This document shows positions 1 to 64,000 of a DNA stretch of 64,000 nt, piece by piece. This DNA comes from Lingula anatina (taxonomy: Eukaryota; Animalia; Brachiopoda). The DNA is taken from assembly GCA_051362555.1 (NCBI GenBank), contig CM120644.1:3232954-3296953 (forward strand), read 5' to 3'. The first letter of the stretch is position 1, and the number at the start of each line of letters is the position of its first letter. The notes beneath the pieces are model-generated. The model ran no database searches, was not told where the DNA came from, and saw nothing but the letters and a program-made list of their open reading frames with translations. A program made the position numbers and the translations under genes.

Positions 1-1877
1 TTGAAAATCAGCATAATCAGTCCATTATTTTAAAAGGTAATGCTGTTTTTTCACATTTCCTCACATTCAATTCTTAGGCATGTTAACAGTCTCATTATTG
101 AACTAATAAGATACGTAAATGTGTTTGTTTGGCATTTCCTGCATCTTTACAACATTGTTAGTTGATTTTGTAAAAATGATGGTAAACTTGTTATCATGTA
201 TTGTGTAATAAAGTGTCAAAAATGGAAATAAACTCATATCATTGCAGTTTGTCAGATGCATTCATCCACTATGTTCAGAATCTCAGAATGGAGGAAGTTG
301 GACATTTAAAACTGTTCTATTGATACTTTTCCCATCTCATCAATTTTCTTCATTGGTCATATAAAAATGGCAGTAAACTGTTTATTTTGTTTTATGTTTA
401 AAAAGTGTTAAAAATGGAAATAAACCCATTTCAGAACAGTGTTGTATTGTTTACATTTTGGCATTTTCAATATGTGACTTTGAAGTTCCATGGGCCTGAA
501 GGCTTTTGCTAGTTACATTTTCTGAATAACCATGATACTAATATTTTATAATTAAAAATTGATGGTCATTATGCTGTTAAACATTATGTAATGTTGCATG
601 AAAATTTGGAGAAACCCCTATTTTGGGCACTGCTCCCATGATGACCATTTAACAAAAATCATGTCAATTACTGTTCTCAAACTTACAGGAAAGAAACATG
701 GGTCTAAAATACAGCTCCAGTAGGCAATGCAGTCTGTTTGGTAAATTTTTCTGGCAATTAAACAATTTTTTGTGAAAATTTAATTCTTCACATATTGGCA
801 TTTCCAAGGTGTGACTTAGAACCTCCACGGGCTTGAAGACCCGTGCTAGTCACATTTTGTGAAAATCCATGACACTTATATTTTATTATTAAAAATCGAT
901 GGTCATTATGCTGTTAAGCATTATGTAATGTTGCATCAAAATAGAAGAAAACACAATTTTTGGTGCTGCTGCCTTGATGACCATTATGGAAAAACCGTGT
1001 TACTTATGACTGTCAAACTTTCAAAAAAGAAACACAGGACTAAAATGCAGCCTGAGTTAGAAAAGCAGTCTAATTGGCTTCTTTTTCTGGAAGTTATACA
1101 TTTTAGTGTTATATTCATTATCTTTTTTGGCATATTCATTGTGGGACTCGGAGCTCCCATGGACATGAAGCCAAATGGTAATCATATTTTCTACATGTCC
1201 ATCCTATTTATAGTCAATAAACAAAAATTGGTGATAATTATTCTCTAATTTATTATGTAATGTTACATCAAAATTGACAATCTTTTTGCACTGCTACTGC
1301 AAACATTATGAAAAGAAAACTGTGCTACTTATTATAATTTTAAACTTACAAGTACGATTTTTAGGATTGGCCTTCAGCTCATGAGAAAACCAGCTCTATT
1401 GGATTATCATGTTTATTGTATTTATGCATTTTTTGTGAAATTTTCATTTTTCTCATTCTGGCACTTTCTAAGTATAAACTTGAACTCTGATGGGCCTGAA
1501 GCCTTATGCTTTTACTTTCGTCTGTGTTACCTGTTGTGCATAAGTTGATGTTGACTGTGCAGTTAAACATAATGTATTATTGCATCAGGATTGGTAGTCT
1601 CCTATTTTGGGCATTATGGTTTTGTGCTTTTCTTAAGGTGTGACTTATGGGCCTGAAGACCTTTGAGTGGGTCAGTCTGTAAATTACCCTTGGGTATCAC
1701 TAGATTAATTTCAGAGTTATAAAGTCATTTGCTTTAATAGGCCATTAAATGAGATTACATAAAGCACACTTGTTGATATTTCCCTGTAAACTCCCAAAGG
1801 TAAAGCTCTCTGCTAGATTAATAATAAGGAAGCAGTGATAATTATGCAGGTAAATTTTGTTTAATATTGCAAATAAG

Positions 1878-1879
<2 letters not shown>

Positions 1880-1933
<54 letters not shown>
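1880..1933. repeat. (TA)n microsatellite
   Basis: Direct reading. Similar runs at about 5780-5820, 21338-21372 and 35676-35732. Confidence 0.95.
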
Positions 1934-1935
<2 letters not shown>

Positions 1936-1982
1936 AACTGGAAGATTAAAAGTTTGAATAGCAGCTTCATTGGAATTATATT

Positions 1983-2217
1983 TACCTCAAGCTCTGCCAA
2001 GGAGGTTATATTTTCACCCCTGTTTGTCTGTCATCCACATAACACAAAAAGTTATGGACTGATTTTGCAGAAATTTTCAGGAACTGTCGGAAGTGGGCCA
2101 AAGAGGACAATGATTAATTTTTGGTGGTGGTCCGGATCAATAATCAATCAATTATCAATAATAATCAACAATTGCTGCCTTGGCAGAGGTCTGCACTCTC
2201 AAAGTGCTTTTCTAGTT
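1983..2217 (-). mobile_element. Short Helentron/DINE-like non-autonomous element
   Basis: Subterminal inverted motif ctctgccaagg...ccttggcagag and a ...gcttttctagtt end. Related copies at about 5820-5875, 17921-18177, and one split copy at 57990-58062 plus 60390-60560. Confidence 0.55.
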
Positions 2218-5200
2218 TTGTTGTTTTCCTTTATAATTTTTTCTCAAACACTTGCATTTGTGACTTTTAGCCCCAGGCAGGCTCTCATCTGCCTGGGGCT
2301 CTGCACATTTTCTGTATTTCTACATAAGCAGTTGTATTGTTTTTTATGTCTTTAAACATTATGTAATATTATTTTATGCACTGTCATCATTTTTCAAATA
2401 TTGAGACTTTCATAATGTGAATTTGAACTCTCATGGTCCTGAAACTGTAATCTTATTGAAGGGGTGGATTGAGACCATCTTCTCGGTCTTCCGGAAGACA
2501 GTCAGGTTATTAAGTTTATATTGACTGGTATCTATTTTTTTCTGTTGGAAGACCATCAAAATGGAGGATGGATCAACATAGATACTTTGTAATACTGTCA
2601 GAAAATATCTCTGGGTCCGCTCCTGTTATTGACCACGTTACCTGTTGTGCAAGATTAAAATTCAGTGTTGACTGACAGTGCTATTATAAGCATTATTTAT
2701 TATTGCATCAAAATTGACAAAATGACCTTTTTTGCATCTTTATTTTCTGTTTTTTGTCTGTACATTTGACAGCTTTGCTGCCTTGTTCACTTTTTTCAGC
2801 ATATATGCAGCACTGATAACACAATAAGTGGAAAACAGTTTTTTCATTTGGCTTGAAACTTACAGAACTAATGAATATTCATAATACGCAGGTCAAGTTT
2901 GAAAATCAGCAAGATCGGGCAATTTTTATGGAAGTTATCCTGTTTTTTTTTTTTTTTTTTTTTTTTTCAATTTTTTCAGCACTTTTATAACACTGATAAC
3001 ATGATAAGTGTAAAAATGTATTTGCTTTCCTTGGATTGAAATTTACAGAACTGGTGAATATTTATAATACGCAGGTCAAGTTTGAAAATTGGCATGATTG
3101 GACTATTTTTACAAAAGTAATGCTGTTTTTTCCCCTTTATTCAGCATACATGCAACACTGATAACGTATTTTAAGGAAAACCAATCAGCCTTTTGTCTTG
3201 CAACTCACAGGAGTGATCAATCTGACCAGTATACAGATCAAGTTTGAAAATAAGCTTGATCAGTTAAGTTTTGATGAAGTTATTAGCCTTTTTGTATATA
3301 AGTGGTTTTTCTTCAGATTTAATTCTTAAGCATGTTAACAGTCTCATAACGGTACTAATTGGATATGTTAAAGTGTTGTTTTAACATTTTCTGCTTCTTA
3401 ACAATATTGTTAGTTGATTATATAAAAATGACGGTAAACTTATTATCCTGCATTGTGTAATAAAGTATCAAAAATGGAAAGGAACTCATCATTGCAGTTC
3501 GTCAGATTCAATCATTCACTATGTTCAGAATCTCCAAATGGAGCTAATTGGACATTATAAATTGTTCTATTGATATTTTTCCTATGTCAGCAATTTTCCT
3601 AGTTGATCATTTAAAAATGACAGTTAATTGATGATGGTTTTATGTAAAAAAGGTGTTGAAAATGGAAAGAAAATCATTTCAGTACAGTTATCTCTTGTTA
3701 ACATTTTGGCATTTTGAAAGTGTGACCCTAACTTCCATGTCCTTGGAGACCTTTCCATATCACATTTTCTGAATATCCATGATACTTTTATTTTTTTATA
3801 AAAATTTTGGTGGTCATTATGCTGTTAAGTATTATGTTATATTGCATGAAAGTTAAAGAAAACCCTATTTTGGATACTGCTGCCAGGATAGCGATTAAGG
3901 GAAAACCATGTTATTTATGATAATCAACCTTACTGAAAAGACTGAAGTGCAGCTTGTGTTGGAAAACCATCGTAATTGTTTTCTGTTTTGAAAGCAATGC
4001 AGTACAGTGCTATTTGGTGCAATAAATGTATATGGATAGTAGGCAGTTAATTCAGGGTTATAAAATAATTTGCTTAATTGATTTTCAAGTTATTTCAGGG
4101 TTATAAAATAATTTGCTTAATTAATTTTCAAGTGGGTATTAAATGAGATTACATAAACACACATTGAGATTTCATTGTAAAGTCCCATCGGTTTAGCTTT
4201 CTTAACTGTGTCACATAATTAGGAATCGATGATTATTATGCAGGTAAATGTTATTTAATATGGAAAATAAGTTTACAAAAAAAATTTTGTGTAACGCTTA
4301 CATTAATGCTAAAGATGAATAACAGTGCCTTATTATTCTCAAACTCAATAGGGTTATTCATATCATGTTAGTAATTGTACAGCTAGATTAAAAGTTTGAA
4401 TAGCAGCTTTATTGGTATTTTTTGTTATGTTTTATTTTACATTTTCTTTTAATTTTTTTATGCTGTTTTTTTACTTTTTTCAACATATATGCAACATTAA
4501 TAACACAATATAAGAAAAACAGCTTAGCCAATTGTCATTATACTCACAGGAGTGGTCAATCTTACAAAAATGCAGGTTGAGTTCGAAAATCAGCGTTATC
4601 GGGCCATTATTTTAGAAGTTGTACTGTTTTTTCAAATTTCCTCAGATTCAATTCTTAGGCATGTTAACAGTCTCATTATTGAACTAATAAGATACGTAAA
4701 CGTGTTTGTTTGATATTTCCTGCATCTTTACAACATTATTAGTTGATTATGTAAAAATGATGGTAAACTTGTTATCATGTATTGTGTAATCAAGTGTCCA
4801 AAACGGAAATAAACTCATATCATTGCAGTTTGTCAGATTCAATCATCCACATCTGCCATGATGACCATGATGGGAAAACCGTGTTACTTATGATTGTCAA
4901 ACTTTCAAAAAAAGATACACAGGACTAAAATGCAGCCCAAGTTGGAAAAGCAGTCTAATGGGCTTCTTTTTCTGGAAGTTATACATTTTAGTGAAATATT
5001 CATTATCTTTTTGGCATATTCATTGTGGGACTCGGAGCTCCCATGGACATGAAGCCGGATGGTAATCAAATTTTCTACATGTTCATGCTATTTATAGTCA
5101 ATAATCAAAAATTGGTGATAATTATTCTATAATTTATTATGTAATGTTACATCAAAATTGACAATAATCTTTTTGCACTGCTACTGCAAACATTATGAAA

Positions 5201-5777
5201 AGAAAACTGTGTTATTTATTATTATATTTAACTTAAGAGTATGATTTTTAGGATTGGCATGCAGTTCAAATTAGAAAGCCAGGTCAATTGGGTTATCATT
5301 TATTATTGAATTTAATGCAATTTTGTGTGAAATTTCATTTTTCTCATTCTGGCACTTTCTAAGTATAAACTTGAACTCTGATGGGCCTGAAGCCTTATGC
5401 TTTTACTTTCGTCGGTGTTACCTGTTGTGCAAAATTACAATTTGATGTTGACTGTGCAGTTAAACATAATGTATTATTGCATCAGAAGTGGTAGTCTCCT
5501 ATTTTGTGCATTATTGTTTTGTGCTCTTCTTAAGTTGTGACTTATGGGCCTGAAAGACCTTTGAGAGGGTCAGTCTATAAATTTCCCTTGGGTATCACTT
5601 CGCTAATTTCAGTTATAAAGTAATTTGCCTAATTGATAGGCTACATAAAGCACACTTGTGATTTGAGATTACATAAAGCACACTTGTTGATATCTCCCTG
5701 TAAACTCCCAAAGGTTAAGCTCTCTGCTAGATTAATAATAAGGAAGCAGTGATAATTATGGAGGTAAATTATGCAGG

Positions 5778-5822
<45 letters not shown>

Positions 5823-5987
5823 CAACAATTGCTGCCTGGGCAGAGGTCTGCACTCTCGGAGTGCTTTTCTAGTTTTGTTTATTTTCCTTAATAACTTTTT
5901 TCTCAAACACTTGCATTTGTGATATTTAACCGCCTGAAGTTCTGCACATTTTCTGTATTTCCACATAAGCAGTTGTATGTTATTTAT

Positions 5988-6202
5988 GGCTCTGTTCTCA
6001 CAACTTTTAGATCGATCTATCACCGCGGGGAGTCTCACTAGATTACTGTCAGATAATCCCCCTTAAGTGTCCGTCCCCGCCTACTACAAGCTTTAAGGGG
6101 TAATTAACTTTCGTGTCCGCCCGGCTGACAGCTATTTAGCGTGAACCCCCAGGGAGTTAGGTCGATCCAATGTAGGTCGATCTAATCTATGAGAATGGGG
6201 TG
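5988..6202 (+). mobile_element. MITE, about 215-bp family
   Basis: Homologous to 42564-42778. Absent from the paralogous site near 2345 in the duplicated copy. Confidence 0.8.
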
Positions 6203-8279
6203 TATGTTTTCAAACATTATGTAATATTATTTTATGCACTGTCATCATTTTTCAAATATTGAGACTTTCATCATGTGACTTTGGTCTCTCATGGTCCTGA
6301 TACTGTAATCTTATTGAAGGGATGGATTGAGACCATCTTCTGGGTCAGCTTCCGGAAGACGTTCGGTTTTTAAGTTTATATTGACTGATATTTATTTTTT
6401 TTTTTTCTGTTGGAAGATCATCAAAATAGAGGATGGATCAACAAAGATACTTTGGAATACTGTCAGAAAATATCTCTGGGTCAGCTCCTGTTATTGACCA
6501 TGTTACCTGTTGTGCATGATTAAAATTCAGTGTTGACTAACAGTGCTATTATAAGCATTATTTATTATTGCATCAAAATTGGCAAAATGACCTATTTTGC
6601 ATCATTATTTTCTGTTTTTTGTCTGTACATTTGACAGCTTTGCTGCCTTGTTTTATATTGAATAATGTCCACTATATAAATAAAACAGATTAAACAACTT
6701 AAAGATTTAAAAGTTTACCAGTCAGTTGAGTGACTGAAACATGAATATTGCACTCTATCAAATGTCACCCCTTGGTGGTTTTTATTTTACTATTTTTTTA
6801 GGTCCTCTAAGTCTTATATGTTTGTAGTAAGTATTTTCCAGTTTGTCTTGGTTCCAGAAGGTAGTAGCCATTATAGGCATTAGGGTAGGGTGATCAGTTA
6901 TATTCATAATTCTTTGCATGCATTGAACTGTGTATGACTCAAGCTAGCTTACTATACTCTGTTTCCAAGCAAGATCATTTTCAAGTTAAGGATAAAGTTT
7001 CTTCCCAGTATCTTGCTTTTGCCTAAATTGTCATAATGGATTCTTTGATTGATTTTTCCCCTCATTGCTGTGATCACTTAATATATATTACACTAGTCTT
7101 ATTGTCAGTGAATTCATGCTGTCTTGTTTAGTTTTTTAATGAAATAAATAAAGCAATTATTTATCCACCACAGAGTATGAATGATGAAGATGGTAGTATA
7201 TTCATGTGAATTTGTAAACATCTTTGCAAATAACAAAGTTGTTTACACTTAGATTCTATTAATAATATACAGTATGCCATGTTTCATTTCTCTTTTTTTT
7301 TTTACTTTTTGTTTTGTAAAGTTCTGAGACAGTGATTCAGCTGTCACCTCTCATTGTCTAGGTACATATGTACATATTTACTTACTTAACACACAATTCA
7401 GACCAAATTTGATAACAGCTACGTGACTGTCAAGAAACAAATCTGACAGACAATCTTACAACCATCTGATTATACATAATAAGGGACATATTTTATTACT
7501 CATTTACATCAGGTAACAGTGATACTAAAGATATTATTATTTGACAGGGTATGCCTTCTTAACACCTGCTTCAGCCCAGATTTAACTGCAGTTATATATG
7601 TATCATGAAATAGAGGAATAATCTTCTTGTAACTGACACTCTACCAGACGTCAGCAAATTGAGTAATGACATCAATTCTGGGGACAATACACAGCACTGC
7701 GACATGCAGAGAATTTTTCAGATCAGGGAATATTTAGTTAAAAGATTTTTTCTGTGACCATGGTAGATTTTTTAAAAATTTCTATAGTATTTGGTGAAAT
7801 GTTAATTTTTCACATATTGGCATTTTCAAGGTAAGGGTTTGAACTTCCTTGGGCTTAAAGACCTTTACTAGTTACATTTTGTGAATATCCTTAATACTTA
7901 TAGTATATTATTCAAAATTGGTGGTGATTATGCTGTTAAGCATTATGTAACATTGCATCAAAGCTGAAGAAAACCCGTTTTTGGGTACTGCCACCATAGT
8001 AACCATTGAAGGAAAACCATGTTACTGAACAGATTTAAAGGACTAATATACAGCTTGAGTTGGAAAACCAGCCCAATTGAGTCATGTAGTTATTTGTGAA
8101 AGTTTCACTTTTCACACCATTTTATTTTGTTGTAAATATGATAATGAACTTTTATATATTCATGTTATTAAGATATAGCAATAAATGAAGAAATAAGCAC
8201 AAGTCCTAAGTGTAGAGTTCCAAAAATCATAGTAAATTTTATTTTTTTCATAGTCTTAAATACATTTTGTTAAAATTTG

Positions 8280-8840
8280 CATCATCTTATAAATTTTAGC
8301 TGATTCCCCCCAAAAGTTTATATAAACATCTGGAAATTCTTTAATCTTATAGTTTTAATTGCTTCCTAAAACATGAATACAGATACAGATTCTGTAAATT
8401 TTTTCTGATTAAACCAATTTCTAAAAACATTAATACAGACATCTTAAAGTTTTGTCATCTTAAAGATTTAATTGCCTCCTAAAACATTAATTTAGGCATC
8501 TAGAAATGCAATCATCTTATAGATTTAAATTAACTGATTCCTTAAACATAAGAATACATACTTTTGAAAAATTTGTTATCTTATATATAAAATTGCCTCC
8601 TAAAACATACATACAGACATCTACAAATTCAGTCATCTTATAGATTATCTGATTCCTAAAACATATATACAGACAGCTGAAATATTTTTTCATCTTATAG
8701 ATGTAAATGCCTACTAAAACTTCAATGCAGACGTCTGGAAATTCAATTATCTAATAGATTTAACCAATTCAATTCCTAAAACATAGATAGATACTTCTGA
8801 ATTTTGTCATCTTATAAATTTAACTGCCTCCTAAAACATC
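8280..8840. repeat. Degenerate minisatellite, about 60-bp unit
   Basis: Recurring cctaaaacat...cagacatct...tcatcttatagattt motif, about 10 copies. Confidence 0.75.
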
Positions 8841-9415
8841 AAATCATAAAACCATGGGTACTAGTAATAAGTTAGTTTGTAATAGTTTTTCTAAGCATTT
8901 GAAAAGATTGAAATAAAGTGGATACGTAATAGCATATATTTGTCTTTGTTAAATGCTATTAAAACAGTTAGTATTATGTATTTTTTTTTTACTTTACAAC
9001 ACACTTTCATAATTGTTTTAAATGCAAAATAATAATAATAAATATTTAAACAAATAAATTAATAAAATTATATGTCAAACTGTGTGAATTGCTGCTTTAA
9101 ACATTGTGCAACCTAAAATTGTCAGAAATTTGTGTACATGTAAAAAGATATTCTGTTACTTCAATTTATGCAGAATTTAAACGTAATCATGCAATCTAGA
9201 CAGTTTGAAATGAACTTTAGGCTAATTACCAAATGATTGGTTCATTGTAAGTCAGTTCTTTAAGTTCTTATATAATTGATTATTATGCACAAATTGGCTA
9301 TTTTCTGAATAAATAAGTAGCATGCATATTTATGTAGTACATTCTATGCTGAATAACGTTATTTCTATCTATAAGATTCAAAACAAAGTAAAATACAATG
9401 TGCTTTAAAATACAA

Positions 9416-9453
<38 letters not shown>

Positions 9454-10766
9454 TGTGTGTGCATTGATGGTTTGTATTTGATAAATACTTTGATAGCTAT
9501 TCAAGATGAATTTTACTGAATAAATATTGTAACTAGTTAACTTAACAACAAATTTAAAACATTTAAATTTCCATATTGGATTGATTGGCCCAAAGTAGTA
9601 CATATACCCTATGCTGGGGCATTTCGTATTATTTGTGTCCTGTATATAAATTTTTCTTAATGCTAAATTTTTTGGTTTCACTTAAAGTTTCAATAACAAT
9701 TCTGAAAATGAAAGACTGAAGGTGTTACTGATTTATAAAAGATTTTGCACTAATTTATGAATTTTATCATTTTAAAGAACCTTAAACTTCAAAAATGGGG
9801 AAATTTGCATTAAGGAGAGAAATTTTTTCATGCATATAACATTTGCGATTGAGACCTGAAGTATTACAAGACTTATTCTTAAATCTAAATATATAAAAAT
9901 TTAAGTGAAATCTAAAAGAATTAAGTGTTAATAAAGACTCAAATTTTTCATCTGTAATGACTTGGTGCCTATATTTCAAGTTTTTTCGAACAACATGACC
10001 TGAAATATTTCTTGTCACTTATTAAACCACACTTCAAAAACTGACAAACCAGACTCATGTTAGCTGTTAAACAAAAACCTGCCCATCAAAGGGGGGTTTA
10101 TTACCAATTTCTGTGACACCTATAAAAACAACCAGATGATTTCTGGGAAATCAATAGCATAAATAGCACACACGAATACAAACCTGCTCATTTGTAGTCT
10201 TGCTTAAACCCAAACTTAGCTTAAATATAAAAGTCTTTAGTTATCAATTTGTCTGCTCTTTTGTTTTCTATGTGACATACCAGTTCAAGGTTTACTCTGT
10301 GGGTGAACTTGTAATTGGGCTAATTGTTGTAAATCATGAATATACTGTTGATATCAGGCTTCACTTTTCAAGCTTCATAATTTCATAATTAAATTTTTTT
10401 CAAAACTCAGTTTTTATATTTAAAAAAAAAGGGATCATTTCAATCTATTTTTGTCTATTTTTGTAAAAAAATCACCAACAGAGCAGAATTTTGAAGTTAA
10501 AGTTGATTGATAAAAATGGACTTCCATTTTTCACATCCATAATGGTGATCACCTATCAATATTTCACAAAATTTAATCAATGTTTTTAGAAGTTCTCAAG
10601 TTCAGTCTCAAGTTTAGACTTGCACTTAACAATATTCCTGCCAAATTTGAACTATGAGCATATTATAATTAAAAAAAACTTAAAGTCATAACTCCATCCA
10701 TAATGCAAAACATGCATGAAATGCCCTCTTACATCTTTCCTAATTCTTTAATGCTCTTTTCTATAG

Positions 10767-11363
10767 CTAAAAAATCATCACTACTGCCACTGTTGCCATT
10801 ATCATCAAAATTCTGTTGGTACTGAAATGAACATTACCTTGGTTATGCTTTGAGGTGTCAGTTGTAATTGGGGTTACACCATGAAATGGTGGCACGCTGC
10901 TGTTGTGCGTGATGTTCTCTGTGCAGGCAGAGTGCGATCCTGAGCGTATGCCCACTGGCCCTCCAGATATCCTCAACTGCACGTTTTTCAGCTGGTGTTC
11001 AATCCATGCTTGTACACGGGTGGAAATGTTACGACCTTCCTCGAAATGGGCTAGCTTCATGTGGAGAGTCACATGTGCTATAACAACGAAGGCGATAGAC
11101 GTGTTGTCTGCACTTGGTTCCTGCCTACAATTTACAGTAATTGCCTGCACAGAAGTCAGCACAGCTATCAGTTTCTTATTAGTCCTGATGTCCAAACAGG
11201 TATCCCGTGCTGTTGGCAACCAGCCGCAGGGTTCAAAATGTAAGGAAATCTTCATTCGTGCTACTGTAAAGTTGTACATAACGGGGTGGCAGTCCTGGGC
11301 ATGAGGAATAAAGCCAGGGGGACACATCATCTGTTGATTTACGGACTGAAAAATAGAGGGCAC
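10767..11363 (-). CDS. Mucin-repeat/SMB-like protein, terminal exon 3 (hydrophobic C-terminus, possible GPI signal)
   Basis: Acceptor ttaag|GTG at 11364, phase 0 matching the previous exon. Translates VPSIFQ...CPPGF...C...RILMIMATVAVVMIF*. Confidence 0.8.
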   Translation of the reverse strand: MPSIFQSVNQQMMCPPGFIPHAQDCHPVMYNFTVARMKISLHFEPCGWLPTARDTCLDIRTNKKLIAVLTSVQAITVNCRQEPSADNTSIAFVVIAHVTLHMKLAHFEEGRNISTRVQAWIEHQLKNVQLRISGGPVGIRSGSHSACTENITHNSSVPPFHGVTPITTDTSKHNQGNVHFSTNRILMIMATVAVVMIF

Positions 11364-11597
11364 CTTAACAGATTTTTATATGGTATTGAAAAATAAAATT
11401 TGTTATGTTGCTACAGTACAAGCTTATACAAATTTAGGATTTAAGACAGTTTGGAACCATAAAACCTACAGAAAACTGCTGAAATAACTAATGCAGGAGA
11501 AAAATTCATGATCAGAAGTAATTACTTTTACTATGTTCATTTATTTCAAATATTTTCATTGCAGTTTTTATTATCATCACCATAACTTATTTCTCAC

Positions 11598-11701
11598 CAT
11601 CGTCATGTCCTCATCAGTCTGTGTCCTCTCTTGATCTCCTATGTACAACAGGGCACGGAGAGAAAGACCATCAAATTTTGCAGATGGTATGGAATTCTGA
11701 T
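11598..11701 (-). CDS. Mucin-repeat/SMB-like protein, exon 2
   Basis: ttcag|...|gtgag, 104 nt, phase 1 to 0. DQNSIPSAKFDGLSLRALLYIGDQERTQTDEDMTM links exons 1 and 3 in frame. Confidence 0.75.
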
Positions 11702-13436
11702 CTGAATATATCATACAAAAGCCAATTAACTAGTAGCTAGGCTTTCTATGTTTGATGAGCAGTGTAATGCACAATGTCATGTACTTGTGAGCTTCAGTTT
11801 GTAGTTTGACTGATCATGTTATAGGGGTTATATACATGTAATTGTGTAAACTATTAGTATTGTTCACTTAAGAAAGTGTGAAGTCTAGTCAAACACTTTT
11901 TTCTTGGGTTAGGTGGTTGAAAATAATGTGATCAATACAAAACAAACAAACAAAAAACATGCACTACTCTGACTACCAGTAAAACAAACTAATACATGTA
12001 TATGCCTACCACATCTACAACACAGTTAATTGTGTCAATACTGTTAAGTTCAGCTTCATTAAAAAAAAAAAACTATGCTAGAATTGAACAATAAACTTGG
12101 TAGTACCTGAAGTGACAACATCATGAATGGTTTTTAAACTGCAAGGCAGCAGATACATACATGTATACCTTTTAAGGAAATTGAATGCTTTTATTGGGAA
12201 TGTATCTATTTTAACATAATTTTACAGGTGTGTTATAGAAAGTATTTTAATTTATGCATTTATTGTATGGTTCAGGCATGCAACTGTAAACTAAGGAAAA
12301 AAAACTGGAGAAGCCAGTTAAAAATGACAAGCGATGTGAATGGGACAGCTCTTTCTTCTTTTGAAACTATATCTATTCCATTACTGTAGAACTACCCAGG
12401 GAAAACTGTTTTTCATGAGTGACAGTTTCCATCCTTATCAAAAACTTTTTAATTTTTACCTAGCAACTCTAATATGTTAGTTTCCAAGGGTAGTAAAAGA
12501 TTTTGATGTAGATTTTATCCTTTAACTAAATTCCTTTTTTTAAACATAGTGTTAAAACTTAATAATTTGTTCTTACATGACATTGTGCTACTTTTAAAGT
12601 TTTTAAGACAAGGGCACTTTTCAGGACAATTTATTCCTGAAATTGTCATATTTTATATATCTATTGGTTAAATAAATCTTTATCTATCTTATAAGTAAAA
12701 TCACCTGAGATGACAGTGCTGTGAGATTTTTTGTCACCTGTGAGTATCACTTTCCAATGCAATATTTTACATACTGATGTGGGTCATTTTGTCTGTTCCC
12801 TAATCAATATTTACATTGCTTCAATTGATAGATATAATAGAAGTCACCACAATATATAAAAATTCCAGGAGTGTATTGTCGAGCTGTAGATAAGAAGATG
12901 CGCAAGTAATTTTCAAGTACAGCTCAGTGATGAGTGTTGTACATAAGGTACACTTATCATATTTTACCCTATTAAAATAAAGTTAATTATTATTGTTACA
13001 TGGTCACAAATTTTGTCACCCACTGATTGGTCAAAAGCAGTCATGTGCAGGTAAAATATCAGATCATATTGACCAGTCAGTGAATATCATTTAGGATCTA
13101 TTTATGAAAAAGGTTCCACAGTAGGGATCGAACCAGGGATCTCTCACTTCATAGTCCAGTAATTATATATATAATATAAGCCACCCACAAGGCCAACATG
13201 TCTTGTATGTCTTGTATAAAAAATACATTTACTTAGCCCATTTGGGCAGTCAGTTTATCCTATTCTTAAATGTTTCAATTTTTTAAAATCATCTAACAAT
13301 ACAGTTTTAGACTTTGGGCTTCAGTCTACAACAAATTGTTGACCCAAAGTTGAGGAAACTGAGAATGCTATCGGATTACCTGCACTTGTGCATAGGTTTA
13401 CTAAATAACAACATGTAAACTACATACATAGTCTTT

Positions 13437-13650
13437 GACCCCGTTCCCAGAGATTAGATCGATCCAACTAGATCGAACTAACTCCCTGGGGGTTCATGCT
13501 AAATAGCTGTCAGCCGAGCGGGCACGAAAGTTAATTACCCCCTCACAGCTTGTAGAAGGCAGAACAGACATTTAAGCCAGATTATCTGACAGTAATCTAG
13601 TGAGACTCCCCATGGGGATAGATCAATATAAAATCTATGGGAATGCCCCC
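13437..13650 (-). mobile_element. MITE, about 215-bp family, reverse copy
   Basis: Reverse-complement homolog of 42564-42778, with ttcccagagattagatcgatc-like ends. Confidence 0.8.
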
Positions 13651-13764
13651 TCTAATTCACTTGTCACCAGGTATGGAAATACACAGTTCAATAAAGCATA
13701 GACACTCACTCATTCATTTATTTACACACAATTTTTTTTTTTTTTAGTTAAATGCATCACTTAC

Positions 13765-16639
13765 CTTTACAGAGTGTAAAATCACCATGATAACAAGCCC
13801 AGCAGTGGTAGTTCTTGGCAACTTGATCAGAAACAGTTGTGATAAAAGGGTTGTTGTATGCCATGCAGGTATCTCTTAAGGCTGAGTGCAGGGGGAGTGG
13901 ACGAGGTACGCGATGTATGCTTCCATTGATAAAAGTGAACAAACATGGACCAAAGGCATCTTCCTCAGCTTCCTTGAAGCATGTCCTCAAATGCCAGTCT
14001 GGCTTCGATTCAAAAATACCATTACATCTGTGATCTTCCAGTTTTCTTAAAACACAAGATGAGGAGCTGCAGTCTGCTATGTCATCAACTATTGCCCTAG
14101 AGCAATAGACAACAAGTTCCCATGGTTCAACACCATTCTTGACACCATTACAAGCTGCGCAGTACTTGTTTCTGAAGGTGATATGTGTGTCTGGGTCGGT
14201 GACTGGTTGGTACAAGAGCACATCTTCTGAGAGGCTGGTATTTGCGGTATCAGTACACTTGGTACGACTTTCTTTTTCTTGCCATGATGATGGACATTGG
14301 TCTACCATCCATACTCTTAGTCCAAGGCGATCAATATCAGGCAACTTGCTTTGCCTTACTCTAGGACCAAATGTCGGAATATATCTACAGGAGCTTCTGC
14401 GTGCCAGGGAAATAGACACAGGGTCGTCACGGATTTTCTGTCTTGACCAAGAGGATGTTTTGTTAGGGGATGCAGACAAAGTTGTGCTGTTACTTTGAGT
14501 TTCTGTTAAGTTGTGTGCAGTAATTGTTACAGCTTGCAAGGTATTGTTCCCTGTCCTTAATTGCACTGAGGCAGCACACATTGTCATATTTTCTGTCATC
14601 CCATAACAGCAGTCACCATACAGGATACACAGAGGGTCGCAGTTGCAATGCACCTTGATGCTGAATTTAACTGCATATCTAACCATTGCACACAGCCATC
14701 TATATGGCATGAAAGTAACATCTGCAAAAGAAGAGGTCTGCTTAGTGACAGTATTACTGCCAAGGGTTGAATCATTCAAAATTGTTTCTGCTTGATTGGG
14801 AGAATCTTCTGTGACTCCCTCGTACATTCTACCTTTAGTAGTGGGTGACTGTTGGGTGACTCCCTCTTGCAGTCTACTCTCAGTAGTGGATGACTCTTGT
14901 GTGACTTCCTCTTGCATTCTACTCTCAGTAGTGGGTGACTCTTGTGTGACACCATCTTGCATTCTACCCTCAGTATTGGGTGACTCTCTTGTGACACCAT
15001 CTTGTATTCTACCTTCAGTAGTGGGTGACTCTTTTGTGACACCATCTTGCATTCTCCCATCAGTAGTGGATGACTCTTGCGTAACTCCATCTTGCATTCT
15101 CCCATCAGTAGTGGATGACTCTTGTGTAACTCCATCTTGCATTGTACCGTCAGTAGTGGGTGACATTTGTGTGACACCATCTTGCATTCTACCCTCAGTA
15201 GTGGGTGACTCTTGTGTGACTCCCTCTTGCATTCTACCCTCAGTAGTGGGTGATATTTGTGTGACTTCCTCTTGCATTCTACCCTCAGTAGTAGGTGACT
15301 CTTGTGTGACTTCCTCTTGCATTCTATCCTCAGTAGTGAGTGACTCTTGTGTGACACCATCTTGCATTCTACCCTCAGTTGTGAGTGACTTTTGTGTTAC
15401 TCCATCTTGCATTCTACCCTCAGTATTGGGTGACTCTTGTGTGACACCATTTTGCATTCTACCCTCAGTAGTGGGTGACTCTTGAGTGACACCATCTTGC
15501 ATTCTACCCTCATTAGTGAGTGACTCTTGTGTGACACCATCTTGCATTCTACCCTCAGTAGTTGGTGACTCTTGTGTGACTTCCTCTTGCATTCTACCCA
15601 CAGTAGTGAGTGACTCTTGTGTGACACCATCTTGCATTCTACTCTCAGTAATGAGTGACTCTTGTGTGACACCATCTCGCATTCTACTCTCAGTGGAGGG
15701 CAACTCTTGTGTGACACCATTTTGCCTTCTACCCTCAGTAGTTGGTGACTCTTGTGTGACACCATCTTGTATTCTACCCTCAGTAGTGGGTGACTCTTGT
15801 GTGACACCATCTTGCATTCTACCCTCGGTAGTGGGTGATATTTGGGGGACTTCCTCTTGTATTCTACCCTCAGTAGTTGGTGACATTTGTGTAACTTCCT
15901 CTTGGATTCTACCCTCAGTAGTGGGTGACTCTTGTGTGACACCATCTTGCATTCTACCCTCGGTAGTGGGTGATATTTGGGGGACTTCCTCTTGTATTCT
16001 ACCCTCAGTAGTTGGTGACATTTGTGTAACTTCCTCTTGCATTCTACCCTCAGTAGTGGGTGACTCTTGAGTGACCCCATCTTGCATTCTAAACTTAGTA
16101 GTTGGTGACTCTTGTGTGACACCATCTTGCATTCTACCCACAGTAGTGAGTGACTCTTGTGTGACACCATCTTGCATTCTACTCTCAGTAGTGAGTGACT
16201 CTTGTGTGACACCATCTTGCATTCTACCCTCAGTAGTGGGTGACTCTTGTGTGACTTCATCTTGTATTCTACCCTCAGTAGTTGGTGACTCTTGTGTGAC
16301 TTCATCTTGCATTCTACCCTCAGTAGTTGGTGACTCTTGTGTGACTTCATCTTGCATTCTACCCTTAGTAGTTGGTGACTCTTGTGTGACTTCATCTTGC
16401 ATTCTACCCTCAGTAGTGGGTGACTCTTGTGTGACACCATCTTGCATTCTACCCTCGGTAGTGGGTGATATTTGGGTGACTTCCTCTTGTATTCTACCCT
16501 CAGTAGTGGGTGACTCTTGTGTGACTCCATCTTGCATTATCCCATCAGTAGATTGGCCATGGTCTTGAATAAAGAAATGCATGACAGTTGTTGGCTGAAG
16601 AAATATCAGCGCGCATAAAGTGAGTTGGATGACCCTCAT
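13765..16639 (-). CDS. Secreted mucin-like repeat protein with somatomedin-B-like and Cys-rich region (resembles invertebrate adhesion/Methuselah-like GPCR ectodomains), exon 1
   Basis: Signal-peptide-like MRVIQLTLCALIFLQPTTVM, about 39 ESPTTEGRMQDGVTQ repeats, CNCDPLCILYGDCC, MVDQCP, PVTD...TFRNKYCAACN. Donor AAAG|gtaagt at 13764. A possible acceptor near 16680 leaves the true start uncertain. Confidence 0.85.
14795..16545 (-). repeat. Coding 45-bp tandem repeat, about 39 copies
   Basis: Plus-strand unit ttgcattctaccctcagtagtgggtgactcttgtgtgacaccatc. Confidence 0.95.
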
Positions 16640-17769
16640 GTTTCTGAATATGGTATGTCTGTCTGACAGAAGCACATACTGTAAAAGTGACACAGATTGC
16701 AGTTTGACAACCTTTTATACAGCTCATGCCCTTGTTGGTAGAGTTTATTCCAAAGCCACCGAGTCAAAACGCCAGCAATGTTACAGTATTAATTCTTTCT
16801 AAGAACACATTACAACATAAGGCATTCAAACTGTAAATGCAGAGGATTAGATACTTAGGGTCTTGTTACTATACAATAATCTGTTTGTTAATCAATTTGT
16901 CGCCTTCTTCCATGTAGACAAGATGAAAATGATAACTTAAGGTTGCTATCATATCACTGATTACCCAGTGTGGCTTTCTCCACGGCATGCTATGACAGGA
17001 GAAAGAGAAAAATATTTATCTATTGAAGAAGACTCTCTTCAACAGCCTATGTCTCCATTTGATAAACTGGTGTGTGATGCATGGTTAATTGAGGTTAAAT
17101 ACAAATAAGTCAATAACAAAAAAAAAAAAAAAAAAAAAAAAATCTATGACTGTAATGTACAAAATCGGGTATCTTATTAAGTCTTTATCTTTAAGCGTTT
17201 TTTTGTTATTTAGGTTTATTTTAATATTTATTGCAGCATTTGGTACATTGGGGGCACAGGGAATTCAGTATCAAGTTTTTGATGAATAATACGAGCTATT
17301 GTATTGTTTTAAGTGGAGAAATATATACTAGCAGTTACAAAACAACATATTGATATTAAAATTATCTTATACCTACAGTAATTGTACAAGATGAACCATT
17401 AAAAGTGGAGGGTCATGTCAAACAACAAGAGAAAAATCTAACAGAAAATACCATGGACTCCCTCCTTTAATTTTAGGAACTTTTACTTGCAACGAAAAAT
17501 TCTCATAATATTATGCACTTTATAATCTGAAATCTACGTCTCACTGATAAATAAAAAATTGGCAAAGGAAATGAATTTACAGCCAAAAGTTAGGCCTATA
17601 GATTAAATTTCATACAACTTAAATCTAATTCAAATTCTACATGAAAAATATTAAAGAGGAAATATGTGACAGGTACTCTTACATAAACCATGGGACTTTG
17701 TTTATTCAAATACAAGAAGACTAACAGAAGTTGTTAATCAAGTTTACAGTATGGACTTTTTTGTTTCAG

Positions 17770-17914
17770 AAATCTTCACAACAGCAAAGGGAAAACTAAA
17801 AGAGGAAATTGTGAACTGGGGTTACCAACCTTGCAAGGAAGATTATTACAAAGTTCTGTGTAGTGCTGATGTTGCCGTATCCACAGCAATCCATGAGTTC
17901 TTTGGTGTTGCCAT
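17770..17914 (+). CDS. GTDC1: Glycosyltransferase-like domain-containing protein 1 (queuosine-tRNA mannosyltransferase), penultimate exon
   Basis: tttcag|...|gtaag. [47 protein letters not shown](M) matches the GTDC1 WGY...DY...[13 protein letters not shown] motif. Confidence 0.92.
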
Positions 17915-18581
17915 GTAAGCTTAACCAGAAAAGCACCCAGAGACTCTGTCATGGTGGTTCAGTTCTCATTAATTAATAAGTTAATTAAGTAGTTAATTAA
18001 TTGGTCGATCAATCAATAATTCAATCAATTGATCACCACCAATCAAAATTAAGTTTGAAGCCTTCTGCCCTTTCCTGAAAATTTTATCAAAATCTCTCTG
18101 TAACCTTTTCAAGTTAGGCTGTTGATGAACAAACCAAATCTCACAGAAGCAAAAACATAACTTCCTTGTCGGGTAAGGAGGTACCTGTATGTCCACAGAA
18201 AATTGAACAGCCAGGAGACTTGGAAAAAAAGATTAAAATCATTCAGTTTCTTTTAAATCAATTAATTTCTTAAAATAAAAAATCATGGTTTTATGTATAA
18301 TGTTAATTTTCATGCCATTTTAAGTCTATGGAACATTTTATGGATTTTAGACTCGTACCTTAGCATCATTATATGACATTTTTTTTATTTTTACTAACTG
18401 ATATTATGCAAGATGGTCACTTCACTATAATATGTACTGCTTTCAGAATAATATAAATAGCAATAAACGGTGTTTTATTGTATTTTTAAATCCACAGATC
18501 AGCTTTTTTTTTTACAAATGCTGCAAATTTTTATATATTATTACTATGTCATTATTTAACTTCTTCTTATATATATTCTAG

Positions 18582-18813
18582 GCTGGAGGCAGTCCACTGT
18601 GGCTGCTACCCACTAGTCCCCAGCAGGCTGGTCTACCCAGAGATATTCCCAAAGACATACCTGTACAACACACCTGCCCAGCTGGCCAAGAAACTGAGGA
18701 ATTTTTGCAAGTTTCCCCATCTCGTTAGGCTCCATACTCTGGAGGTGAACCCTGTAGACTATTCTTGGGACAGGCTGAAAGGAGGATATAGGGAGCTTCT
18801 GCACGCGGAGTGA
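18582..18813 (+). CDS. GTDC1: GTDC1/QTMAN terminal exon
   Basis: ttctag| acceptor, phase-compatible. (M)LEAVHCGCYPLVPSRLVYPEIFPKTYLYNTPAQLAKKLRNFCK...YSWDRLKGGYRELLHAE*. Confidence 0.92.
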
Positions 18814-18861
18814 ACACGGAGGCATTATTGTGTATTAAGGCCTTGTTTACACTGAGGGGTA

Positions 18862-19031
18862 CAGGGGCGGATGGAGGTAGTCTTCTGAGTCCTCCAGAAT
18901 ACGGGCATAATTTTTCAAGTTTACATTGAGGGGCATTTAATTTTTTCTGCCAGAAGACTGTCGAAAATGGAGGATGGATCAACAAAGATATTTTGAAAGA
19001 ATGTTAGAAAATATATCTGGATCTACCCCTG
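18862..19031. mobile_element. Short TIR element (hAT-like caggggcgga...tctacccctg) just after the GTDC1 stop
   Basis: Flanked by a gggta direct repeat. Related copies at about 2458-2625 and 6317-6490, fragments near 48840 and 51790-51851. Confidence 0.7.
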
Positions 19032-19149
19032 GGGTACTCTTTCCTGCATTGATCCATTTAAAAGGTTCTGTCAAATAATTAATTTCCTGGGCAGGGATCT
19101 CCCTTTTACAAGTTCGTTTACAATAATCCCAATATACCAATGTAACTTA

Positions 19150-19345
19150 GGGACTGTTCCCACAGATATATGGATCGATCAATCTCCACGGGGATTCTCA
19201 CTAAATTGCTATCTGCTATCAGCGAGGCCGAGGTTGCAAGGAAGTTAATTACCCCCCCCCCCCCAGCTGATTCGGTACTTTCAGTGGGAATGAGCCCAAA
19301 GGAGCTTTTCACATCAAACGATCCAGTTTTCTTTATCGCACCATG
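19150..19345 (+). mobile_element. Diverged relative of the 215-bp MITE family
   Basis: Left end gttcccacagatatatggatcgatcaatctccacgggattctcacta. Confidence 0.55.
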
Positions 19346-20393
19346 TTGAGAGATCCAAAAGTCAATGACCTGCCCTTAGAAATGTCCAGACACCCCTCCC
19401 ACCATCACCACCATGCAGAAAGTTCTTATTTTAATATGTATTTATTACATGCTGTATTACAAATAATATTAATAAAATCGAGATTACTGCCAAACTCTGC
19501 ATCTGTGGCTTTATGTTATCGCCCTAAAATAAATGCAGAATAATCCAAAGTCATGAACATTCGAGCAAGTGATTTTTAAATATAAGGACAATGTATCTCA
19601 GTGTGTTGTTTCTACCTTCCCTCTGATTTCACTGGGGCCTCTAAATAGTACAATATTTTTGTAACAGACTACCAGAGAATGGTTTCTTTCCAGTTAAACA
19701 CACAGCCATGTGCCCTTCAAATTATGTGTTGCCAAAAGGGGTACGTCTCAGATCGGTGTCCTAATGATTACTACTAGTATTTCCTACTGATAACCTGACA
19801 AATTAATAAACGCTTCAATATACATATTTATCTTAAACAAGATTCTAAAGTTATTATTTGAAGTTCAAAACACGCGTTTGAGAGATATGATAACTTAGAG
19901 GGTGTAATTTTGATGACGTTTTTCTTTCCATTTTTTTTTTTTTTTTTTTTTGAGAAAATTCTTGCAACTAAATGTTAGATTGTACATGCACTATACAAGA
20001 GTAATAAAAGTAACGAAACACATGGCATTATCCACTAAGAGCATAACAGAAGAATTCATTGATAAATATATGAAATAAATTTCTTTAAAATAGTTCAATG
20101 TATTTATGAAAATTATTAAAAACATGCTGAAAATAATAACATACCGTCAACTTGTTTTAAACAAGTGCCATATATGATTCAACTACCAAGCTTATCAACA
20201 TATTTGCTCTTTTAGTTCTTTGTATTTAGGTTTATTGGTTAAAATGTTTGACCGCCCATAGGAGAATAATCTTTGCTGGTTTACAGTTTATAGAGTTTTG
20301 GAATATAAAAGTTCTGAAAGTGTCTTAGGGTATATCTTTGAATGTTCTTGTCAGTTATGTCAATTAGTGATTCAGTTTATATCCTTCCCTACA

Positions 20394-20560
20394 CAGGCCT
20401 ACCCAACTACCAGACACGGCACCGAATGATCCTGAATTCACCAGTAGATCAGACCACACTACCCGTTTTGAAGGTGTGTGTCAGATCGCATTACACAGTA
20501 TCAGACGCGACACCGCTCTTGCCTAGTACGCGATGTGATAGTGACGATTCTCAGCGGGGT
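20394..20560 (+). mobile_element. Terminal fragment of the TIR family seen at 45324-46154
   Basis: caggcctacccaactaccagac...gaccacactacccgttttgaaggtgtgtgtcagatcgcat matches the TIR of that element. Confidence 0.75.
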
Positions 20561-21334
20561 TGAAAAGCATTGCATCACCACTCAAAATTTGTTCAGGGTA
20601 TGATACTGTGTAATGGTTACAGCTCCTTGCATGCATATACTTTCAAACAATTAAAGACACAGATCATCGCGCCAGCTTTGTAAATAAACAGAATTTGTCA
20701 TTAGTAAGCATCTGTGTAGAGATTTCTTGCTATAGTACCTTTCTAGAAGGATTCAATTTTTTTTTTCGGTTTGGCTCTTGGTCGTGCCACACTTACACAG
20801 CATATTCAAGGGCACAAAGTGAGTCTTTCAACAGACATGTATAGTCTCGGTAACATATGAGGAGAGAAACCCACTGTCTCTAAAATTCCTATGAAATGTA
20901 TTCTTTGGCTAGCTTTTGAGCAACTGTGATTGAGATTAGTTTCCCCAATTCAAACAATAGCTTTAGTAAGACCCAAGAATACGGCGGAATTCAATCTTTT
21001 TTCCCTCGATTGCTGTTAGTTGGAGTTCATGACCGGAATCTGAGAAATCGAACCTTACCTCGATCCTTTGCTTTCTTGGAATTTGTGGACATTGTTTTCT
21101 TGTCACCAGATGAAGGTTTCTGTTGATGCAGCCTGTAATTGTTCCGGAGAGTTATTAGTGGCAAACCTGCAAAGTTCTTAGCGTCATCAGGGTCTTGTCT
21201 AATTAACTACCATAATCGGCCACAAATGACCTCAATCAGTAACGACCTCGAGCAAAAGTTAAGGTTGGGAAATCAGTTTTAACTTTTAAAATTCCAGTTT
21301 TAAAATTCCATCTTACGTCAAAAATATATGTATT

Positions 21335-21376
<42 letters not shown>

Positions 21377-23795
21377 ATATAAGATGGGATTTTATGTTGG
21401 AAACAGCATATAGTGTACTATTATGTACTAAACGATAACAGAGATTGTGGTTGTGTCCGCAAGCGACGAGGAGCGTCCGCAGACGACGACTAGCGCCCAC
21501 AAGAACTAGCCAGCAGATCTTGAGTCCTCTTGGTTTTCAAATAGGTCTGTTATTGTATGCAACTTATGATAAAAGTGGCTTTAATTCACACCTTTAATTG
21601 TTTGATATAACGAACCCGTTGTCGTTGAACATGTAAAATAGTTTTCTGGTTCTTCGCTCTGCCACCAGGGGAGCATTCATGCTTGAACCGTGCAAGAAGT
21701 TGAGAGAACAAAGGGAGCTCCAGCAATCCTCTATTGATTACAATAATATATTGATCCAGTATACAAGGCGCTATTACATTTCTATCAAAACAGACATCAA
21801 TACCCGTGGTTTTCTTTTCGTCGCCAGTATGCTATTTCAGTCAAGATACCAGTTCAACAAAAACAAAAATAATCTGTTATCAGATTTAGTCCAAGTTAAT
21901 GCGTTGGAAAAAACTCAGTGCAAACTCAGTACATATAAGATGCGACGGGACTGATAATCCAACTAAACAAATTCATCCATAGGGATTTTAAGAATATTAC
22001 CCTTCGATCAAAACTCCTTATTTACTTATTTACTGTCTCACATACCAATTTTTGTGATAAAATCTTATTCAGGGATGAAGTTACGCGCCATACCGATTGC
22101 TACCTCACCACATTGTAGAAAGGTGTTAAATTGATGATTAAAGCTTTCAGTTGCCTATGCTTATACATTGCAACGCGTATCAGCGAACGTAACATTTGGA
22201 TAATTTTCAAGTAACCCTTTCGTTTCAAAGTATTGGTTATTTCTAGCTGAAATCAATTTCCCAATATATGAGAATGAAAATATGGCCAGTGTATGAGATT
22301 GTTTTTGAACATGCTCAAACGGGTCCCCCCCCCCCGCCCCGGCCCCCCGCGTGCACATGTATGCAAACGTACACCAACGTTTGCCTGCGTACTCGAGACT
22401 TATTAGCCGTAATCTAAGGAACCCCTTGCGTTTGTCTGCGTTATGGGTAATTGTCCTCATACGTAAGAGCTACCTGCTATATAGTGCGGCAGTGCCATTA
22501 CTGAAGTGCACTGATTGGACTTGAAAACAAATCAACGCTCAGCTGCCTCTTGTATCATTAAGACCAATGGAAGGCACAAGCTTTTTTATTTCTTGACAAG
22601 GCTTTTGCTGTTTAAGTAAGAAAGAAAATCATATGATTTTTCCCTTTATTATTATTATTAGTAGTATTGCAATAACGTTGGTGAATTTATAGGTAAAATC
22701 ACATCTTGTCTTCGCTAACACAATCCATCGCTACTGGATTCATTCCATTCATTCTACCTTCTCGTTACTGGGGTAAATTAACTGATTTTTCACAAGATAT
22801 TCACAGACGTGTCTTGGACTCACTTTTTCTCTTTTCTCTACTGTGGCCAACGAGAATCTTTGAGAGAATTTGCCTTCTGCAGAGGGCGCCATTGACATAC
22901 TAGTACATATTCAGATTGATAAACCTGGTCACTTTACATCAAGTACCTGACTACTACGTTGGACATTGAGATAAATCGCGTCCGTTCTTCTCTGATTAAA
23001 TCCCGCCCCAGTAAAATTATTGGATTCATTCATATGAACAATGACAAGTCACTCCCATGAAGATTATTTAAGCTAATGAGCACAGGCGTTAAACTCGGAG
23101 ATATAGAATAATCTATTGTTGTTAATTTATAAGAATGTATGCGGTTTGGGTATGTCGTTGACCGACCTAAAACATGTTTCTAAAACGATTAATCGCCGAT
23201 GTTTTGTGCCATAAAAGAAATAAAAGCACGTGGCAGACACATGATACTACAATAGCATAAATACCGGTAGGTAACGACTCAACCCGTGTAACAGCGGAGT
23301 GCATATAACAGAGCAGAATAGGACATTCACACTGATTTAATAGAATTGCCTGTTAGCAGACTTCGCCTTAACTTTTGCTAAGAGAGGGGAGTCCGTAGTT
23401 TTTGAAAACGGAATTTTCTTCAACTTTCGACTTTTGCCAAATCAATATCTATCGCACGTGGTTTTCAACCGCTAAACCGTCATAGTCATACTGGTCACGT
23501 GAGCATCTTCTCCCTCACAGTAAGCCTCAAGGCCATCACTAGTTTCACTCTGTGGAAAAATGAGCATGGTGATCACTTGTAGTTCGTCATTGGCTAAGAG
23601 TTCCACGGATGACCAGTCAAGAAACATATGCAGTTTAAGTGAGCCCGCCTGCAGGGTGACGTTTGCATTGTAGAAAACTCCCATTCCTTTACCGTGAACA
23701 ATATGGCCACTCATTGACCTATTTATAAATATTTCCTGATTTACATGGTCGTATCCAACAACCGTGTGTTCCGTTTCACCAGCCATGAGCTTGAA

Positions 23796-25985
23796 GGTTA
23801 TACGGCACTTCCGGTGTAACATGAAAATCTGACTCCCATGAAAATCTGACTCCCCCCATGAAAATTTGACTCCCCCTCCACAAAACTTTTTAAATTTTAT
23901 TTTATTTTGAGTATATGACTGTTATCTTGTAGTATGTAAAATGGAGGATACATTGGCACTTTTTTGTAGTTTGCAGGTGAAAATGTTCATGAAAAGATAA
24001 GAAAATTAAAAATGTGCACATAATGAAAATCTGGTTCCCCCGTGAAAATTTGACTCCCCCTCCACAAAACTTCATAAATCTTATTTTATTTTGAGTATAT
24101 GACTGTGATCTTGTAGTATGTAAAATGGAGGATACATTGGCCCTTTTTTTGTAGTTTGCAGGTGAAAATTTTCATGAAAAAATAAGAAAATTAAAAATGT
24201 GCACTTAACCGCCCATTGTCTCCCCTATGAAAAAGCTATCTATTTAATATTTGATGATCATTTCAACACCTTTCCTTAACTTTTACTATATGAAGATTAT
24301 ATTGGAAATATTTGAAAGTTTGATGGTAAAATATTGGGTGAAAAAGCATATTTGAATATTCTTTTTCATTTAATTTTCACCCAGTATTTTACCATAAAAC
24401 TTTTAAATATTTCCAATATATTTTTTCATAAAGTATCCTAAAAGAAAAGCTGTCAGAATGATCATCAAATATCAAATAAATAGCTGTTTCATAGGGGAGT
24501 CATTGGGTGTTAGATTACAAATCCTTATTTTTTCTTATTTTCATGTGTTTTATTATTTTTTTTTCACTCAATTTTTTAACCATCAAACTTTCAAGTACTT
24601 GCAATAAATTCTTAGTAAAGTATCCTCAAAGAAAAGCTGCCAGAATGATAATGTAATATCGAATAAATAGCTTTTTCATAGGGGAGTCATTGGGTGTTAG
24701 AATATAAATCTTTAATTTTTATTTTTTAATGTGTTTTTTTCACCCAATTTTTTACCATCAAACTTTCAAGAACTTGCAATATAATTTTCATAAAGTATCC
24801 TAAAGGGAAAGATGTTGAAATGGTCATCAAATGTCAAATAAATAAATAGCTTTTTCATAGGGGAGTCCTGTGTATGGTAAAATACAAATCTTTAATTTTT
24901 TTTCATGAAACTTTTCACCTTCAAAGTAACAAAAAGTGCCAATGTCTCCTCCATTATGCATACTACAAGATCATAGTCATTTACTCAAATAAAATGAGAT
25001 CACAGTCACATACTCAAAATAAAATAAGATTTGTGAAGTTTTGTGGAGCGGGAGTCAAATTTTCATGGGGGAGTCAGATTTTCATTATGTGCACATTTTT
25101 AATTTTCTTATTTTTTCATGAAAATTTTCACCTGCAAACTACAAAAAAGGTGCCAATGTATCCTCCCTTTTACATACAAGATCATAGTCATTTACTCTAA
25201 ATAAAATAAGATTTATGAAGTTTTGTGGAGGAGGAGTCAAATTTTCACGGGGGAACCAGATTTTCATTATGTGCACATTTTTAATTTTCTTATTTTTTCA
25301 TGAAAATTTTCACCTGCAAACTACAAAAAAGTGCAAATGTATCCTCCATTATGCATACTACAAGATCATAGTAATTTACTCAAAAAAATGAGATTAATGA
25401 ATGTTTTTTTTGGTGGGAGTCAAAATTTCATAGGGGGAGTCACATTTCCATTATGAAAAACTGACTGGGGAGTCACATTTTAGGGGAGTCAGATTTGCAT
25501 GGTACACCAGCCTTCCTTGTTTAATAAGTTTGAACAAGAAGTTATAAAGAGAAGTCTTCTCATTATAACTTATTGGTTTGAAGCAAGATTTGCATATAAG
25601 AGAAAAATGAGTTTATTTTTCAATTTTGGATCATTTGAAAATTTTAAAATAAATTTTAGAAATAAATCTGTTCATTTACCTTTAATTTGATGTGTTATTT
25701 TTCATATCAGGGTGAAATTTTACTGCCTGGGGCCAGTTTTACATGCCCTCCCCCCCTGCTGCATTTTAGTGCTTATTTTGGCCGACTGGCGGCAGCACCC
25801 TACGGGTCATGTCATGTCACTGGCAGGCTATACCATTAATGTACCCTGATTTTTTAATATTGTTTATGCCTTGAGTAGAAGTATTTAAATCTGAAGTGTT
25901 GTGTTTGTTGAAGCATAGAAAGTATTTTAAGAGAATTAAACGTTACAATGGAAGTGAATGGGATTTTTAATAGTGGTTTGTAACC
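23796..25985. mobile_element. DNA transposon inserted in the pseudogene exon (imperfect 14-bp TIR, 4-bp TSD TGAA)
   Basis: tgaa|ggttatacggcact...agtggtttgtaacc|tgaa. Removing it restores GTT GGT TTC AAG CTC ATG (VGFKLM), identical to paralog A. Confidence 0.8.
23811..25509. mobile_element. Foldback-type element with long inverted arms built of about 180-bp subrepeats
   Basis: ccggtgtaacatgaaaatctgactccc...gggagtcagatttgcatggtacaccag. Arms at about 23811-24210 and 24880-25509 are inverted. A partial copy lies at about 36780-37081. Confidence 0.85.
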
Positions 25986-27575
25986 TGAAACCAACAATTT
26001 GAGTATTTGGCTTGGGTTTCTAGCAATAGACCCCTTACGTTTTTTTTTGCCTGCAGCTTTTACTGATCTGAAACATATTTAACATCAGTGAAACGGCATC
26101 AGCTCATTAAAATGTCCCGCAGCTGGGTTTTAGACAAATATGTTTTATGTAACCTGAAGTATATGAAAATGACGTAAAGAAGCCGACCGTATAAGCAGTC
26201 ACTTAGGGTAGTTAGGGTACTATAAGAGCTATGATTACTAAACGTTGAGACACTGGTGTTCCTTATTTTCCAGATAACCCCAGTCCTCAATTTCTTGACT
26301 TCTTTGATCGGTTGTTGCACCAGAAGAAGTTTACCGTTTTTCCTCTCCAGCGACAGCACGCGGGATAAGGACCGGACCCCCTGCCAAGGCCGCGTTGGAT
26401 GAAACTGACACGTATCCCAAACGCTAGTGTAAAATGGAAATAAATAAGTAAATCAAAATTTTATGAAAGTATTTGAAGCGGTGAAGGCATGGCATTAACA
26501 ACAAAAAATGGAATGATCAAATTTTGGGCCTATGGATAAAAATAATAAAAGAACAAATTAAATTTATCTTTCGAGCAGCAGAAAAAAAGCATTATGCTGT
26601 ATTTTTTAAATTTTCAGGTCGTATATTTGACCTACTTTTCCCACCCATTCCAAAAGGCAAGGCGAAAACACAGAAAATATTTGGTCAAATTTTTAGGAAT
26701 TTAAGGGGGAAATAAATGCTGCGATATTACTTTAATAAATGATACCAAGGAGTTTTTCAGAAGCGCCACTATCAGTTAAAACACTTCACTGGTGGCATGG
26801 GCTGGGTAAAGCAGCAATGGTTTGCCAGATGTACCCGCTTAATGTACGTCGATCTTTAAAAGCTCATAGTCTATTATCATAAAGACTACTTTACTAGTCG
26901 ATTGTTCGACTTCACCAGTCTAGAAACTGTTCAAGCTATTGCTTTTGTTGCATGTATTTTGGCGACATTGAACCCATAAGCGTCACACCGTATTTTTGTT
27001 TTACTCCAAATTTGATAAACGGATGAAAAATAGACCGTTATTGGAAACCAGCATGATAGGATTACCTTGACGAAGGTTGTGATTTTTTTTCTAAATATTA
27101 CATCAATGTTTTCCCTCGTTTGGTGTCTGTATAATTCCCAGCTTTACTGTCTAGTTTAGGCCAGGGCCGTTATCGATTGTAGCAACAAACACTTTTACGA
27201 ATTTTAATTCTGTTTTTTGTAAAAACTAAATTTTAATACCTAGGTATACGATATATCATTGGTACCCATTTTTTTCAAAGCGGAACTATAAGGTATATAT
27301 GTACAGTTTATTTTAATGATCACTTTAAGGGTAACGGCTTATCCGTTAACATAATCTCCAGACAATCTGATAATGAAGGTTAAAAGTACGGGTCACTGCT
27401 GGTAGTATACTCTGTAATCTGTGCCCATATCCAAAGCCAATTTGGTACAATTTGAATGAGAAAAAAAAATTAAAAAAAAAAAAAAAACAGGTGGGGACGC
27501 TATTAATTAAATCAATTACAATCTCTTTTCTGCACATCCCCACCAGTGACTGGCGGTGGATTAGACGGTGTCTAA

Positions 27576-27620
<45 letters not shown>

Positions 27621-29508
27621 TCTCAAAAAGGATTTAACTCAAGTAATAACAGGCATATATCAATGTATTGTCAATACATACATACATGCATGTGCCCCTG
27701 CAATGAAATCGCATGCTTAGTTTGATAACATGGAAATTCGCTTGTTTTACATGTATCTATGAAAACCACTTAAGTCACATACAAACAGGGTCATATTCAT
27801 AGAATAAGTGATAAATCCCATCGTATGCCATAAGTCCACATGGGTCGTTAATGAAGTGTTCGGGAGTGGTGAAATGATACTGGGGTCGCCATCTTTCATG
27901 ATATAATTGTGGTGTGGGCGGCCGTGGACGTCGGCTGTTGATGCTCGCCGGCTGCAGTATGATGGTCATCAAAAGCAAAGTCAGAGATCTCATCATTTTT
28001 TAACTTATTAGACAAAACCCTAGCTTGCAATGAAAATGGTAGACTCTACATGTCGTGGCAGCAGCCGTGAAAATAGCCCTAAAAGAGCGATGACAGGGAC
28101 TATACAGATGATTGTGTTGAGATGGTTAAACGCCTGGCTGCCTTTTTTTCTCTATGGCCGAACTAAGTGACCCTGGTGTCAGTCGGTGTCCAGACAGCTG
28201 TAAATAAATTAAATGTGTTTACATGAAGAGCCAGTGTGTCTGCTTTTGTTACCTTTCTCGTTGCGTGCACTTAATGTGAGATTATTGCGCTGCCACCTTT
28301 GGGGTTCGATGCTAATCACAGGGTCCACAGGTAGTCTGTTACAGTATTATTGTATCGGCCTTTACTTTTATTTTGTATAGGCATGAAATAAATTACATAA
28401 TTATGTCCATGGTACAGGCCTGTCATTTTAGAGGTCTCCTGTCATCAGAGGGTGATGGTTCTATATATCCTCTTCAAGGGTCACTGTGTCCGGAACAGTG
28501 CAAATTTAACAATGATCTAAAATTATAAACAGGCTTGAAATACGGACACCGTTGTATACTTCACGGTTGGACAGTGCGTTTATACTACTTTTCATATTTG
28601 TGGTCAAAATATTTACGTGTAAATCGCCATGAGGAAATCCAGCGATGACAACAATAATCAGGTTCAATAAGCATTTATGTTCACTCGTTGCTTGTTCAGG
28701 TGCATTCTGCCTATTTGTGGGGAGTCCCACTCTTTTTAAAATTAAAATAATATTTTTTTTTTAATATTAAAATATCAAACCAAGACAAATGATTCTTGAA
28801 CTTAACTTCTTAATCAGATTAATTAACAAGCCATTTTTAGCTCTTTAGACTTAACAAAAAGTATTATAAGGAATTACGGAACACTAACAAGGGGAAAGGC
28901 GAAATAGAGTAGAGGTAACGTACCTGCTCTATTTTGCGTTAAGCTCAGTGCCGAGCTCTGTCTGGTCAAAAAGAAAAAAACATGGCACTGTGAAATTACA
29001 CTAATCACGGTGTCCTACCGAAACATGACACCAGTGGGAGAGTACCAGTGGAGCGTTGAACACGTATTGTGTTCTCTCTTATAATGAAAATCGATTTTCG
29101 TGCAAGGGGTGAAGATGACCGCGTTTATAACCGAGCAATATTCCTTTCATTGGGACGGCGGGTGGCAGATAAATATTTCTAATTGCTTGTGGGCTTGCCA
29201 AAATATAACTTGTTCACTAGCTAGGCAGTTACAGTGGCCCTACCTAAACTGACTTTATGCCGTGCCTTCACACGAAAGACGAATTGTAAAATTCTTCTTT
29301 TTTTTTTTTAATTCACACGTCCCTTCAAAAGGCTGTTTTTATGGGCGATGAATAGTTAAAAAACTACGCATCACACCTTTTAGGTCAAATATACACTTCA
29401 TTTAATTATCCTCAAAGAATTATATCTATAAGTCTTCAAACCTCTTTGTATCATGGACGGTCGCATCATGTTGTCCTAAGCACCACCAGGTTTTTCCCCA
29501 CGCGTTAC

Positions 29509-29766
29509 AGTGGCGAATTTGGGGAGGGGGTGGTCAGGGCCGGTCCTGACCCCCACCTCCTTCGATTTCTGATAAAAATCACACCAATGTTCACCTCTTG
29601 AAATAAGAATTTTGACTAGTTGAAACATAGTTCTAAACCGTACCATATGCCAAAAATTTTCGGGGCCCTTTGGTTGGGGGCGGGAGGATCGGCTTCGCAT
29701 CCGCGGCCTGTCATTCCTATAAACCGCACCCCCCCCCCCTTCCAAATAATCCTTGATCCGCCCCTG
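29509..29766. mobile_element. Putative short hAT-like MITE
   Basis: Termini cagtggcgaat...atccgcccctg, with a GC-rich interior. No clear TSD. Confidence 0.45.
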
Positions 29767-30715
29767 ACCGTTCTATCCCTGCATCACTCAGCACGGCTGT
29801 TTGAAACTGAAGACTGATTTTATTGAGTTTACTTTTGTGGAAGGTAATTTTGTATACCGGCGGCGAAATTTTTAACGTTATTTTTTTTTTATCAGCTCAC
29901 CTCCCCACCAACATGGGGTACACAATCATTGAAATGATCACCCTACGCGTTTCAGATTATGGCCTATTTGTGCCGATTGTTTTAGATGTATACTAGTAAT
30001 TTAGGGCAAAACAAATCTAGAGAAGACAAAAAGTAAATGCCAGATAAAAAAAAGACTTTTAAATACAATACTTAGCTTCAATACTGCAGTAAACAAACAA
30101 ACAAAGAAATGAATGTTTTGTTACAGTAACATGATCCAGAGAATCGAATATCGGTCATTAAAATAATGCGCCGCCTTTAAACAGGTTTGAAACAAAATTA
30201 AAATTTATCTCATATTCTCTTTTGGCGTTTTTTTTAATGCTGCTAGGATAATTTTTGTCCTATTTCCCCCGAAATTTCAGATGCACCCATCGTTACAGGA
30301 CTCTTACTTGGCCATGTGAATGGCTATTTTCACCACAGTGGCAAATGATTTTGAAATATATACAGAACAAAAATACAAAAAAATATCATTGTGCCATGAA
30401 AATATATCACAGGTATAGGATAATTTGATTGAGAAAACCCGAGATGAGATTCTAGACGACAAGTGCCCGGATTATTTCTAACGTCCATACTGCTGATACA
30501 CAAGGCTCCCAGCCTTTAAATTAATGTTCTACATCATACAACACTGACCGTTCAAAGCAATATGGGAACACAACATTGGATTCCTTCTCCATGTAATGTC
30601 AGTGTACCCTGGGCAGTATAAAATATTTGGTTTCTATGCCCGTTTGAGCCGTTTCTAATTAACGATCACTCAAATAATTTTAAACGAAATTTTAGACTGA
30701 CAAGATAAAGCATGC

Positions 30716-31438
30716 CTATTTTTGGGTGACACCTATTTTGACGTGGCGCCGTAAAATAGCAGCAACAGGTATCCTCTCTAATATTTTGAATATCAACAAT
30801 ATCAGAAATGCGTAACAAGTGCATACTAAGAGAATAACATGCGTTTGCAATGAGCCGACTATACCAACAACCGAATGCACGCCACAGAGAAAAGAACAGT
30901 CAAATCTGAAGAATCTTCTAGAAGCAAATTTTGCCTTGACTTTAGCGAGAAGAGTAGAATCAGTAACTTTCGATGATGGAGTTTTCGACTTTCTGTTACC
31001 AGTCCAATATTTATCCCACGTCGTTTTTAACTGATACACCGTCATGCTGGCAACCTCAACATCGTCTCCTTCACAGAAAGCGCGAAGGCCATCACTGGTT
31101 TTACTCTTTGGAAAAATGAGCGTGGTGATCACTTGTCGTCCGTCATTGGCGAATAGTTCCACGGATGACCAGTCAAGAAACATATGCAGTTTAAGCGAGC
31201 CCGCCTGCAGGGTGACGTTTGCATCGTAGAAAACTCCCATATTCTTGGTAATATGGCCGCTCTTGGATCTATCTATGAAAACGTGGCGTTTTATGTGGTT
31301 GTATCCAACAACCGTGTGTTCCCTTTCACCAACCATGAGTTTAAAGCCCACTTTTTGTGTCTTTGGTTTGGGTTTGAGTTGAACGATGATTTCAAGCAAT
31401 CGCCCCTTTACTTTTTTGGACAACAGTGTGTCATTTAT
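30716..31438 (-). CDS. GH32 glycoside hydrolase A, exon 6 (beta-sandwich, linker, hydrophobic segment)
   Basis: tttcag|ATA, phase 0. IDRSKSG and LHMFLDWSSVELFANDG...ITTLIFP are GH32 C-terminal motifs. Confidence 0.9.
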   Translation of the reverse strand: MNDTLLSKKVKGRLLEIIVQLKPKPKTQKVGFKLMVGEREHTVVGYNHIKRHVFIDRSKSGHITKNMGVFYDANVTLQAGSLKLHMFLDWSSVELFANDGRQVITTLIFPKSKTSDGLRAFCEGDDVEVASMTVYQLKTTWDKYWTGNRKSKTPSSKVTDSTLLAKVKAKFASRRFFRFDCSFLCGVHSVVGIVGSLQTHVILLVCTCYAFLILLIFKILERIPVAAILRRHVKIGVTQK

Positions 31439-31790
31439 CTGAAATATTGAACGTGTATAAATTATAGATTCAAGCCTTTAAAATCTTCTCTGACGTAGGG
31501 CTGAGGCCCGTCATCTGAATAATTTGAAATATTAGCTGATCTTTATGTATATTTAACTCAATTTACACAAAGCAGAATAATTCCCAATAAATTATGAATA
31601 TATATAGTTAGTTGACATGTAGTTGTTGACTTACTTTAACTAAACCAGGCATACTGATTTTTTTTTAAATAAAAGCAAATTAAAACAACTAATAAGAAAA
31701 AAAAAATAAATGAAAAGATTAGGTTGGTTAGTTTGATCACATAAATGGTGACCAAGATCGACAGTAAATCAAAAAGCTAGGATCACTTAC

Positions 31791-31971
31791 AGACGCAATG
31801 GTGGTGTTATTAAATTCCCAGACAACCCCAGTCCTCAATTTCTCGACTTCTTTGATCGGTTTTTGTACAAGAAGAAGTTCTCCCTTTTCCCTCTCCAGTG
31901 ACAGCACGCGGGTTAAGGACTGGGCCCCCTGCCAAGGTCGCGTTGGATGACTTCTACATGATTCCCATACG
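31791..31971 (-). CDS. GH32 glycoside hydrolase A, exon 5
   Basis: ccag|...|gtaagt, phase 2 to 0. PTRPWQGAQSLTRVLSL...LLLVQKPIKEVEKLR. Confidence 0.9.
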
Positions 31972-32362
31972 CTGGTGTAAAATGTTTTAATTAATTAATT
32001 AATGGACGGCGTGGAAAATACATTTTAAAACATAATTTAATTTAATTCTTTTACGTTAAAATAAACTCGTGAAATTGAAAGAAATATTTGGTGGAGTCCG
32101 ATTGTAAGCAGACAAAACACTGACAGGTGATGTAACATTTTTGTCTTCATGCTATTAAAAAATTGCTTTTTAGATAAGTTAATTTCTATTTTTATAAAGA
32201 AGGAAATTAATTTATTGAGGAATAAAAAGGAAAGCATTAAATGGATGGATTGTAAGTGTTTCAGTGATTCGATGGCCAAATGGAAGCCAAATGATGAACA
32301 ATAAGCTTAAACCCATTAGTAGCTTACACTACAGAGAAAAAAAGAGAAAATTTTGGCCTCAC

Positions 32363-32495
32363 CACATCCACCCTGTAATCAACACTCGATCGTCCATATA
32401 ATTAGTCCACGTCTGAATGGCGGTGAAGTCGGGACCAAAGTCTAAAATTTTGGCCTTGGTTTGGTCAGCAGTAAACTTTTTCCCGTCAAATTCCC
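32363..32495 (-). CDS. GH32 glycoside hydrolase A, exon 4
   Basis: ttcag|...|gtgagg, phase 1 to 2. GEFDGKKF...LDFGPDFTAIQTW...ITGWM. Confidence 0.9.
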
Positions 32496-33286
32496 CTGAA
32501 AAGAGTAAATGTAGATAGAAGCATCTCCTCGTTTTTTTACTCGGTATTCACGTCTAACTTATTTTTATTTACATGTTATGTATTATACCAAATCAACGTA
32601 TTTTGGCGTTCTAGGAATTTGATGCGGCACCATTAGGCGACTCCTAGCCTTGACACTTGAATATCTCCAAGCCACCGGTGGGGGGGGGGGGGGGGGGGGG
32701 GGGGTTAGTAGGTAAGACAAAGTGGTTAAGTTGTTAATAATTATTTGAAATAAGAATTAAAAAAGTGTAATAAATTAGATTTCCTCGAAATCAAGGTCGG
32801 TCGCGCTCAATAACCAACTGAAGAATTGAGTCTGGCTTAAGTCTTCATTGTTGGCGCCGTTATATTTCAGTATAAAAAAGTTTCTACTGCACAATATTTT
32901 ATTTAATTGGACTACTATTTGGGTCTAAATATTTAGACAAGTTTTAGGGACTACAGTTCTTTTTGGGAAACCTGCCGCAGTAGCTAACAGTCTCAAGGGG
33001 GTGGGAGTTTTTTTTTATGAAAAAAAGTGAACATATTTGTCCCCTTAATTGATCAATAGTGAGAATCGGTAGAAAACTACGATGATTTCATTTTGATACA
33101 GATTGGGCCTTACTCGGCCAAAGGGCGGCGGTTCTTCCGCCTCCCCTTTTCTAACTGGTCTTATTCTGAGAGTATCGAGTCCAGTATATCCGTTAGGCGA
33201 CCTCACCCAAAGTAAACTATAATATAATATAATATAATATAATATAATATAATATAATATAATATAATATAATATAATACTCATAC

Positions 33287-33672
33287 CAGTCCAATACATT
33301 ACAGTGCGACGAGGCCGTGAGTAAGCTCCGGTCATGGACGGCAAAACCCACTTCGATATATTTTCACCTTGCACTTTTAGTTCAACGAAATTTGGTGTCT
33401 CCCATTCTTTGTTAAATATCAGTCCTTCTGGGCCTTTCTGACTCAAGTATGTCCAATTTTTCAGATCTGGGGAAGAATAAAACTGTACTGCTCTTTGCCC
33501 CATTGCTTGTGCAACCACCATTAGCCAGCGGTCTGATGGTTTATGCCACATTACTTTCGGGTCTCGGAAGTGGCTTTTTCCAGTTCTCAGAACTGGATTC
33601 TTGTCATACAACGTCCATGTTATCCCGCCGTCCAAACTATAGGCAAGTCGCTGATCCGATTCGATGAAGGTC
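33287..33672 (-). CDS. GH32 glycoside hydrolase A, exon 3 (RDP and acid/base Glu motifs)
   Basis: ttaag|...|gtatga, phase 2 to 1. QRLAYSLDGGITW, FRDPKV, YSSPDLKNW, WETPNF. Confidence 0.92.
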
Positions 33673-34024
33673 CTTAAGAAATGCAAAGTGAAAATGCTAG
33701 TTGGAAGATCTACATTTGACCATATTGGCCTAAATATATACTGTACATACATAAACTGATTAGTTGATCTTTAATAAGGAGCCCTTATATCTTCAACTTA
33801 ACGGTTATAACTGAAACATAAATCATCATCGTCATTATTATTATTATTATTATGATTATTAATATTATCATTATTATAAAAACACTGATTAATTATTGAT
33901 TTAGGGATGGCAATCGGATGGTTTGTTTCTAACTTTGCGCGAGACTAAAGCCTCGTTCTGAATTACATCTCGAGCAATCGGCCTCTGCTCAAAACCCAAG
34001 CAAAAGAAGTCTTGCTGCACTTAC

Positions 34025-34226
34025 GCGACTTGTCCAGTGAAAATGATAACCATGGCAGTGGCTCTGTCGGTGGAAAACCCAGTGGTATTTTGAAAATCCA
34101 TCACCGCACTGCCGCTAAAAGCCAAGATTCCAGCCTGTTCGGGTATGGCGAGTGGCCAAATCTCCCAATGAAGCAAATCCGTGCTCACTGCATGCCCCCA
34201 GCTACTGTACAATGTAGGTCCCTTAC
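34025..34226 (-). CDS. GH32 glycoside hydrolase A, exon 2
   Basis: ttcag|...|gtaagt, phase 1 to 2. WGHAVSTDLLHW, FSGSAVMD.NTTGF. Confidence 0.92.
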
Positions 34227-34432
34227 CTGAAAATATTTAATGTATAGTTTATGTCTGCACAGATGCTGTATGTGTCTGTTTATATTCTCTGTCTGTCCCT
34301 GTCGTCGTTGTCGCATGAAAGTTCGACACATCAGTTCTTAAAACCGCCAAAACTCAGTTTCGTTTTACTTTCAATTTACTCTGCGTGGGTTTGTTTGGTT
34401 AAAAGGTTCTTTCGAAAATCATCATCGGATCA

Positions 34433-34998
34433 GAGAAGAATTTCATCAGCTGTGTTAAGTTATAAGAATGATGTGATTTTTTCTTCAGACAACAGCTAAT
34501 ATTGAGATAGGTTTTACCTCCAATATTTCGATGTCTATCTGAACATCTTCTTCAGAGAATGAGGCTATCCAGGTGAATAGCCTCTACTCAGGAGGTGTAC
34601 TTGCACCTGAGAAATTGCGGATATCCGGAATGGGCATTAAAAGAAGGAGAAAAGATGGGAAAGAAACAAAAACAAAGAAGTGTCCATACCACAGCTCAAA
34701 ACAGTGACGAAAAAGAGAAAAAACAAGTCATTGTTTTACCCTACACCAGGGGGGTCTAGGAACGCTTACAACGGACATTTAAAAAATACAACATTAACTT
34801 GTACAACAAAGCAGGGTTCACCATCCGGAATGCAGTAGTAAGTCCCAAAGACCCAATAGACAACAATGAAAAGTGTGGAGTTGTCTATGAAATGGAATGT
34901 GAGGGGTGTGGTGAGAAATAGACCTTGAAATATTGGAGGTAAAACCTATCTCAATATTAGCTGTTGTCTGAAGAAAAAATCACATCACATGCATTCTT
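34433..34998 (+). mobile_element. Truncated Penelope-like retroelement with inverted pseudo-LTR ends
   Basis: About 70-bp inverted repeats (34469-34538 and 34918-34987). Interior reads CGYPEW...VLPYTRGV*ERL...PKDP...KCGVVYEMECEGC (start of GIY-YIG). 14-bp flanking direct repeat tcatcatcggatca. Confidence 0.82.
34518..34560 (-). ncRNA. Candidate minimal hammerhead ribozyme in the Penelope pseudo-LTR
   Basis: Minus strand reads uucu-CUGAAGA-a-GAUGU(loop)ACAUC-GAAA-uauu-ggag. Confidence 0.5.
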
Positions 34999-35672
34999 TC
35001 ATCATCGGATCATTTTTTTACAAGTTGTAGTATTCTGCCACATTTTGTGTGGCGTTTTGCCACGTTTTGGCGACATATGTCCCATAAGTGTGAGACCGTA
35101 TTTTTATTAAACTTTAAATTTGATAAGACAGGTTGCTATTGAAAATCGACATGATACAACTGTAAGATAATTATTACATGATAGGATTGTAATAACGAAG
35201 AATAATTATTGATATTTCCCCTAAATATTGCTACAAAGTTTTTCGCTGTCATTGCTGGCATCTGTATATTTGCATGTTTTACTGTCTTGTTTGGCTGGAG
35301 ATCATCTTTGTTTGTACCAACGAGTGCTTATACTAAGAAGAGTTTTTTGTTGAAACTAATGAAGTTAGTGGCCCATGGATAATAATGTGACGGACGGTAC
35401 TCAGATTCATTATCCTAGGGTACTAAAATGCTCGGCCTCCACAGGCGACACCTTGCAGAACCAGCGTGCATAATCCGGGGTGTTAACAAAAAATAACCTT
35501 GTGGCGCGTCACTAATGATACGTTGTATTAGAGTAACATGAGACCATGAAAGCATAACTGTCCAACCAAGAAGTTATAAAGAGACTTTTATAACTTCTTG
35601 GTCCAACAATGAGCTGTCATGAGGGTCAGGGCCACTGTAAAGCTAATTTGTTAACTATTCAAACGTTTTCAT

Positions 35673-35733
<61 letters not shown>

Positions 35734-37296
35734 CTTCACAGTTTTGCTGATATGGGTTATATATGAAATCAAGATCGAGCTGGCAAAACTGACATCTAGA
35801 ACCTTAGGTACAATGAGCTCATCCAACCTGAAAATAGAGTCAATATTGGAGGACCATGAACGTCGATGCCTCCACTATGCCTGTCACTTGAAGAAGGACT
35901 ATACTGCTGGTTTATATCTAGGTCAAAGTACAGTAGGGTCAATCTAAATCCTAATATTCAGACCAGTTTTCAGGCTGCAGCTCTTCTGTGCTATTGCCAG
36001 CAGTTTCAGGGGGGAAGGGGGCTACCTGAAATTTAAATTGACTTTTTAACCCCGTAGATGAGCTACACTGAATAATAGCAAAGAATCTAGATTAAATGTA
36101 TCCAGGTTTAATAAATCCAAGTACTCGACCACACGAAAGTCTATTCAAAGCCATAAATACTTTTATGTGCCCTCCATCCCAGCCTACCGCAAACCTCCAA
36201 AGTCTCATTTATACTATATATAGAAAAGAATGGCACCCGGTAGGCCGATATGCTGTTTGAGAGTTGGCCAAATAAGACCGCTTTTATAAATGACCCCACT
36301 GTTCTTATTATTTTTACGATGTAACAATTGGTTGCCTGTATTAGGCCCCCTAAATGTCACGGACCAAGGGATAAAATACATGCCAATTATTTAATAAGAC
36401 CCATCATCCTGAATGTTATGATGTCATGAGTCAGCAATTGTTATTATTTTTAAACATTTCTGCACAAATTTCTCTTTAGATCGTGTCCTCCATACATAAC
36501 ACGTTTTATCATACGTTTATGTGTGTGCATTTCTGTAAGACCCGCTTTACCATACAGAAAAGGTATGAAATAAAGCGATTTGTTTACTCAAAAATGATGG
36601 GTTTTTACCAGGAGAAAACTGACATTGTTTGTTGTGGGTACTTTATTTTTACAGATCTACGTGTAGGTGTCTAAAACAGGTGTTTCGCGCAATAATATAA
36701 ACTGCCAGCAGGTTAATTTCTCTACACCCAAACCCAATATAGAGCTGTAAATGAGGTCACAGGCATGCACTTTGAAAATTAAGTGCACAGGTTAGAAATT
36801 ATGTTTGATAATTTTATGGTCTCACATGAAAAAATAGAATACACATTTTTAATTTTCTTATTTTTTCATGATTGTTATTTCATTTTTCACCATCAAACTT
36901 TCAAATATTTCCAATATATTCTTCGTAAAATATACATTTCTAAATTTCTCATTTTCTCATGTTGGGGGGGGGGGGGGGGGGGTCAGAATTTCGGGGGGGG
37001 GGGGGGGGGATCACATTTTCGTAATGAAAATCTGGCTGGGGAGTCACATTTTAGGGTAGTCAGATTTTCATGGTACACCGGAACACGTTACAAAAAAGCC
37101 CACGGAAATTACATGTGGATTTTTGTTCTATTCACACATCCGTTTTAAAGATTGAATACTATTTTGAATTCATTCATTTTTTTTTGTTACATTTCAGCTT
37201 GTTAAATGCGCCTCTATATTGGATTTGGGTGTTTCATCAGGTGTAAAATTAAGTGAATAATTAGAATAGAATAACAGATTCAAATCTGCTACATAC

Positions 37297-37516
37297 CAGC
37301 TGGATCATATCCATAAAACAAGTGATAAATCCCATCGTATGCGATCAGTCCACAAGGGTCGTTCATGAAGTTTTTGGGAGAGGTGAAGTGATACTGAGGT
37401 CGCCATTGTTCATGATACAATTCAGGGGGAGGTGGCCGTCTAGGTCCACAGTTTGCGATCCTCGATAATATACTAATAGTGAGCACCGTGAGGGTAGTCT
37501 TACTGGTAGGTCCCAT
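37297..37516 (-). CDS. GH32 glycoside hydrolase A (bacterial levanase/exo-inulinase-like), coding exon 1
   Basis: ATG plus signal-peptide-like N-terminus. [24 protein letters not shown]...YHLFY. Donor G|gtatgt. The six exons total 1845 nt (614 aa plus stop) with no internal stop. Confidence 0.92.
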
Positions 37517-37879
37517 CCTTTTCTACACCGCACACTTGTTAGCCTGAAATAGACATGGTAGGTTTCGCTGTTAGAAAAAGACTGGGCGTAATTCAGATTA
37601 CGTGAACAGAAACTGTTTTTTTAATTTAAAAAAAAGTCAATCACTCACGGAGTCGGTGGCGTTTTTAATATTTTTGTGGCCATTTTTTACTTATACGGTA
37701 GACAATGACAGAAGAATCTTTTCGATAAACGGTTTATAACGCTTAACAGCCGCCATGTGATCCTTTGTAGTCAAAAGCACATAGAATTCAAGCTAAGGCA
37801 GCCTTTTGACCGAGAGTGCACATGTGTGGCAGGTTTTAGGGTTAAGGATTGACGGTTTAGAGATTGAAAGGCTGAAGAT

Positions 37880-38470
37880 TATATTTTGCATGGGTAACCA
37901 TGCAGCGGATTGGTCCTAGAAGACAGGTCTCTTTTAACAAAGAAATGGACGTAAAATAATTTCGACTATTGTTGCGAATGCACAGGATACTAGCTAACTG
38001 AGGACAGCCAAAAATGTTCATAGGGGATAGGTCTCCCGACGCAAAGACCGCCCTTGGCCTGTACTGTACAATCTCCATACCTATCTCCTTTGGACATTTT
38101 ATTTTGTGGGGATACCTAAATAACATTGTCTATGCCTACAATCCCCAAAGTATTGATGCTCTGAAGAATAATAGTCGAAAAGAGATTAGGAGGACTGAAT
38201 TCCCCTTGCCATGTTGAGCATTGTCTTTACAAACTTCAGTGTGCGAGTAGCTACAGTGATTCAGCACCAAAAACCTTGACTGGAGCATATTATAAATTAT
38301 TGAGCTGTGCTCGCAAAATGATGATATATGAGGGAAAAGCTTATGCCACACAAAACTTCTATGTCTGTCAGACAGTTTTATGAAAAAATATGTCAAGTTT
38401 TCCTTGCAGTTCACTGTTGATAATGCTACTTTATCAAAAATGGAAACACCTTTTCGGACCGCTCTTTATA
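37880..38470 (+). mobile_element. Tc1/mariner transposase remnant
   Basis: Frameshifted WP...SPYLSPLD..LWGYLNNIVYAYNPQSIDALKN resembles the conserved WP.SPDL.P.D..LWGYLK..VY transposase C-terminus. Confidence 0.7.
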
Positions 38471-38602
38471 ATGATATAAAGGACACTTTTCGGACGCCTT
38501 TATGGGCACATATTTGTAAGTCCTGTTACAAAAAAAAAAAAAAAAAAATGGCAAGTAGAACACTGGGCTATGGAGTCAAATGATAGGTAATCAATTAACC
38601 TC

Positions 38603-38753
38603 GGGTCCGTAACTCGAAAGCATCGCGCATTGCGACCGAGCGCAAGCGTCTCGATTCCATAACTTGCCCATACTACTCGCCCCATATAATGCATTGTAGC
38701 CTCTATGTGATATCGCTATTCGCGACACGCGACGCTTTCGAGTTATGGAGCAC
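38603..38753. mobile_element. Small MITE-like inverted repeat
   Basis: tccgtaactcgaaagcatcgcg ... cgcgacgctttcgagttatgga. Confidence 0.6.
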
Positions 38754-39696
38754 TGGGCTGTCTACCAGTGTGAGGCACATTGCTAGACAACAGAAAAAAA
38801 CACGTAAGATTGCGTTCCCATAAACCAATCGTACTAGCTGGCTCGATCGAACTCTGCTGTGCTTCTTGCTACAGTACTTCCGGGTTAATCAGCTGGCACG
38901 CCCCATTGAGTACATGGAGGGTAATTATCACATGGAGGGTAATTACATCCTAGAAGCTTGAGTTAGATCGATCCAGCTAGTACAATGGGTTGATGGGAAC
39001 GCTCCCTAGCAGACAAACCTTGTCCTGGTCGACCCAGCTTTCACAATTAACTTCTCAACAAATTCGTTCTCTGGTCTTGTCGAAAAACGAGCAAATAACA
39101 CAAAAAATTCTGACACCTTTAATATCTAGAACTTCGACTTTTTATACTCAAATAAATAGCGATTTGTAAATTATTTGTTGAAATGTTTTGGCATACAGAG
39201 ACGACTACCTTATCCTAAATTCAAGGCATCCATCCAAAATGTCGATATACTGTCCCTTTACGCTAAAACAAAGACCGACATATCCGGTGACATTATTATA
39301 GACTACAGAAACTGAAAAAAAAGAATATATTAATGTTTTATTGATTTTAGGTTGACACTTCATGTCCACATAAACACATCTATGGACAGTATATTTAGTG
39401 TCGTTTATATACCGCCCGAGGAGTTTGTGATAAACCAGTCCTTTTTATTTTTGATGTAGTTGAAAGAGAATTTATGAATGCGCTTTATTGGTTTTAGGCT
39501 GACAGTTTGAATATAAACACGTCTACGTATGATGAAATTTGAATGCAGCTAACTCAATTTTTATTTACATGTACCATAAAAATGACATACTATTTCCGCT
39601 CCCAATTAATGAACTTAAGAATATGTAATCTCTCCTTCCTTTGATGCTATATTGCGTACTAACAACAACGGCAATTTATACTCCAGCAAAAATGGT

Positions 39697-39806
39697 GCCT
39701 AAATTTTAGACTTTGACCCCGACTTCACCGCTATTCAGACGTGGACTAACTATATATTGGCGATCGATTGTTGATTACAGGGTGGGTGTGGTGAGGCCAA
39801 AATATT
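39697..39806 (+). pseudogene. Orphan inverted copy of GH32 exon 4 including its splice donor
   Basis: aaattttagactttgaccccgacttcaccgctattcagacgtggactaac...ttgattacagggtgggtgtg|gtgaggccaaaat closely matches the reverse complement of 32349-32455, with indels. Confidence 0.85.
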
Positions 39807-40530
39807 CGACTGGGTTCCCATCCCTAGATCCATCTAACAGGATCGGTCCATCTCCACGGGGTTTCTCGGCTTAGGTGGGGTTTCTTCAGCTTAAGTGGCT
39901 TAAATGTCTTACCTGTGTGAGAATATATTCTGGAGTAAGGCTTCACACAGCGGCAACGTGGATCGGTAGATGTAACTTATTTTAATAAGTTCAAACTGTG
40001 GTTTTACGTAGATCCAATGTCCGGGAGGCTGTTTTACCAGTCACTCAGTTGACCTGATGCTGAAAAGCAAGCGTTTAACAAACATTAGAAAAGAAAGAAA
40101 CACGATGCCGGGCTAGCAAGATAACTGGTACCTTGAGCGGTGTAACAAGAATAGTATTTTTTGTCCACTCGTACCCCGGTAGTACTAAAGGAGCACGGTG
40201 CATCTTCACGTACTTCTGTTTTATCAAAACTTGATTAGACGTTACACAGACGCATAGGGAAAACTAGTCGAAATCAGTGTACAGCTAGGCCAATAAGACC
40301 GTTCACAGTAGGTCACGGTCAGTGCGACCGTGACTCCTGATAACCCCCGCGTGGATAATAACAGGGCAAATAGCGACAGTTAAAGCTGTTAAGTTATCAA
40401 TCGTAACCATTTCGGACTCCCCGCTGTCTACATCGTGTCCCGTCAAGCAGCCTGTGCAATCATACGCCCCGCTAGTCCCAAGCATTGTTCTGGTGTAGAA
40501 CGGCACGTGCCCTTTGTTATGACATGGAAG

Positions 40531-40762
40531 ACTTAGGCTTCGTTCACATGCAATGTCTATTTTCTAAATTCTATTTTCTCTTCGCGCTATCTTATGATCA
40601 CGGTCTGTGCACTGAATATCTTATAGTAACTTATAGTAACTGGCTCGCGCTGCCAGTAATTACGCGGCGGGATATTCAGGCCACAGACCGTGATCATAAG
40701 ACATGCCGCAAATAGAAAATAGAATTTAGAAAATAGACATTGCATGTGAACGAAGCCTAAGT
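40531..40762. mobile_element. Near-fully palindromic MITE (Harbinger/Tourist-like GGC termini)
   Basis: acttaggcttcgttcacatgcaatgtctattttctaaattctattttct is perfectly inverted at the right end, and inner arms are also inverted. Confidence 0.85.
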
Positions 40763-42563
40763 AGATGCTTTGATTTTTGAAGTAATAAGAAGCGGTGCAA
40801 TATTTACCGGACAGCAATTAGCGGCTATTAATGACATCACGCCTAAATGCACACGCTTCCTGAATAAGACGGTCGCCCCCTGCCAGGTTGAGAGATCGGG
40901 ACACGCTCTCCTGCCACGCGACTGTTAAACCATTGTTAAACGATCCTCCTACTTCCATTGTTCAAAAAGTGGGCGGTAGGCTTGGTCACGGTGAAGAGTA
41001 ACCGTGTTCGTAGACACGATCACGGTAGTGAGAACAGATTAGCTGTACCTGAGCCAGGCGCAAATGATGCCCGAAAATCATTTATTACTCAGATCTTCCA
41101 ATCACCGTCTAATACGGAAAACGACCCTAATTAATTTGCATGTTAAACCACTATGCACAGGCAACAAGGCTGAGGGGATGTCATACTTCATTAAAATGTA
41201 TAATTAAATTATACGTAACAAGGGGCTGGTATGAAAACAGACAGCAATTATGAATATGTCTATTGCGATGGCGTGTATTTAAGATGATACCCTGAGTACA
41301 AAAATTATAAAAAAGGGAAGGTGTCTTCCGGTACTATTCTTATCTACATCTTAACCAGGGACACATATTGATTTTTTTTTCACTTGATGCTCACATATTT
41401 TCATTTTTTCTCCACTGAAAAAACTTTTATCAAGGAAAAAATGCCATCACTCCCTTGGCCACAGCTATAGAGAAATACTTACCCTAATACTGTCAGTAGC
41501 CTTGTGGCGCTGTGTTGTTTTCATCATATTCCAACTCTTCATTTGACTATCAATGAATAATATACTCATGTCACACCTAGTTTTTTTTAAATCACATTTA
41601 AACCTGAACTAAAGTAAAGAAAACGGGATCACTTATAGAATGGGCCCAGTGCATTTTCTGGTCATGTCCCGGTATCACACCATGGGCTAAGTGCATTTGA
41701 ATTTCGCAAACACATAGTCCAAGATGACTAGCTAGCTTGCCTGTATTTTCATACGCTTCGCTGTGTTTCATACTTAATTTACAGAGGTTTGTTCATATTT
41801 ATGAGTCACACTTGATTGATATTTAAACCACTTTCCCGTCCAAAGACAATAGACCGCGTCGAGTTTTGTTTCGATGTAAAACACTAGTATATAGAAATAT
41901 CCTTATGTACTGTCAATAGCCTAATGTCGCTGTGTTGTTTTCATAATATTACAAACTCTTCACTATGGCTATCAATGAAAAGTATGCTTTCGTCATTCAT
42001 TTGTAATATCTTTTCACATTTTCTCCTAAAAGACGACAAAACGTGACCTAAATAAACTATGAACACTCCAGAGATGGGCAGAGGACGTTTCGGTCATGTG
42101 TCACAGTTCAAGGGTGTTATTTGATAGGGGCTTACGCTTGAAAACATCTCGCCTTGGGGTAGAGAGGCGGAGACAATATCTTTGTATATGTGAGCAGCAC
42201 CATATGCGTGAAGACTGGGTTGTTAAATTGTTAGGGTCATTTAGAGGTTTTTAGATTCATCATAGGATAGTCTAGGGTCAAAAGTATGAGATATCTAAAT
42301 AATAGAATAAAAAATCAATAAAAACTTTAAATATGCAGTTTCAGAATCTTTAAAAAAAATTAACATCCAAGATTTTGCGCACACAAAAAGGACCGTTGTA
42401 TTTGGATTAATAACTGGAGCGTGATATTTTTTTAAATATACATTTTATTCTATGCAAACCAAACCAGATTCCAAACAATCACATATACCCGATAATACCC
42501 CGTTGACTCAGTCCACGCATTTCATGGCATTTCTGTACATGCTGTATATGCATCCAAATCTTA

Positions 42564-42778
42564 GACTGCATTCCCACAGATTTTAGATCGATCTATTCCC
42601 GTGGGGAGTCTCAATAGATTGCTGTCAGATTAGCAGGCTTAAATGTCTGTCCCGCCTACTACAAGCTGTAAGGGGGTCATTAACTTTCGTACGCGCTCGG
42701 CTGACAGCAATTTAGCGTGAACCCCCAGAGAGTTAGGTCGATCCAGATGGATCGATCTAAATCTGTGGGAATGCAGTC
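42564..42778 (+). mobile_element. Intact 215-bp MITE, about 29-bp TIR, TTA TSD (PIF/Harbinger-type)
   Basis: tta|gactgcattcccacagattttagatcgatc...gatcgatctaaatctgtgggaatgcagtc|tta. The empty paralogous site is at about 52441-52460. Confidence 0.9.
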
Positions 42779-44099
42779 TTATACCGATGGCAAACTTTTA
42801 TTTTCAGTTCTTATTCCTCGTTCTTTACACCACAAGATGTGTTGAATGACCTGATAGCCACTAACCACGGTTCAGCTGGGTTTCCACTGTCTAACACGAT
42901 TTTTTTCTGTGGCGGATTTTGATGTTGAACAGGAATCTGACAATTATTTTTCCATGACAACTATCCAGGCTAGTAGATGGGCTGATATTCAAAATTACTT
43001 GAGAAATCTCATCTTTTTTCAAATGGAAGAACAGGATGCTCAATGTTACGGAACCAGGAGGTATATTCAAAATATAAAAAGTTTTAGTGAAAACTCTTAT
43101 GATACCTTTAGTCATTTTTATTATTTTCTTATAGTGAATGCAAATAAACTCCAACTGAATTTTAGCTACAAAAATTATTATCATTATTATTATTATCATC
43201 TAAACAAAACTCTTAGCTAAAATTTCTCACCATAAAAAGGTTTTGGGGCCATTTTGCCTTCGAAAACTTTCTCCACAGTTTGCAAAATAATAACAAAAAT
43301 AATAATGAATGAATAAATAAAAAGGAGAAAAGGAGATGACTTGCCACACCCAACAATTGTTTGAGGCGCCGCGCACGGCCGACCGTGGGGATAGGAAAGG
43401 TTGGCACGCAACTATTTGGTGAATATAGTCAACAAGTATAGAAATGATGAGGTCCCGAGCAAATTTTGGAAAAATTACGAAGTGTTTAAAAAACAGTAGA
43501 AAAGAAACAAATTCCATCCGTGTCCCCTGATTCGCGGTCCTACCTGCAAGAGAATGTATGGAGTAAGGCCTCACGCAGCGGCAACGCCGAATCGGTCAAC
43601 GAAAGTGTGAGATAATACACTGTCACCCGAGTGACACATGCCATAACACCCCGAGCGTCAGCGAGAGAAGTTCATGACATATATAGCGAGAGGGTGACAG
43701 TGTATTATTTAACATACCTGATACCGCAAAAAATACTGTCATTTCATCCTGAAACACCCCTAAAACCGAATAAAGTGACCCTATATCACGTTCTTGAGAT
43801 GTTATATGGAATAAACTCGTCTACGTGCGCTGGTCACCTCCTGGCAGATTCTTACGTAATGTCTTACCAATTTGGTCAGTTTTTGCTAAATACTTGTAGA
43901 AGGGCAACTCGCTTGAAAAGTATTCAATCAACTGTCGACACTGACCATGTGCGACTCGACTGAGCCACACCTAGCTGGGACTGCTGCGGAAAAAAGTCCA
44001 AGGCAAAACCCTTCTTTTCAGTGACTTTTCTGATAAACAAGGAGCGTCGGATCGGAATATAGTCATATTAATTTTTTTCAAGTCCAAAGGAGAAATAAA

Positions 44100-44420
44100 T
44101 TTACTTTTTAGTGATATTTCTGACAACGAGGCGTTATCGGAATATAGTGTAAGTCAGACGGTTGTTTATTCCTAGTCCACGGAAGTAAAAATTCTACGTT
44201 TTAGGGATATTTCTGACGGCGAGGCGGTATCGGAATATAGTGTTAGTCAGACGGATGTTTATTCCTAGTCCACGGGAGTAAAAATTCTACGTTTCAGTGA
44301 TATTTCTGACAACGAGGCGGTATCGGAATATAGTGTAAGTCAGACGGATGTTTATTATAATCCCGCAGGAGTAATAGTTCTACGTTTTAGTGATATTTCT
44401 GACGACGAGGCGGTTTGGGC
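44100..44420. repeat. Tandem repeat, about 95-bp unit, about 3.5 copies
   Basis: gtgatatttctgacaacgaggcggtatcggaatatagtgtaagtcagacgg recurs. Confidence 0.85.
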
Positions 44421-45323
44421 ATATACTGGTTTTCAGAGCATTCAGATGCTCATTACATGTTCAAAGGGGAAATAGATTTTTACCGATATTTCTGACATAG
44501 AGGGAGAAAGGACAGCTCTCAAGAAAAAGTTAAACCTGCGTTAAAAAGTTAAAGAGTAACAAATAATTTATTGTACGCGCATGTGTGGCTAAGATGTACA
44601 ATCATTCCCTTTTCAAACCATACCCATTCATCTAAGGAGTAAAAAGTACAGCTGTATGATATGACCAAGTGTAAGAAAATGATAATATTAAATAATGCCA
44701 TCACTGATCACAAGTTAGGTATATCACAATCCACTAGGGGCGCTACAGTAGTAACTATCCAGGGGTAGTGAAGTGTAAAACTGATATCGGCCTGCTGACA
44801 GCTCGCCTATGGCACCCCTTTTTTAAATCTCTCTTTTAGCGCCGTGTAAATAAACAAATACAAGCCATTTACTAGATAAGCTCTAAATCAGAGTAAATTC
44901 CGGTCACGTGATTGTCCGTGTTGCAGTTTTAGAGAACTTTGATTTGAGGACGTTTTTAAGTTTTGCCTCGACAAAATGTTAAAAATTTCAGATGAGTACT
45001 GCATGGGAGTTTTTGTAATTTATGCCGTGTAAAGTTCATGAAATTTGCAATATTATGCCGAAAAATCATGAAAATTGAACCATGCGAAGTATAGTTTATT
45101 TGATGCGCAATATTTATAGTACATGATATGCACGGAAGCCATCCCAGCCATGTGCTTGTGCGGTCGCCAATTTGGGTTTGTTTCCGGGTCATTAGATTAA
45201 CATACAGCCCTAATTGCCCTAATTGGTCACAAGCAATTTGAGCTGCAGCTACAGCTGCGTGATCACCGCTGGTCAGTAGTTACAGGTTCTTAGCTGAAGA
45301 GTGTGGACACTTTTGGTGAATTT

Positions 45324-46154
45324 CAGGCCTTCCCAACTACCAGACTCAGCACCTACGGGTCCAGTATAAACCGGTTTATCTGACCACACTACCCGTTTTC
45401 AAGGTGTGTGTCAGATCGCATAAAAGAGTATCATACCCCATCACAAATTTTGTAAGCCTACCTGTCATCCGGGTATCGCGCCTCGTTTTCGTCAAGTAGG
45501 AGTCGTATGAATACAACAACATGGAAATCGGCAATCCTCGGCTCATTCCGCAAGCTCCATACTATTGTCGAGTGCGGAGACATTGGTGTAGTTCCGAGTG
45601 ACAACATGGCGACAGACGACTCACTGAATCTCGTCCAGAAAATATTTAACCCCCGACAGATCATTGGCTATGTTCGAACCTAAATTTTATGTTACAAATT
45701 GCGGTATTGTCAGATTTTTAGCATAAACAGGGAAAATTGCAGCAGCGCATGAATGTAGATGAGATGCACTACTTTCCAACCCCGCTTTAGACCACGGTGG
45801 AAGTGAAGAACAAAAGATTCAGACGTGGTGTAACTCGCATAACCGCACGTCTTGCATGAATGCGTTATAACCCGCTAATGGACCCGTGGTCTAAATAAGA
45901 TAGATCCCTCGTCAGCGAGGGTTATGTGACATCCACTCGTGCTTCGCACTCGTGCATGCCACATAACCCTCGCTGACTCGGGGTCTATCTATTACTAGGA
46001 TCATCGCCATCACATTGCGCACCAGGTAAAATCGCTGTGGTGGCTGATACTCTTTTATGCGATCTGACACACACCTTGAAAACGGGTAGTGTGGTCAGAT
46101 AAACCGGTTTATACTGGACCCGTAGGTGCCGAGTCTGGTAGTTGGGAAGGCCTG
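45324..46154. mobile_element. Non-autonomous TIR element (about 110-bp TIRs, CAGG termini) with a nested 95-bp hairpin at about 45897-45990
   Basis: caggccttcccaactaccagact...gagtatca is inverted at 46045-46154. Flanked by an aattt direct repeat. Confidence 0.85.
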
Positions 46155-46479
46155 AATTTTTGCAGTTAAAAAACTTCAATATCTTTGTTGCTTGTAGATA
46201 TATTTTAAAAATTCCAAAAGAATTCATGTGTTTTTTGTATTACCTTTCAGAAGATATAAGTATAATAATTTTCTGATCAGTTTGAAAAATTTTCTGATAT
46301 GCCAACACAAGTACAGAGAATACTTACCCTTATATACTGTCAGTAGCCTAATGTCGCTGTGTTGCTTTCATTTTATTACAAACTCTTCACTATGACGAGA
46401 GGCGTATGGAAGCTGTCATGATGTCATGAGACTAAGTCGCCTCGAATGGTTTAGATCATATCAAAAGCTGACAGTCTCC

Positions 46480-47680
46480 CAAAATCACGCGATGACCGCC
46501 GCCATCGCAGCTATGTACTCGAATATAAAACTAGCATTCGGGACCGCGATGATTTCAACCAAAATAGGAGTACTCCAAGGATCACCATCGAGCTGTTTTC
46601 TATTCACTATGTACATCGATCAACATTAGTGCGCGACCTGCGTGAACAGTGTCAGCCGGACGGCTACCACGGTCGACTGCACGCCCTACTACTTATGGAC
46701 AATACTATTTTACTTTCCACAACCAGAGAAGGGATCGGGTGCTATGTCAGCCAACGTTATATACCTGGAAGCATTAAAGATCCGCGGTGGCGCCCCTTAG
46801 CATGTCCCATGCCCCTAGGTTGTCGCGGCGCCCCTTAGCATGTGCCACGCCCCTAGGATGTCGCGGCGCCCGCGCCTAGACTAGAAAGATTTATTATAAG
46901 GTCGTATTTAAATGAGACATTAAGGGAGATATAAAGAGAACAGGTGGTGGGTAGAGAGGAGAACTTAGGCAGTGGGAATAAAGCTGTTTGGAAATCCACG
47001 ACTCTTGTTGCTCACTTCTTCTCGATCTGTGAACCTAAAATCGAACCTTACAAGGACATCGACGCCTAATGACCTCGTATTAGCAGAGCTCGGTATTCTT
47101 CTCTGTCAGCCAGAGTTAAAAAAGCGCAGAAAACTTTTATGTCCAAAGTACTTTCTGAAAGATTAGATCTACCAGACGACCCCCTGATGACTGTGTGGAC
47201 ACTCTGTGAAAATGCCCGGACGCCAACTACTTGACCAACGTGCTAAACGAGGTTGATGACATTTGTATCTCTGACATCACTAAAAGACAGTTAGCTATTA
47301 AGAACTACCGAAGTAGTAAAAGTGTGTTTTTACCGAGATAAACCCCAGTGTGAGCGTACACGCCATGTACGAAGGGGCGGTTCGGGAGGAGGACAGAATC
47401 CCAGCCTCTAGATTAAGATTATCTGCACACAGTCTGGCTATCGAGACAGGCAGATGGGCGAAAAAACCACGTGAACTCAGACTTTGCGAGGGCGGCAACA
47501 TACAAACGGAGAAACGCATAATATGTGACTGTATTTATACGGCCGATTGCCGCAATAAATTCCCTACTATAGACTTTACAAACTTAGAAAGGGTTTTTAA
47601 TGGCCCTGTTAATGACGTATGCAGATGTATAAGAATTTGTTTAACTAAATATTAAAGGAAAAAGAAAAAAGAAAGGTCAA
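46480..47680 (+). mobile_element. Degraded non-LTR retrotransposon (RT and C-terminal remnant)
   Basis: GVLQGSPSSCFLFTMYID, LLLMDNTILL, VLAELG, RLRLSAHSLAIETGRW...RLC, with frameshifts and an A-rich end. Confidence 0.8.
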
Positions 47681-47849
47681 ACCCGTATTCAACAAAAGCT
47701 TTGCCCGCGCAATGTAATTCCTTTTGCTTATATGGGACTATCATTGGTTGACAAGCTTACTAATAGCTGATGCAATTAAAATGCCTGGTAGTTGACCAGA
47801 GGGTATGACAAATGACAAATGACAATAGTAGATATTCTCGTAAACTGGT

Positions 47850-48357
47850 TACAGTGTAGAGAGATTTCACGACTCTCCATGATAACCATGATAATTTTAA
47901 TGAATTTTGCAAATTTTAGAAGCTGTTGGGTTTTTGCATTAAACAATTGAGCAAAATTTATATCATTAACACGATTACAATACTATTTAGCTAAATGCGT
48001 GTTTTTCTAATATCTAATAGCATCATCAGTACAATTGAAAATATGATGGAATTCATCACCAATCGCTTTTTTATGGCATAGAGTACAAATTCTTTGTTTT
48101 CCTACCTTATTATTCCATCTTCCAACTTCAATAGACAATTTGGTGTTACATGTTCAAATCTTACTCAAAGTATTTTCTCATTTAAAAGGTAATTTTAACA
48201 GGTATTTTTCTATAATAAAATGATGTTTTTAGATCCTATAATTCATTTCTTTTGCTGAACAAAAAATTTTACTTCTCCATTTTATGTACAAACTGGTCTT
48301 TAAGAGTATGAAAAACAATACTTTTAACGACTGTATACTTTCAGTATTTTTGTATTG
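47850..48357 (-). mobile_element. LINE 3' fragment, duplicate of about 49500-49990
   Basis: Close similarity to 49500-49990, including the flanking sequence. Confidence 0.7.
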
Positions 48358-49499
48358 TTTATTATAAGTCCACAGGAGTAATAGTTCTACGTTTTAGTGA
48401 TATTTCTGACGACGAGGCGATTTGGGAATATACTGGTTTTCAGAGCATTGAGATGCTCACTACAAGTTCAAAGGGGAATAGATTTGACTTTTACCTGATA
48501 AAGAGGGACAGCTCTCAAACAAAAGGTAAATTACACAACCTGCGTTAAAAAGTTATAGATTAACAAATATTTTATTGCACGCGCATGTGTGGCTTAAATG
48601 TACAACAATTCCCTTTTCAAACCATACCCACTCATCTAAGGAGTAAAAAGTACAGCTGTATGATATGACCAAGTATAATAAAATGATAATATTAAATAAT
48701 GCCATCACTGCACACAAGTATAGAGAATACTTACCCTTATATACTGTCAGTAGCCTAATGTCGCTGTGTTGCTTTCATCAAGGAGTCACAGTTGTAACTC
48801 CTTGCTTTCACTATATTACAAACTCTTCACTATGACCAGAGGCGTATGGAAGCTGTATTCTGGGTCTTCTGGAAGGCGGTCAGAAATTTTAAAGTTTACA
48901 TTGACGGGCAAGGACGATAAAAAGAAAATTCTCTATTTCGTTGACGATCTTCTTACTGTGTCTGTAACGGTCTTTTGTGACTTTTTCGCTAATTTCGGTG
49001 AAATTGATGTCATGTGACTGTGGTCACCTCGAGTGGTTTAGATCATATGGTCACCTCTCGGCAGATTCTTACGTAATGTCTTACCAATTTGGTCAGTTTT
49101 TGTTAAATACTTGTAGAAGGGCAACTCGCTTGAAAAGTATTCAATCATCTGTCGACACTGACCATGTGCGACTCGATTGAGCCACACCTAGCTGGGACTG
49201 CTGCGGAAGAAAAGTCCAAGGCAAAACGCTTTTTTCAGTGACTTTTCTGATAAACACGGAGCGTCGGATCGGAATATAGTCATATCAATTTAATCTTTTG
49301 TGACTTTTTCGCTAATTTCGGTGAAATTGATGTCATGAGACTGTGGTGTGGTCGCCTCGAGTGGTTTAGATCATTTCAAAAGCTGACAGTCTTCCCAAAT
49401 AACTATCGTCGGTAGACAAGCTTACTAAAATCTGATGCAATTAAAATGCCTGGTAGTTGACCAGAGGGTATGACAAATGACAAATGGCAATAGTAGATA

Positions 49500-51390
49500 T
49501 TCTCGTAGATTGGTTACAGTGTCCTCTCGTTTCACAATTTTAACCTGGAGAGGAAGCCCTCTCCATGATAATTATAATGAATTTTGCAAGTTTTAGAAGC
49601 TGTTGGGTTTTTGCACAATTCAGCAAAATTTATACGTTTATATGTTTAGCTAAATACATGTTTCTCTAATATCTAATAGTATCATCAGTACAATTGAAAA
49701 TATAATGGAATTCATCACCAATCTCTATTTTTATGGCATAGGGTACAAATTCTTTGTTCTCCTACTTAATTATTCCATGTTCCAACTTCAATAGGTAATT
49801 TGGTGTTACGTGCTCTAATCTTACACAAGGTACTTGCTCATTTAAAAGGTAATTTTTTATAATAAAATGATGTTTTTAAATCCCATGTTGAACAAAAAAT
49901 TTTACTTCTCCTTTTTTTGTACAAACTGGTCTTTAAGAGTATGAAAAACAATACTTTTAACGACTGTATACTTTCGGCATTTTTGTATTGCCAAATACAA
50001 GATAGACCACATTCATCTAATATTTTCTTTACAAAACTATACCATGGTGTGTTGTAATTACAAGCAATATGACAAAATTTAATACTTAATTTATTTTGAG
50101 TACAATGCAGAAGTTTTGCCCAAAAAGTAACCATCCTGACTTTAATATGAATCTCGAGTGGGTACAGACCAAGTTCACTATACACCATGTTATTAGGAGT
50201 TTCAATAAATGTTTTCATTGAAATGTTTTTTATTGAAATTTCATAATTTCAGAAGAAGAATTTCCAATTTAATATTATGACATTGGCTCCATATTTCACA
50301 TCCATATTTAATAATTGGTTTGACTGCCTTGTCGTAAATATCTAGTTTGCAGTCTATTGGTAAATTGTGGTATGTGCATTTGGTTATTGCCCCATACACT
50401 GCTTTAATACCCTTTTCATTTAATTTCTCAATATTTGATTTGCCTAGTCCGTTTATAGAAAAATCAATTCCAAAGTATTTTAAGTTGGATTCAAATTCTA
50501 AACGTTTTTCCGTTGTAAGTAAAACACAGGCTTTTGTGTTGTCTCCCTTTTCCAAACATCAAAATTTTAGATTTTTTTCTCTATTAACTTTTAAATGCCA
50601 TCGTAACAATATCTGAAAAGCAGTCTAGTTGTTTTTATAGATCAGAAGCGGATTCGGCTAACAGAAAAGTATCATCTGCATATAAAAGTACAAATAATTT
50701 CAAACAAATTTGCAATTCGTTCTCAAAAATTTGACATATTTTTCAAACCTTTAGCATTCTGTGTAATTAAATGTAGAGAAAATAAGAACAGCGAGAAAAT
50801 TTAGCTTGTTTGACCCCGGAATTACAATTAAATATGCCTGAGCAATTATTATTTACTATCCTAGATTTTAAATCATTGTACATATTTGTAATGAAATTAA
50901 AGCATTTACTATCTATTTTATTATTAATATAAGTTTATTCCATAACCCTAACCTCCAAACAGTATCAAAGTCTTTTCAAAATCGATGAAAGCACAAAAAA
51001 AGTTTCTTTTTACACAAATTTGACAGTTCAATAACTGAGTTAACAGTAATATGTGATCAATAGTTCCATTATTTTTACTAAATCCTGCCTGATTTCCAAT
51101 ATCAGTGCTGCGTTATCTGCATATTTATTCAATCTTTCATTCAATACAGAAATAAATAATTCTCCAAGGTAGCTTATCAGAGTAACAGATCTGCAGTTTC
51201 TATGTAGTAACTTTAAAATTGCCTTTTTTTTAATGAACTGGTATTAATATTTCCTAATGACCATTGTTTTGGCACGTTCACTGTATTGAAAATCCAATTT
51301 AAAAAGTTCCATGTAGAGGAAGCATCATGATAGGTATAAAATTTAGATTTCAGAAATTCATTTTACAGTAAATCCTCACCACAGGTTTTG
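49500..51390 (-). mobile_element. Degraded LINE ORF2 (RT)
   Basis: NQAGF, AFIDF, LLYADDTFLLAES (about 50650-50690), KYFGI, PIIKYGCEIW, TPNNMVYSELG.YPL, with many frameshifts. Confidence 0.85.
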
Positions 51391-51724
51391 TAAGGCCGCA
51401 TTCACATCGAGTTGAGCCATGGCTCTACAAAGCCACAACCTAAATATGGCGGACGTACATAAAAGGAAAACCGCCTAATCTTTTAATAGTCTCTCCGCCT
51501 CTCACACGCCTCCCCATGTGTCGTCCCAATGGAGCCGAGAATTAATGACTGTACCCCCGCAGGAACAACGCATGGGGAGGCGTGTGAGCAACTTATTTTC
51601 TTAAGTGGCAAAAACTGGATACATATGACATTTGACTACAAGGGTTGCTTTCTTTTAATTAAATTTGCATATTAGTAAGTCCAAACGTGTTTTTGTATAT
51701 ATATATATTTAAACATGACGTGTC

Positions 51725-51757
<33 letters not shown>

Positions 51758-52856
51758 GTGAGGGTGTGCAAGGGGGGAGGGGGGGCAGTGAGGACGGATC
51801 AACAAAGATGATTCGGAAGAATGTCAGAAAATGTCTCTGGATCTGCCCCTGAGTGACTATCAATGCATAGTATGCTTTTGTCTTTCATTTGTAATATTTT
51901 TTGTCACATTTTCTCCTCAAAGACGACAAAAAAAAATTGAACTAAATGAAATTTTAACACTAAAAAAATAGGCAGAGGAATTTTTGGGTCATGTTTCACG
52001 TCACAGGGTTTTATTTTATAGGGGCCTACTCGCCTTAGGGTAGGGAGGCGGTGGCTGTACCTTCGTGTGCGTGAGTAGCACCATTTACGTGAAGACTGGG
52101 TTGTTAAATTGTTAGGGTTACTTAAGAGGTTTTTAGATTCATCATGGGATATTTTAGGGGTCAAAAGTATGAGGTATCTAAATAATAAAATTTAAAAAAT
52201 CATTAAAAACTTTACAAATGCGATTTCAGAATATTTTTTAAAATTAACATCCAAGATTTTGCGCACACAAAAAGGACCGTTTCATTTGGTTTAATAATTG
52301 GAGCATGACAATGTTAAATATACATTTTATTCTATGCAAACCAAACCAGATTCCAAACAATCAGATATACTTTCTGATACCCTGTTGTCTCTGCAGTTTC
52401 ATGGCATTTCATGGCATTTCTATACATGCTGTATATGCATCCAAATCCCATACTGATGGCAAACTATTATTTTCAGTTCTTATTTCTCATCCTTTGTACC
52501 ACAGCATGTGTTGAACTATAGATAATAAACTTCAAATATAAAACAGGCGACCCAGCATTGATGCCATTTCTTGGTAGTGCTCTTTACTGGTGCAGGAGGT
52601 CAAGAGTTCGATACCCATGGACACTTCATACTATTGGACGATTATAAAAAAATGAATTTGAACTACAAAAAGTATGGGCCTTTTGCTCTCTAATGCACTG
52701 TTCATAGTCAGTACATGTAGTTGAAGCCAGGCACACCACTTATTGGTAATGACTTGATCTTTTTCAATGGGCCAAAATTACCAACCTTCAGATACATTAT
52801 TTCATAATTACAAAATTGTTTCAATAAAGCATTTGTGGTGCTTTTACTGCATGTAA

Positions 52857-52889
<33 letters not shown>

Positions 52890-55677
52890 ATAGAAAAGCC
52901 AGTTTTTAAAATTTGTTTGATACCACTCAGAATGAATGTCCTAATTTTATCAAATGATGACTTAAAAAATACAGTATCTGTAAAATATCCAATTACCCCC
53001 AATTAAAAAGATCAAGCAAGTACCATACTAGTATACACATGTACACCTCCCAGTCTAGTGGTGTTCCTAGATGTAATACATATATCATAATTCAGCAGGC
53101 CCATTCTGCACAGCAGCAAACAATCAATAAGAAATCTACTTGGATTACATCTAAACTTGTGTCCACACACTGACGGCACGGGCTACCGAGGTTAAAAAAT
53201 TTCTGGTGTTCAGTGATTTAGATTTCAGCATTCGAAAACAGTTGGTCACTTATTGACACTGAAATTAGGTAGAAAAATGCTGTTATACATTGTAACCAAC
53301 TGATGTTAATAAACTATGCACTTTAACCAATACTGCAGGATACTGAAACAGTATGGTGCCTAAGAAATGTAGCTGAAACAAAAAATGTTTTATGATCACA
53401 AAATGATATTATACGTGGTTAGACCCCAAACATTTGCATTATAGCACAAAAGAAACTACACATACATTCAATATAAAGTAGAAAAAGGAATGTTCCAAAA
53501 CAGAAATGAAAACATTTAAAAAGTTAACATATCTTGAGATTATTTAAAACTGAACAATAACAACTAGTTCTCAATGCTTAAAAAAAAAAAAAAAAAAAAA
53601 CTTTTTAGAAAACAATCATTTCATCTTCCCTTACGTACTGGTAAAATACAATCTGAATGCAGTCGATGGCATTTTTTTTCTGTATTGTGGCTTTTCTAAT
53701 AATTGCACAAAAAGAGCAGACTATGACATAATAACGACTTTCAAAAATGAAGGTCAAGGATACCGTGAAAAGAATATACAGTGAATGTAAAAGTGCAGGT
53801 TTATGAAATAAGTTAGAGAAAATGGACATAACAGAAAACAATAAACTCTAAGGTATCAAACATCAAACACATTTAAGAGAAATTGTCTTTAAGATTCTTT
53901 GTTGCATTCATACACTCTTCCAGGGCTGTTGCTATAGATTTCATTTATCATTTTTGACTATTTTACCTACAGTCACTGCTGTGCTTCAATACAATTCATT
54001 ATGCATTATTTTTCTATATACTGCAACAGTTGCACCAGTCAGGGCTCATTACTACCTCTGAAAACTAGATTTTTTTAAAGCACAAATGCTGACTTGTCCA
54101 TGTCCTTCTAAGCATTCTATTAAAATGAGGAGCCTGGAAGATAATAAGTATTCACTCACAGTATTGCTAGAAGTGGGGTATGTATCAGCAGAGATACTTA
54201 GTATACACCATTGGCACCAGGGCGAGCCACTTTACTGCTCATGACAAAAACATAAAACACATCAGTGTAAGTACTGTAACAACTACAGACCATGTATCAT
54301 GCAATGTATATAAAATAAAGAGATATAATAAATATCAACTGTCTTCATTTTTTTTTTTGTTTGGATTATTTCAATACATGTAATGAATTAAAGATATGTA
54401 GCCACAACCATTATGCTATACACTTTCATTTTGTTATCAAAAGCAATCCTAGAAAATATCACCCACATTAGACTCTATCTAATATTCTATGTTACTATAT
54501 TATTTACTATAGTAGCTACACATCAGAGCACACATTATTATACAGGTACCATATAACTATACACAGACACAAATAAGACTGGAATCAAAGATTGTTTGAT
54601 ATGGATTTCATAAAAAAACAAAATAATGTCGACCATAAATCCCTAAGGTCCTTTTTAATGACTTGTTTTCTTGGCCACAATTTTCTCACCCTGGGTTTCG
54701 GAGGTTCTTGGTAATATGCCTCCATGACAAACATTACTACACTGCTGTCTCCATGGCAACAGTAGTGAGGTCAGTATCCAGGACATCGAAACTCTGGGCA
54801 TAATTTCCACAAATTTTTAAACTGTTGCCAAGGACCTCTGTGACTCAGAGTGGGGAATTTTCCACAAACTATAGTGAATAACATAGAGAAAGGATAACAA
54901 AAAAGGTAACATCTTTTTCATAATTGTAAGACAATAGGCCCACAACATTGAAATTGGAAACGATACTGAAAATGGCACTTGAAAAATAGGAATAAGTTAG
55001 ATACGGATGTGCAACCAGACCCTTAGTACCAACATCATTAAATATCTATCTACAAGTCAGACATATAGGAACATCTTGATAATGAAAACTAAAAATAAAT
55101 ATTATCCGTTTAGAGTGCACAATTATCTTTAAGCATGGACATAAATACCAGTATAATGTAAAACTTTACTATGTCCATATGTTGAACAAAGTCCTGTGTG
55201 TAGTAAATGATATTTGTTACCTGCACCTCTAAAGCTCATATTCTAAGAGTACTATATATTATATACAAATCTTTTTACCAGCTTCGGTATTATCTGCTTT
55301 ATGTATTATATACTATACTTATGCTCTTACATACTACTATAGCTTACATTCTAAATACTGTTCAAACCCATGTAGATCTACATATTATAATATTAATAAC
55401 CTTTTCCATACACACATAATAAATTTTACCATTTACTTCGAGCAATCCACCCATTCATATAATGATAATCTGTTATCATTCATATAATGATAATCTATAC
55501 ATCTTGACATAAATATATTATTGATTGCTATAGTAACTTAACTATACATCTGGGATGCAGTTGTTGTTCTTTGTATTTATTTAATTTGTACCAACAATTC
55601 ACAGTTCATCCAATGGCAGTCTTTGTTGTAATCAGCCATTGGTGGCCATTGTAACAATTGTCCAATGACAGTTCTTC

Positions 55678-55769
55678 TTACTGCACATCCTCGGGCATTA
55701 CATAGGTGATGTCGTCCCATGGGTGACGGTACAGACCTTGTTTGAGACGTTTTTGATCCAAAAAGTGAC
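55678..55769 (-). CDS. ACLY: ATP-citrate synthase, terminal exon
   Basis: [30 protein letters not shown]. Confidence 0.97.
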
Positions 55770-56204
55770 CTTAAAAAAGAATCACATGAAATTTAAGCTG
55801 TTTCGTTAAGATTTTTTTTGTATAAAGAAATCAATGCATATAACACATCTTATGATTTTCTTTCATGGAGCCATCATTATATGAAATGGAAAATAAACAC
55901 TTTTTCATCATTCCCAGAAATAGACACAGCGATGAAACAAAGAGTACAACATATTCCTTTTAACTCTCACAATTCAGAGGCACCTCTTCCATTATATAAA
56001 GTGTACTCTATATTTTGTATTGTACATTGCCAGTAAATTTAACTTGAAGATTCAGGGAGTTTTACAAGTCCCACCTATAAAAATGGTAGAAAGTATTACA
56101 AAGAACTTGACGAAGTAGACGTCACCTCAAAGTCCCGTAATAAACATCTGTTATCAGAGAATGCAGATCGAAAACACCACTTGATAATCTCTGCATATGC
56201 TTAC

Positions 56205-56364
56205 CAATAAATCCTATACTTCTTCCCAACACAAAGAGCCCGTTTAGTGCTCCAATATCGATGTACTCCTGTGCCTCTTCTCTGGTGAAGCAGTCACATG
56301 ACCTCAGCATGTCCGTCATGGCGACTCCGATAAAACCATCCACATTCAGGATTAAGTTGGGTTT
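56205..56364 (-). CDS. ACLY: ATP-citrate synthase exon
   Basis: [14 protein letters not shown]...[16 protein letters not shown], with AG/GT boundaries. Confidence 0.97.
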
Positions 56365-56623
56365 CTGGAATTTGAGGCAAGGTGTTGAATCTACAATTTT
56401 TTTTAGGGGGGGAGGGGGGTACCAGGTTTTAACATTCACTGAAGATGAATTTATCAAAAGCTGATGTTAACTTATTCATTTTACATTACAGTAATTGCAA
56501 TTATACTTACAATGTCATTCTATTTTTTAATATTGTGATACCACCTAAATGACTCATAGACATCAAGTGAAAATGTTGGTGGAATGGGCTGTTTTCATCC
56601 AACGCTTCCTGCAGCTAACTTAC

Positions 56624-56737
56624 CTTGGATGTGGTGATTTTCTCAACTTCTATGGCATAGTCCAGGAGGGGAGTAGATGGGAATGTTTCCTTCACAAACT
56701 TCTTTAATATCACAACTCTCATGTCAGGATTGTTGAT
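56624..56737 (-). CDS. ACLY: ATP-citrate synthase exon
   Basis: [38 protein letters not shown]. Confidence 0.97.
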
Positions 56738-57383
56738 CTGTGGGTAAAGATAATAAGTCCATAACTATACAGCCACTACCAGTAAATCTGCTATTCAACA
56801 CAGTCAAACTACAATTATGACCTGGCCTTTTCAAGGGGGAAAATTAAGGATCTTTTGGATACATAATATCGGTACCTTAAAATATATATTCTCCATTAAA
56901 AGATTAAGTCATTACCACATCTCACAAATCAAGTTTCATGCCAGATTTCAACTGATTTCAAAATGTCCAGTCTTCTTCACAATATTCACCATTAGCTTAA
57001 AGTGATAATAACTCTTCGTTTCAGCCAAAAAATGAATTTTCCTGGAGCAAACAACAATTTTCCCATACTTACCAATGGTTAATGAATCCATTTTTACATT
57101 CAAAGTTAGTCCCTGGTTTTTTTCTAAAAAGTTTGGTTTTTTGTTAAAATCTCTTAAGAGATTTTAACAGAGTATAGCCATCAATGGAGGTCATGTGGTC
57201 TAAAGACAAGCTCAGATATCAGAATAATAGCTATAACAGCCGTTTTTGTGGGAAAACAGTATATATTATATTTTTATGAGTCACTCACAATGTTTTTATT
57301 GTGAAATACAGATTTCATACGAAGAGTTATTATCCCTTTAAGATATAAATTATCAATAAACATTATGTGCTCAGTGTACTCAC

Positions 57384-57527
57384 AGATTTAACTCGGTGCC
57401 CTATCCCCATGATAAGCTGTCCTTTCTTCCTCATGGTGTTCACAAACTCCATGGGAATCATGCCGGCGTCAAATGCCTCTGTGAACTGCTTGGCTGCTCC
57501 GTCCAGCGCCCCGCCAAACCTGTCTCC
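57384..57527 (-). CDS. ACLY: ATP-citrate synthase exon
   Basis: GDRFGGALDGAA...LIMGIGHRVKS. Confidence 0.97.
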
Positions 57528-57679
57528 CTGGAATACGAAGAATGTTAAATCGAAATCAACTTCACATATCATACTGTCTCTCGCGTCTCTGATACCTGGT
57601 CAGATTTCAAAAGTATAATATGTACTGTACACTGGAATCTGTCACAACTAACAGATGGAGGTACCAGTATGTCACTTAC

Positions 57680-57830
57680 AATGGTCAGCAGACCAGAGGT
57701 GAGGCAGGAGACCAGATCTTTGCCAGCTCTAGCACAGACAATGGTGTTGTGGGCTCCAGACACGGCTGGACCGTGGTCAGCAGTGACCATCAGACACATC
57801 TCTAGAAATTTACAGGCATACTTGGGAAGT
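57680..57830 (-). CDS. ACLY: ATP-citrate synthase exon
   Basis: [50 protein letters not shown]. Confidence 0.97.
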
Positions 57831-58062
57831 CTGGAATGAAATGTTTGGAAACACTAGTACATATATTAGGTCTCATATAAAATGATAAGATTATTGCCAT
57901 TGATATCTCGAGACAGGGATTTCTGACTGAGAAAGCAAAATTAATGTCAAACTGCGATTTCATAGTGCAGAAACCAAACCAATTTGTCCAAGAAGAGAAG
58001 CATTAAAAGAGCACAAACCTCTGCCAAGGCAGCTCATTTCTTATAATTATCATAAAGATATC

Positions 58063-60389
58063 AAACTAGAGGATCAGAGAGGCGATAACGCCTCCGAATA
58101 TTGTACCACCAGCTGGAGCAAGCGCATTCGTATAGACCCCCACATACACAAAATAAGGGACACAGCCACCAGTTTTGTGCTTGACAAGCTGTAAAAATGC
58201 AATCAACAAGAATTTTTCAACTATTGCAAAAATTATATATGGTACAATCAAATTTAAGTTCTTCGTAAGGTAGGTCAAGGGTCAATTTCAAGGTCACAGT
58301 AAATTGCTAGTATATGACTTCCTATTCAAGTTCAAGAGTAACTATGGACCTATCTCTGTCAAGTTTGAAGTTAAAAGAGAAAGAAATTAGCAGAGTTCAG
58401 TTCATGATAAAAAGTAGGTCAAAGGTCAATTTCAAGGTCACATTTAGATTGCCAGTATATGACTTGCTATTCAAGTTCAATAGTAACTACGGACCTATCT
58501 CAGCCAGTTTTGGAGATAAAAGGAAAGCAAAATTTGCAAAATTCAGTTTATGGTGTAAAGTAGGTCAAAGGTCAATTTTAAGGTCACATTTAGATTGCCA
58601 GTATATGACTTCCTTTTCAAGTTCAATAGTAACTAAGGACCTATCTCTGCCAGTTTTGGAGATAAAAGGAAAGCAAAATTTGCAAAGTTCAGTTCAGGTG
58701 AAAAGTAGGTCAAAGGTCAATTTCAAGGTCACATTTAGATTGCCAGTATATGACTTCCTATTCAAGTTTAATAGTAACTACGGACCTATCTCAGCCAGTT
58801 TTGGAGATAAAAGGAAAGCAAAATTTGCAAAATTCAGTTCATGGTGAAAAGTAGGTCAAAGGTCAATTTCAAGGTCACATTTAGATTGCCAGTATATGAC
58901 TTCCTATTCAAGTTCAATAGTAACTATGGACCTATCTCTGCCAGTTTTGGAGATAAAAGGGAAGCAAAATTTGCAAAGTTCAGTTTATGGTGAAAAGTAG
59001 GTCAAATGTCAATTTTGAGGTCACATTTAGATTGCCAGTATATGACTTCCTATTCAAGTTTAATAGTAACTACGGACCTTTCTCAGCCAGTTTTGGAGAC
59101 AAAAGAAAAGCAAAATTTGCAAAATTCAGTTCATGGTGTAAAGTAGGTCAAAGGTCAATTTTAAGGTCACATTTAGATTGCCAGTATATGACTTCCTATT
59201 CAAGTTTAATAGTAACTACGGACCTATCTCAGCCAGTTTTGGAGATAAAAGGAAAGCAAAATTTGCAAAATTCAGTTCATGGTGTAAAGTAGGTCAAAGG
59301 TCACTTTCAAGGTCATAGTAAGATTGCCAGTATATGACTTCCTATTCAACTTCAATAGTAACTATGGTCCTATCTCTGCCAGTTTTGGAGATATAAGGGA
59401 CTAAATGTTATAATTTTGGAGTTACCATAATGTGCCTTAAATTTCGTACAGAAAAAATTAATTAAAATAAAGAAAATGTCATTTTGGTCAAAATTCTTGA
59501 AATAGGAGGTGCTCTGAAGTTTCAGAAGTTCAAATTTGATGAAATAATGTCATTTTTGAACACAGGTTGTCTGCTTTGCCAAGCCTTATGTTTTATTTTT
59601 CCAGAGTTCAAAATTTATTATCCATTACCGTACTGCACATTTTGCTTTTACCACCAATATGTACTTTTGATACAGCATAATTCGAAAACCGTATGGAATA
59701 CAAAAAAACCGAGACCACCTCCAGTGTTGGGCTTTACATGCTCTACAAAATGCAAAAAAGAATGGGTCTCTAGCATTAACGGTTCCCGAATTAGAGACAG
59801 TTTTCAGTTTCGGTATCTTATGGCCGCTACTCCCGTGAAAATGCACCGATTGACCCCAAATTCATGGAGATGAAAGATGACCTGAAGGGTAACACCTTCC
59901 AATAATATTATTGGTTAAGTCTGTGTGGTGTCTGAATAACAGGGCAAAAAAATTTTTTTCGTAAAAAATTTCATTTTTTTGAAAATTTTGGCCCATTTGA
60001 CCTTGGAGTAAAGGTCAAAGGTCAAATCCAAGGGTATATTTGAAATCTACACATATGACTTTTGGAAAGCCGTCTATAGAAATTTTTCCCATAACTCCTT
60101 CCGTAGGGTAGATAATTAGCATTTAATTTTGCCATTTTTAGACAAGGGTGCATTGCAATGAGTGCCACACCCAGACCCCAATACCGACAAAGCCCAAATT
60201 TTAGGTGGAACGAGTTGAGATTATAGGTGACCTAAATCCATGAGATGGGTACAGGGGCCCTTACCGTCTAGGAGGAGAAGCGGTAACGGTAGCCGTCCGG
60301 CGGAGCCGGCGGAGCCAACGGAGCCGGCGGAACGATCCGGACGGGACCGAAACCATGTGTACCGCCAGCGCTAACGCTGGTGGTACAAT
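58063..60389 (+). mobile_element. Helentron-associated (HINE-like) element in an ACLY intron, nested in a smaller element
   Basis: 14-bp subterminal inverted repeat attgtaccaccagc (58100-58113) / gctggtggtacaat (60376-60389), terminal hairpin gtaccgccagcgctaacgctggtggtac, cggagc short repeats, and an internal tandem array. Confidence 0.7.
58265..59400. repeat. 146-bp tandem array, about 8 copies
   Basis: gccagtatatgact anchor at 58451, 58597, 58742, 58888, 59034, 59180 and 59326. Confidence 0.95.
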
Positions 60390-60566
60390 TATTATCATTA
60401 AATTAATAAATTAATCACCAAAATCTAATCAATTTCAAGTAAGCCCATTTCTGACATCTGAACATTTCATGAAATTCCGTTCATGAATTTCGAATCAGGC
60501 CAGTTAAAAATAACAAAAAACCAACCAAGTCAAACACAGATCTTCCTTGGCGGTGGTAATAATTAC

Positions 60567-60721
60567 CTCCTCTGGAACCAGAGTAGACTGAGCACACCAC
60601 CTATCCCAATGTCCTCCTTAAAGATGTCCGTGATGGGCATCCCAGCATACAACAGTTCCTGCCCGCGCTCATCACAGATGGATGTCATGAAAGACGCTGG
60701 TTTTCTGATCAGGCCAAGTTC
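60567..60721 (-). CDS. ACLY: ATP-citrate synthase exon
   Basis: [51 protein letters not shown]. Confidence 0.97.
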
Positions 60722-60723
60722 CT

Positions 60724-60724
<1 letters not shown>

Positions 60725-60772
<48 letters not shown>
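60725..60772. repeat. (TAA)n microsatellite adjacent to an ACLY acceptor
   Basis: Direct reading. Confidence 0.9.
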
Positions 60773-60773
<1 letters not shown>

Positions 60774-61100
60774 TAATAACCAGAAAAGCTTCAGAGAGCA
60801 CATGCAGACCTCTACCAAGGTAACTCAGTTCTGGTTATTATTAATCAATGAGTATTTTTTAAGTTTTTTTCCTTTCATTCTGGCTAAGGCGTAGTTTATG
60901 TTGCATAACAAATATATTATACCACAAGGTGTGCATGCATGTGCCTGCATGTGTATATTTACTCCATACTCTACCTCACACTTAGTTTATGAGACTAGTT
61001 GGTGATACCATCACATAACATAAATTATACTACATGATGTGTATATGTACCCGTGTGCATGCATGTGTGTGTGTGTGTGTGTGTGCGCGTGCATACTTAC

Positions 61101-61194
61101 CCTGGCCCAGGCGTAGTCCATAGGTACAGTGGGTGGTGGAACTTCAGGTGCAGGCACTATGTCTCCCTGCTCCACTAGGTTATCATATACTGTC
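61101..61194 (-). CDS. ACLY: ATP-citrate synthase exon
   Basis: [31 protein letters not shown]. Confidence 0.97.
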
Positions 61195-61775
61195 CTGGAA
61201 TACACGTTTACTTTATTTCTTAACACCTTATTAAGGGTACAAAATGTAGGATCTGATGAGGTACATAATTCACACCGCAAAATTAAATACCTGCTCAGTA
61301 TGTACCCCAAGCTAGGTTAGGCACACTTTAATATATAATATAATATAATAAGTATAATCTGTTTTAAGTTGGTCAAGTATTTCTTTATTCTTAACTGGAA
61401 GTACATTAAGCTTCATTATTAAGAGTGGAAAAACATTGTAAAATCATTTATATCTTAATCTAAAAAATACAAAAAATGTACTATGCATTAAAAAAATTAG
61501 CTCTAAATGCTGTAGGAATTTACAAGACAAAGGTGAATTAAAGCAATTTGAAATATATTACAATAATTCCATGTTAAGTCTTCATTTAATATCATTATCA
61601 CTGCTATTATCATTTATTAATTTTACAAAATTATACTTATTTTTGGCTCACAAGTATCTACACATGTTAACAACTCACACATACATTCACATTATTACAC
61701 ACTCAGCCTCTAACACACATATCATCAACCCTTGATTTCATAGTTACTCCATGACATGATCATCACAACACTTAC

Positions 61776-61903
61776 TTGATCATTTTATCCAGTTCATCAA
61801 AGCTCTTGGGCACGTTCACCCCAGCTTCACTCAGGGCTTTGTTCTTGGCTGTGGCCGTCTCTCTGTCTCCATGGGCACTGGAGCCAGCGTGGCCGAATTG
61901 AAC
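61776..61903 (-). CDS. ACLY: ATP-citrate synthase exon (phospho-His loop)
   Basis: [42 protein letters not shown]. Confidence 0.97.
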
Positions 61904-62387
61904 CTGGGGAGCACAAACCGGAAGATGATGTAGGCGACACTGACCATGGACTCTAAGAAATGCTAGTTAAATTGAAGCCGACCCATTAAAATTTTATAAA
62001 CTTATTCAGTTACTGGCCATCTTTTCACAGGTTTAGGCCAGTTGATTCTTAGACCCTGGATGTTTGAAGGGATAGTAGGCTTCAAGGGCTTTTTCTTTTG
62101 GTCAATGCCCCTTAGGTCACTGACAATTATTTCTCTACTGAAGATTAGTGGTATGTAAGTGAATGTTATGATCATCCAGCTGTGCTTAACTAAAGTAGAG
62201 AAAAATTTTGAATCTGATGCTGGATCTTACCTGATACAAGTAACACTCAGTGGTATTAATGGCGCTGTTGTAATTGTTATTTTATTATCAGGTAAGTCCA
62301 GTACGAGGTTTGTTAAATATTTTTACATGATAACAAACTACTAGATGAATCAGAACATTCACTCACTCAAAGGCAAGTTAATTTTAC

Positions 62388-62580
62388 CTCAGATGTAAAC
62401 ATTGAAGCACAAGTCCCAATGCACCAGGCCACGATTGGTTTGGTGATCTTTTTGTCCTTCACGGCCTGTATGATATTGTACTCCTCCGTCCCTCCAACCT
62501 CGCCCAGGACCACAATGACCTTGACATTGGGGTCGGCTTGGTAACGGAATATATGATCCATGAAGGTGGTGCCTGGGTAC
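62388..62580 (-). CDS. ACLY: ATP-citrate synthase exon
   Basis: [14 protein letters not shown]...[10 protein letters not shown]...[18 protein letters not shown]. Confidence 0.97.
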
Positions 62581-62703
62581 CTGGAGAGTAGAGAACGGAA
62601 TCCAGAGATGAAAGTGGAGCTTTAATATTTTTTTTAAATGGTAAAAAAAGTGTACAGGGAATTCAGACTTTAATGCTGTTCCCAGCAGGCTTCTGACTCT
62701 CTC

Positions 62704-62705
<2 letters not shown>

Positions 62706-62748
<43 letters not shown>

Positions 62749-62777
62749 GTATGTGTGTGTGTGTATATGTGTGTGTA

Positions 62778-62820
<43 letters not shown>

Positions 62821-62822
62821 GC
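62706..62822. repeat. (TG)n compound microsatellite
   Basis: Direct reading. Confidence 0.95.
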
Positions 62823-63126
62823 GCATGCGCAGATGTGTGCAGCTTTCTTCAATACAGACTCTGACCTTGCACAATGTCTGATTTTTCCATTCAAACCTCC
62901 AAGAAAGGATAACTTATTTAAGTTAATACTTCACAACATTTCTCAATTTTATCAGACATCCGTTCTTAGATATATTCAAATAAAACATATTGACTCTATA
63001 GATTTTAATACTACTTTGTCAGTGCTAAAACACTCCATTTCACCCCCCCCCCCTTCCCTTGTAAGAATCAAAATCAACAGAAAAAAAGGGTTTTGATAGA
63101 AGCATTCTAGATTGCCCATGTTCTAC

Positions 63127-63231
63127 CTGTCTCCTCCTATGGCGACTCCTTCACACACTCCATCAGTGTTGAGAGAGATGATGTTGTTCAGCTCGTTGGA
63201 CATTCCACCAGATCTGGAGACATAGGCAATG
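63127..63231 (-). CDS. ACLY: ATP-citrate synthase exon
   Basis: [34 protein letters not shown]. Confidence 0.97.
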
Positions 63232-63385
63232 CTGGAAGGGAGGAAGAAAAAAATTCAGTGCAAGAACGTTTGACCTTGGCCCATTTCAGAAAAAAAATTA
63301 TGGCTTTACAGAAAGCTACTGTATAGAAAAATTATTGAAAAATAATCACGTCCCTAGACAAAAATTCTGGTCAGCTAGAGCTCAC

Positions 63386-63477
63386 CTGCCAGGCCTGTAG
63401 AGTTTGGAGGCCAGTATGTTGTCCAGCATACCTCCTGTGTTGCCTATCTTGAAGCAGCCTGGTTTGATCCCACCAAC
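63386..63477 (-). CDS. ACLY: ATP-citrate synthase exon
   Basis: [30 protein letters not shown]. Confidence 0.97.
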
Positions 63478-63873
63478 CTGAAGAAACAGACCAGACATAC
63501 TGTATGTTTAGGCAAAACGAATTTTGAAAAGTTTGGACAACCCCAACTTTTACCATACAAGATAAGAACTTTTTCCATCTTTTTTTTAAATTTTTTTAAT
63601 TGAAAAATGAATGCATTAGGTACTGCTTTGTTAAATAAAGTGCAATAATTATTATAATTGTTATCAATGATGTTAACTTGAAAAGCATGCATTAGCATTT
63701 ATATGTAATAGACATTTCAATTTAATATGACAGAGTGTTGGTTTATAACATACTCAATTCCTTATGCCTAATGACTTAATAGCTGTGTGTGTGTGTGTGC
63801 GTGCGTGCGTGCAAGCGTGTACACTGAATGTTTCTCAGCACTCTATCCACCAGTGTCCAGTCTATATACTCAC

Positions 63874-63978
63874 AGTGGCCGGGCCTATGATGGTCACTCC
63901 CTTCTCTCTGGCCATCTTGTTAATTTTCCTGGTCAGGTTCTCTGGGATGCCCTCTGCTATAATGGCTATGGTGCGGAT
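63874..63978 (-). CDS. ACLY: ATP-citrate synthase exon (gene continues beyond the window)
   Basis: [35 protein letters not shown]. Confidence 0.97.
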
Positions 63979-64000
63979 CTAGGGGAGAAAGAACAGCAGG

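Follow-up and report, generated by a model that had tools for sequence, protein, structure and literature searches.

Transfer from bacteria to animals of genes of glycoside hydrolase family 32 (GH32) is usually ascribed to diets of plant sucrose and fructans. A 2024 survey recorded such transfers in 940 species of nine phyla, with up to 14 introns per gene, and does not list brachiopods (PMC11311677). The animal GH32A levanases and inulinases of gall midges, thrips, springtails, rotifers and the annelid Streblospio represent the same type of event as the one proposed here, and share with it a bacterial GH32, intron gain, duplication and divergence (PMC11311677). The lepidopteran enzyme BmSUC1 (PDB 7bwb) is a further animal GH32 to which an origin by bacterial transfer has been attributed; lepidopteran GH32 genes are intronless (PMC11311677). 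Secreted, glycosylated eukaryotic enzymes are represented by the Aspergillus awamori exo-inulinase (1y4w) and the yeast invertases, and bacterial ones by the SacC-type levanase/exo-inulinases (e.g. PDB 8i12). [quoted passage not shown]

The locus studied here lies in a window of 64,000 nucleotides of Lingula anatina DNA and contains a GH32 gene of six minus-strand exons (Table 1). Unlike the GH32A cases of the survey, it belongs to a marine suspension feeder of a phylum outside the nine (PMC11311677). Bacteria-to-animal GH32 transfer is already well described, and the brachiopod case is an addition to it, not a new kind of system. A preliminary description of the window had confined animal GH32 transfers to a few listed groups, and their spread is far wider. 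Because the class is widespread and carries up to 14 introns, introns and duplication are ordinary for animal GH32 transfers (PMC11311677).

Table 1. Positions of the GH32 gene, its remnants and its neighbours in the window
Feature	Position	Strand	Remarks
ATP-citrate lyase (ACLY) exons, upstream neighbour	56125..63254	-	gene continues past the span
Inverted, frameshifted exon-4 fragment with splice donor	39697..39807	+	88% over 94 nt
Exon 1	37297..37516	-	ATG at 37516; putative signal peptide; putative nucleophile Asp53 in FMNDPCG, codon 37360-37358
Exon 2	34025..34226	-	SWGHAVS and FSGS motifs; junction reads at both ends
Exon 3	33287..33672	-	Asp178 of RDP (33563-33561); putative acid/base Glu232 of WETP (33401-33399); PRRxVxY, a motif of the Lingula clade
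Exon 4	32363..32495	-	propeller blades IV-V; Thr294 where Tyr is usual
Exon 5	31791..31971	-	remainder of WMCVWxxC, propeller end; Cys319; junction reads
Exon 6, coding part	30716..31438	-	Glyco_hydro_32C beta-sandwich, stalk, predicted membrane helix, basic tail of 21 residues, stop
Predicted transmembrane helix, residues 575-593	30782..30838	-	Kyte-Doolittle 19-residue mean 2.73; AlphaFold helix 565-596
Degenerate tandem GH32 copy	23355..27996	-	exon 1 open (ATG 27996), exon 5 ~26424-26243, exon-6 remnants with stops
GTDC1-like glycosyltransferase, last two exons (approximate), downstream neighbour	17787..18813	+	motifs and ESM Atlas match

Joined in frame, the exons yield 1845 nt that encode 614 amino acids and end in the only stop, as first proposed, and the five introns (3070, 352, 791, 391 and 352 nt) are all of the GT..AG type. 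The codon of Cys314 is split across the exon 4/5 junction. Stranded, spliced RNA reads cover the exons in two of four RNA runs; the other two, both from one study, show no exon coverage of the gene. In run X12, where exon 1 reaches a depth of ~30, four of the five introns are joined at the predicted sites (21, 53, 36 and 29 junction reads). The intron-3 junction is absent among the X12 rows listed, and reads are cut at a TATAA repeat beside it. The transcript extends below position 30400. Synonymous changes make up most of the read variants in the best-supported rows listed (6 of 9 in X12 and 10 of 14 in X18). The product is identical at 613 of 614 residues to LOC106157566 of Lingula anatina (RefSeq).

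The genomic surroundings bear on whether a symbiont or food-organism gene was joined to Lingula DNA by contamination or misassembly, an explanation that we regard as very unlikely. The upstream neighbour matches ACLY chains in the PDB (E 1.9e-27) and contains a Ligase_CoA domain, which confirms one of the two flanking genes named in the preliminary description. The identity of the other is softer: we take the gene at 17787..18813 to be putatively GTDC1-like from its motifs, the ESM Atlas matches it to group-1 glycosyltransferases, and a Pfam scan gave no match. The animal transposons said to surround the gene are degraded remnants with putative names, and at E<=0.01 none of 132 scanned ORFs matched any such family. 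Against contamination, the spliceosomal introns contain host repeats common to the flanking DNA, poly(A) reads are spliced, and the RefSeq twin lies on a 606-kb contig, with paralogs on contigs of 470 and 702 kb. Furthermore, at least half of the sampled words of the locus were present in seven DNA runs from three studies of the same species, one of which is possibly the source. Codon composition does not discriminate (GC3 of 0.47 for the GH32 gene and 0.61 for 194 ACLY codons). The ACLY neighbour, the introns and the expression indicate a gene integrated in the host genome.

The Pfam profiles Glyco_hydro_32N (in exons 1-4) and Glyco_hydro_32C (in exon 6) are matched with scores that exceed the curated cut-offs; the match of exon 5 is weak (E 0.079). 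The propeller is followed by the sandwich, as in family GH32 and as had been recognised from motifs. An alignment-based AlphaFold-type model (mean pLDDT 88.7), used in place of a single-sequence fold that was set aside (pLDDT 33.8), shows a five-bladed propeller and a sandwich. Its best Foldseek matches are exo-inulinases (TM 0.85-0.91 by target length), with 1y4w at the top. The fold, triad and motifs are common to the Lingula enzyme and the bacterial SacC-type enzymes. The latter differ from the Lingula copy, which has five spliceosomal introns, seven N-glycosylation sequons and a C-terminal membrane helix, has altered pocket residues, and carries WMCxWxxC and PRRxVxY where they have WMNNW and the GGSG loop.

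The triad Asp53/Asp178/Glu232 is intact, as is Arg177; by homology, the three residues would serve as nucleophile, transition-state stabiliser and acid/base, respectively. The immediate neighbours of the triad deviate (NDPCG, ETP). In the Lingula copy, Gly69 replaces a Gln present in 143 of 145 other alignment rows, Thr233 a Cys (132 of 145), Thr294 a Tyr (136 of 145) and Cys55 an Asn (139 of 145). The pocket of the Aspergillus exo-inulinase is lined by Trp38, Trp65 and Trp335 (PMC6560043); two of these positions are Phe50 and Pro77 in Lingula, and Trp316 is the only one retained. The narrow exo pocket of SacC-type enzymes, with its lining of three Trp plus the conserved Gln, is therefore lacking in the LOC106157566 copy. 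The paralog LOC106154361 retains the pocket Trp and Gln, that is, a canonical exo pocket. The remodelling of the pocket around an intact triad and the predicted C-terminal anchor had both escaped the preliminary description.

Since Gly69, Thr233, Thr294 and Cys55 replace near-invariant residues, fructan activity may be changed or low. This raises the alternative that the gene is of bacterial origin and that LOC106154361 does the ordinary job, the LOC106157566 copy having no usual fructan hydrolysis and acting on another glycan, in fructose transfer, or in cell-surface glycan binding (mucus, microbial recognition). The four substitutions and the loss of two pocket Trp would agree with it, as would the patchy expression among RNA runs and the path of this copy from the root of the Lingula clade, which is the longest of all. 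Conversely, the triad and Arg177 are intact, the Arg of RDP and not the Tyr modulates the acid/base, as argued in PMC3360783, and ETP also occurs in a yeast invertase row (P0083). We consider this alternative unlikely. The copy, with its predicted membrane anchor, likely cleaves fructose off fructans or related sugars.

A hydrophobic C-terminus is found in all four Lingula-clade members having a C-terminus, versus 1 of the 307 other fetched GH32s of 450-750 amino acids. The signal peptide noted earlier is plausible, although weakly hydrophobic, with a best 10-residue Kyte-Doolittle mean of 2.17 against 2.95 and 3.0 in paralogs. A type I membrane ectoenzyme would combine a cleaved signal peptide, a single C-terminal helix in the membrane and a short tail in the cytoplasm; of these, the C-terminal helix stands out clearly both in hydropathy and in the model, and the putative signal peptide is weak by hydropathy. 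A location at the cell surface, through the C-terminal membrane anchor, is predicted for the enzyme. Given this anchor and the altered pocket, the LOC106157566 copy is not best described as a plain secreted levanase.

The duplication reported for the gene is real, although the second copy within the window is a broken pseudogene. [quoted passage not shown] Its assignment to LOC112041625 was rejected, as the sequences differ.

The closest relatives outside Lingula are bacterial. In the protein search, the top four of the 120 matches listed belong to Lingula (599-1444 bits), and the named remainder are all bacterial or metagenomic, with no named animal among them. The best of these, with a top score of 414 bits, are SacC-type levanase/exo-inulinases, a group that includes marine homologs from Marinimicrobium, Balneolaceae and Planctomycetota, with 40-43% identity to the LOC106157566 protein and ~47% to LOC106154361. 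Only three of the best 150 matches from 1.84 billion representatives exceed 50% identity, all of the Lingula clade. Among PDB sequences, the exo-inulinase 8i12 scores 282 bits, followed by the Aspergillus exo-inulinase (256), the yeast invertases (~200) and plant enzymes (<=89). BmSUC1 has the same fold but is sucrase-type and distant from the Lingula protein (131 bits). No short fragment (30-214 aa) exceeded 56% identity among the best 120 of 248, and the nine top fragments read resemble bacterial N-terminal fragments. Seven of the 64 parts of a JGI metagenome scan held no Lingula-clade member. Viral contigs provided a single distant locus (32% identity) among 276 pattern matches, and hence no sign of a viral carrier.

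For the trees, near-duplicates of at least 72% identity were removed (499 to 371 rows), and proteins with <380 profile positions (including fungal P0067) were left out, except P0002, P0057 and P0377; the 55 rows of the IQ-TREE set were hand-picked after the FastTree tree was viewed. Four Lingula paralogs and one fragment form a clade (100/100) nested in a levanase-like group and surrounded by bacterial rows, the backbone lacking resolution. The Lingula GH32 falls inside a 100/100 ingroup relative to ScrB-like outgroup rows, and does not reach the NCBIfam cut-offs for scrB_fam and BfrA. P0366 recurs as sister of the clade with weak support (96/63), and the trees identify no donor lineage. The levanase-like bacterial kinship originally proposed is upheld in its SacC type; Bacillus as specific donor is unsupported, as Bacillaceae rows do not group with the Lingula clade.

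A eukaryotic source (a dietary fungus or protist), or an older GH32 lineage common to animals and mostly lost, appears quite improbable. AU tests rejected the grouping of Lingula with yeast-type invertases (p=0.0007) and with all nine fungal rows (p=0.0004). Its grouping with Aspergillus-type inulinases stands unrejected (p=0.157), yet these rows themselves join actinobacterial rows (94/94). Fungal exo-inulinases and invertases also score below bacteria (256 versus 414 bits), and the fetched rows have no membrane anchor. In favour of a eukaryotic or shared animal origin, the introns, signal peptide and anchor are eukaryotic features, patchy retention has a precedent in the GH13_1 amylases of brachiopods, as argued in PMC7003070, and a levanase-like GH32 of Streblospio is present in the supplement of PMC11311677. 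The motifs WMC and PRRxV of the Lingula clade occur 0 times in that animal GH32 supplement, although a motif broken over two lines may be missed there. Beyond Lingula, the only eukaryotes in the trees were nine fungal rows, and this thin sampling of eukaryotes, protists, plants and other animals included, leaves room for the eukaryotic or shared animal reading, while the lack of a named non-Lingula animal among the matches listed weighs against it. With the closest non-Lingula kin bacterial, an old horizontal transfer with subsequent duplication accounts most simply for the sequences.

On balance, the spliced, transcribed gene encodes a GH32 enzyme with a predicted place at the cell surface, which probably cuts fructans or related sugars and probably derives from one old bacterial transfer with later duplication. 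A bacterial SacC-type exo-fructosidase gene would have entered a lingulid ancestor; there it would have acquired introns, sites for N-glycosylation, a pair of Cys and a membrane anchor, and undergone duplication, with LOC106154361 keeping the canonical exo pocket and LOC106157566 presumably having a widened one. The LOC106157566 enzyme would be a gut-surface ectoenzyme that targets fructose glycans of greater length or with other linkages, derived from filtered bacteria, biofilm and algae. The preliminary description had suggested a grazing host; Lingula anatina is a burrowing lophophore feeder. A more specific proposal, which we put forward tentatively, is a brachiopod-specific, membrane-tethered GH32 family from a single old capture of a bacterial gene, with a pocket rebuilt for some marine fructose-containing glycan.

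The literature yielded no published brachiopod GH32 transfer, and a marine suspension feeder with a duplicated and expressed family adds a phylum absent from the 2024 survey (PMC11311677). Its retention suggests that coastal seston or sediment holds fructose glycans worth digesting; PMC13000452 presents marine fructan sources as poorly known and the marine fructan pool as largely unexplored. The paralog series, from canonical to remodelled pocket with a predicted anchor in all, makes the domestication of a captured enzyme directly testable. If the brachiopod-specific tethered family is real, Brachiopoda would have its first such case, and the marine fructan pool could be probed from the animal side.

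The six-exon, minus-strand GH32 gene of the preliminary description exists. Its joined exons encode 614 amino acids with one stop, which is terminal, the frame is kept across all joins, and all five introns are GT..AG. In the Pfam scan, Glyco_hydro_32N covers exons 1-4 and exon 6 carries Glyco_hydro_32C, both over the curated cut-offs, with exon 5 falling under them. Querying with exon 3 returned a 100% match, Lingula anatina LOC106157566 (P0001; 614 aa, 606-kb contig), a model labelled uncharacterized that is already in RefSeq. The two translations are a single residue apart, Ser46 against Ala, so they probably come from different individuals or haplotypes.

Features of the GH32 locus and its surroundings (window positions)
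Feature	Position	Strand	Observation
GH32 exon 1	37516-37297	-	in-frame join
GH32 exon 2	34226-34025	-	in-frame join
GH32 exon 3	33672-33287	-	in-frame join
GH32 exon 4	32495-32363	-	in-frame join
GH32 exon 5	31971-31791	-	in-frame join
GH32 exon 6	31438-30716	-	in-frame join
Broken tandem GH32 copy	27996-23355		open exon 1, exon 5, exon-6 remnants with stops
Unit arrays	23838-25455	both	182-187-nt units; split exon 6 of broken copy
Inverted GH32 exon-4 fragment	39697-39807		
Inverted repeats, GH32 intron 1	34469-34987		70 nt, 97% complementary, around 379-nt piece
985-codon ORF	13757-16714	-	39 copies of 45-nt repeat, Thr/Ser/Glu-rich, mucin-like; then Cys-rich somatomedin-B-like region (E 0.0009, under cut-off)
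Second ORF, accompanying the former	10767-11375	-	
Degraded ORFs	49838-50558	-	partly repeated near 47700-48360
Tandem array, ACLY intron	58270-59398		7.8 copies of 146-nt unit, 92% matches

The gene is real and well integrated in the Lingula genome, and contamination is very unlikely as its source. At least half of the sampled sequence words are present in seven same-species DNA runs from three studies (one possibly the assembly source), and repeat family D10 is common to intron 1 and the flanking DNA. Of the flanks proposed earlier, GTDC1 and ACLY, the latter is confirmed by exons upstream of the gene (E 1.9e-27). On the downstream side, the neighbouring gene matches glycosyltransferases in the ESM Atlas and had no match in the Pfam scan; its motifs suggest a GTDC1-like protein. 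The 985-codon ORF, on the opposite strand to the GTDC1-like exons, may be nested in a GTDC1-like intron. The 379-nt piece in intron 1, for which no database match was found, has a translation resembling a GIY-YIG/Penelope-type retroelement fragment. The degraded ORFs had no Pfam match but resemble the terminal part of a LINE-type reverse transcriptase; local duplications are present.

The broken tandem copy had no match to exons 2-4. Elsewhere, Lingula has the paralogs LOC112041625 (P0002), LOC106159959 (P0121) and LOC106154361 (P0122), with alignment identities of 88%, 50% and 51%, and the database entry P0377 is a 318-aa fragment (56%) bearing the signatures of the clade that it forms with these three and LOC106157566.

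Reads of four RNA runs, drawn from three studies, were mapped to window positions 30400-37800. In X12, a poly(A) run of which ~6% of the reads were used, depth was ~15-37 in mostly-exonic bins and zero in several intron bins, on a single strand, consistent with a minus-strand transcript. X12 reads bear out the predicted splice sites of introns 1 (n=29), 2 (n=36), 4 (n=53) and 5 (n=21). The intron-3 junction, which is used by LOC106157566, is not among the X12 junctions listed, and reads end at the adjoining TATAA repeat. Coverage in X18 was sparse but spliced, with fixed differences from the window sequence; since one of these, Lys283 to Met, agrees with P0002, the reads likely derive from P0002 or a diverged population. 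No exon coverage was found in X15 and X16, two runs of one study. Among the best-supported variants listed, 6/9 in X12 and 10/14 in X18 are synonymous. In the RefSeq model of P0002, signal peptide and nucleophile motif are missing, as is a portion of the sandwich; paralog-like reads in X12 and X18 cover exon 1 as well as the junction between exons 5 and 6, so this model may be truncated by annotation.

A homologue search gave 7151 matches at E<=0.001 among 8000 candidates. Within the best 120, the top four are Lingula; the others reach at most 414 bits and are 40-43% identical across most of the catalytic core; those named are all bacterial or metagenomic. Identity above 50% occurs only in P0002, P0121 and P0377 among the best 150 from 1.84 billion representatives. 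PDB sequence scores were 282 bits for exo-inulinase 8i12, 256 for Aspergillus exo-inulinase, ~200 for yeast invertases, 131 for silkworm BmSUC1 and 89 or less for plant enzymes. The GTDB relatives of P0122 belong to Bacillota, Bacteroidota, Verrucomicrobiota, Balneolaceae, Marinimicrobium and Streptomyces. Trees were built with FastTree (371 rows), IQ-TREE LG+G4 (55 rows, chosen after the first tree was seen) and a C20 mixture, with Lingula as the sole animal and protists and plants left out. The five-row clade, with P0122 as first branch, is fully supported in all three and falls within a levanase-like group whose backbone lacks resolution. Its sister in every tree is the bacterial-looking database protein P0366, at support that is not firm (96/63, IQ-TREE LG+G4). 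AU tests rejected a grouping of Lingula with yeast-type invertases (p=0.0007) and with all nine fungal rows (p=0.0004), and did not reject one with Aspergillus-type inulinases (p=0.157), which themselves cluster with actinobacterial rows (94/94). A transfer from bacteria is the simplest and a likely origin, although not demonstrated, and no donor can be named.

An alignment-based model (mean pLDDT 88.7) finds its best structural matches in GH32 exo-inulinases. The triad is Asp53, Asp178 and Glu232, which in described GH32 enzymes works by retaining double displacement (PMC3360783, PMC6560043). The preliminary description overlooked an altered pocket: Cys55, Gly69, Thr233 and Thr294 stand where Asn, Gln, Cys and Tyr are found in 139, 143, 132 and 136 of 145 non-clade rows, respectively. 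P0122 keeps the canonical pocket residues. In Aspergillus exo-inulinase, the exo pocket is reported to be narrowed by three Trp (PMC6560043), whereas two of the three align to Phe50 and Pro77 of the Lingula protein. Cys314 and Cys319, present in all five clade rows, are a possible disulfide.

Also overlooked was a hydrophobic helix (residues 575-593) followed by a 21-residue basic tail. A hydrophobic C-terminal end occurs in 4/4 clade members having a C-terminus (19-residue means 2.1-2.7; GPI-signal-like by eye in P0122) and in 1/307 other fetched GH32s of 450-750 aa. This end, a hydrophobic stretch at the N-terminus and seven N-glycosylation sequons together predict a cell-surface ectoenzyme. 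One moth GH32 entry in the supplement of PMC11311677 also ends in such a stretch; the feature is therefore not unique to Lingula among animal GH32s. On the best reading, the protein would hydrolyse fructans while anchored at the cell surface, and its pocket would be widened; the main rival is activity on a different substrate or a role in binding. The predicted hydrolase would probably sit in the gut. The grazing host once suggested is wrong, because Lingula feeds with its lophophore; abstracts confirm the lophophore itself. Fructans are reported to be made and degraded by marine bacteria, their marine sources being little known (PMC13000452).

GH32 genes have been reported in 940 of >3300 animal genomes, across nine phyla and with 0-14 introns, and ascribed to repeated bacterial transfers (PMC11311677). 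Brachiopoda is not among the phyla of that survey, whose text and supplement, the classification figure (an image) excepted, contain 'Lingula' 0 times. In the Lingula genome paper (PMC4595640), term searches of text and supplement found neither GH32 nor levan nor horizontal transfer. A literature search with most subscription journals outside its scope found 0 papers on Lingula together with GH32, and broader searches of the same scope listed no brachiopod GH32 paper among their top matches. Patchy glycosidase retention in brachiopods has a precedent (PMC7003070). Animal GH32 genes gained by horizontal transfer are a well-known class, which the Lingula gene would join as a new and probably independent member, and brachiopods are, within the literature searched, a phylum without an earlier GH32 record. 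Its predicted anchor and divergent pocket make the Lingula GH32 worth an enzyme assay.
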